DNA of 41,825 nt from Bacillota bacterium (GCA_050259635.1 JBLNBA010000001.1:137329-179153); one strand, 5' to 3'. Shown: positions 1-41,825, counted from the stretch's first letter. Translations and numbers: made by a program. The notes: generated from the letters alone by a model not told the origin.

Positions 1-481
1 TCGTCTGTCCATCGGTTATGGTCGTGCTGCCAAGATTCTGGACATGCTGGAAGAAGCGGGAGTGATCGGTCCTTCCAACGGTTCTAAGCCGAGAGAAATC
101 CTTATTTCCAAGGAACAATTTGAGAACCTACAGAATCAGGGGATTAGCGGCATGCCGGTCCATCGCCGATCAGAAAGCTCGGCTCCGGGATCATATCTTG
201 GTGATGATGAAGGGGACGATGATACTCTGGCCTTTTCCCCAGAAGGGGAAGCATCCAAGCCAATTTCGGAAGAAGAGCCAGAAAGGGAAGCGCCGGATTT
301 TTTACTGGAAAATGACGGTCCCGATGATGACGTGAAGGGTGAGGATGAGATCCTGCAGGAAATCAGGGAAGAAGAGGATGCGCCTCCTCCTCAAGAATAT
401 AAACCCGACGAAAAACCAAATCCCAAGCCGAAACCGAGAGTCTTCGATGAGGAGGATGAAGGGATGTTCTTCAGCCGATAA
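1..481 (+). CDS. ftsK: DNA translocase FtsK/SpoIIIE, 3' end only (gamma domain plus long acidic tail)
   Basis: Frame 2 from position 2 reads [34 protein letters not shown], the FtsK gamma winged-helix signature. The gene begins before the window; stop TAA ends at 481. Confidence 0.93.
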
Positions 482-487
482 AGGAAT

Positions 488-512
488 AAGCCTCGCGCGA
501 GCGGGGCTTTTT
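488..512 (+). terminator. Rho-independent terminator after ftsK
   Basis: AAGCCTCGC-GCGA-GCGGGGCTT hairpin (GNRA loop) followed by a T run. Confidence 0.75.
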
Positions 513-571
513 GATCGGTTAAAATGAAAGAATAAGGCCATATTTGCCTTGTTCACCTCCGGCCGGTTTCT

Positions 572-580
572 TGATATAAT
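572..580 (+). promoter_or_regulatory. Extended -10 promoter (TGaTATAAT) 6 nt upstream of the murE ATG, probably a leaderless mRNA
   Basis: TG at 572-573, TATAAT at 575-580, ATG at 587, no SD in between. Confidence 0.6.
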
Positions 581-586
581 TGGCTT

Positions 587-2005
587 ATGCTTTCAAGACT
601 AAAAAGACTCATACCAAAGAAACTTTTCCGCCGTTTGCAGCCGGTCTACCATTATCTAATGGGAAGCTTGGCCGCCCTCGTTTACGGATTTCCCAGCCGC
701 AAGCTACTGGTGATCGGGGTTACTGGTACGACCGGGAAGACGACGACGGTTTATTTTCTTGCCCGTCTGCTTTCCGCTAACGGCTACAAGGCGGGATATA
801 CCTCGACCGCCCAGTTCAATGATGGCCAGAATGAGTGGCTTAATGACAAGAAAATGACCATGCCGGGACGCTTCTTTCTTCAGCGTACTTTGCGCCAAAT
901 GCTGAAGAATGGCTGTCGTGCGGCGATTGTGGAAACCACATCCCAGGGGGTGGAGCAGTTCCGTCACCGTTTCATTAATTATGATTTCTTGATCTTTACT
1001 AATCTTTACCCGGAACACATCGAGGCACATGGTAATTTTGAAAACTATAAGCATGCCAAAGGGAAACTCTTTGCTCATCTTTCAACCTGCAGTCCCAAGT
1101 ACATGGATGAGAACAAGCATATCGTCCTTGGAGCCAGTGGTTTCAAGAAGGCTGAATTGAGACGCATAAAGAAGACAGTTGTCATCAATGGGGATGAAGA
1201 GTATGCTCCGTATTTCCTTTCCTTTCCGGCGGAACGCAAGCTTATCTATACCCTTAATCCGACTAAGAAGGCTTCATCTTTTGATGTCGAAGGAGAGGCG
1301 ATCATTCCTCCGCCGGAGATATTGGTTTACGAACCGTTATTTTCCGAAGCGGCTGGCTCTCGTTTCCTGATGGCGGGAGAGGATTTCCATCTCCCTGTCC
1401 TGGGTTCCTATAACGTCTTTAACGCCGTCGCGGCCTTGGCTGCTGCGTTGGCTTTGGATATTAGCCCTAGGCAAGCGGCCCAGGCTTTATCCGATATAAA
1501 AGTACTTGCCGGCAAAATGGAAAAGATCGAGGTCGGACAGCCGTTCACCGTTTTGATCGATTATGCATTCGAACCCAAAGCTTTAGAGGCTCTGTACCAG
1601 AACGTGGAGCATATACCCCATAGAAGATTCATCCACATCCTGGGGTCTGCCGGCGGGGGGCGGGATCAGGCGCGAAGGCCTATTCTAGGAAGGATGGCCG
1701 GAGAGAAGGCGGATATAGTGATTATTACGGACGAGGATCCTTATGATGAGGACCCATCCTTGATCATTTCCCAAGTTGCTTCCGGAGCGGAGAAGGCAGG
1801 GAAGAAAGAGGGGAAAGATCTATATAAGGTAATAGATCGCAGAGGCGCGATGAGGCTGGCATTTAGATTGGCCGCGGAGGGCGATCTGGTATTGATCACC
1901 GGCAAGGGAGCGGAACAGTTCATTTGTGGGCCAAACGGCAGTAAAATGGCCTGGGACGACCGGCGGGTGGCCAGGGAAGAGTTATCTGTCTGGGCTGAAG
2001 GTTGA
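587..2005 (+). CDS. murE: UDP-N-acetylmuramoyl-tripeptide synthetase (MurE-type Mur ligase)
   Basis: P-loop GVTGTTGKTTT, ETTSQG, TNLYPEHIEAH, GGGRD..RP..G, DEDPYDEDP and LITGKGAE match the MurE layout. Confidence 0.88.
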   Translation: MLSRLKRLIPKKLFRRLQPVYHYLMGSLAALVYGFPSRKLLVIGVTGTTGKTTTVYFLARLLSANGYKAGYTSTAQFNDGQNEWLNDKKMTMPGRFFLQRTLRQMLKNGCRAAIVETTSQGVEQFRHRFINYDFLIFTNLYPEHIEAHGNFENYKHAKGKLFAHLSTCSPKYMDENKHIVLGASGFKKAELRRIKKTVVINGDEEYAPYFLSFPAERKLIYTLNPTKKASSFDVEGEAIIPPPEILVYEPLFSEAAGSRFLMAGEDFHLPVLGSYNVFNAVAALAAALALDISPRQAAQALSDIKVLAGKMEKIEVGQPFTVLIDYAFEPKALEALYQNVEHIPHRRFIHILGSAGGGRDQARRPILGRMAGEKADIVIITDEDPYDEDPSLIISQVASGAEKAGKKEGKDLYKVIDRRGAMRLAFRLAAEGDLVLITGKGAEQFICGPNGSKMAWDDRRVAREELSVWAEG

Positions 2006-2039
2006 AAAAGGGGTGAAAAGTCTGTGGAGAAGCTGTGTA

Positions 2040-2068
2040 TTGACAAATATTCCCTAATGTAATATTAT
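2040..2068 (+). promoter_or_regulatory. sigma70-type promoter for rpoBC
   Basis: TTGACA (2040-2045), 17-nt spacer, TATTAT (2063-2068). Confidence 0.75.
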
Positions 2069-2244
2069 GGAATATACAATCAGCAATTAGGTAAAAACCA
2101 ATAAAAAACGGCGCGTAAGGTGTATATTTTTTCGTCTGTCACCATCCGTTTTTTTTGTGATTTTCGCCAAATTCACTTTATAAATAACCATTATTCTAAA
2201 GTGATAGTCATCCCCAGGCGCTATAATAGATGAATAAAGAATAA

Positions 2245-2273
2245 CTCAAACTTTTTTAGTTTGAGGTTTTTTT
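2245..2273 (+). terminator. Terminator-like hairpin inside the rpoB leader (possible attenuator)
   Basis: CTCAAACT-TTTTT-AGTTTGAG followed by GTTTTTTT; the stem is AT-rich and weak. Confidence 0.4.
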
Positions 2274-2367
2274 GTTAAAACGCCTTCTCATCCATCAATA
2301 AATATCTGGCAAGCTATCGCCTTTCTCGTCCACCGGATGGCGATAGGCTCTGCCGCCCTTAAAGCAT

Positions 2368-5300
2368 ATGTCAAACGCGATTGTCACGGATAAAAAGATC
2401 GCCGAGCGTAAGTTCTTTACGGACTTCAAGGAGGTGATGCCTCTGCCGGACCTGATCGAGGTTCAGAAGGATTCTTATCGCTGGTTCCTTGAAGAGGGCT
2501 TGGCCGAGCTTTTTGATGAAATTAACCCGGTAACCGACTTTATCGGTCGTGATCTCGAGCTTTATTTCGAGGACTACTACCTCGATGAGCCGAAGTTCTC
2601 AGAAATAGAGAGTCGTGAGAAGAACATTACCTATGAATCTCCGCTCCGCGTAAAGACTCGCTTATTAAACAAGAAGAGCGGGCAGGTTTCCAACCAAGAG
2701 GTATATCTTGGTGATTTTCCGATCATGACTGACAAGGGAACCTTTATCATAAACGGCATTGAACGTGTCGTCGTTTCTCAGCTTATCCGTTCTGCCGGTG
2801 TCATGTTCACCGCCGAGTTCGTCAAAGGCAAGAAGTGCTACGGCGCAAAGATCATTCCGAATCGCGGCGCCTGGCTGGAAATAGAAACGGATTCCAATAA
2901 GGTCATTTGGGTCCGCATCGATCGGAAGCGCAAAGTTGCGGTAACCTCGCTTTTGCGCGCTTTTGGTTATGAGAGCGACGAAGAACTGAGGAAACTGTTT
3001 GTCGATGTCGATCTCGTGAAGAACAGCGAGGAACAGACTTTTATCGATGCGACTATCGAGAAGGATACCTCTAAGAATGAAGCGGAAGGTTTGCAAGAGG
3101 TGTATCGCCGCATCCGTCCGGGAGACCTTGCATCTGTCGATAACGCCAGACAGCTCATCCATTCGATGTTTTTTCGCTTTGACCGTTATGATTTCGGACG
3201 CGTCGGCCGCTATAAATTGAATCGCCGCTTCAGCCTTGATCTTCCGAATAAGAAGGAGAACCGCGTTTTGCGTAAGGAAGATCTTCTGTTGATAGTGAAA
3301 GAAGTCATCCGTCTGAATATCACTAAGGAGCCTGAAGATGATATCGACCATTTGGGTAATCGCCGTATCCGGGCGATCGGAGGCCTTATCCAAAACCGCT
3401 TCCGTGTGGGTCTTGCTCGCATGGAGCGTATCATCAAGGACCGCATGTCCACGACTGATATCGCCACCCTTACCCCGAACAAGCTGGTGAACTCACGACC
3501 TGTCATTGGCGTGGTCAAGGAATTCTTCATGTCATCCCAGCTTTCCCAGTTCATGGACCAGACTAATCCGCTGGCTGAGCTTGAACATAAGCGCCGCTTA
3601 TCCGCGATGGGCCCCGGAGGTCTCACCCGCGAGCGCGCCGGTTTCGATGTGCGCGATGTGCACGCCACCCATTATGGACGCATTTGTCCGATCGCTACTC
3701 CGGAAGGTCCGAATATCGGTTTAGTTGGGCATCTTTCGAGTTATGCTCGCTTAAATAGCTATGGCTTCCTTGAAACTCCCTATCGCCGCGTCAAGCATGA
3801 GAAGAGCGGCAGCCGTATTACTGATGAAATCGTCTATGTCGATGCTTTTGAAGAAGAGAAATTTATTACGGCCGATGCTACTATCCCGGTAGATGCGGAA
3901 AACCGCATCCTGGCCACTCGCTTTGAGGTCCGCAAATACGGGCAGCCGGGAGTGGAAGATGTCGATAAGATCGATTTCGTGGGCGTAGCTGCTAACCAGA
4001 TCATTTCTATTGCCACTTCCCTTATTCCTTTCATGGAACATAACGATGGACAGCGCTCCCTCATGGGTACTAACATGCAGCGCCAGGCCGTCCCGTTGGT
4101 CAAGGCGGAAGCGCCGATCGTGGGCACCGGTGTCGAAGCACGTGCCGCTCGCGATAGCGGACACGTTGTCATTGCAAAAGAAGACGGGATGGTAGTGAAA
4201 TCAGACGCCTCTGTGATTGAAGTAGAGAATAAGAAGGGGCAGGTCGTAAGGTATACCCTGAACAAGTTTCTCCGCTCCAATTCCTCAACCTGTATCAACC
4301 AGCATCCTTTAGTCTCCGTCGGCGATAAGGTTAAGGCCGGACAAATCCTTTCCGATGGCCCTTCGATCGATAACGGCGAGCTGTCCCTTGGGCGCAATGT
4401 CCTCGTAGCCTTCATGACTTGGGACGGTTTCAATTACGAAGACGCCGTAATCATTTCGGAACGCTTAGTGAAAGATGACGTCTATTCTAGCATCCATATC
4501 GAGAATTATACTATCGACGTCCGGGATACTAAGCTCGGTCCGGAAGTGATAACCAACGACATCCCCAACATCAGCGAAGAGAAACTCAAGAATCTGGACG
4601 AGGATGGCATTATTCATATTGGGGCAGAAGTATCTTCCGGCGATATTCTGGTCGGAAAGATCACTCCTAAAGGAGAAACTACTTTATCCGCGGAAGAGAA
4701 GCTCTTACGCGCGATCTTCGGCGAGAAAGCCAAGGATGTGCGTGATTCTTCCCTCTATCTTGAGCATGGCGAACACGGCAAGGTGGTAGACGTAAAGATC
4801 TTCTCCCGCGAGGAAGGAGACAAGCTGGCAGCCGGAGTTTTGAAATCCATCCAGGTATCGGTAGCCAATCTGCGCAAAGTCCAGGTTGGTGATAAGGTAT
4901 CCGGCAGACACGGCAATAAGGGCGTTATCTCCCGTATCGTTGCTGCTGAGGATATGCCTTATATGGCGGATGGTACGCCGATCGACGTCATCCTGTCTCC
5001 GCTCGGTATTATCTCCCGTATGAACCTCGGCCAGTTGCTCGAATCCCATCTCGGCTTTGCCGCCCAGAAGCTCGGCTATCGCGTTGCGACTCCGGCCTTA
5101 AACGGTATTACCGAGGAGCAGATCAGAGAAGAACTGAGAAAGGCGGGTCTGCCGGAAGACGGCAAGGTCACTCTTTATGACGGACGCACCGGCATCGCTT
5201 TTGACCATAAGATTACCGTCGGATATAAATACGTATTGAAACTGAACCATATGGTGGAAGATAAAATCCACCAGCGCTCGATCGGTCCTTATTCCCTTAT

Positions 5301-5703
5301 CACCCAACAGCCGTTGGGAGGAAAGGCGCAATTCGGCGGACAGCGTTTCGGAGAAATGGAAGTCTGGGCTCTCGAAGGTTATGGAGCTTCCCATACTTTA
5401 CAGGAAATGCTGACCATTAAGTCGGACGACGTCCCCGGACGCAGCAAGGCTTATGAAGCCATCATCAAAGGTGAAGAGATTGAGAAGCTCAATGTTCCGG
5501 AGTCTTTCAATGTTTTGATCCGCGAACTTAAAGGTTTGGGGTTGAGCGTTGAATTACTCGGCGGCGGGAGTGCCCAGCCGGCCTCGGAAGTCGTCACCGA
5601 GCTTGACTTGGAGGAGAAGAAAGACGAACGCTTCGAGCATGACGCTCCGGAAATTATCGCGGTCGACGATCGCGTTGAGAACCCGGGTTCTTCCGAGGAA
5701 TAA
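2368..5703 (+). CDS. rpoB: DNA-directed RNA polymerase subunit beta
   Basis: GTFIINGIERVVVSQL, SQLSQFMDQTNPLAELEHKRRLSA, GDKVSGRHGNKG and GGQRFGEMEVWALE; 1111 aa. Confidence 0.99.
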   Translation: MSNAIVTDKKIAERKFFTDFKEVMPLPDLIEVQKDSYRWFLEEGLAELFDEINPVTDFIGRDLELYFEDYYLDEPKFSEIESREKNITYESPLRVKTRLLNKKSGQVSNQEVYLGDFPIMTDKGTFIINGIERVVVSQLIRSAGVMFTAEFVKGKKCYGAKIIPNRGAWLEIETDSNKVIWVRIDRKRKVAVTSLLRAFGYESDEELRKLFVDVDLVKNSEEQTFIDATIEKDTSKNEAEGLQEVYRRIRPGDLASVDNARQLIHSMFFRFDRYDFGRVGRYKLNRRFSLDLPNKKENRVLRKEDLLLIVKEVIRLNITKEPEDDIDHLGNRRIRAIGGLIQNRFRVGLARMERIIKDRMSTTDIATLTPNKLVNSRPVIGVVKEFFMSSQLSQFMDQTNPLAELEHKRRLSAMGPGGLTRERAGFDVRDVHATHYGRICPIATPEGPNIGLVGHLSSYARLNSYGFLETPYRRVKHEKSGSRITDEIVYVDAFEEEKFITADATIPVDAENRILATRFEVRKYGQPGVEDVDKIDFVGVAANQIISIATSLIPFMEHNDGQRSLMGTNMQRQAVPLVKAEAPIVGTGVEARAARDSGHVVIAKEDGMVVKSDASVIEVENKKGQVVRYTLNKFLRSNSSTCINQHPLVSVGDKVKAGQILSDGPSIDNGELSLGRNVLVAFMTWDGFNYEDAVIISERLVKDDVYSSIHIENYTIDVRDTKLGPEVITNDIPNISEEKLKNLDEDGIIHIGAEVSSGDILVGKITPKGETTLSAEEKLLRAIFGEKAKDVRDSSLYLEHGEHGKVVDVKIFSREEGDKLAAGVLKSIQVSVANLRKVQVGDKVSGRHGNKGVISRIVAAEDMPYMADGTPIDVILSPLGIISRMNLGQLLESHLGFAAQKLGYRVATPALNGITEEQIREELRKAGLPEDGKVTLYDGRTGIAFDHKITVGYKYVLKLNHMVEDKIHQRSIGPYSLITQQPLGGKAQFGGQRFGEMEVWALEGYGASHTLQEMLTIKSDDVPGRSKAYEAIIKGEEIEKLNVPESFNVLIRELKGLGLSVELLGGGSAQPASEVVTELDLEEKKDERFEHDAPEIIAVDDRVENPGSSEE

Positions 5704-5737
5704 TCCCGGAGGCTAACGAAACCATCTACATACATAT

Positions 5738-8700
5738 ATGTTGAATCCAATCAAAACCAGCGATTTCGATGCCATCCGCCTGAAGCTTGCTTCACCGGAG
5801 GAAATCTTGTCCTGGTCGCATGGCGAAGTTACTCGCCCGGAAACGATCAACTACCGCACTCAGAAGCCGGAAAAGGACGGTCTTTTCTGCGAGAAGATCT
5901 TTGGTCCGACAAAGGACTGGGAATGTGCCTGCGGAAAATATAAGAAGATCCGTTACAAAGGCATCGTCTGCGATAAGTGCGGCGTCGAAGTGACGCGCAG
6001 TATTGTCCGGCGCGAACGCATGGGTCATATCTCTCTTCAGATTCCGACCACCCACATCTGGTTCCTTCGTGGCATTTCTTCCAAGATCGGCTTGCTTTTG
6101 AATCTCGGCATTCAGTCTTTGGAGAAGGTGATCTATTTCGCCAGCTTCATCGTGACCGATGTCGACGAGAATCTCAAAGAGACGACCATCGAACAGGTGA
6201 AGAGCGAGCATAAATCCAAGCGCAAGAGCATCGAGGGAGATTATAACCAGCAAGTCAAGCGTCTCCAAGAAAAAGGAGATGATAAAGAGGGGGTGACTTT
6301 GAAGGATCTTGCTAAGGAGCGCGATGCGAAGCTTGAACAGCTTGAGGAAGATTTTGCACAGGTGACGAAAGAGCTTAAGGAGCTCAAGCCTTTGCTTATT
6401 CTTTCCGAGCATCAATATCAGAATTTGAGCTTGAAGTTCGGCCATATCTTTGAAGCAGGAATCGGCGCCGAAGCTATCCGCCATTTACTTGAGCGCATCG
6501 ATCTCGATAAGAGCATCGGTAAGATCGAAGAAAAGCTTGGCGGAGCTGTTGATTCTAAACGCGACAAGCTGATCAAACGCCTCAAGCTTCTAAAGAGCTT
6601 CCGGAATAACAATCTGCGCCCGGAATGGATGATTCTTACCGTATTGCCGGTTGTTCCTCCGGATTTGCGCCCGATGGTCGCTCTTGACGGCGGCCGCTTT
6701 GCCGCATCCGACTTGAATGACCTTTATCGACGCGTTATCAATCGCAATAACCGCCTCAAGCAGCTTATCGACCTTAATGCTCCGGAAGTCATCTGCCGTA
6801 ACGAGAAGCGCATGCTTCAAGAAGCGGTCGATGCTTTGATTGATAATTCCGCTCGCCATACCAAGACCGTTACCGCCTCGACCGGACAGAAGCGTCAGCT
6901 CAAGTCCTTAGCCGACGGGCTTAAAGGTAAGCAGGGACGCTTCCGTCAGAACTTGCTCGGAAAGCGCGTGGATTATTCCGGACGCAGCGTTATCGTCGTT
7001 AATCCTCGCCTTAATCTCGATCAATGCGGCTTGCCGAAGATCATGGCGCTTGAACTTTTTAAGCCCTTCATTATCAGCCAGCTGATCAAGCGCGAGATCG
7101 TGCATAATGTTCGCAGCGCTTCCCGTTATATCGAGGCCGGCCATGATGAGGTGTGGGATATCCTGGAAGAGACGGTAAAGGAGGCGTATGTTCTCCTGAA
7201 TCGCGCTCCGACTTTGCATCGTTTGGGTATCCAGGCCTTTAAGCCGATCCTGATCGAAGGTAAAGCAATCCAGATCCATCCGCTTGTCTGTACGGCTTTC
7301 AATGCCGACTTCGATGGCGACCAAATGGCCGTCCATGTTCCGCTTACCAAGGAAGCCAAGAATGAAGCAGCTAATATCATGCTGTCTTCCCACAATCTAT
7401 TGAAACCGGCGACTGGCGATCCGATTGTCGCTCCGGCTCAGGATATTGTCTGGGGTACTTATTACATCACTCTGGAAGACCCTAAGACCAAAGACAAGCC
7501 GAATGAGGAGCTTAAGCATTTTTATGATGCGGACGACGCTCTGCTCGGTTATGAGAACGCCCATGTGGCCTTGAATGAACCGGTAGTGATCAAGCTCAAG
7601 GGCGAGCGCATCCGCACGACCGTCGGACGCATCATCTTCAATAACATCCTTCCGGAAAAACTCCGCTATATTAACGAGGTGGTAGGCAAGGGGAAGCTCA
7701 AGGATCTGATCCGCGAATGCTTGCGCCAATATACTGAAGAGGAAACCGTGCATTTCATCGATAATCTCAAAAACAAGAGCTTCTCTTTCATTACCAAGTC
7801 CGGCCTTTCCTGGGGATTCGGAGATTTGCCGTCTCTGCCCGAAAAGGATCGCTTGATCGAGGAGGCTAATAAGAAAGTCGACCTTATCCAAGAGCAATAT
7901 GAAGAAGGTTTGCTAACCGAGAGCGAGCGTCTCGCCAAAGTCATTGAGGAATGGACGAATACCAAGGACCGCATCGCTGATGTTTGCAAGGCCGGTCTTC
8001 TCGATATCCTGCCTGTATATTCGATGATCGATTCCGGTGCTCGCGGATCCTGGGCCCAGCCGGTTCAGATCCTCGGGATGAAGGGTCTCGTTACCTCTCC
8101 TTCCGGCGCCATCATTGAATTGCCGGTAAAAGGCAACTTCAAGGAAGGATTCGGCGTGCTTGAATATTTCATCTCTACTCACGGCGTCCGCAAAGGTTTA
8201 TCCGATACCGCTTTGAGAACCGCTAACGCCGGTTATCTTACCCGCCGCTTGATCGATGTATCTCAAGATGTCATCGTTACTGAAGAAGATTGCGGAGACA
8301 AGAAGGGCGTAACTTATACTAAGGAAGAAACGGAAAAGACCGGAGAAGATTTTTATAAGAAGATCATCGGACGGTACCTTGCCGGAGAGGCTCATGATAA
8401 GGATGACAAGGTGGCCGCTAAAGCAGGTAGCCTTATCACCGAAGACGTCTCCAAGGAGTTCAAGCAGAAGGGAATCGTAAACCTGCGTCTGCGTTCCGTA
8501 CTTTCCTGCCATCTTCATAAGGGTGTTTGTGCCAAGTGCTATGGCTGGGACCTTGCATATAATAAGGAAGTGAAGCTCGGATCGGCGGTCGGCATTATCG
8601 CCGCCCAGTCTATCGGTGAACCTGGAACCCAGCTCACCATGAGAACCTTCCATACCGGAGGTGTGGCCGGACAGGACGATATCACCCAGGGTCTGCCGCG

Positions 8701-9688
8701 CGTCGAAGAAATCTTTGAAGCCCGAAGCCCGAAAAAGAAAGCTTTAATTTCCGATGTCGCCGGTTCGATCAAGATCGATTTCGCCCAGAAGACGATTAAG
8801 GGTGAGGATGGACGCGACATTGTCGTGCCGAATCCTCAGGCGAAGATCTTGAGCATCCAGTATCGGGGCAAGGAAGCGGAGAAGTATTATTTCTCCGAGA
8901 AGATTAACGAACTTAAGCTCACGGCTGGGATGACCGCTAAGGATAAGAAAAAGCTCACGGTGGAAGTGCTGGTGAAAGAAGGAGACAAGCTCTCCAAGGG
9001 AGCCGAGCTTTTCCGCGTAGGCGGCGAGTCTGTTAAAGCTAAGAGCGCCGGTGTCGCCGGAGTAAATGACAAGTATGTCAGCGTCGCGAAAGAAGTTGAT
9101 AAGGTGAAGGAATATTCTATCCTCAAGGGCACTATGCTCATGGTTAAGGACGGTGATGCCGTTGAACGCGGTACCCAGCTGACCGAGGGCAGCCTAGACT
9201 TGCGCGAACTCTATAAGCTCAAAGGAGAACTTGAGACTCAGAAGTACATCATCCGTGAAATCCAATACGTCTATTCTTCCCAGGGCCAGCCGTTAAATGA
9301 TAAGCACGTCGAGATTATAGCTCGCCAGATGTTTTCCCGCTTCCTTATCAAGGATCCGGGCGATACCGGCATGCTCCCTGGCGAAACGGTTGAGGCGGAA
9401 GTATTCGAACACGCTAACCTGGATGCTAAGGTTCCCGCTAAAGGCGATCGCTTGCTCATGGGCATCACTAAGGCATCTTTGACGACGGATAGCTTCCTTT
9501 CCGCAGCGTCCTTCCAAGAAACCCCTCGCGTCTTGATTGAAGCGGCCGTGAACGGCAAGATCGATTATCTTGAAGGCTTAAAGGAGAATGTTATCATCGG
9601 TTGTCTCATCCCTGCCGGAACTGGTTATAAGGGAAAGAAAGTCCGTGAGGAATACGAAGGCATCAAACCTCAGGAAGAGAAAAAATAA
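5738..9688 (+). CDS. rpoC: DNA-directed RNA polymerase subunit beta'
   Basis: Zn ribbon CACGKYK..CDKCG, catalytic NADFDGD, AQSIGEPGTQLTMRTFH and SFLSAASFQET; 1316 aa. Confidence 0.99.
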   Translation: MLNPIKTSDFDAIRLKLASPEEILSWSHGEVTRPETINYRTQKPEKDGLFCEKIFGPTKDWECACGKYKKIRYKGIVCDKCGVEVTRSIVRRERMGHISLQIPTTHIWFLRGISSKIGLLLNLGIQSLEKVIYFASFIVTDVDENLKETTIEQVKSEHKSKRKSIEGDYNQQVKRLQEKGDDKEGVTLKDLAKERDAKLEQLEEDFAQVTKELKELKPLLILSEHQYQNLSLKFGHIFEAGIGAEAIRHLLERIDLDKSIGKIEEKLGGAVDSKRDKLIKRLKLLKSFRNNNLRPEWMILTVLPVVPPDLRPMVALDGGRFAASDLNDLYRRVINRNNRLKQLIDLNAPEVICRNEKRMLQEAVDALIDNSARHTKTVTASTGQKRQLKSLADGLKGKQGRFRQNLLGKRVDYSGRSVIVVNPRLNLDQCGLPKIMALELFKPFIISQLIKREIVHNVRSASRYIEAGHDEVWDILEETVKEAYVLLNRAPTLHRLGIQAFKPILIEGKAIQIHPLVCTAFNADFDGDQMAVHVPLTKEAKNEAANIMLSSHNLLKPATGDPIVAPAQDIVWGTYYITLEDPKTKDKPNEELKHFYDADDALLGYENAHVALNEPVVIKLKGERIRTTVGRIIFNNILPEKLRYINEVVGKGKLKDLIRECLRQYTEEETVHFIDNLKNKSFSFITKSGLSWGFGDLPSLPEKDRLIEEANKKVDLIQEQYEEGLLTESERLAKVIEEWTNTKDRIADVCKAGLLDILPVYSMIDSGARGSWAQPVQILGMKGLVTSPSGAIIELPVKGNFKEGFGVLEYFISTHGVRKGLSDTALRTANAGYLTRRLIDVSQDVIVTEEDCGDKKGVTYTKEETEKTGEDFYKKIIGRYLAGEAHDKDDKVAAKAGSLITEDVSKEFKQKGIVNLRLRSVLSCHLHKGVCAKCYGWDLAYNKEVKLGSAVGIIAAQSIGEPGTQLTMRTFHTGGVAGQDDITQGLPRVEEIFEARSPKKKALISDVAGSIKIDFAQKTIKGEDGRDIVVPNPQAKILSIQYRGKEAEKYYFSEKINELKLTAGMTAKDKKKLTVEVLVKEGDKLSKGAELFRVGGESVKAKSAGVAGVNDKYVSVAKEVDKVKEYSILKGTMLMVKDGDAVERGTQLTEGSLDLRELYKLKGELETQKYIIREIQYVYSSQGQPLNDKHVEIIARQMFSRFLIKDPGDTGMLPGETVEAEVFEHANLDAKVPAKGDRLLMGITKASLTTDSFLSAASFQETPRVLIEAAVNGKIDYLEGLKENVIIGCLIPAGTGYKGKKVREEYEGIKPQEEKK

Positions 9689-9704
9689 CATTTGTATATC
9701 TATT

Positions 9705-9737
9705 AGAAAAACCCTCCAAGCGGAGGGTTTTTCTTTT
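9705..9737 (+). terminator. Rho-independent terminator after rpoC
   Basis: AGAAAAACCCTCC-AAGC-GGAGGGTTTTTCT perfect inverted repeat followed by Ts. Confidence 0.85.
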
Positions 9738-9789
9738 GGGCCAGGTTTATTTTTTCGCTGATAACAGCTATAATGAAGTTATAGAAAAT

Positions 9790-11289
9790 ATGGATTTTGC
9801 TCCTAATATGGTCGGATTTAAGCAAAGATTAAGGCGGATTTGGTTAACGCTCCTCGGGCTTATCGTGGTTTTTTTTGTATTCGAGATTGTTTCTCCCTCC
9901 GGATCGTGGACCTGCCACGAGGATTATGCCCAAAGGGGACAAAATCTATTTAACCGTTCCTGCTTAGGGCGCCCCTCTCCAGGAGAACGCGTAGCCCACG
10001 GGCCTGGTGCTCCGCTCCTGGTTCTGGCTGATCCGGTATATTTTTCCGTTTTTTCTCCTCGGGCTTTCAGTCAGGCCGAGGTTACTATAACATACAGGCC
10101 ATATCTCAGTTCATCCACTCCTTTGATCGAGACCGGCTTCTTAGCGGATAAGGATCTTTGGCGCTACCGCTTGCGTCCGGTATATAACCTCTGGCTCGAA
10201 CAAGGAATGGGGGAATTCAGCCTGATTGATGAAGGCGGCCTTCGTCTATACCAGCGTACACCGACTTTCACTTCCGTATCTTCCTTTCTGGATGCTTGGC
10301 AGAAGGGGCAAAAGGTTTGTCCAAACCAGGGATGCCTGGCGGTTTATAATATTGATTTAGCAGGTTATTCGTCGGCTCTAAATTTGTCTGCTCTCGACAA
10401 GGGCTCCGGAGAAACCTTTTTCCCATATCCTTTGCGTGGCGCCCATCAGTTCTATCTCTACCACCCGGGAGGAAGGCTTGAGATCTCGGCATCTCTTTTG
10501 GATAGGAATAATGATCTTAATAAGGATGATGCTGAATTTATCCTGTTTTCCGGTCGTCATCAGGCTCTGCAAGTAAAGATCGAAGACCGCCGGGCGGAGG
10601 CGGAGCTCAGCGGCGACAACAGCGCTCCCGAGCCAATCCGCCTCACGGGCGAACTTGAAGCAGGATTATACCGTCTTGAATTCCGGGCAGGGGACGACCT
10701 TTCTCTGTCGGGCTTAAAAGTAAACTCCCGCTATCTATCGGCCATCAATAAGATATGGCCGGATGGTCCGTCGCCGGTGACTTTATATACCGACTCTCGG
10801 TATCTCCAAGCAAAAGCCATCGATCCGGCAGTGCTCCAGGCTTTTGATTTTGGCGGAACTAAACTTGATTTGGATGAAATCTATGTTCAAAAGGAGGCAG
10901 TAAGCAAGCGGTTAGGGCTGAAGAAAATCGCTCTTCAAAGCGGCGGTATCTTATTGGAAAATAATGGAGTGTTTGCGGCTGATCCCTCTAGCTTGATATC
11001 TCCTGACTATCCTCGGTTGGATCGTTTTGCCCCCGATCTGAGCGCTTTAGATATCGTGGTCTCTGATTATCGTCCGGCAAAGAAGCTTGAAGAAGGCTGG
11101 CTTCAATCTACCGCCGTTTTCCAAGCAGGCGATCTGTATCGCGAGAAGGGACGATATAGCCTCGTGGTTTCCGCGCCCGGTATTAAGATCGATTCTGGAG
11201 CCGGCGGTTTGGTGGAAATCAAAGAGATTACCGTCCGTTTTAGCGGCAAGAATTTGCTCGATAAGATAAGGTCTCTGTTATCATTATGA
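9790..11289 (+). CDS. Hypothetical membrane-anchored exported protein (about 500 aa)
   Basis: Long ORF with an N-terminal TM segment (IWLTLLGLIVVFFVFEIV) and a beta-rich remainder. ATG 9790 or 9808 is more plausible than TTG 9736 because TATAAT lies at 9769-9774. The stop overlaps the next ATG (ATGA). Confidence 0.75.
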   Translation: MDFAPNMVGFKQRLRRIWLTLLGLIVVFFVFEIVSPSGSWTCHEDYAQRGQNLFNRSCLGRPSPGERVAHGPGAPLLVLADPVYFSVFSPRAFSQAEVTITYRPYLSSSTPLIETGFLADKDLWRYRLRPVYNLWLEQGMGEFSLIDEGGLRLYQRTPTFTSVSSFLDAWQKGQKVCPNQGCLAVYNIDLAGYSSALNLSALDKGSGETFFPYPLRGAHQFYLYHPGGRLEISASLLDRNNDLNKDDAEFILFSGRHQALQVKIEDRRAEAELSGDNSAPEPIRLTGELEAGLYRLEFRAGDDLSLSGLKVNSRYLSAINKIWPDGPSPVTLYTDSRYLQAKAIDPAVLQAFDFGGTKLDLDEIYVQKEAVSKRLGLKKIALQSGGILLENNGVFAADPSSLISPDYPRLDRFAPDLSALDIVVSDYRPAKKLEEGWLQSTAVFQAGDLYREKGRYSLVVSAPGIKIDSGAGGLVEIKEITVRFSGKNLLDKIRSLLSL

Positions 11290-11480
11290 AAAAGCAGGCG
11301 GAAATGATCGTTTGGCGGCAAATAGCGGAAGAGGCCTTTTATTTTTTCAGCGCGCTTTTGGTATTAGGAGGGCTTGTAGAGTTTTTGTTTCCGGGATTGT
11401 TCAGCCTGTATGTCGATGTCGCTTTGGTAGCGGTTGGCTGGGTGCTATCTTTATTAATAATCATCTATGTACGAAGGTAA
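11286..11480 (+). CDS. Small two-TM membrane protein (64 aa)
   Basis: Two hydrophobic segments; ATGA overlap with the upstream stop and overlap with the downstream start. Confidence 0.7.
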   Translation: MKKQAEMIVWRQIAEEAFYFFSALLVLGGLVEFLFPGLFSLYVDVALVAVGWVLSLLIIIYVRR

Positions 11481-12180
11481 GAAAATCATCGCCGTATTGC
11501 CGGCCTATAATGCTGCTGAGACTTTGCAACGGACGGTCGCCGATCTTCCAGCGATTACCGATGAAATTATTCTGGTAGACGACGATAGCCGTGACGGAAC
11601 AGTGGCATTGGCTCGATCTCTAGGGCTTTTTGTCCATAAGCATGAGGAGAATCGCGGTTATGGCGGTAATCAAAAAACCTGCTACCGTCTCGCTCTGGAC
11701 CATGGCGCCGATATTGTCGTTATGGTCCATCCCGATTATCAATATGATCCCAAGCTCGTTACCCCTTTTACCGAGTTCATCGCCGAGGGGCGTTTTGATG
11801 TCATGCTTGGCTCGCGGATCAGGAGCCGGAAAGAGACTCTGGCCGGGGGGATGCCGCGATATAAATATTATTCCAACCGTTTCCTGACCTTGGTGGAAAA
11901 TATCGCCACCGGTTATAACCTATCCGAATGGCACACGGGGATGAGGGCATATTCCCGTGAAGTTTTGGAAAGTCTGGATTACTCCAAGATGAGTGATGAC
12001 TTCGTTTTCGATACCCAGGCCTTACTGCAGATTTGCGCCCGAGGTTGGAGGATCGGAGAAATACCGGTTCCTGTCCGGTATTTTCCGGAGGCATCTTCCA
12101 TTAATTGGAAGCGGAGCTTGCGCTATGGAATTTCTACTTTAAGTTTAGCGGTTTCATATTATTTCGGTCATCGACCATGA
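11467..12180 (+). CDS. GT2 glycosyltransferase, DPM1/polyprenol-phosphate glycosyltransferase-like
   Basis: VLPAYNAA, ILVDDDSRDGT, NRGYGGNQK, MVHPDYQYDP, GMRAYSRE and FVFDTQ. Confidence 0.88.
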   Translation: MYEGKKIIAVLPAYNAAETLQRTVADLPAITDEIILVDDDSRDGTVALARSLGLFVHKHEENRGYGGNQKTCYRLALDHGADIVVMVHPDYQYDPKLVTPFTEFIAEGRFDVMLGSRIRSRKETLAGGMPRYKYYSNRFLTLVENIATGYNLSEWHTGMRAYSREVLESLDYSKMSDDFVFDTQALLQICARGWRIGEIPVPVRYFPEASSINWKRSLRYGISTLSLAVSYYFGHRP

Positions 12181-13757
12181 TCTTGAGAAAATTAAGACAA
12201 TTAATATCTTCTTACCGTTTCCGTGCCTGGCATGCTTACCTTTTCCTTGCCTTGGCGCCTTTTTTATTATATTTCCATTCGATCTGGTTCGGATATACCT
12301 ATCTTGACGATCAGAGTCTGATTTTGGAATCGGCGGACATTCTTCGTCGGGCATCCCCGTCAGAAATTTTCTTGAATGATGTTTTTTTTGGAGCGGCTAA
12401 ATTCTATTACCGCCCCTTACTGACTTGGTCTTTCGTCTTGGACTGGCATCTGGGTGGCGGTTCGATAGCCTTTTTCCATCTTACCAATCTCCTTTATCAT
12501 TCTTTGTCCGTTTGTTTGGCCTACGCGCTCCTTTTGCGGACCGGTATCAGGCGGAAGGTCGCCTTCTGGCTGTCTTTATTTTTTGCCATCCACCCCGCTT
12601 TGGTCCAGGCAGCCATCTGGATACCGGGGCGGAATGACGTCTTGGCGGCGGCCTTTATCTTTTTGACTCTGATTTTCGTTTCCCGCTGGTTCAGGGAAGA
12701 GAAGGGCAGGGATCTCGGTTTGTCGTGGTTATTCTTCCTCTTGGCTTTGCTTACCAAAGAAACAGCCGCTCTTCTGCCGTTTTTGGCGCTTGGCTGGATA
12801 TTGGTCTATGAAAGACGATATTTCAGCTGGTTCAAACTCGGACTCGCTTCTGCAGGCGCTGCCGTGAGCGGGTTCGTCTGGTATCTTCTGCGGGCAGCCG
12901 CCCTAGATGGCGGCAGTAGCGGCGGCCTATTATCCTCTCTCGCCGACAATCTCTTGTCTCCGGTTATCTTTCTCGGGAAGGCCTTATTGCCTTTCAATCT
13001 GTCTGTTTATCCGGTGCCGGCGGATGCTAATTGGTTTTTTGGGATAGCCTCGATCTTGATGCTGGCTGCTTTACTAGCTGTTTCTCGTCCGCGTAATTGG
13101 CGGGGAGTGGCTTATGGATTCCTTTGGTTCTGGCCCTTACTGGTGCTAGGTTCCGCCAGGCCGGACGGAGAAATATATCGCAATTTCATGGAGCACCGGC
13201 TTTATATCCCCATATTCGGCCTGATGCTCATTTTGGCGGAGACGGTCCGCTATTGGGACCGGGTTGGAGCGGAATGGCGTCGCCGGTTGATCGGGGCTGG
13301 TTTGATTTTGTTCATATTTTTATCCTATCAGCATAGTTGGCATTTCCGGGACCGGCTGGTTTTCTGGCAACAGGCGACAGAAAGCTCTCCTCATTCTTCC
13401 TTGGCTCAAAGGAACCTGGGAGCGATGGAATATTTGGATGGGAATGCGGATGATGCGGAAAAGCGCTATCTCGAGTCTCTGCGCTTAAATCCGGAAGAGC
13501 CGATGGTCCACAACAATCTGGCCGTGATATATATGGATCGAGGTGATTGGCGGCGGGCAGAAACTGAATTGAAGGAGGAGTTGAAGATAAATCCCGAGTA
13601 TGATGTTGCCTTGTTTAACCTAGGTAGGGTATATTTGGAAAAGCGGCGCTTTCATGACGCCTCTTTGCTCTTCCGTGAGACTTTGCGAGTGAACCCTCGC
13701 CATCCTGAGGCGGCTGCTAAATTGGCAGAAGCATTGGAAGGAATGAACGAACAATAA
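12177..13757 (+). CDS. TMTC-like GT-C (protein O-mannosyltransferase-like) membrane protein with C-terminal TPR repeats
   Basis: YLDD in the first loop, YYRPL, FAIHP, WIPGRNDVL, LALLTKE and EHRLYIP, many TM segments, then TPRs (AQRNLG, VHNNLA, ALFNLG). Start ATG 12177 overlaps the upstream TGA. Confidence 0.8.
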   Translation: MILRKLRQLISSYRFRAWHAYLFLALAPFLLYFHSIWFGYTYLDDQSLILESADILRRASPSEIFLNDVFFGAAKFYYRPLLTWSFVLDWHLGGGSIAFFHLTNLLYHSLSVCLAYALLLRTGIRRKVAFWLSLFFAIHPALVQAAIWIPGRNDVLAAAFIFLTLIFVSRWFREEKGRDLGLSWLFFLLALLTKETAALLPFLALGWILVYERRYFSWFKLGLASAGAAVSGFVWYLLRAAALDGGSSGGLLSSLADNLLSPVIFLGKALLPFNLSVYPVPADANWFFGIASILMLAALLAVSRPRNWRGVAYGFLWFWPLLVLGSARPDGEIYRNFMEHRLYIPIFGLMLILAETVRYWDRVGAEWRRRLIGAGLILFIFLSYQHSWHFRDRLVFWQQATESSPHSSLAQRNLGAMEYLDGNADDAEKRYLESLRLNPEEPMVHNNLAVIYMDRGDWRRAETELKEELKINPEYDVALFNLGRVYLEKRRFHDASLLFRETLRVNPRHPEAAAKLAEALEGMNEQ

Positions 13758-13763
13758 TATTAT

Positions 13764-15392
13764 ATGGCTTTCTCTTTTCGTCGGCTGGTAAGTCGGCCGA
13801 TAAACAACATAACCGGTGCGGCTCTCCTGATGGCCGTCTTTTCTGTCGCTTCCCGTTTTTTGGGAGTTGTCCGCGATCATATTCTCGCCGGTCGTTTCGG
13901 GGCGGCAGAGAGCCTGGATATATATTATGCCGCTTTCCGCATCCCGGACTTCATTTATAATCTGGTGGTGCTTGGCGCATTATCTGCCGGCTTTATTCCC
14001 GTTTTTGCGGAGATGATGAAAAGATCTGACAGTGAGGGGAAGGAGAATCTTAATCGGTTGGCGAGCAATGTCTTTAACGCTCTCGTCCTCTTGCTCGTGG
14101 CTTTGTCCATTATTGGTATTATTTTCGCTCGCCCGTTAACTGCCTTGATCGCCCCCGGTTTGTCAGCTGCGATGCAAGCTAGTGTGGCCTCGCTTAGCCG
14201 GGTGATGTTTTTATCTCCTTTGTTCCTGGGCATGTCTGGGGTGCTCGGCGGAATCCTGCAGAGTTATAAGCGGTTCTTTATATATTCGCTTTCTCCAATA
14301 CTGTATAACGTGGGGATCATAGCCGGAGCTTTGGTGTTAGAGCCGGCCTTTGGCCTGATAGGCCTGGCTTGGGGCGTCGTCCTGGGAGCGTTCTTGCATT
14401 TTGCCATCCAGCTGCCTGCGGTCTTGCGGCTTGGTTTCCGTTATCGTGTTTTAGTTGATATGAAGGATGCCGGTTTGAGGCAGATTGCCGGCATGATGGG
14501 TCCGCGGACGCTTTCCTTGGCTGTTTCCCAGCTCAATCTTCTCGCTATGACGATCCTGGCTACCGGCTTGGATAGCGGTTCGCTTTCGATATTCAACCTG
14601 GCCAATAACTTGCAGTCGTTCCCTTTGGGGGTGTTCGGGGTGTCGTTCGCCGTGGCCGCTTTTCCTTTCCTGTCGGAAAATGCCTATCGTCCGGAAGAGC
14701 TGAAGGAAAGATTTTCCCTGACGATGAGACAGATATTTTTCTTCATCGTTCCTGCTTCCGTGCTGCTCATCACCCTTAGAGCCCAGCTTATCCGCGTAAT
14801 CTTAGGCAGCGGCCATTTTGACTGGAATGATACGGTTCTTACCATGAACACTCTGGGATTCTTTGCTTTAAGCCTGTTTGCCCAGGCGGCAATCCCGCTT
14901 TTAGTGCGGATGTTTTATGCTCGCCGGGATTCGTGGACTCCTTTTTTCCTGAGCCTTGCCTCTACCGCGATAAACGTCGTGCTTGCTTATGCTCTGCGTC
15001 CGTATTTCGGCGTGGCCGGCCTGGCGCTCGCATTTTCTATTGCCAGCATTTTCAATTTCTTGTCTTTATGGATCTGGTTATATTACCAGTTGGGTGACCT
15101 GGATCTGGATAAGATATTCCTTTCGATTGTTAAATTTGCGGCCGCGGCCATCGGTGCGGGCGTGGCAGTGCAAGGCCTGAAACTGGCTGTGTGGCCGTTT
15201 ATCGATATGGAAACCTATCTGGGCGTTATTTGGCAGCTCTTGGCGGCCGGTAGTGGCGGAATAATCGTCTATGGCTTGCTATGTTATCTTTTTGGAAGCG
15301 AGGAACTTATGAGCACCATAGCTGCATTTAAGAGGCGGCTGCCTTTGAAGAAGGCTAAGCTGGGTGATCAGGGAGAGGCCAGAGGCCTGTGA
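13764..15392 (+). CDS. murJ: Lipid II flippase MurJ (MviN)
   Basis: SRFLGVVRD..LAGRFGA, AFRIPD, GALSAGFIPVF, QSFPLGVFG and FYARRDSWTP; polytopic membrane protein. Confidence 0.95.
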   Translation: MAFSFRRLVSRPINNITGAALLMAVFSVASRFLGVVRDHILAGRFGAAESLDIYYAAFRIPDFIYNLVVLGALSAGFIPVFAEMMKRSDSEGKENLNRLASNVFNALVLLLVALSIIGIIFARPLTALIAPGLSAAMQASVASLSRVMFLSPLFLGMSGVLGGILQSYKRFFIYSLSPILYNVGIIAGALVLEPAFGLIGLAWGVVLGAFLHFAIQLPAVLRLGFRYRVLVDMKDAGLRQIAGMMGPRTLSLAVSQLNLLAMTILATGLDSGSLSIFNLANNLQSFPLGVFGVSFAVAAFPFLSENAYRPEELKERFSLTMRQIFFFIVPASVLLITLRAQLIRVILGSGHFDWNDTVLTMNTLGFFALSLFAQAAIPLLVRMFYARRDSWTPFFLSLASTAINVVLAYALRPYFGVAGLALAFSIASIFNFLSLWIWLYYQLGDLDLDKIFLSIVKFAAAAIGAGVAVQGLKLAVWPFIDMETYLGVIWQLLAAGSGGIIVYGLLCYLFGSEELMSTIAAFKRRLPLKKAKLGDQGEARGL

Positions 15393-15397
15393 CGCCC

Positions 15398-15426
15398 TTG
15401 CTTGGAGAGATTATTAATGATAATGT
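15398..15426 (+). promoter_or_regulatory. Candidate promoter for lepA-recJ-rnhA
   Basis: TTGCTT (15398-15403), 17-nt spacer ending in TGa, then TAATGT (15421-15426). Confidence 0.4.
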
Positions 15427-15492
15427 ATCTTTCTAAGAGGGAAATTCTTGTTGGGACGATTTATTTAAAGTTAGCCTAATCTGTTGAATAAC

Positions 15493-17289
15493 ATGACTGA
15501 TAAGATACGCAATTTTGCGATTCTTGCCCATATTGATCACGGCAAATCTACCCTTGCCGACCGCATGCTGGAAATTACCCAGACGGTCGATAAGCGTAAG
15601 ATGAAGAACCAGATTTTGGACGGGATGGACATAGAGCGCGAACGCGGTATTACGATAAAGTTGCAGCCGGTGACCATGGAGTATGGCGGATACCAGCTTA
15701 ATCTTATCGATACCCCTGGGCACGTAGACTTTTCTTATGAGGTGTCACGCTCTTTGGCGGCTGTTGAGACGGCCGTCCTTTTAGTAGACTCAACCCAGGG
15801 TATCCAGGCGCAAACCCTGGCCAATCTTTATCTTGCCCTTGAACAGGACCTGACTATTATTCCCGTGGTAAACAAGATCGACCTGCCGGCCGCCAATGTT
15901 CCTAAAACGAAGGCGGAGATCATGCGCTTGCTCGGTTGCCAGGAAGAAGACATCTTATCTGCTTCCGGGAAGACCGGTGAAGGTGTAAAGGAGATTTTGG
16001 ATGAAGTGATAAAAAAGGGGGTGCCGCCGCGCAATTCGTCCGCCGCTTCGGCGCGGGCGCTTATCTTTGATTCCAAGTATGATGAATATAAAGGCGTGGT
16101 GGCTTTTATCCGGGTTTTTGATGGTGAAATTCGCAAAGGTGACCAGATTAGCCTTCTTGCGACCAAGGCGAAGAGCGAAGTACTCGACATCGGCGTCTTT
16201 AAACCGGAATATCATCCTACTGGTATGCTTAAGGCTGGAGGAATCGGATATGTCGTGACCGGCTTTAAGCAGGTGGGCGAGTGTCGGGTCGGCGATACGG
16301 TATCGGCTGGGGCGGAAAGGGAATCGGCCGAGCCTCTTGCCGGATACAAAGAAGTAAAGCCAATGGTCTTTGCCGGTATCTTCCCGCGGGAAGGCAACGA
16401 CCTTGAAGACCTGAGGGAGGCGATGGAGAAACTCAAATTGAACGACGCCGCTTTGTCGTACGAACCGGAACGTTCCGATGCTTTGGGCTTCGGCTTCCGT
16501 TGCGGGTTCCTAGGCTTGCTCCATCTCGAAATTTTTCAAGAGCGTTTGCGCCGGGAATATAATCTTGACCTGATCGTGACCGTCCCTTCCGTGGCTTATC
16601 GCGTACTACGCAAAGGCGGCGAGGAGGAAATCGTTCGTACTCCTCAGCGTCTTCCCGATCCGAATGAGATTGAATCCATTGAGGAGCCGTGGGTATCTTT
16701 GGACGTGATAACGCCTCAAGAATATATCGGCAATATCATGAGTCTCGCCCAAGAGAAGCGAGGAATCTATAAGAACACGGAATATATTTCCGCTGGGAGC
16801 GATGAAGCCCGTGCTATCCTGCATTATGCCATTCCCCTTTCGGCCATCCTGACGGATTTTTATGATAAGATAAAGAGTGTCACTGCCGGCTACGCTTCCA
16901 TCAATTATGACTATTTGGATTATCGCCTGGCGGATGTGGTAAAGCTGGATATCTTAGTGGCGGAAGAGACGGTGGAATCTTTATCCACCATCGTTTACCG
17001 CGATGAAGCTTTCCGGCAAGGAAAACAGATCGTAGACATCCTTAAAGATACCCTTCCCCGGCAGATGTTCGTGCTCAAGATCCAGGCGGCGGTTGGCGGA
17101 AAGGTGGTGGCGGCGGAGAGATTATCTGCTATGCGCAAGGATGTAACGGCTAAGCTGTATGGCGGCGATGTCAGCCGCAAGCGCAAGCTGCTAGAGAAAC
17201 AGAAGAAGGGGAAGAAGAAAATGATGCAAGCCGGAAAAGGCAGCGTCGACATACCATCGGATACTTTCGTTAAGATTTTAAAAAGATAA
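15493..17289 (+). CDS. lepA: Translation elongation factor 4 (LepA)
   Basis: IRNFAILAHIDHGKSTLADR, ERERGITIK, DTPGHVDF, GFRCGFLGLLH and KLYGGDVSRKRKLLEKQKKGKKKM. ATG 15493 preferred over TTG 15484. Confidence 0.98.
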   Translation: MTDKIRNFAILAHIDHGKSTLADRMLEITQTVDKRKMKNQILDGMDIERERGITIKLQPVTMEYGGYQLNLIDTPGHVDFSYEVSRSLAAVETAVLLVDSTQGIQAQTLANLYLALEQDLTIIPVVNKIDLPAANVPKTKAEIMRLLGCQEEDILSASGKTGEGVKEILDEVIKKGVPPRNSSAASARALIFDSKYDEYKGVVAFIRVFDGEIRKGDQISLLATKAKSEVLDIGVFKPEYHPTGMLKAGGIGYVVTGFKQVGECRVGDTVSAGAERESAEPLAGYKEVKPMVFAGIFPREGNDLEDLREAMEKLKLNDAALSYEPERSDALGFGFRCGFLGLLHLEIFQERLRREYNLDLIVTVPSVAYRVLRKGGEEEIVRTPQRLPDPNEIESIEEPWVSLDVITPQEYIGNIMSLAQEKRGIYKNTEYISAGSDEARAILHYAIPLSAILTDFYDKIKSVTAGYASINYDYLDYRLADVVKLDILVAEETVESLSTIVYRDEAFRQGKQIVDILKDTLPRQMFVLKIQAAVGGKVVAAERLSAMRKDVTAKLYGGDVSRKRKLLEKQKKGKKKMMQAGKGSVDIPSDTFVKILKR

Positions 17290-17294
17290 AAGTT

Positions 17295-17393
17295 ATGAAA
17301 AGAAAAAAGATTATTAAGGTCGCTTGGGCGCTGATGTCCGTGATCATAATGCTGTCGATGCTCGTTTGGACTTTCGGGTCGATGTTATATTGA
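17295..17393 (+). CDS. 32-aa single-TM small protein (not in the ORF track)
   Basis: ATG..TGA encodes MKRKKIIKVAWALMSVIIMLSMLVWTFGSMLY and fills the lepA-recJ gap almost exactly (5 nt after the lepA stop, 1 nt before the recJ ATG). Confidence 0.7.
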   Translation: MKRKKIIKVAWALMSVIIMLSMLVWTFGSMLY

Positions 17394-17394
17394 T

Positions 17395-19206
17395 ATGGCT
17401 AAACTCTGGCAAATCGCGGAGCCGCCGCATGACTCCTTTCTTGGCGTACTGGCCGATATCGATCCGGTAGTTTCGAGTATCCTCTGGAACCGCGGTTTGC
17501 GAACTCCGGAATCCGTCAGGGCTTTTCTGGATGATACGATCGAACCTTCCCAATGTTTAGATTTAGCCGGAGACGGCTCCTTGTCTTTTTTTGACCCTTT
17601 CCTTTTCCGTGACATGTCTGCGGCAGTGGCTTTGATCATCAAACATATCAAGGAGGGTAATAAGATTGTTGTTTATGGCGATTATGATGCGGATGGAGTC
17701 ACCGCTTCGACCGTCTTGTCCGAGGCGCTTCGCACCTTGAAAGCAGACGTGGAAGTTTATCTGCCCGATCGCGTGAGCGAAGGCTATGGCCTTAACAAGC
17801 CGGCCTTGGATCAGATCAGAGAGCAGGGCGCCAAATTGGTGATTACGGTCGATAACGGCATCCGCAATAAGGATGAAGCGGCTTATGCTAAAGGATTGGG
17901 GCTGGATGTTATAATCACGGATCACCATGTCTTGCCGGAGAAGCGCGAAGATATGCCACCTTGCCTGGTTATCGATCCGGCGGATCCGGAGGATAGTTAT
18001 CCTTGGCCATTCCTGGCTGGCGTAGGCGTGGCCTATAAGCTGGTTTGTGCTTTGCTTAGCGAATCCAGGCTATCTCCCGTCCAAAAGAAAGCTATATCCG
18101 AGAGAGCCCTCGATCTTGTCGCCGTGGGGACAATCGCCGATATGGTGAACCTCATGGGAGAGAATCGTTGGCTCGTGAAACGAGGGTTGGCCGTGCTCAA
18201 CCAGAACCGCCGTCCCGGTCTCAAGGCCTTATTCAAGACGGCGAAGATCGCTCTGGACAAACCCTTGGAAGCTTGGAATGTCGGGTGGCAGCTTGGTCCG
18301 CGCTTGAATGCGGCTAGCCGCCTGGGACATGCGAATAGCGCTTTTGCCTTGATCGGCGCTTCTTCGGATGAAGAGGCCGAGAGCCTGGCGGCCGAACTTA
18401 ATAAGCGCAATCAGGAACGGCAACAAATTACCGAAGAGATTATAAAGCAGGTAGAAGAACAGATCGATAAGGATAATCTTCCTCCGCTCATCATTGGCGT
18501 CTGCCAAGAAGGGCAGTCGTGGAATGAAGGCGTGGTCGGCTTGGTATCCGGTAAGATTTGCGAGAAATATCACCGCCCTACTTTAGTAATCACCCGTATC
18601 TGCGAAGAACCGGATGAAGAAGGAGCATCCAAATGCGGCTTTAAGGGATCTGGACGATCAGTCGAAGGCTTTAACCTTATCGAAGCCGTAGAAGAATGCG
18701 CTGAGTTCCTGGATAAGTTTGGCGGCCATCCCATGGCCTGCGGCTTCTCCCTGGAAAGCGAAGAGCGATTGGAACGTTTCCGGGAAAAGATGCTTTCCCT
18801 TGCTGCCTCCAAATTGACAGCCGAGATTTTAGCCGCGAAATTACGTCTCGATGCTATGCTTCCGTTTTCCAAGATAACCCTAAAACTGAATGAGGAAATC
18901 GGATCATTGGCTCCTTTCGGACAGAATAACCAGCAACCGCGTTTTGCCAGCTCGAATCTGCGTATCGACGACTTGGTATATATGGGGAGTGAAAAACAGC
19001 ACATAAAGCTGCGCTTGTCTTCTTTGGAAGACAGGACCGCCCCTTCTTTCTGGGGCGTAGCATTTTCCTGTGCCAGTTCTTTTTCCGGACTTAAGGCCGG
19101 GGACGCGATTGATTTGGCATATTATTTGGATATCAACGCTTTTAACGGCCGACGTGAGGTCCAGTTGAAGATCATTGACTGGCATCCGGCGGCGGAACGA
19201 ATATGA
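17395..19206 (+). CDS. recJ: ssDNA-specific exonuclease RecJ
   Basis: GDYDADG, ITVDNGI, ITDHH, LAGVGVAYK, GTIADMV, PRLNAASRL, GSGRS, FGGHPMACG and APFGQNN. Confidence 0.96.
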   Translation: MAKLWQIAEPPHDSFLGVLADIDPVVSSILWNRGLRTPESVRAFLDDTIEPSQCLDLAGDGSLSFFDPFLFRDMSAAVALIIKHIKEGNKIVVYGDYDADGVTASTVLSEALRTLKADVEVYLPDRVSEGYGLNKPALDQIREQGAKLVITVDNGIRNKDEAAYAKGLGLDVIITDHHVLPEKREDMPPCLVIDPADPEDSYPWPFLAGVGVAYKLVCALLSESRLSPVQKKAISERALDLVAVGTIADMVNLMGENRWLVKRGLAVLNQNRRPGLKALFKTAKIALDKPLEAWNVGWQLGPRLNAASRLGHANSAFALIGASSDEEAESLAAELNKRNQERQQITEEIIKQVEEQIDKDNLPPLIIGVCQEGQSWNEGVVGLVSGKICEKYHRPTLVITRICEEPDEEGASKCGFKGSGRSVEGFNLIEAVEECAEFLDKFGGHPMACGFSLESEERLERFREKMLSLAASKLTAEILAAKLRLDAMLPFSKITLKLNEEIGSLAPFGQNNQQPRFASSNLRIDDLVYMGSEKQHIKLRLSSLEDRTAPSFWGVAFSCASSFSGLKAGDAIDLAYYLDINAFNGRREVQLKIIDWHPAAERI

Positions 19207-19607
19207 AAATCATCATCCATTCAGACGGAGGGGCACGAGGTAATCCCGGACCGGCAGGCATAGGGGCTATTCTCCATGATGAAAAGGGGACGGTCTTGGC
19301 GGAGATTTCCGCTTATCTGGGTGAAACAACGAATAATCAGGCGGAATATAAGGCCTTGATCGCCGGCTTGCAGAAAGCTAACGCCCTAGGAGCGGATGCC
19401 GTGGAATGTTTTTTGGATAGCGAGCTGGCCGTTAAACAGATAAACCGGGTATACAAAGTGAAGAATCGCGAACTGGCGCCTCTTTTCTTGGATGTCTGCA
19501 ATCTGCTCACTAAGTTCAAATCATATCGTTTCTGCCATGTACCGAGAGAACTGAATAAAGAGGCAGACAGGTTGGCTAACGAGGCGATGGACCGGAGGGA
19601 AAATTGA
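19203..19607 (+). CDS. rnhA: Ribonuclease HI (archaeal/actinobacterial-like type)
   Basis: DGGARGNPGPAGIG, TNNQAEY, DSEL and HVPRELNKEADRLAN. Confidence 0.93.
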   Translation: MKIIIHSDGGARGNPGPAGIGAILHDEKGTVLAEISAYLGETTNNQAEYKALIAGLQKANALGADAVECFLDSELAVKQINRVYKVKNRELAPLFLDVCNLLTKFKSYRFCHVPRELNKEADRLANEAMDRREN

Positions 19608-19627
19608 TAACATTATCATTTTGGAAT

Positions 19628-19656
19628 AAAAAAACCGTCCTGTGGGACGGTTTTTT
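19628..19656. terminator. Bidirectional terminator between convergent rnhA and the minus-strand operon
   Basis: AAAAAAACCGTCC-TGTG-GGACGGTTTTTT, with A and T tracts on either side. Confidence 0.88.
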
Positions 19657-19670
19657 GTATAAACGAGCGG

Positions 19671-20960
19671 TCAATATCTTTTGAAAAATAGTTCGCCGCC
19701 AGAATGACGGTTTGCGGATGACTTGATATCATTACTATCTAGGTCATTCGATATGCAGTTACCCGGCTGGCGTCCTGAGGTCCCGCCATGGCAATCACCA
19801 AACTTGCCATTTCCCATGTAAATAAATACGTGACCAAAGCCGGATTTGCTATTTGACGGTGCCCAGCCGATGAGATCTCCGGGTTTAAGGCTGGAGACCT
19901 GGCCATTCCAGGCGGATTGGTCCTTGAAGATGCCGGCGGTATTTTGGTCTGCCGTCTTTCCGTTGGCACACTTGATCGCGAAGGAAGCAAAGCCGGAACA
20001 GTCATTGAATACCGTCCCGTTGGGACCGGTCTTTCCTCTCTGCGGATTATTATAGGTCGTCTTGCCTTTGGAATTATTGATAATTTCTTCGATGCTCGTA
20101 TTATTACAGTCTACTCCTATAATCCCGCTGATACCTGCCATATCCAAGGCTACTGCGGTCGTACCTTCACTGTCCGGCTCGATATTTATGCGCTCGATCG
20201 AATTCAGGGCAAGGGCATTTAATTTTATGAGATCAGGATTAATCTGTTTGAGGATCGTATAGGTTCCAACCAGGATTATCAATCCAGTGACACTACCGAT
20301 GATCAGGCTTTTAGCTTTCGTTATCCGAGAGGCATCTCCCGCTGATACCAGCCACATGACGCCTCCAGCCATGAGCATGATAGCGGCTAAAATACCTCCA
20401 ATTCCCAGGCCATATCTGTAAATACCATTGATGTATTGGGAGATCCACGGAATCTTGCAGGTAGTGGGGTTCTCGGGGTCATCGCAGGTTGCTTCCGTAA
20501 AGTGCACGGTATTGATGGGGATGGAAAGTTCCGGCATGATCCAGGCGGCTGGTTGATAGACGAAATTGGATGGACAGCAGCATTTTGTCTGGACGTAATT
20601 AGGTTTTTTAGCCAAGTCGCAATCCGTACCTTCTCTCTCAGATGCAAAGCATTCAGGGGCAGATACTTGGCCGTAGGGATTGGCGTTGGGGGATGAAGCC
20701 CAGCGGCAAGAGTATTGAGATTGAGATCCAGTATTTGCTGCGCAGCAACAAGGAATGTTGGCATTTTCTCCATAAGGGCTCGGTTTAGGTAGCCCCTGGC
20801 AATTGCTTGGATATGCCTCGGTTTTCCCTACTGCAGAGCAAGTTAGGGATTCAGGTGAGGCCGGCCGTTCCCATCCGCAATTCGAATATGTGGTTTCGGC
20901 CGAAACGCCGCCGGCGATGATGAATGAGATAGCAAAGATGATGGCGATAATGCGCTTCAT
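19671..20960 (-). CDS. Signal peptide + two Cys-rich repeats + VirB2/TrbC-like pilin + NlpC/P60 cysteine peptidase
   Basis: Signal MKRIIAIIFAISFIIAGGVSA; pilin-like two-TM core GILAAIMLMAGGVMWLVSAGDASRITKAKSLIIGSVTGLII..INP; C-terminal NDCSGF, LKPGDLI and GHVFIYMGNGKFGDCH. Confidence 0.82.
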   Translation of the reverse strand: MKRIIAIIFAISFIIAGGVSAETTYSNCGWERPASPESLTCSAVGKTEAYPSNCQGLPKPSPYGENANIPCCCAANTGSQSQYSCRWASSPNANPYGQVSAPECFASEREGTDCDLAKKPNYVQTKCCCPSNFVYQPAAWIMPELSIPINTVHFTEATCDDPENPTTCKIPWISQYINGIYRYGLGIGGILAAIMLMAGGVMWLVSAGDASRITKAKSLIIGSVTGLIILVGTYTILKQINPDLIKLNALALNSIERINIEPDSEGTTAVALDMAGISGIIGVDCNNTSIEEIINNSKGKTTYNNPQRGKTGPNGTVFNDCSGFASFAIKCANGKTADQNTAGIFKDQSAWNGQVSSLKPGDLIGWAPSNSKSGFGHVFIYMGNGKFGDCHGGTSGRQPGNCISNDLDSNDIKSSANRHSGGELFFKRY

Positions 20961-21799
20961 AATTTATATCGCTTGATATTTTCCTCAACTATTTTTTTGA
21001 GCTTGTCGTCCATCTTATTGGGAAATCGTCCTTGGAGGGAAATGTAATCATTCAAAGGGAGGAGCATGGTCTTACTTGAGAGGGAGGAGGATACCAATTT
21101 ACCGTCCTGAAATTCCACCAAGGGATACAGGCCGGTTTGGACCGCCAGTTTAGCGGCCCTCACCGCTTCATCGGTCTTTATCTTCCACCCTGGTATGCAA
21201 GGGGAAAGGATCTGGATGTAGCTCGGTCCTGGAGTGGCCAGGGCTCTTTTTACTTTGCGAACAATATCTTCGGGATAGCCTGCGGCCGTCTGGGCGACAT
21301 AAGGCACTTGGTGGGCTAAGGCGATAGCCATCATGTCCTTCTTTATTTCGTTGGCTCCGGCCGGGGTAGTAGCAGTGAGGGCGCCGGGAGGGGTTGAACC
21401 TGAAGATTGGAAGCCGGTATTGGAATATCCTTCCGTGTCGTAGCAGATATATAAGACCTCGTCGCCTCTTTCAAACAGGCCACTGATAAATCCGATGCCG
21501 ATATCAAAAGTTGCTCCATCTCCCGCTTGGACTATAACCTTGGTCTTTTTCTTGTTTTTCCTTAAGGCCGCGCGCACTCCGGCGGCGACAGCAGCGGAAT
21601 TTTCAAATAAGGAATGCATCCAAGGGAGGCGCCAAACGCTCTGAGGGTATGAAGTGGTGGTCACCTCCAAACAACCGGTGGCATTGATGATGATCGTATC
21701 CTTATCCAAAGCACGCATGACCGATTGGACAGCTGAAAGCTGCCCGCAGCCGGCGCAGGCGTTATGTCCCGAAGCTATCTTTTTATCATTGTCTAGCAT
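20957..21799 (-). CDS. porB: Pyruvate (2-oxoacid):ferredoxin oxidoreductase beta subunit
   Basis: GHNACAGCG, ATGCLEV, FENSAA, TPP motif GDG..YDTEGYSNTG and SPCIPGW. Confidence 0.93.
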   Translation of the reverse strand: MLDNDKKIASGHNACAGCGQLSAVQSVMRALDKDTIIINATGCLEVTTTSYPQSVWRLPWMHSLFENSAAVAAGVRAALRKNKKKTKVIVQAGDGATFDIGIGFISGLFERGDEVLYICYDTEGYSNTGFQSSGSTPPGALTATTPAGANEIKKDMMAIALAHQVPYVAQTAAGYPEDIVRKVKRALATPGPSYIQILSPCIPGWKIKTDEAVRAAKLAVQTGLYPLVEFQDGKLVSSSLSSKTMLLPLNDYISLQGRFPNKMDDKLKKIVEENIKRYKL

Positions 21800-21800
21800 G

Positions 21801-22838
21801 TCATTTTTCTTTATTGCAGCATCTTAGGTTCTTGTCCTCATTGCATCCGCGTCCCAATCTGTCTACCCAAAGGTTATGGTTATTTACCTGGTCACATTTT
21901 CCTTCTTTTACGCCGTTTCCTTCCGCATAACAGATACTTCCTCCGCGGTCTCCGCAAGGCTCCCCTTCCTCTCCCAAGCCGTAATAGCTGATTTCGGTGT
22001 AGCAATAGCATTGCGGCCCGCAGCCGCTACCATCTGTCTGGCCGATGCAGGCCTCCTCGCAGCTTACACCTTTCAGGGTTTGTTTCTCGATACAGTATCC
22101 TTTTGTTTTAGCGACAAAATGATACTCCGTTTCATCATAGGAAGAATAGGGGATAGTATTCCCGGCGGCGCAGAAGGAATTATATACCGGGATGCACTTC
22201 TTATGGTTCCTCTCCTCATATTCGCAGCAGGACCAGTAATCTTCGTTTAGGCACTTAAAGCTATTTTCTACTTCATCATTGCCGTTCGTTTTCGGCATGC
22301 TGGTGCATTTAGTGTCCGGAGGGCAGACGGATGAATCCTCCGGACAGACGAATCCGCCATTGGTATTCCTTTGCATCGGTACCAAGCCTTTTGTTTCACT
22401 ACAGCAGTAATGGAGGCCTTCGATCGCAGAAATATCCGTGCCGCTCATATCGAGCAGGGCGGGGTTTATTGTTTTTAACATCATCCATGAGCCGACGAGA
22501 AGCAGAAGGCCGACGATACTGCCGGTTATCATCTTCTTGGCCCTTCCGACCATGTCGCTGCTGCCGGCGGAAGTGAGCCAGAGGACGCCCCCGGCCATTA
22601 TCATTATTGCCGCTAAGATTCCTCCAACCCCTAATCCCCAATCATAAAAGCCCTTTATCATCTGGCCGATGTAGCCGGTACTGCCAAAAGTGAGTTCGGT
22701 GGAAGTCCCCATTCCCGGGAGACCCACCTGCGATTTGAAGACGAGGGGATCTTTTATGCTAGGCAAGGCATGAGCGTTTTGAATTCTTGCCAGCAAGCTA
22801 AGAGACAGAGCAATGAAAGGGAGGAAGATTTTTTTCAT
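21801..22838 (-). CDS. Signal peptide + VirB2/TrbC-like pilin + Cys-rich C-terminal domain
   Basis: AHA cleavage-like site; GILAAIMIMAGGVLWLTSAGSSDMVGRAKKMITGSIVGLLL..INP; 22 Cys counted by hand in the C-terminal ~205 aa. Confidence 0.8.
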   Translation of the reverse strand: MKKIFLPFIALSLSLLARIQNAHALPSIKDPLVFKSQVGLPGMGTSTELTFGSTGYIGQMIKGFYDWGLGVGGILAAIMIMAGGVLWLTSAGSSDMVGRAKKMITGSIVGLLLLVGSWMMLKTINPALLDMSGTDISAIEGLHYCCSETKGLVPMQRNTNGGFVCPEDSSVCPPDTKCTSMPKTNGNDEVENSFKCLNEDYWSCCEYEERNHKKCIPVYNSFCAAGNTIPYSSYDETEYHFVAKTKGYCIEKQTLKGVSCEEACIGQTDGSGCGPQCYCYTEISYYGLGEEGEPCGDRGGSICYAEGNGVKEGKCDQVNNHNLWVDRLGRGCNEDKNLRCCNKEK

Positions 22839-22839
22839 A

Positions 22840-23970
22840 TTACCAATACCGCTGGCCTGTCCGGCCGGCGTTCTTTATAATATCGCTTATTATCCGGCGG
22901 CTCACATCCCGGCCGCCGAGCCCGACAATATTGCCATTAATATCCTTGCCCCCCGCGGCGACTGATACTTCCAGGTATAGAGGTCCGGCGGAGCCGGCGG
23001 AGGCTGCTTTTTCAATAACGGCTATCCTATCCGCTTTAGCGATGAAACGGGTAACATCCTTCGTTGGGAAGGGGCGGAAGCTGCGGATCTTGAGAAGGCC
23101 AGCCGTCTTATCTTCTTTCAGCTTCTCCTTGATCGTTCCGCACATCGAACCCATGGCGATAAGGAGCGTCTTGGGTGCGGCGGGTCCGGTGTATTCCACT
23201 AGGCCGTTATCAAAACGGGGTTTAATCGCGCAGTCGGAGGGGAAGATCTTTTTCCATTCAAGATAGAGGCGGCTGATTTCTGCTTGGGCGGCCTTCATAT
23301 CCTCATCCAGCTTTTTTCTCTCCAACCAATAATGTTCAGGGCCGAAAAATCCGCCCAGGGTGGCGGGGTGTTTGGGGTCCAAATAAGTTCCCTTGGCCGG
23401 ACGGTATGCCGCCAAGAAGCGCTTTATCGTTTTCTTATCGGGGATAGAAACTTTTTCAAAGGAGTGGGTGAGGATGAAGCCGTCCACATTGACAGCCGCG
23501 GGAATGCCAAGAGATTCGGCTAGGCGGCAGGCGATGACGTGCCAGTCACAGGCTTCTTGATGGTTTTCGGCGAAGAACATCAGCCAGCCGGCATCGCGCA
23601 TCGCCATGGCATCGCTGTGGTCATTCCAAATGTTTATCGGTCCCCCCACTGCCCGGTTGGCTACGGTCATGAGAAGAGGGAGGCGCAAGCCCGCCGCGTT
23701 ATACAGTACTTCCAGCATGAGCAACAACCCTTGGGAGCTGGTTGCGGTATAGGTTCGACTACCGGCGGCACTGGCTCCAAGGACGATCGAGGCGGCGGCC
23801 GCTTCGCTTTCCGCCAGGACGTATTCGTAATCTTCTCGGCCATCGGCTTTGAAACGGGCCAGGTCCTCAACGATATGTGTCTGAGGCGTGATGGGGTATG
23901 CGGAAACAACCTCGGGGCTGAGGTTGGCGACGGTGAGGGCGATGGCGCGAGATCCTTCTAAGAAAGCCAT
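22840..23970 (-). CDS. porA: Pyruvate (2-oxoacid):ferredoxin oxidoreductase alpha subunit
   Basis: AYPITPQT, ESE, TATSSQGL, NRAVGGPINIWNDHSD, DGFILTH, RSFRPFP and GLGGRDV. Confidence 0.94.
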   Translation of the reverse strand: MAFLEGSRAIALTVANLSPEVVSAYPITPQTHIVEDLARFKADGREDYEYVLAESEAAAASIVLGASAAGSRTYTATSSQGLLLMLEVLYNAAGLRLPLLMTVANRAVGGPINIWNDHSDAMAMRDAGWLMFFAENHQEACDWHVIACRLAESLGIPAAVNVDGFILTHSFEKVSIPDKKTIKRFLAAYRPAKGTYLDPKHPATLGGFFGPEHYWLERKKLDEDMKAAQAEISRLYLEWKKIFPSDCAIKPRFDNGLVEYTGPAAPKTLLIAMGSMCGTIKEKLKEDKTAGLLKIRSFRPFPTKDVTRFIAKADRIAVIEKAASAGSAGPLYLEVSVAAGGKDINGNIVGLGGRDVSRRIISDIIKNAGRTGQRYW

Positions 23971-23971
23971 A

Positions 23972-24244
23972 TCATTCCTGTTCCATCTTTATGGCGCCAA
24001 ATGGGCATTCAGCCGCACAAAGGCCACAGCCTTTGCAGTAGTCGTAATCCGGGAAGGCTTTGAGCTTATTAAGTTTATCCATCTTCATGTAAATGCAGGA
24101 ATCCGGGCAGAGCTTGGAACACAGGGAGCAGCCGGTGCAGGTTGCGTGATCGAAAATCGGTTTTTGGCTGCGCCAAAATCCCGTTTTATTGCCCACGGAT
24201 GAACCCGGTTCTATTTTTGGCTGTATATCATTTCTAACTTTCAT
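23972..24244 (-). CDS. porD: Pyruvate (2-oxoacid):ferredoxin oxidoreductase delta subunit (2x[4Fe-4S])
   Basis: PGSS..NKTGFWRSQKP, CTGCSLCSKLCP and DYDYCKGCGLCAAECP. Start ATG 24244 (or 24250) overlaps the porC end. Confidence 0.92.
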   Translation of the reverse strand: MKVRNDIQPKIEPGSSVGNKTGFWRSQKPIFDHATCTGCSLCSKLCPDSCIYMKMDKLNKLKAFPDYDYCKGCGLCAAECPFGAIKMEQE

Positions 24245-24791
24245 ATTCATAGGCCGCGATAGCTGCCTGCTTATTATCCTTAATAAGTTTGTCGTTCCGG
24301 CCGGCAAAATTTTCTTCTATTGCTTTAAGAAGGGAAGGAAGGGAAATCAGGCGGCTTGAGAAGGCAAATGCTCCGGTAAGAGCCGTGTTGGCGAATGGTT
24401 TATTGAGATATCGCCGGGCGATATCCGTGGCCGGTATAACGGATATGTTCTTTGCCGCAACTCCCGGCAGGATCCGCAATATCTCTTCTTTGGGGGCGGA
24501 GCTATTCACTATTATCTTGGTATTTTTCTTAATGCCCGAAACTATGGCTTCATCTCCGAGTAGGGTGCTGTCCGCTATGATGAGAAAATCAGGTTCATAG
24601 ACCTGTTCGCGGAGGACGATTGGTTGGCGGCTGATGCGGACAAAGGCCTGGATAGGGGCGCCGCTTCTTTCTACGCCGAAAGCGGGGAAGGCTTGGGCTT
24701 CATAGCCCTCGATATGGGCGGAGAGGGCCATTAGCTCCGAAGCGGTCACTATCCCTTGTCCGCCGCGTCCGTGAAGGCGTATTTCCATCAT
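24234..24791 (-). CDS. porC: Pyruvate (2-oxoacid):ferredoxin oxidoreductase gamma subunit
   Basis: EIRLHGRGGQGIVT, AFPAFGVERSGAP and NTALTGAF. Confidence 0.94.
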   Translation of the reverse strand: MMEIRLHGRGGQGIVTASELMALSAHIEGYEAQAFPAFGVERSGAPIQAFVRISRQPIVLREQVYEPDFLIIADSTLLGDEAIVSGIKKNTKIIVNSSAPKEEILRILPGVAAKNISVIPATDIARRYLNKPFANTALTGAFAFSSRLISLPSLLKAIEENFAGRNDKLIKDNKQAAIAAYEYES

Positions 24792-24795
24792 AATC

Positions 24796-25548
24796 TTATT
24801 GGGCGATTAGTCCTTCGATAACGCTTTCGAAGTTTGCTTGAGGGTACATGCCGGTCACCTTGTAATGGTTGATAAACCAGGTGGGAGTGCCGGAGAGTCC
24901 CAAGAGTTCTGCATCGGCGAAATCGTCATTTAAGCGATGCAGATATTTCTTGGAATCAAGGCAGGAATCAAAATCGACGGTATTCAGGCCCATTTCCTTG
25001 GCCAGATCTTTCATTGGTTGCTTGACGCTTTCGTCATCCAGCTGGCTGTATTGGTCTTGGCGCTCGAAGATCTTATCGTGCATTTCCCAGAATCGGTTCT
25101 GGTCGCCGGCGCAATTGGCGGCCAAAGCCAGGCTGACAGAATTATCATGCAGAGGATAATTGCGGAAGATAAAACGGACACCTTCTCCGTATTTTAAGGA
25201 TAAATCTCGCATCATCGGGGATGCTTCCTTGCAGAAAGGGCAGGCAAAGTCCGAAAACACGACAATCTGCGCCTTGGCATCGTCCGGGCCCAGGCTGAAA
25301 CTTTCCCCCCGGCCATCAATGGCAGCGGTTATCTTTTGGATTTCTCCCGCTTCGAAAGCGAGGGTTTTTTCCCGTTGATAGCTCTTTACTTGCTGGATGA
25401 AATATATCGTTCCGGCGATGAGGGCGGCGAGGGCTAGGAGACCAACCCCAACTAGGATCATCCCCCACTTTTTCCTATACCAAGGACGGAGCTTTTTGTG
25501 GTGACGTTCCTTCATTTCCAGATATTGGATGCGTTCGTCTAGGCTCAT
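24796..25548 (-). CDS. dsbA: Membrane-anchored DsbA-family thiol-disulfide oxidoreductase (BdbD-like)
   Basis: N-terminal TM segment, FSDFACPFCK (CXXC), FRNYPLH, a second Cys pair (NCAGDQ / FDSCL) and cis-Pro loop GTPTWFIN. Confidence 0.88.
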   Translation of the reverse strand: MSLDERIQYLEMKERHHKKLRPWYRKKWGMILVGVGLLALAALIAGTIYFIQQVKSYQREKTLAFEAGEIQKITAAIDGRGESFSLGPDDAKAQIVVFSDFACPFCKEASPMMRDLSLKYGEGVRFIFRNYPLHDNSVSLALAANCAGDQNRFWEMHDKIFERQDQYSQLDDESVKQPMKDLAKEMGLNTVDFDSCLDSKKYLHRLNDDFADAELLGLSGTPTWFINHYKVTGMYPQANFESVIEGLIAQ

Positions 25549-25556
25549 ATCTCTAA

Positions 25557-25585
25557 TTGAAAAAAGGCTTATTTTCCTTTATACT
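25557..25585 (+). promoter_or_regulatory. Candidate sigma70 promoter for xth-leuS-rsmA
   Basis: TTGAAA (25557-25562), 17-nt spacer, TATACT (25580-25585). Confidence 0.55.
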
Positions 25586-25608
25586 AAATGGGTATTAATA
25601 ATGATTCA

Positions 25609-25617
25609 ATTATAACA
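25609..25617 (-). promoter_or_regulatory. Candidate extended -10 promoter for the dsbA-por-pilin operon
   Basis: The minus strand reads TGtTATAAT, about 60 nt upstream of the dsbA ATG. Confidence 0.55.
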
Positions 25618-25659
25618 TAAGGCGTCTTTCGTGGCTATTTTAGAGACCTTTGCGCGTAT

Positions 25660-26418
25660 ATGAGAATATTATCATGGAATGTTAACGGTATTCGGGCTGT
25701 TTTAGCTAAGGGCTTTTCGGCTTTTCTTCAAAGGGAGCAGCCGGAGATAATCTGTTTACAGGAGATTAAGTTGGGAGAAAAGGCGATGTCTAAGGCAAAA
25801 TTGGAATTTCCTGGGTATCAGGCTTACTGGAATGGAGCCGAGAGAGCGGGTTACAGCGGAACGGCTATTTTGGTAAAGGACGGATTAGAACTTCCGGTGA
25901 CCAAGGGCCTGGGGAATCCAAAGTTTGATTCCGAGGGCCGGGTCCAGGTATTGGAACATAATGATTTTTACCTAATCAATGCCTATTTTCCCAATTCTAA
26001 CGCCGTTTTAGGGCGCTTGGGATATAAGTTGGAATTCAATGAAACCCTGATGAGCTTTGCCAAGAAATTAGAGGAAAAGAAACCGGTAATCATTACCGGT
26101 GATTTCAATGTCGCTCATGAAGAAATAGATATCGCTCGGCCGAAAGCGAATGAAGGGGCTGCCGGGTTCACTAAGGAGGAAAGAACTTGGTTCGGCGATT
26201 TGTTGGGGCGGGGATTCATCGATACCTTTCGGGATATTTACCCGGCCAAGATCCAATATTCTTGGTGGAGCTTCCGGGCTGGCGCCAGGCCTAGGAATGT
26301 CGGATGGCGCATTGACTATTTCGTTATTTCAGCTAAACTTAGAAAAAAGGTTAAAGATTCTTTCATCCTTGACCAGGTACAGGGTTCCGATCATGCACCT
26401 ATCGGGATCGAAATATAA
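25660..26418 (+). CDS. xth: Exodeoxyribonuclease III / AP endonuclease
   Basis: SWNVNGIRA, LQEIK, GYSGTA, GDFNVAH, YSWWS, GWRIDY and GSDHAP. Confidence 0.96.
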   Translation: MRILSWNVNGIRAVLAKGFSAFLQREQPEIICLQEIKLGEKAMSKAKLEFPGYQAYWNGAERAGYSGTAILVKDGLELPVTKGLGNPKFDSEGRVQVLEHNDFYLINAYFPNSNAVLGRLGYKLEFNETLMSFAKKLEEKKPVIITGDFNVAHEEIDIARPKANEGAAGFTKEERTWFGDLLGRGFIDTFRDIYPAKIQYSWWSFRAGARPRNVGWRIDYFVISAKLRKKVKDSFILDQVQGSDHAPIGIEI

Positions 26419-26423
26419 GGGAT

Positions 26424-28850
26424 ATGTACGATCATCGCGCCATTGAAGAAAAATGGAGAAAAAACTGGCAGGAGTCAGGGCTTTATCGTACCCGCGAGGA
26501 AGCTGGCAAGCCAAAATTCTACATTCTCGACATGTTTCCTTATCCCTCGGGAGAAGGGCTGCATGTCGGTCATCCGAAGGGTTATATTGCCACCGACATC
26601 ATCGCTCGCATGCACATGATGAAAGGCGAGAATGTGCTCCACCCTATGGGCTGGGATGCTTTTGGATTGCCGGCCGAAAATTTCGCGCTTAAGAACAAGG
26701 TGCATCCGCGGGTGGCCGTGGAAAAGAACATTAAGCGTTATAAGGAGCAGCTTAGCATCCTTGGTTTTTCTTATGATTGGGAAAGGGAGATCAATACTAC
26801 CGACCCAGACTATTACCGTTGGACCCAATGGATCTTCCTGCAGATGTGGAAGAAGGGGTTGGCTTATGAATCATACGCACCAATTAATTGGTGTCCATCT
26901 TGCAAGACGGGGCTGGCTAACGAGGATGTGGAAGATGGCCGCTGCGAACGCTGCGGCACCTTAGTGGAACAGCGGCCGATGCGCCAATGGGTGCTGAAGA
27001 TTACGGATTACGCGGACCGTCTCTTATATGACCTTGATAAATTACCGCAGTGGGATGAGGCGGTGAAAGAAATGCAGCGCAATTGGATAGGTCGCAGCGA
27101 AGGGACCGATGCCGTCTTTAGGGTTAAGGGAATGGATTCTGTTATCAAGGTTTTCACTACCAGGATGGATACTATTTTTGGTTGCACTTATGTAGTGATA
27201 GCCCCGGAAAACGGCCTTATCCAAGAGCTCAAGGGCGCAATTAAGAATCTGGCGGAAGTGGAAGAATATATCCAAGTCTCTAAGAATAAGACGGATTTGC
27301 AGCGGACGGATCTTAATAAAGAGAAGACTGGCGTTATCCTGGAAGGCGTTACTGCCATCAATCCTTTTACCGGCGGGGAGATCCCGGTTTTTGCCGCCGA
27401 TTACGTTCTCAATGCCTATGGTACCGGCGCTGTCATGGCTGTCCCTGCTCATGATGTGCGTGATTTTGAATTCGCAAAGCGCCACGGAATGCCGATAAAG
27501 CGGGTGGTGGCTCCCTTGGAAGGGAAGGATGATAACGATGCCGCTTTTACGGATGACGGCCGCTTGCATGACTCTGGCCCTTACGATGGCCTTCTATCCG
27601 CCGAAGCCCGAAAACAGATGGCTGCCTGGTTGGAGGAGCAAGACTTGGGTGTGAGGCGGGTGAATTACAAGATTAAAGACTGGGTGTATTCCCGGCAGCG
27701 TTATTGGGGGGAGCCCATTCCCTTAATACATTGCGAAAAGTGCGGAGTAGTTGGAGTGCCTGAGGAGCAGCTGCCGGTCCGCTTGCCGGAAGTCGAGAGT
27801 TACGAACCTACCGGAACGGGAGAATCTCCTTTGGCAGCGATCGAAGATTGGGTCAATACTACCTGTCCGGTTTGCGGCGGCCCGGCGAAGCGCGAAACCA
27901 ATACCATGCCACAATGGGGCGGTTCTTGCTGGTACTATTTGCGTTATCTTGATCCCAAGAATACGGAAGCCCTGGTTGCAAAAGCGAAAGATGCTTATTG
28001 GTCCCCGGTCGACCTTTATGTCGGGGGAGCGGAGCATGCCACGAGGCATCTTATTTATGCTCGTTTTTGGCACAAATTCCTTTATGACATCGGCTCCGTT
28101 TCTTATGACGAGCCATTTACCAAGTTGCAGCATGTAGGGTTGATAATGGGTGAAGACGGAAGGAAGATGAGCAAGCGCTGGGGGAATGTGATCAACCCGG
28201 ATAGCATGGCGGAACGCTTCGGCGCCGATGCTTTGCGGGTCTATGAGATGTTCATGGGGCCTTTCGACCAGGCGGCTGCTTGGAATACGAATGGTTTGTC
28301 CGGAACTCGCCGGTTCTTGGAAAAGATCGATAACCTCTGCCAGAGAGAAGACACCCCGGTCAAGGCAGACAAGAAAATCACTTCTCTCTTGCACAAGACG
28401 GTGAAGAAGGTGGGTGAAGATATCGATAATTTCCGCTTCAACACGGCTGTTTCCGCTTTGATGATCCTGGTAAACGAGCTGACAGAATTTTATTCCCAGA
28501 ATGCTGCCTGGCCGGTGTCCAAATCAGATCTGGGCGCGCTATTGCGCCTTACCGCGCCTTTTGCTCCTCATCTGATGGAGGAGCTCTGGGAGCGCCTGGG
28601 ATTTGAAGGCAGTATTTTCCAGTCTTCTTGGCCGGTCTGCGATTTGTCTCTAATAAAGGATGAGGTAGTTTCGTATATTATCCAAGTGAACGGACGTTTG
28701 CGCGGAAATGTGGAGATGCCCGCTGAGGCTTCTGAGGAGGAAGTTGTTAGGGCGGCTATGGCCGAACCGACAGTTGCCAAATGGCTGGAAGACGGAGAAG
28801 TGAAGAAACGGATCTTTGTTCAGGGACGTCTTATTAATTTTGTAATCTGA
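26424..28850 (+). CDS. leuS: Leucine--tRNA ligase
   Basis: MFPYPSGEGLHVGH (HIGH motif), GWDAFGLPAEN, editing domain FTTR..GTGAVMAVPAHD, SRQRYWGEPIP, KMSKR and QVNGRLR. Confidence 0.98.
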   Translation: MYDHRAIEEKWRKNWQESGLYRTREEAGKPKFYILDMFPYPSGEGLHVGHPKGYIATDIIARMHMMKGENVLHPMGWDAFGLPAENFALKNKVHPRVAVEKNIKRYKEQLSILGFSYDWEREINTTDPDYYRWTQWIFLQMWKKGLAYESYAPINWCPSCKTGLANEDVEDGRCERCGTLVEQRPMRQWVLKITDYADRLLYDLDKLPQWDEAVKEMQRNWIGRSEGTDAVFRVKGMDSVIKVFTTRMDTIFGCTYVVIAPENGLIQELKGAIKNLAEVEEYIQVSKNKTDLQRTDLNKEKTGVILEGVTAINPFTGGEIPVFAADYVLNAYGTGAVMAVPAHDVRDFEFAKRHGMPIKRVVAPLEGKDDNDAAFTDDGRLHDSGPYDGLLSAEARKQMAAWLEEQDLGVRRVNYKIKDWVYSRQRYWGEPIPLIHCEKCGVVGVPEEQLPVRLPEVESYEPTGTGESPLAAIEDWVNTTCPVCGGPAKRETNTMPQWGGSCWYYLRYLDPKNTEALVAKAKDAYWSPVDLYVGGAEHATRHLIYARFWHKFLYDIGSVSYDEPFTKLQHVGLIMGEDGRKMSKRWGNVINPDSMAERFGADALRVYEMFMGPFDQAAAWNTNGLSGTRRFLEKIDNLCQREDTPVKADKKITSLLHKTVKKVGEDIDNFRFNTAVSALMILVNELTEFYSQNAAWPVSKSDLGALLRLTAPFAPHLMEELWERLGFEGSIFQSSWPVCDLSLIKDEVVSYIIQVNGRLRGNVEMPAEASEEEVVRAAMAEPTVAKWLEDGEVKKRIFVQGRLINFVI

Positions 28851-29704
28851 TGGAAAATATTGCCCAAAAAACGCGGGAACTCTGCCGTCTGTATGATATA
28901 AAGCCCTCACGGAGCAAGGGACAGAATTTCCTTATAAATGAAGGTATTTATCAGGCCATAATCAAGTCCGCGGAAATATCATCGGCGGATACGGTGTTGG
29001 AAGTCGGTCCGGGGCTGGGTTTTTTGACCGCTGAATTAGCCAAAGCGGCGAAGAGGGTGGTGGCGGTTGAGTTAGATGATAAGCTGGCGGGCATCTTGAC
29101 CATTGCTATCGATTCGCAAGACGTTTCTAATGTGGAGATCGTTAACCAGGATATCTTGCGTTTCAATCCGGATGAGCATTTAGAACCCGGAGAAGACTAC
29201 CGGGTGGTGGCTAACCTGCCCTATAACATCACTTCGATTTTCTTGCGCACTTTTCTTTCTTCTCGGCGGCCGCCGCTGTCCATGGTTCTTATGCTACAGA
29301 AGGAAGTGGCGGAAAGGATTGTCGCTTCCCAGCCGGATATGTCGCTCCTGTCTTTGTCTATCCAATATTATGGACGGGCGGAAATCGTCCGTGTCGTTCC
29401 TGCCAGTGATTTCTGGCCGGCGCCGGAAGTGGATAGCGCCATTCTGCGCTTCGATTACACCGGTCCGCGTCCGACCGAAGATACCCTGGCATCAGACAAA
29501 CGTTTTTTCCGCCTAGCGCGCGTGGGTTTCAGTGCGAAGCGAAAAATGCTGAAAAATAATCTCTTAGCCGGCTTGGAAATCTCCTCTGAAGAGATAGAGA
29601 AAGCCTTTTTGTCAGCCAGTATCCCGCCTAAGGCCAGAGCGGAAGAGCTGAGCGTGAAACAGTGGTTGGATTTGGTTGCGGCTCTTGGTGATTCCGTGTT
29701 ATAA
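28850..29704 (+). CDS. rsmA: 16S rRNA m6,6A dimethyltransferase RsmA/KsgA
   Basis: GQNFL, VLEVGPGLG, VVANLPYNITS, QKEVAERI, FWPAPEVDSA and RAEELS. Confidence 0.96.
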   Translation: MENIAQKTRELCRLYDIKPSRSKGQNFLINEGIYQAIIKSAEISSADTVLEVGPGLGFLTAELAKAAKRVVAVELDDKLAGILTIAIDSQDVSNVEIVNQDILRFNPDEHLEPGEDYRVVANLPYNITSIFLRTFLSSRRPPLSMVLMLQKEVAERIVASQPDMSLLSLSIQYYGRAEIVRVVPASDFWPAPEVDSAILRFDYTGPRPTEDTLASDKRFFRLARVGFSAKRKMLKNNLLAGLEISSEEIEKAFLSASIPPKARAEELSVKQWLDLVAALGDSVL

Positions 29705-29705
29705 T
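29697..29705 (+). promoter_or_regulatory. Extended -10 element overlapping the rsmA stop codon
   Basis: TGtTATAAT, in which the TAA is the rsmA stop; it lies about 47 nt upstream of ATG 29753. Confidence 0.5.
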
Positions 29706-29752
29706 TTGAAGGTAATTGAGCTGATTTCACGGAATTATTTTCCTCGCTGACT

Positions 29753-30367
29753 ATGTCCGAAAATAAAGGTTATGACCAAGAGGGCGGACGCCGCCCCTCG
29801 TTTTTCAAATCGATGCCCAAACCGCAACGGACGGCTTTCTTGCTCTTGTCCACGCTGAGTTTGGGCGTTTTGATTTTATGGGTCTGGCAGTTTAATTCCG
29901 CCTTGAACCGGCCCTTCCGCACGATTGGAAATAGCGGCGAAAGCCTGGACTCTTTTCAGGAAGCTCTGACTGATATGGATACGGATGGGGACGGCCTCAA
30001 AGACCGGGAAGAAACTTCCTTGCATGGCACTTCTCCTTATCTTGAAGATACGGATAGCGATGGCTTAAGCGACCGGCAGGAGATTGAACAAGGGACGGAT
30101 CCGAATTGCGCTGCCGGCACGGCTTGTGAAACAAAAATTGAAGTCGCTGCCCCTGCTATACCCACCAGCACCGTTTCTTTGCCGGAGAATATCCAGGAGG
30201 GAGCTCTTGAAGCGATGATGTCCGGCCAATCCGGAGCGGCCGAGCTCCGGTCTCTGCTATTGCAGAGCGGCGTCGACCCGCTGGCGCTTGAGAGCCTGAG
30301 CGACGAAGAACTGCTTGCTGCCTATGGCCAGATGCTATCTGAGCAAGGAACAACCACGCAGCCTTAG
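29753..30367 (+). CDS. Single-TM protein with thrombospondin type-3-like DxDxDG Ca-binding repeats
   Basis: TM segment FLLLSTLSLGVLILWVWQF; DTDGDGLKDREE..GTSP and DTDSDGLSDRQE..GTDP. Confidence 0.8.
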   Translation: MSENKGYDQEGGRRPSFFKSMPKPQRTAFLLLSTLSLGVLILWVWQFNSALNRPFRTIGNSGESLDSFQEALTDMDTDGDGLKDREETSLHGTSPYLEDTDSDGLSDRQEIEQGTDPNCAAGTACETKIEVAAPAIPTSTVSLPENIQEGALEAMMSGQSGAAELRSLLLQSGVDPLALESLSDEELLAAYGQMLSEQGTTTQP

Positions 30368-30395
30368 TTTGCGGAAATATATTCTGTGAAAAATT

Positions 30396-33300
30396 ATGAA
30401 TAAGAAAGCCTCCATTGCTTCTAACCGGCGTCGTTTTGGGACAGCCGGAATTTTGCTATTGCTGCTATCCGCCACTTTCTTGGCCGCACCTCAGCCGGCA
30501 CATGCTCAGGTGGATTTCAACCAGGCGATAAACAATGTCCTTACTCCTATCTGGAATTTTGTAAAGAAGGCTTATGAAAAAGGAGGAGCGGCGGCGCTGC
30601 AGAAAGCGACAAGATCCGCATTGAATAAGATCGCCTATGATACGGCGACCTATCTAGGATCCGGCAGGGAGGGACAGAAGCCGATGTTCGTAACCCAGGA
30701 CTGGGGAGATTACTTGGCCCAGATCGGCGATGAGGCCGCCGGAGAGTTTATTGAGGGGGCTGTCAATAATTGGAATAAGAGTGCGATAGATAAGAAGAAT
30801 GCCGAGAAGAAAGATGTGGCGTGTCAGCAGACTTATGATGACTGTGTCATCGGTTGCTCGGGTTTGATCCCAGAATTGGGCGACCAGAATCCTGGGGCTT
30901 GTGAAAGCGATTGCTTGAATAATTATAAAAAATGCAAAAGCGATGCCGTTGTTTCTGGAAGCCTGGGCACCGTGAGTGCCGGAACATCGAGCAATGGCTA
31001 TGCGAATGTCTGTTCGCCTTCTTCCTTGCAGGCGAAACTCAAGATCGCCATGGGCCTGGTGAATGAGCAGCGCCCCAAAGCCCCTAATTGTACGGCCTCC
31101 GAATTGGTCGGACGTTGGGGCGAAGCGATTAACGACCTTAATTTTTTGGACGATTTTAAGAATATTTTCAGTCCGACCGCGAATGATCTCGGCATATATT
31201 TTACCTTGCGCACGGAAATGATGAATGACGTGAATCTAAAGGCGGAGCAGGCGAATAACAAATTGGTCGCCGATGGGGGATGGTTAGACATGCATGATAT
31301 CGCTGGTAACCTTGTCGGGTTGCCCGGAGACGCAGAACTTGATTCTGAGATAGCTAAACAGGGGTATATCGATAACATGTCGCAGTTTACGGGCGATGCC
31401 TTGATCGATGCGGCTAATGTCTTTCTGAATCAATTGGCTTTGAGCGCTTATAAGAACTGGACCACTAAAAAGATTGCCAATAATCCTTCGGAGGGCAGCT
31501 TAGCTCAGTATTCGAGCGATCCCAATATTCAGTATGGGGAAAAGATTGTCAAAGAGAGCGCGGCTGAGATCATCGAGCCCAATTTCAGCGTCCGGGCCGA
31601 CTACGATATCCTTTCTTCTCTCACGATGTGCCGCGATCGGAGCAATCCCGGAGCGACAGACTGCGTTATCGATGAAAAGCTGATGCAAGGCATCAGTGAA
31701 AAGAAGACGGTGGCGGAAGCCTTGAAAGAAGGGGTTCTCCATCGTGATTGGCAGGTGACCAAAGATTTCCGGGAAGGCGCCTATAACCTAAGGAACTTGC
31801 AGATCATGCGGAAATACCGCATCGTGCCCATGGGCTGGGAGGTGGCGGCCGCTTCTGGCCGCGAAGCCACCTTGGGCGACCTCGTATCCTGCTATAGCGA
31901 TAGTGACCAGTATAACGAATACTCTTCCAGTTTCGATGTCCGGAACCAGGGCTGGTGCCGTAACCTCATCGATCCCAATTGGGTGTTGAAAGCGCCAATG
32001 AATTATTGCGCTAAGCAGGGGTATGGCGCACAGATTTTGGATATAAGCTTGGTACCAGAAGCCGGATTGGATGGCAAGATGCAGGATAGGGTGCAGATTA
32101 CCCGGGCGGATAATTATTGCGCCGATGAGCAGAGCTGCATCAAGGAAAAGGAAGACGGGAGCTGCGAAGCCTATGGCTATTGCCAATCGGAACGGCGCAC
32201 TTGGTCTTTCGGCTCAAAGTCCTGTTCACCCGTCAATAATACTTGTACTTCTTTTATCAATTCGACCAGCGGACAGCGTGTCGCTTATCTGGAAAATACT
32301 CTAGATTACGGCGATTGCACGGCAGATTCCGCGGGCTGCAAGATCTATTCAGTGTTCGGCACCTATGCCACTTCTACCGGCACTATTTCTTGGTCCGATA
32401 ACGAGGCGGATCTCATGCATTTCAATAATCGCCTGTCGGCCTGTTCGGCGGCGGATGAGGGCTGTAAGGAAATGATGCGGGTCAAGCCGGGCTGGGGTTC
32501 CAACCTGATTACGGGCGCCGGTTTCGACCAGGACGCCGTGGGAGACCAAATGGTGGACGGGAAGATAAATAATTATTGGACATTTTGGTCCGATGGCACG
32601 AAGTCCGGACGGATAATTGATGCATCTGAAGTGGACGCCAATTCTTCCGGCAAGGCGATCCTCATGGAGTCGCTTTCATCGACCGCCAGCTCTTCTGTCG
32701 CCTTGCATTCAAATAATGCGAATTCCCTTATCCCTGCTAATTTGAATAACTTAAGCGAAGAGACCTTCACTTTGAGCGCCGATGTCTATCTCATCGAAGG
32801 CGATAAGGTGCATGTGGTCCTAGGCAGCGATTACCAAGCTTTTTCCGAGACTCGCGATAAGAATGTCTGGCGCCATATTTCCATCACCAGGAACCTGAGC
32901 GATAAGCCTCTTTCTGAATTTTCTTTTTCCGTCAACGCCTATAGCTCCACTAACCGCACCCAGGTGGCCGTTCGCAACCTGAAGTTGGAGATGACACCCT
33001 GGGATTCCGGTTTCAGCCTGTATGGATCATATAAGGCCTACGAGAAGCTCATTCCGCCTTATCTGGCTGCCTCTTGCTATATAAATGCTAGTGAGAATAA
33101 CCCGGACTTCCGTCTGAAACCCGGGGCGCCTTCTATTTGTACGGAATTCGCTCGTCGTTGCAACCGGGAGGAGGTGGGCTGCGAGAAATATACGGAGAAA
33201 GCCACCGGCTTTTCCGTGGCCGCCCAGGCCGTTTCTTCGGATTACTGCGACCAGGGCTGCAATGGTTATGATCTGTATGTCGCTCGGGGCAATTATTTCT

Positions 33301-36300
33301 TTTCACCGCAAGCAGATAAGCTTATTCCCTCGAGCAGCCGCAAATGCGGGGCGGAAGCGGCCGGGTGCGCCGAGTTTACCAATCTCGATGAAGCTTCAGC
33401 CGGAGGAGAGAGCCGTGAATATTACACTCAACTCAAGCAGTGCGTGAAGCCGAGCAGCGAATGCGGCGATTTCTATACCTGGATGGGTTCCGAAGAGACG
33501 GGTTACCAGCTGAGGTCCTTGAGCCTGAAGAAGGATGCTTCCGGTCTGCCGGCCGTGACCGCCGACGATTCTTTGGCTTGCAGCGAGGCGATTTATAATC
33601 TTCCTGCCGGAGCTCCCGGCTTTAATCCGGATTGTCGCCAGTATTATAACAAGCAAGGAAAGATCGCTTATCATCTCTCAGCTTCTACGGTTACATGTTC
33701 CGAGAACTGCCATCCATACCGCCTTACCGAGAAGAATATCGATTCGACCTTGACTCAGGCGCAGTGCACCGGTTCCGGCCGTTCCTGGAACGCTACCGCC
33801 GGCGTCTGCTATTCCTGTCTCAATGGCGGAACCTGGGATGCGGGACAGCAATCCTGCATTTACCAAGCTATCCCCGGAGAGGGGAAGCGATGTTCCGCTG
33901 CCCAGAATGGGTGCCGGGAATATAATGGCAGCTTGGGCAACAATACTAAGCTGGTTATCGCGCAGGATTTCAATGATGGCGTCGATGGCTGGGAGGGGAA
34001 TTGCGAGGACTCCGCTTTGAGCTCGCAGGAAGCAAGTTCCAATAACTCCCGCTCTCTTTTCTATGACCGGAGCTCCAACAGCTCGGGACAGATCGTCATG
34101 CCTAAGTGCAATAACACCGGCAATACCTCTTGGCTGGATAGGATCATGGGCAGCGCCAATGCGGCACCGCTATCGTATATCAAGAAAGTATTAGGGGAGA
34201 GGCTTCAGAGCGGCAAAGCCTATAGTGTAAAATTCACCGCTTCCGCCGCCTCTGATGCCCAGGTATATGCCGCGGCAATGAATAGCCGGGGAGAGTTGGC
34301 GTATTTCAACGCCTCGGAAGGCAATGACACCGGCGCCTATACCGTGCCGGGCGACGGCGAGTGGCGCACCTATGAGCTCAATCTGCCTGCTTTGGAACAC
34401 CAGACCGATGCGGATGAGGCTTTGATCTTTGTGTCCAGCGCCGACTTGCATCTGGATAATCTCGTGTTAACGGAAATTACCGATAGATACTACCTGATCA
34501 AGGGCAGCAGCGATATTCCTGATGTCTGCTACTACGACATGCTCGATCAGTTCCGCGGAGAAGATTATAATCTCGGTTGTTCGCTGTATAAGGATAGGGC
34601 TAATAAAGATCATTATTTGAGACAGTTCAGCAAACTCTGCCAAGAATCTGCCGTGGGCTGCGAACTCGTGGTCGATACCGCCGGATCCGATAACCCCCGC
34701 CCGGAAATCTGGAAGGATGAAAATGGAAACGGATCTTGCGATGCCGGAGAAAATGATTGTGTCAGCGTTCCCGGAGACCGTTTCTTCTATGCGATTTACG
34801 ATAACTCCAAGCGTTGCAACGGCGCCGATGAGGGCTGCAGCCGCATGGGAGAATCCGTTTCTTCCGGCGATGCATGGGGGGATGCGTTCAAGCGCAATAA
34901 TCCTGATGATTACGGCCAATCATTGTGCGGGGAGACTGATGCCGGCTGTGAAGCCTGGAAATCTGCCAGCGACGGCAGCCTGCAGTATTTCAAGAATCCG
35001 GGGAGCAATGCCTGTGTTTACCGTACGAGCATTAATCCGGAAAAACCGGGCAAGGCTTGGTATAAGGTGCCGGTAATGCGCTGCGACTTTAATAATAATG
35101 GATCCATCGATTCGACCGCCGAAAGGAATGGGCAAGTATGCTCGAGCGCTTCAGATTGTGCCGCCAATCGTCCTTGTATCGTGGATAATACTGATTACGA
35201 ATGCCCGGTAAGCTATTTCAAGACTATCGGATTGGGAGGCGCCGGACAGCAAGTTCCGGTTCCTAGCGATGCGGCCGGCCTTTGCGATGCCGTTCAATCC
35301 GGCTGCAGTGAATATATCGATCCGGTAAGCGACTTTTCATCTAACGTGATCGTTAATCCGACTCACGAAGGGAATACGGGTTGGGGCGGCGATCCAAATG
35401 GGTGGCAGGTTCAGGATGTGGCGATTAATCCCAATACCTTATATATCTTCTCTATCAATGCCGTAGGCTCTACTGAGCCGGCCGAAGAAGTGAGACTGGA
35501 ATTTCCGGCAGGTGTAAGCATCTTGGGTGAAAATAATGTCCTCAGCGCTACGACAACGATGACCCTCGCCATTCCGCAAGGACAGCGAAGCGTCAGGCAC
35601 GTCTTCCATTCCCGGGGCAATTCTATCGCGAAGGTTTTCCGGAGGAACGGAAGCTTCGAGGTAGTGCTTAAGGTGGCCTTGGTGGATTACCAGTTGGAGC
35701 AAAGCCTGGATAAATCTTCTTGCAACGGCTTGTATAATCTTGATGAGGGCTGCGTCCTCTTCAATGAGAGGACGGTAGACGGTGGCAGCGGCCTTAAAGC
35801 TCTTACTGGCGGCTGGAACGCGGCGGCAAGTCAGAAAGGAAAGGCGCCGCAGAAATGCACTGCCGGCAATTGCACCGCTAATGCCTTGATTAAGGTGCGC
35901 CCGGACCGGGTTTGCGCTTCTTGGCTGGATTGCCTGACCTATATCCAAGATCCGGTAACCAATGAAAGGACGTGTTATGCCCTGGGAGAATGCAATCGCT
36001 TGGGAGACAATAATGAGTGCTCTAATTTCGTTAGCCGCAGCGCGACGGCATTAAAGGGGGATAATCCGACTATTTCCAAGATCACCGGTTATTCGGTCGT
36101 TGACCGTTATAACCTTGCCGGTATGAAAGAAGTGGGGCTTGATACCGCCGCTCATTATGCTTTTGAGGAAGCCAGCCCGACGCTAAATTGCCGGATGAAG
36201 GGGATGGCCGGGACGCCTTGCGTATATGACAAAGGCTTAGTCGCAGATAGTATAATAGATAAGCCATCCGGAGCGCCTACAGACTATCCGGCCGAAGGGA

Positions 36301-38429
36301 AGGCATATTTGCGCATTCCTTCCACGCAAGAGATTTCTCCTCATTCAAAGCTGGCCCGGATCGTAGTGCAACCGGGACAAGATTACTATCTAAACTTTTT
36401 AACCAGTACGAAGGGATCCAGCGCGGCCGGAACTGTGTCGGTGTCTTTGTTTGAAAATGGGGTTCTTAGCGGGGAGGTGGCTTCTAGCAGCTTCTTGGCG
36501 GTTAATGGCTGGGAAAGGAAGATTGTCAGGATTGACGGTAAATTATTGAAGAGGAGCCAAAAGGGAAGCCAGCAATTGTCGATCGGTTTATTCTTTGGAG
36601 CCAAGACATCGGATGATAGCGAGGCTTATGCATATTTTGATGACATCAACGTTGAGCCTGTCCTGAAGGTGGCGGATAATAATTATGTGGCTAAGGAATG
36701 CCGCTTATATCCGGGAGTAGATGCGGCGTCTTGCACGAGCAAGAACAGCCAGGTTATAAAAAATGGATTGCTGGGATATTGCTTAGAGCATGATCAGGTA
36801 AATAAAAATATTTGTCTGCTGTGGTACCCCCTTGATCAGGTTAGTGCCTCTGCAAATACCGGATCCAGCTTGGGTTACAAAGGTGCCTATCCTCTGAACT
36901 ATTGCACTAATGCAGATGGAAATTTTAACTTAGTTGAAAAGAGGATGGCTACTCTTGCAAAATCGATGACTGAAGAAGGGGACCACTATTCATATTGTTA
37001 TTATGAGCCGGGACGCGTAAAGAATTTTTGCAACAATAACAAGCATGATGATAAGGAGATGCTAAAAGACGAGGCTGACACCGGAAACAGCATAAAGACT
37101 TGGTGCCAACCGGAAAAGAATTCTAATTTCGATTATTTCCTGCTCGACACGCGCGGCTGGGGCAGCCGTGAACATTATTGTATCCCATATCCTGATAGGG
37201 AAAGAAAACTTGGAACCAATGATCAGCCTACGCTTCAAGCGTCTACTAACATGAGTTACGATGTGTCCGGCTATCAGGGCTGGTATTTATATAATGGCTT
37301 ATCCGTGGCGACTACCACTGGCGCCTTGTTTAGCGAGAACAGAGATCCGGATATTAGGATATTTGAAGTCAATCATCCGGTGGCTGATCAGAACCAGTTA
37401 AAGCAGTTGGCGGGCGATGACCCCGAGAATATCTTCTTCCCGGCTTGTGATACTTTTGCTCAGACGGTCGATGCGGCCGGATATAATATGGCGTGGGCTG
37501 GCAGGACGAGTAAGGCCACAATATACCCCCTCCAAACGCCGTTGTTTTTCCGAGACGCGAGTAATTATTCTTTCAGTGATAAGCTAAATCTCTATGGGAG
37601 GAACCGTTCGCAGATACCGTTCGGGGCGGCGACTTTCCCTGATGGCTTCGATATTTTTTCCAGCCCTCAGGTCGGTTTCCTGAACCAAGCGTCAAAAAAA
37701 ATCAACCAGCCGGCATTTGCCGGCAGGCCTTATGGATGCGATGGAGGCGGTTGTAATAATATCGGTTATTGTAGTTTGAATCCGGATATGATTTGTATTT
37801 ACGATAATACCATGAGCTCCAGTACATCATTGATAAATAAAAAAACCTGCGGCGGAAATGGTACTTGTCTCCCGCTTTGGAAACCCGGGACTCATTTGAA
37901 GAGCAGCGCGGACATTTTGAGGAATATCTTTATTACCTCTTATACCGCATATCAGTTTAAGAATGGCGCCTATTCTCTGACTGATGGTTGGGCATTAAAT
38001 GCTACTTTGCCGGCTTGCGGTAATGCGAGCGCTCATTCATCGGTTTATGATGGAGACTATAATGCCTACTTCTGCTCGGTAATACCGAGGATATCCAACC
38101 TGAAGCTGAACGGGATCCCTTTGAAATCGGATACGAAAATTCCATCTCCCGGGATATACTCTCTGTCCTTTAATTCTTTAGTCGATCTGGAACAACAGCC
38201 GTTGAAAAATATCACGATTGAATGGGGGGACGGATCCATGCAGACGATCGTGAATCAGGATCATCATCCATTGGCCGAAAATCCGCACAGGATTTATCAC
38301 TATTATAAGACGGAATTATCCAGTTTGGATTTGCGCATCCGCATCAACGATAATTGGGAATCATACTGTTGTATGAAAAATGGCGATGCGGCTTGCGGAT
38401 CGATAGAAGGGAGCTGTCCTAAAGAATAG
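30396..38429 (+). CDS. Giant (2677 aa) exported Cys-rich surface protein with CBM-like beta-sandwich inserts and a C-terminal PKD-like domain
   Basis: 8-kb uninterrupted ORF; signal peptide ending PAHA|Q; repeated C-x5-GC units; ITIEWGDGS..HYY near the C-terminus. Confidence 0.85.
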   Translation: MNKKASIASNRRRFGTAGILLLLLSATFLAAPQPAHAQVDFNQAINNVLTPIWNFVKKAYEKGGAAALQKATRSALNKIAYDTATYLGSGREGQKPMFVTQDWGDYLAQIGDEAAGEFIEGAVNNWNKSAIDKKNAEKKDVACQQTYDDCVIGCSGLIPELGDQNPGACESDCLNNYKKCKSDAVVSGSLGTVSAGTSSNGYANVCSPSSLQAKLKIAMGLVNEQRPKAPNCTASELVGRWGEAINDLNFLDDFKNIFSPTANDLGIYFTLRTEMMNDVNLKAEQANNKLVADGGWLDMHDIAGNLVGLPGDAELDSEIAKQGYIDNMSQFTGDALIDAANVFLNQLALSAYKNWTTKKIANNPSEGSLAQYSSDPNIQYGEKIVKESAAEIIEPNFSVRADYDILSSLTMCRDRSNPGATDCVIDEKLMQGISEKKTVAEALKEGVLHRDWQVTKDFREGAYNLRNLQIMRKYRIVPMGWEVAAASGREATLGDLVSCYSDSDQYNEYSSSFDVRNQGWCRNLIDPNWVLKAPMNYCAKQGYGAQILDISLVPEAGLDGKMQDRVQITRADNYCADEQSCIKEKEDGSCEAYGYCQSERRTWSFGSKSCSPVNNTCTSFINSTSGQRVAYLENTLDYGDCTADSAGCKIYSVFGTYATSTGTISWSDNEADLMHFNNRLSACSAADEGCKEMMRVKPGWGSNLITGAGFDQDAVGDQMVDGKINNYWTFWSDGTKSGRIIDASEVDANSSGKAILMESLSSTASSSVALHSNNANSLIPANLNNLSEETFTLSADVYLIEGDKVHVVLGSDYQAFSETRDKNVWRHISITRNLSDKPLSEFSFSVNAYSSTNRTQVAVRNLKLEMTPWDSGFSLYGSYKAYEKLIPPYLAASCYINASENNPDFRLKPGAPSICTEFARRCNREEVGCEKYTEKATGFSVAAQAVSSDYCDQGCNGYDLYVARGNYFFSPQADKLIPSSSRKCGAEAAGCAEFTNLDEASAGGESREYYTQLKQCVKPSSECGDFYTWMGSEETGYQLRSLSLKKDASGLPAVTADDSLACSEAIYNLPAGAPGFNPDCRQYYNKQGKIAYHLSASTVTCSENCHPYRLTEKNIDSTLTQAQCTGSGRSWNATAGVCYSCLNGGTWDAGQQSCIYQAIPGEGKRCSAAQNGCREYNGSLGNNTKLVIAQDFNDGVDGWEGNCEDSALSSQEASSNNSRSLFYDRSSNSSGQIVMPKCNNTGNTSWLDRIMGSANAAPLSYIKKVLGERLQSGKAYSVKFTASAASDAQVYAAAMNSRGELAYFNASEGNDTGAYTVPGDGEWRTYELNLPALEHQTDADEALIFVSSADLHLDNLVLTEITDRYYLIKGSSDIPDVCYYDMLDQFRGEDYNLGCSLYKDRANKDHYLRQFSKLCQESAVGCELVVDTAGSDNPRPEIWKDENGNGSCDAGENDCVSVPGDRFFYAIYDNSKRCNGADEGCSRMGESVSSGDAWGDAFKRNNPDDYGQSLCGETDAGCEAWKSASDGSLQYFKNPGSNACVYRTSINPEKPGKAWYKVPVMRCDFNNNGSIDSTAERNGQVCSSASDCAANRPCIVDNTDYECPVSYFKTIGLGGAGQQVPVPSDAAGLCDAVQSGCSEYIDPVSDFSSNVIVNPTHEGNTGWGGDPNGWQVQDVAINPNTLYIFSINAVGSTEPAEEVRLEFPAGVSILGENNVLSATTTMTLAIPQGQRSVRHVFHSRGNSIAKVFRRNGSFEVVLKVALVDYQLEQSLDKSSCNGLYNLDEGCVLFNERTVDGGSGLKALTGGWNAAASQKGKAPQKCTAGNCTANALIKVRPDRVCASWLDCLTYIQDPVTNERTCYALGECNRLGDNNECSNFVSRSATALKGDNPTISKITGYSVVDRYNLAGMKEVGLDTAAHYAFEEASPTLNCRMKGMAGTPCVYDKGLVADSIIDKPSGAPTDYPAEGKAYLRIPSTQEISPHSKLARIVVQPGQDYYLNFLTSTKGSSAAGTVSVSLFENGVLSGEVASSSFLAVNGWERKIVRIDGKLLKRSQKGSQQLSIGLFFGAKTSDDSEAYAYFDDINVEPVLKVADNNYVAKECRLYPGVDAASCTSKNSQVIKNGLLGYCLEHDQVNKNICLLWYPLDQVSASANTGSSLGYKGAYPLNYCTNADGNFNLVEKRMATLAKSMTEEGDHYSYCYYEPGRVKNFCNNNKHDDKEMLKDEADTGNSIKTWCQPEKNSNFDYFLLDTRGWGSREHYCIPYPDRERKLGTNDQPTLQASTNMSYDVSGYQGWYLYNGLSVATTTGALFSENRDPDIRIFEVNHPVADQNQLKQLAGDDPENIFFPACDTFAQTVDAAGYNMAWAGRTSKATIYPLQTPLFFRDASNYSFSDKLNLYGRNRSQIPFGAATFPDGFDIFSSPQVGFLNQASKKINQPAFAGRPYGCDGGGCNNIGYCSLNPDMICIYDNTMSSSTSLINKKTCGGNGTCLPLWKPGTHLKSSADILRNIFITSYTAYQFKNGAYSLTDGWALNATLPACGNASAHSSVYDGDYNAYFCSVIPRISNLKLNGIPLKSDTKIPSPGIYSLSFNSLVDLEQQPLKNITIEWGDGSMQTIVNQDHHPLAENPHRIYHYYKTELSSLDLRIRINDNWESYCCMKNGDAACGSIEGSCPKE

Positions 38430-38457
38430 CCAAACAAAGGGCGGAGACGCTTGGGTA

Positions 38458-38486
38458 TTGACAGAATGCTAATAATTTGGTATAAA
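38458..38486 (+). promoter_or_regulatory. sigma70 promoter for the 38531 lipoprotein
   Basis: TTGACA, 17-nt spacer ending TGG, TATAAA. Confidence 0.72.
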
Positions 38487-38530
38487 TAAGATAATAGTTA
38501 CTTAACAACAAAAAAGAAAGGAAAAAGACC

Positions 38531-38989
38531 ATGAAAGCAAACCTGTTTTCACTCATTTTATTAATCTTTTTGTGCTTTGCCTGCGCTAAGGATGACGACA
38601 ATCCTCAGCCGATTAATCCGCCAACTGAGGAACAGGGGCCAACCGTAACCATAAGATTTGCTCCTGACGAAAACGAGTATTTGTATTTAGATCCTCGTAT
38701 TTGTATTTACTTAAATTTATCTTCTTATAGCCAGTGCCATGTTTCTCCAAAGGTTTTACCGGATTTATTTAACAGTAAATACATGTTGGATAAGAATGCG
38801 GATAATGTCTATCAGCTTCCATCATGGAGTGTGGGCGATACTTTAACCTGGGGCTTCGATGCTTCTGCATACTATAAGAAAGCTCCGGAGTTGAGCGAAT
38901 ATTATGAGCTTGGGGGATCAATACCGATTAAAAAAGGAGACAACTTAATAGTAATCAAATTAAAAATTTTTAATGGTGGATGGAAGTAG
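38531..38989 (+). CDS. Predicted lipoprotein (152 aa)
   Basis: MKANLFSLILLIFLCFA|C lipobox followed by AKDDDNPQP; AAAGGA upstream; it has its own promoter and terminator. Confidence 0.78.
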   Translation: MKANLFSLILLIFLCFACAKDDDNPQPINPPTEEQGPTVTIRFAPDENEYLYLDPRICIYLNLSSYSQCHVSPKVLPDLFNSKYMLDKNADNVYQLPSWSVGDTLTWGFDASAYYKKAPELSEYYELGGSIPIKKGDNLIVIKLKIFNGGWK

Positions 38990-39006
38990 TATCAAAGCAC
39001 AAATTT

Positions 39007-39041
39007 AAGCCCGTCTAATATGGATAAGAAGACGGGCTTTT
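39007..39041 (+). terminator. Terminator after the 152-aa lipoprotein
   Basis: AAGCCCGTCT-(13 nt)-AGACGGGCTT followed by TT. Confidence 0.7.
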
Positions 39042-39227
39042 AATTTGAACAAAATACAAAAAATTTGCTAGTAAGAAATATGAAGAAGCATTATAATCTC
39101 TAATGAAAGAATCGTTCGTATGATCATTTTCTTACTCTAAATTTTTTTAATCACGATTCTCCGGTTAGGGGTGGGGTATTTATCACGAGATTATTCCCTA
39201 ATATTAATGAATATTGCTCCTCCCTCA

Positions 39228-39256
39228 TTGACATTCTATCTAAATAATGGTATAAT
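39228..39256 (+). promoter_or_regulatory. Perfect-consensus sigma70 promoter with extended -10
   Basis: TTGACA (39228-39233), 17-nt spacer ending TGG, TATAAT (39251-39256). Confidence 0.85.
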
Positions 39257-39304
39257 GTAGCCATAATTATTTCCTTAACAATCAAATAAAAAAACACTTG
39301 CACG

Positions 39305-40648
39305 ATGAGAACAAAACTTGCAATGCTCATGATAATGGCGCTCAGCGCGATCATCATTTCTGGCTGCGAGCCAGATGAACCGGTTAACCCGGTTAACCCC
39401 ACCCCTGTCGTGCCAGTTGTTAACACGATAGAGATAATGTACCAGAATCCCGGTTTGGTGATCGTAAACTGCATCATTAATGATAATGGTGGAGCAGAAA
39501 TCACCGAGGCTGGCATCTGCTGGCGGAACGATAGTCTAGAACCCACAGTTCTAGGTCTCACCCGGAGAGTATACGTAAAGGAAGACGTCTTTAGCGTCGA
39601 GCTGAACGTATCTCCGAGTACGGTCTATACCGTCAGGGCCTACGCTAAGAATAGTGTCGGCCTCTCCTATGGCGGATGTATAACCTTCAAGACAGATAAC
39701 GCCCTTCCCCCAGAACCGAGGATGGCCGATATCGATGAGGGAGTACTGATGAGCAGGACTAGTAACAGCGCCATCTTTACCGGCACGGTAATAGACAGCG
39801 GTTACTGCCATATTAGTGAGATCGGTATCTGCTGGTCCAAGACCGGCACTCCCGATATCAATGACTATCGCCAGGCGATAAGTAATCCTAGTGTGGGCGA
39901 ATTCACTGTCCGGGCTCCTAACTTAGAGAAGCTCAGCGATTATATCGCCAGAATCTATGTTACCAACATCGTCGGTACCAATTACGGCGATCCTATTTCT
40001 TTCTACACCTACGACTCAGTCGTGGATGCCGATGGTAATTCTTACTACGGAGTGAGGATAGGGAGCCAAGTCTGGCTTACCGCCAATCTCAAGACTACCC
40101 ATTTCAATAATGGGGATGCGATCAACTATGTTACCGATGACGGGGAATGGGCGGCTCATGCTAATCCGGCATATTGCTGGTATGATAATGACGCTACTAG
40201 AGCAAACACTGCTTTTGGTGCACTGTATAACCTCAAAGTTATCTCCGACCCTAGAGGCGTAGCTCCTGAGGGTTATAGAATTCCTTCCAAAGAGGATATC
40301 ATGGTGTTCGGAGATTACTTTGGTCTGGAAGAATATGTTACCGATCAACAGGGTAATCCTTACCAGTATATCTATAAGGGGGGAAAGAATATAAGGAGTA
40401 ACAAGTATTGGGCTCCTCTGTTGAGAGGGAACAATTCTACCGGCTTCTCCGCTATTCCCAGTGGATTTAGATTCAGAGATGGGTATTTCCTGGAAGGGTC
40501 ATCGCGCGCACCTTGGTGGACAACAACAATTATGGATCCTGGGTATTATTGGACATTCTATACCGGAGGCGAGGTACCTAACGACAATATTTGGTTAGCA
40601 GGCAATCCAATTGATAGCGGTAGAGCAATCCGTTGCGTAAAAGATTAG
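39305..40648 (+). CDS. Lipoprotein with two FN3-like domains and a Fibrobacter succinogenes major paralogous (Fib_succ_major/FISUMP) domain, copy 1
   Basis: Lipobox ISG|C; DNGGAEITEAGICW..YTVRAYAKNSVGLSYG..FKT and a second similar unit; DADGNSY..VRIGSQVWLTANL, GALYN, PEGYRIPS, NSTGFSAIPSGFR and terminal IRCVKD. Confidence 0.88.
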   Translation: MRTKLAMLMIMALSAIIISGCEPDEPVNPVNPTPVVPVVNTIEIMYQNPGLVIVNCIINDNGGAEITEAGICWRNDSLEPTVLGLTRRVYVKEDVFSVELNVSPSTVYTVRAYAKNSVGLSYGGCITFKTDNALPPEPRMADIDEGVLMSRTSNSAIFTGTVIDSGYCHISEIGICWSKTGTPDINDYRQAISNPSVGEFTVRAPNLEKLSDYIARIYVTNIVGTNYGDPISFYTYDSVVDADGNSYYGVRIGSQVWLTANLKTTHFNNGDAINYVTDDGEWAAHANPAYCWYDNDATRANTAFGALYNLKVISDPRGVAPEGYRIPSKEDIMVFGDYFGLEEYVTDQQGNPYQYIYKGGKNIRSNKYWAPLLRGNNSTGFSAIPSGFRFRDGYFLEGSSRAPWWTTTIMDPGYYWTFYTGGEVPNDNIWLAGNPIDSGRAIRCVKD

Positions 40649-40651
40649 CAT

Positions 40652-40681
40652 AAAAGGCCACCCTTTAAAGGATGGCCTTTT
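40652..40681 (+). terminator. Terminator after lipoprotein copy 1
   Basis: AAAAGGCCA-C-CCT-TTAA-AGG-A-TGGCCTTTT hairpin. Confidence 0.72.
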
Positions 40682-40757
40682 CTAATTGTAATATCATTTA
40701 GTCTATATGAAGAAGCATTATACTTGTCAAATGAAAGAAACCATGTTCTTCCACTCA

Positions 40758-40786
40758 TTGACATTCTACCTAAATAATGGTATTAT
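40758..40786 (+). promoter_or_regulatory. Duplicated sigma70 promoter (copy 2)
   Basis: TTGACA, 17-nt spacer ending TGG, TATTAT. Confidence 0.8.
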
Positions 40787-40833
40787 GTAGCCATAATTAT
40801 TTCCTTAACAATCAAATAAAAAACACTTGCACG

Positions 40834-41825
40834 ATGAGAACAAAACTTGCAATGCTCATGATAATGGCGCTCAGCGCAATTATCATTTCTGGCTGCGAGC
40901 CAGATGAACCGGTTAACCCGGTTAACCCCACCCCTGTCGTGCCAAAAATTAGCACGATAGAGGTTACAAAGCTGGCCGCCGCCAAGGTCTTAGTATCATC
41001 CCTTATTCTCGATAATGGCGGAGCGGAGATCACCGAGGCCGGCATTTGCTGGCGGAACGATACAATTGCCCCTACCATCCAAGGCCTTACACTCAGAGCA
41101 TATGTAAAAGAAGGAGCTTTTAGCTTAGAGCTCACTCTCCAACCGAGCCATACATACACCGTCAGGGCCTATGCTAAAAATAGCGTCGGTCTGGCCTACG
41201 GTGAATGCATTACCTTTAGTACCGATGCCCTGCCTCCCCCGGAACCGGAACTTCCAGAAATAAACAGGGGGACGCTAGTGAGTAGGACCAGTAACAGCGC
41301 CATCTTTACCGGCACGGTAATAGACAGCGGTTACTGCCATATTAGTGAAGTGGGTATCTGCTGGTCTAAGACCGGGACACCGACGATCAATGATAACCGT
41401 CAGGCTATAAGTAATCCTAGTGTGGGCGAATTCACTGTCCGGGCTCCTGGTCTGGAAAAACTCAGTGATTACATCGCCAGAATCTATGTTACCAACGTTG
41501 TTGGTACAAACTACGGCGACCCTATCTCTTTCTACACCTACGACTCCGTCGTAGATGCAGACGGCAATTATTACCTCGGAGTACGCATAGGCAGCCAGGT
41601 CTGGCTTACCGCTAACCTGAAAACCACTCATTTCAATAATGGGGACCCCATTCCTTATCTGGAAAGTGATAACAGCTGGGCTAGTGCCGAGGGACCGGGA
41701 TATTGCTGGTATGATAATGACCTTACTAGAGCCAACACTGCTTTCGGTGCTTTATACAACTGGTGGGTCGGTTCTGATCCCAGAGGAGTCGCTCCGGAGG
41801 GATATCATGTCCCTACCGTAGAAGA
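40834..41825 (+). CDS. FN3-FN3-Fib_succ_major lipoprotein, copy 2 (runs off the window edge; not in the ORF track)
   Basis: Manual translation from ATG 40834 is open to the window end: MRTKLAMLMIMALSAIIISGCEPDEPVNPVNPTPVVPKISTIEV..VRIGSQVWLTANLKTTHFNNGDPIP..GALYNWWVGSDPRGVAPEGYHVPTVE. Confidence 0.9.
   Translation, partial: MRTKLAMLMIMALSAIIISGCEPDEPVNPVNPTPVVPKISTIEVTKLAAAKVLVSSLILDNGGAEITEAGICWRNDTIAPTIQGLTLRAYVKEGAFSLELTLQPSHTYTVRAYAKNSVGLAYGECITFSTDALPPPEPELPEINRGTLVSRTSNSAIFTGTVIDSGYCHISEVGICWSKTGTPTINDNRQAISNPSVGEFTVRAPGLEKLSDYIARIYVTNVVGTNYGDPISFYTYDSVVDADGNYYLGVRIGSQVWLTANLKTTHFNNGDPIPYLESDNSWASAEGPGYCWYDNDLTRANTAFGALYNWWVGSDPRGVAPEGYHVPTVE

Follow-up and report, generated by a model that had tools for sequence, protein, structure and literature searches.

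Genes for the subunits of a multi-subunit enzyme normally lie in an uninterrupted operon, and four-subunit operons of the type porCDAB or porGDAB occur in Thermotoga, Pyrococcus and Helicobacter. The locus analysed here raises the question of why an operon for pyruvate:ferredoxin oxidoreductase (PFOR) should be headed by a gene for a DsbA-like protein and split by a gene for an exported, pilin-like protein. It lies in a stretch of 41,825 nucleotides (the window) from a tiny Falkowbacteria-like bacterium. An original prediction, made from the sequence of the window, had proposed that this arrangement ties disulfide-rich attachment or wall-cutting proteins and their oxidase to central fermentative metabolism.

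Seven tightly packed minus-strand open reading frames occupy positions 19671-25548 in the predicted order, dsbA-porC-porD-porA-pilin1-porB-pilin2(NlpC/P60), and profile searches identified the family of each. The junctions also agree with the prediction: a 4-nt gap, an overlap of porC and porD (17 nt, if porD starts at the ATG at 24250), three gaps of 1 nt each, and an ATGA overlap of the porB stop with the pilin2 start. No other minus-strand block was found in the window, where the remaining long reading frames are all on the plus strand and minus-strand frames of at least 100 amino acids outside the block overlap longer plus-strand ones. The single upstream promoter candidate lies within the 111-nt divergent intergenic region common to dsbA and xth; it is an extended -10 site on the minus strand (25609..25637; TAGCCA, 17 nt, TG-TATAAT; 10/12 matches) and a consensus match only. 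The region as a whole has no more such sites than chance would give (8 found, 7.1 expected from shuffles). Consensus matches to promoters and terminators inside the block are likewise no commoner than in shuffles (8 versus 7.1, and 14 versus 8.7 ± 3.1). Downstream of pilin2 on the same strand is a strong intrinsic terminator, a hairpin followed by a T run (19628..19656; -17.9 kcal/mol, z = -4.9) that none of 200 shuffles matched in folding. With its compact junctions, one promoter-like site and one terminator, the cluster looks like the single transcription unit that had been proposed, and its co-directional genes are probably co-transcribed. From the same sample, three metatranscriptome-labelled runs yielded no reads for positions 18800-26600 of the window, which has no bearing on expression.

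The four por genes, all on the minus strand, would encode an ordinary cytoplasmic four-subunit pyruvate/2-oxoacid:ferredoxin oxidoreductase, PorCDAB; PFOR is the usual annotation, and sequence alone leaves the choice between pyruvate and another 2-oxoacid unfixed. The gamma subunit, PorC (24234..24791, 185 aa), matches POR (PF01558, 2e-40). The delta subunit, PorD (23972..24250, 92 aa), has two Fer4 clusters (2.6e-12) with two CxxCxxCxxxCP motifs, CTGCSLCSKLCP and CKGCGLCAAECP, and its start at the ATG at 24250 fits the orthologues, which align from residue 1 of that form. PorA (22840..23970, 376 aa), the alpha subunit, matches POR_N (PF01855, 7.5e-69) and PFOR_II (PF17147, 1.1e-18), and the TPP-binding beta subunit, PorB (20957..21799, 280 aa), matches TPP_enzyme_C (PF02775, 4.5e-18), with a GDG...N motif and Cys ligands recognised by eye. 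The gamma, alpha and beta domain matches all exceed curated cut-offs and the delta subunit carries two [4Fe-4S] motifs. Families, gamma-delta-alpha-beta gene order and cofactor motifs are thus those of known four-subunit POR operons.

The gene at the head of the unit (24796..25548, minus strand) encodes a 250-aa protein that matches Thioredoxin_4 (PF13462; 4.9e-25, 89.1 bits) and DSBA (PF01323; 2.2e-17, 63.9 bits). Its active site is CPFC (C103-C106), and near its N-terminus a transmembrane segment follows basic residues. Its closest solved relatives are ScsC (4gxz, 3.6e-11) and BdbD (3eu3, 6.3e-11); in the alignment CPFC matches CPYC in ScsC and CPSC in BdbD, and a GTP loop falls on their equivalent. 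The thioredoxin fold, the CxxC, the cis-Pro loop and the predicted extracytoplasmic topology suggest a membrane-anchored DsbA/BdbD/ScsC-like thiol-disulfide oxidoreductase. The search for redox partners that the original prediction had recommended found neither DsbB nor VKOR in the 100%-complete genome, nor DsbD/CcdA (no match to PF02600, PF07884 or PF02683, with controls matched in known genomes), and since no known re-oxidising partner is present there, the direction in which this DsbA acts is an assumption. DsbA homologues occur in 144 of 151 genomes of the class and PorA in 26 of 151, and the presence of DsbA was therefore rejected as a correlate of PFOR. Across the class PFOR and VKOR are nearly mutually exclusive, a suggestive pattern that is not robust to phylogeny.

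Both pilin-like proteins are rich in cysteine, at 6.4% and 4.4% of residues against 0.9% in the genome overall. In pilin1 (21801..22838, minus strand; 345 aa, 22 Cys) a signal peptide precedes a VirB2-like hairpin of two helices (residues ~55-124), and the ectodomain is variable and beta-rich. Pilin2 (19671..20960, minus strand; 429 aa, 19 Cys) also has a signal peptide; its N-terminal ectodomain, rich in Cys, is followed by the VirB2-like hairpin (~172-253) and then by an NlpC/P60 domain. In a first profile search against T4SS_pilin (PF18895) pilin1 scored 27.5 bits, over the cut-off of 26.6, and pilin2 24.2 bits, below it; in a whole-genome scan both exceeded the cut-off (31.2 and 29.1 bits), and both thus have the signal peptide and two-transmembrane helical hairpin of that family. 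An AlphaFold2 model of pilin1 built with 32 orthologues (pLDDT 75, pTM 0.41) is confident in the hairpin, with helices at 55-89 and 94-124 (pLDDT ~90). For the pilin1 ectodomain there was no Pfam match, no Foldseek match in the PDB at E <= 0.001 and no usable match in the ESM Atlas (ESM model pTM 0.26). The C-terminus of pilin2 matches NlpC/P60 (PF00877; 25.9 bits, cut-off 23), and the Cys of NDCSGF and the His of GHVFIY are, from the motifs of NlpC/P60 proteins, presumably catalytic; the domain is a putative peptidoglycan endopeptidase.

Relatives show the same construction, judged from reading frames called and labelled by our own script and HMM, with the pilin label confirmed by Pfam in 62 of 65 and 28 of 30 sequences. 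The por-linked pilin proteins are fusions of 230-830 aa with Cys-rich ectodomains or wall-hydrolase domains, and among 30 sequences encoded after porB the domains were NlpC/P60 (7), VanY (6), M15 (3), and C39_2, Amidase_5, 3D and SLT (1 each). No conserved Cys was seen in the transmembrane hairpin. A hairpin HMM matched 10 reading frames in the genome itself, 4 of them Cys-rich fusions, and the scan also found the hairpin in Ig-domain proteins of 890 and 1936 aa, where, as in the por-linked proteins, it may be a membrane anchor only. Such a general anchoring role may extend much further in the class than PorA does, the hairpin subfamily being present in 106/151 genomes. The genome also holds an array of small pilins, and its small pilin genes elsewhere lie among unrelated genes (gene order SMC, SBP, pilin, HTH, methyltransferase). 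No type IV secretion system (T4SS) genes were found in the block, and a single AAA_10 candidate lies on another contig.

The interleaved layout is old and is not a one-genome accident, since it recurs both within the order and beyond it. In 29 of 31 same-order loci one or two pilin genes lie between porA and porB, always at the same position; none of the loci is contiguous, and the remaining two are truncated by contig ends before this can be read. The first gene of the unit is dsbA in all 28 same-order loci that extend to its head, an extra pilin gene follows porB in 18, and the 4-nt overlap of porB and pilin2 recurs in at least 11 relatives. A further 19 Patescibacteria loci comprised 16 with a pilin between porA and porB, 3 cut by contig ends and none contiguous. 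Within the order the flanking recJ-rnhA and xth-leuS genes are conserved too, so conservation at that level is not specific to the cluster; the layout nevertheless persists across several orders although the flanking genes differ. The 20 loci from other orders of the class include six with dsbA-porCDA-pilin-porB, two with porA-pilin and eight with contiguous por genes, four of these headed by dsbA; the remainder hold other inserts. Pilins were absent from all 20 por loci of other Patescibacteria classes, and pilins and dsbA from all 54 non-Patescibacteria por loci; in both sets the alpha-beta pair is uninterrupted, in contrast to the dsbA-like head, the one or two pilin-fusion genes between porA and porB, and often another after porB, seen here and across the class. 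In a PorA tree of 100 rows every pilin- or dsbA-linked locus falls in one 72-row clade (SH-aLRT 84) whose basal members already carry both genes, and which also contains PFOR operons without pilins. The synteny survey that the original prediction had proposed thus places the layout far beyond one narrow clade, and the refuting outcome that the prediction had named, interleaving restricted to this genome or to such a clade, did not occur. Misassembly, about which it had also cautioned, is excluded because independent assemblies share the gene order. An assembly artefact or a chance arrangement is accordingly a negligible prospect: no point in its favour was found, the 29 and 16 loci above oppose it, and Logan contigs of one DNA run (fragmentary, depth 1-4, possibly from the source sample) bridge the dsbA/porC, porD/porA and porB/pilin2 junctions.

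The two sets of genes also occur apart. Thirteen genomes of the class that lack PFOR keep dsbA followed by a Cys-rich pilin fusion (12-47 Cys), with a gap of 23 nt or less in 10 of them, the same divergent SBP_bac_5 gene upstream in 10 and uvrA directly downstream in 7, so that most share the frame SBP5 | dsbA ... uvrA. No por remnants were found in these loci (best tblastn E-value 0.19). The four dsbA-headed contiguous loci, conversely, keep dsbA-porCDAB without a pilin, and in other orders uvrA, four-helix-bundle, HExxH and UDG-like genes lie within or beside por. Two trees, that of PorA and a poorly resolved one of UvrA, underlie the judgement on whether por was lost or inserted; UvrA is an imperfect species-tree proxy (paralogues, one genome, G103, on a very long branch, and an 836-aa form in the genome studied here). 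These data back the proposed link between DsbA and Cys-rich pilins. They speak against an obligate tie of attachment or wall cutting to PFOR, as do the unrelated genes in or beside por and the far wider distribution of DsbA than of PorA. The two gene sets are inherited neighbours and separable modules, not one machine, and the working pair is therefore DsbA with pilin-anchored, disulfide-rich surface proteins and wall hydrolases.

Gene content, junctions, conservation and separability, all directly observed, are probably best explained by one transcription unit with two separable modules, PorCDAB and an envelope module, interleaved once near the base of the class-level clade and inherited since. 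The envelope module would consist of the DsbA-like oxidoreductase and the two exported Cys-rich proteins. DsbA, tethered in the membrane with its CPFC site outside the cell, would put disulfides into the Cys-rich ectodomains of both, each held in the membrane by its VirB2-like hairpin. Pilin1 would present a fast-evolving ectodomain without a recognised fold, and pilin2 would bring a peptidoglycan hydrolase domain, NlpC/P60 here and VanY/M15, SLT, 3D, Amidase_5 or C39-like at the same position in relatives. PFOR and the envelope genes would have a common promoter and no mutual need; PFOR most likely shares only the transcript. The interleaving has been inherited most likely because rearrangement inside tightly coupled por genes is costly.

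The layout was kept while its flanks changed, and a translational overlap was conserved; pure neutrality would not require as much, and por and the envelope genes may therefore have been selected for joint expression. The adaptive form of this idea, in which selection keeps the interleaving as a unit to attach, breach and feed, so that adhesin-like and wall-cutting proteins, together with their oxidase, are made in step with how much pyruvate is fermented, is a minority reading, within which we include a variant where three of the encoded proteins, on inserting into the membrane, keep the polycistronic mRNA, and hence PFOR synthesis, there. It gains from the survival of the layout across orders with differing flanks, from the 1-nt gaps or overlaps and the conserved ATGA overlap, from the constant position of one or two pilin genes between porA and porB, and from the oligopeptide-type solute-binding protein gene divergently upstream of dsbA in other orders. 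It is weakened by the 13 genomes and 4 loci in which the modules are found apart, by the unrelated uvrA, UDG-like, four-helix-bundle and HExxH genes that lie within the same array or adjoin it, and by the small pilin genes that sit among unrelated genes in the same genome. A bolder extension, rather improbable in our estimate, is that in anaerobic PFOR lineages lacking VKOR, DsbB and CcdA the embedding in por is adaptive: the por operon would time the oxidative folding and export of disulfide-rich adhesin-like and wall-cutting proteins, or organise them spatially at the membrane, with DsbA recycled by a quinone-independent VKOR substitute. If so, the near-exclusion between PFOR and VKOR would be the trace it has left.

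More direct ties between the modules fare worse. PFOR yields a low-potential reductant, and a DsbA oxidase requires an oxidant, which counts against the idea, quite unlikely in our view, that PFOR or its reduced ferredoxin helps to recycle the DsbA of the operon in lineages without VKOR, DsbB or CcdA. Consistent with that idea, no VKOR, DsbB or DsbD_TM was found in the genome, VKOR exceeded the cut-off in 0/41 own-order genomes and 0/15 of the class-level PFOR-bearing genomes tested, a 101-genome sample had VKOR in 1/16 PFOR-bearing and 44/85 PFOR-less genomes (naive Fisher p 6.6e-4), and in a PFOR-rich UvrA clade all three PFOR-less members have VKOR. A phylogeny-aware test was, however, not significant (7 independent pairs, ~4 opposite and 0 the same way, median p 0.125), 7 of the 13 PFOR-less dsbA-pilin genomes also lack VKOR, and oxygen niche explains the pattern equally well. 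The DsbA domain is predicted to lie outside the cytoplasm, and no gene of the operon specifies a membrane electron carrier; with no conserved Cys in the hairpin and no DsbD/CcdA found, the direct redox link that the original prediction had offered as speculation is left without a carrier. A structural partnership of the pilin-like proteins with PFOR, such as tethering it to the membrane, is very improbable: gene position between porA and porB is its sole support, the stretch of the hairpin predicted to face the cytoplasm is a ~15-residue loop, the large domains, with many Cys and a preceding signal peptide, should be extracytoplasmic, and PFOR operons without pilins occur inside the same PorA clade.

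In comparison with known systems, VirB2-like (PF18895 / PF04956) pilin genes and arrays have been described in Patescibacteria (10.1101/2025.01.22.634366). The por-linked members belong to the same Pfam family and have the same core of signal peptide and hairpin, but are larger fusions and do not lie beside virB4; the passages of that source on Patescibacteria pilins make no mention of por or DsbA. According to the same source, type IV secretion systems have VirB1-type peptidoglycan hydrolases, which in monoderms include SLT plus CHAP forms (10.1101/2025.01.22.634366). A wall-cutting domain accompanies T4SS-type parts in both cases, and SLT, NlpC/P60-type and amidase domains are of the same kinds, whereas here the domain is fused to a pilin-type hairpin and a Cys-rich domain and is encoded within a por operon, not a T4SS cluster. 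In Actinomyces oris, oxidative folding of Gram-positive pilins is described as depending on MdbA/DsbA, with re-oxidation through VKOR and the electron transport chain (PMC5478893), a precedent for an effect of central redox metabolism on pilus assembly. Both systems pair a membrane-tethered DsbA-like enzyme with disulfide-containing surface or pilus proteins; as far as that account goes, the pilins there are of the sortase type (PMC5478893) and here VirB2-like, the VKOR and quinone link was not found here, and here DsbA and pilin form a conserved adjacent gene pair. The PamA/PamB pilus, as described in part of PMC13278184, was rejected as a match, being a different pilin system. A literature search whose reach excluded supplementary files, with their possible neighbourhood tables, found no paper on this layout.

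The locus is thus a central-metabolism operon split by genes for exported surface proteins, and the split has held throughout a whole class of ultra-small bacteria. Among Patescibacteria, gene order can stray far from one operon, one function, which calls for caution in guilt-by-association annotation. The locus also raises the question of how disulfides are formed in quinone-less anaerobes that have DsbA and lack VKOR, DsbB and CcdA. DsbA with a pilin-anchored Cys-rich protein or wall hydrolase emerges as a two-gene module and a candidate for the machinery with which uncultured epibionts contact hosts or remodel the envelope.

The por operon of the window, encoding the pyruvate/2-oxoacid:ferredoxin oxidoreductase PorCDAB (PFOR), consists of seven minus-strand genes (19671-25548) in which por genes are interleaved with genes for envelope proteins. 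The unit is headed by dsbA (24796-25548), whose product is a Thioredoxin_4/DSBA protein by profile match and has an N-terminal membrane segment, followed by porC (24234-24791), porD (23972-24250; two ferredoxin-type cluster motifs) and porA (22840-23970). Next are pilin1 (21801-22838), which encodes a 345-aa protein with a T4SS_pilin (VirB2-like) hairpin and 22 cysteines, then porB (20957-21799), and finally pilin2 (19671-20960), encoding 429 aa with 19 cysteines, the same type of hairpin and a C-terminal NlpC/P60 domain. PorC, PorA and PorB were assigned by family match. In the sequence, dsbA and porC are 4 nt apart, porC and porD overlap by 17 nt, the next three junctions are gaps of 1 nt each, and porB and pilin2 share an ATGA overlap. 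One promoter-like site with an extended -10 element lies upstream of dsbA (25637-25609, minus strand, by consensus match), and a hairpin with a T run lies 3′ of pilin2 (fold -17.9 kcal/mol, z = -4.9); within the block, promoter and terminator consensus matches are no more frequent than in shuffled sequence. All long ORFs outside the block are on the plus strand. The gene positions, junction pattern, single promoter and terminator, and status as the window's only minus-strand unit thus agree with the original prediction, and the families are clear by profile search.

The DsbA-like protein has a CPFC motif and a cis-Pro loop that align with ScsC and BdbD. A second, distant DsbA paralogue is encoded in the same genome (G000:C4:345661-346386; 25% identity over 176 aa). 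The pilin label has Pfam support for 62 of 65 genes between porA and porB and for 28 of 30 genes after porB. Proteins encoded after porB (n = 30) carry NlpC/P60 (seven), VanY (six), M15 (three), or C39_2, Amidase_5, 3D or SLT domains (one each), and this variety of peptidoglycan-hydrolase domains suggests that the role is conserved while the catalytic heads are exchangeable. Comparison of pilin1 orthologues revealed an ectodomain with a retained cysteine framework and a highly variable sequence, for which there was no Pfam match. An AlphaFold2 model of pilin1 (pLDDT 75) shows a helical hairpin, predicted with confidence, and Cys domains rich in beta structure, and a Foldseek search of this model against the PDB gave no match at E ≤ 0.001.

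Cysteine accounts for 6.4% of pilin1 and 4.4% of pilin2, against 0.9% for the genome overall. A Pfam scan of the genome yielded 13 T4SS_pilin matches, and of ten ORFs matching the hairpin HMM four are Cys-rich fusions, including two Ig-domain giants of 890 and 1936 aa. The recurrence of the hairpin on several such fusions makes it look like a general membrane anchor for the disulfide-rich surface proteins of this lineage. The small pilin genes elsewhere in the genome likewise lie among unrelated genes, and the genome's one VirB4-like (AAA_10) candidate lies on a different contig from the block. Three consecutive Cys-rich giants of 890, 1936 and 1009 aa, with 27, 125 and 50 cysteines, are encoded at G000:C2:82111-93683 (L195:2111-13680 in the fetched locus); the first two begin with the T4SS_pilin hairpin and have Big_5, TIG and fn3 domains, in what looks, from its domain content, like a pilin-anchored adhesin architecture. 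In the window, 5 kb from the operon, an ORF of 2677 aa (30396-38429, plus strand) has 96 cysteines and an N-terminal hydrophobic segment, and its product is likely a further DsbA client and surface protein.

PorA is present in 39 of the 41 genomes sampled from the genus, family and order, own genome counted. Regions of about ±5 kb around porA were fetched in 31 relatives and labelled from tblastn and blastp matches to the seven proteins of the block and with a hairpin HMM built from those matches. In 29 of the 31 loci porA is followed by one or two pilin genes and then porB (one of the 29, L060, is known from tblastn alone); in the other two the contig ends, after porA-pilin in L030 and after porA in L045, and at none of the 31 does porA adjoin porB. 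The first gene of the unit is dsbA in all 28 order loci that reach that far. An additional pilin gene is found 3′ of porB in 18 order loci, at least 11 of which repeat the 4-nt porB/pilin overlap. Among 19 further public Patescibacteria loci (7 more were left out as duplicates of loci already counted), a pilin separates porA from porB in 16, three are cut by contig ends and none is contiguous. The synteny survey thus bears out the interleaving, and its presence in relatives excludes misassembly and a single-genome accident. The flanks recJ-rnhA on one side and xth-leuS on the other are likewise conserved in the order, so that at this depth the cluster is not alone in being conserved. Four related loci (L089, L093, L099, L105) have xth directly before porA and lack dsbA-porC-porD there, with porA-pilin-porB-pilin kept.

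An even class sample of 151 genomes (completeness ≥85%) contains PorA in only 26. At 20 por loci from other orders, the arrangement dsbA-porC-porD-porA-pilin-porB occurs in six, porA-pilin without dsbA in two, and porA adjoining porB in eight, four of them still headed by dsbA; the layout is therefore not confined to one narrow clade, which the original prediction had equated with neutral shuffling. The remaining loci have different inserts: a UDG-like gene and genes for a 310-aa HExxH protein and a four-helix-bundle protein in L071, three HExxH paralogues and a 282-aa membrane protein in L072, and a 205-aa membrane protein in L063. Interruptions of por in these orders (L071:5183-8333, L072:5108-10196, L062:4455-5947) involve HExxH paralogues of 310-357 aa, three of them consecutive in L072, as well as a UDG-like gene, a NIF3-like gene and genes for proteins of about 120 aa, which by eye we take to resemble the four-helix-bundle proteins of 23S rRNA intervening sequences. 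The por operon seems unusually tolerant of insertions. The order-level flanks are absent from the other-order por loci.

Across the phylum, 30 of 401 sampled genomes have PorA. At 20 por loci from other Patescibacteria classes no pilin was present, porA and porB were adjacent in 11, and dsbA was nearby in one; at 54 por loci from outside the Patescibacteria there was neither pilin nor dsbA. A PorA tree built from 100 rows (97 different) places every dsbA- or pilin-linked locus in one 72-row clade (SH-aLRT 84), the early branches of which (L064, L070) already have both. The simplest reading of the tree is that the layout would have arisen once, close to the base of the class, and later been lost in places.

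The original prediction interpreted the pilin seated in por as part of a candidate 'attach, breach and feed' unit. Genomes in which the modules occur apart do not bear this out. Long relatives (300-800 aa) of the pilin2 hairpin region are present in 106 of the 151 class genomes, most of them PFOR-less, and DsbA homologues in 144. Comparison of the coordinates of dsbA and hairpin matches identified 13 PFOR-less genomes with dsbA beside a pilin, and the loci were then annotated. All 13 have a Cys-rich pilin fusion (12-47 Cys) after dsbA, with a gap of -4 to +23 nt in ten, and no por remnants were found at these loci (best tblastn E-value 0.19). Directly downstream lies uvrA in seven, and upstream a divergent gene for SBP_bac_5, an oligopeptide-type binding protein, in ten; at the PFOR-bearing loci of other orders each is found in 11 of 20. 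The SBP_bac_5 protein, of oligopeptide or murein-peptide type, is membrane-anchored and its gene divergent to dsbA (L185:1673-3562, L074:1974-3800 and homologues). Because SBP_bac_5 and uvrA are common to both kinds of locus, these represent one conserved locus in three states, all with SBP_bac_5 divergent: dsbA-porCDA-pilin-porB-uvrA, dsbA-pilin-uvrA and dsbA-porCDAB-uvrA. A UvrA tree of 20 such loci gives three changes in por state, only one of which is forced by well-supported branches. The three states imply that PFOR and the envelope genes are not mutually required, with dsbA and the pilin fusion as the constant pair.

A direct electron path between PFOR and DsbA, noted earlier as purely speculative, lacks a carrier and is at odds with the redox potentials of the two. 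The search for DsbA partners suggested in the original prediction was run on the whole genome (797.8 kb, four contigs, rated 100% complete) and gave no match for VKOR, DsbB or DsbD/CcdA, though DsbA is present. VKOR was above the cut-off in none of the 41 genomes of the order and in none of 15 further PFOR-bearing class genomes. In a 101-genome class sample it was found in 45, namely in 1 of 16 PFOR-bearing versus 44 of 85 PFOR-less genomes (naive Fisher p 6.6e-4); the sole genome with both, G116, has a divergent por of the contiguous type. A UvrA tree of 101 rows provides just 7 well-supported independent contrasts, in which VKOR changes opposite to PFOR in about four, the same way in none, and shows no difference in about three. 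As the phylogeny-aware test on these contrasts is not significant (median p 0.125), the near-exclusion is suggestive only. An oxygen-niche split between oxygen-labile PFOR and quinone-dependent VKOR fits the pattern as well as a redox link does, and the 13 PFOR-less dsbA-pilin genomes are divided, with VKOR present in six and absent in seven.

To the observed gene content, layout and comparative pattern of the block can be added an inferred membrane topology, DsbA-substrate relation and set of enzyme activities. A single transcript would start at the promoter-like site and end at the terminator. PorCDAB would assemble in the cytoplasm and convert pyruvate to acetyl-CoA with reduction of ferredoxin, and DsbA, tethered through its N-terminal helix and with its active site facing outward, would make disulfides in the pilin1 and pilin2 ectodomains during export. 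Both pilins would be kept in the membrane by their hairpins or possibly enter a VirB2-type fibre, and the NlpC/P60 head of pilin2 may cut peptidoglycan of the cell's own wall or that of a host.

A full-text search, with supplements outside its reach, found no paper describing the dsbA/por/pilin layout. The nearest work it found, a preprint (10.1101/2025.01.22.634366), deals with T4SS and VirB2-like pilin arrays of Patescibacteria. The layout is real and ancient, and of the claim for an undescribed system what stands is an apparently undescribed gene arrangement; the notion of one machine does not, por and dsbA-pilin being separable. The best explanation of the block is two separable modules that share one inherited transcription unit, not a machine that would 'attach, breach and feed', and the pair of dsbA and the pilin fusion is the part of the operon most deserving of bench work.
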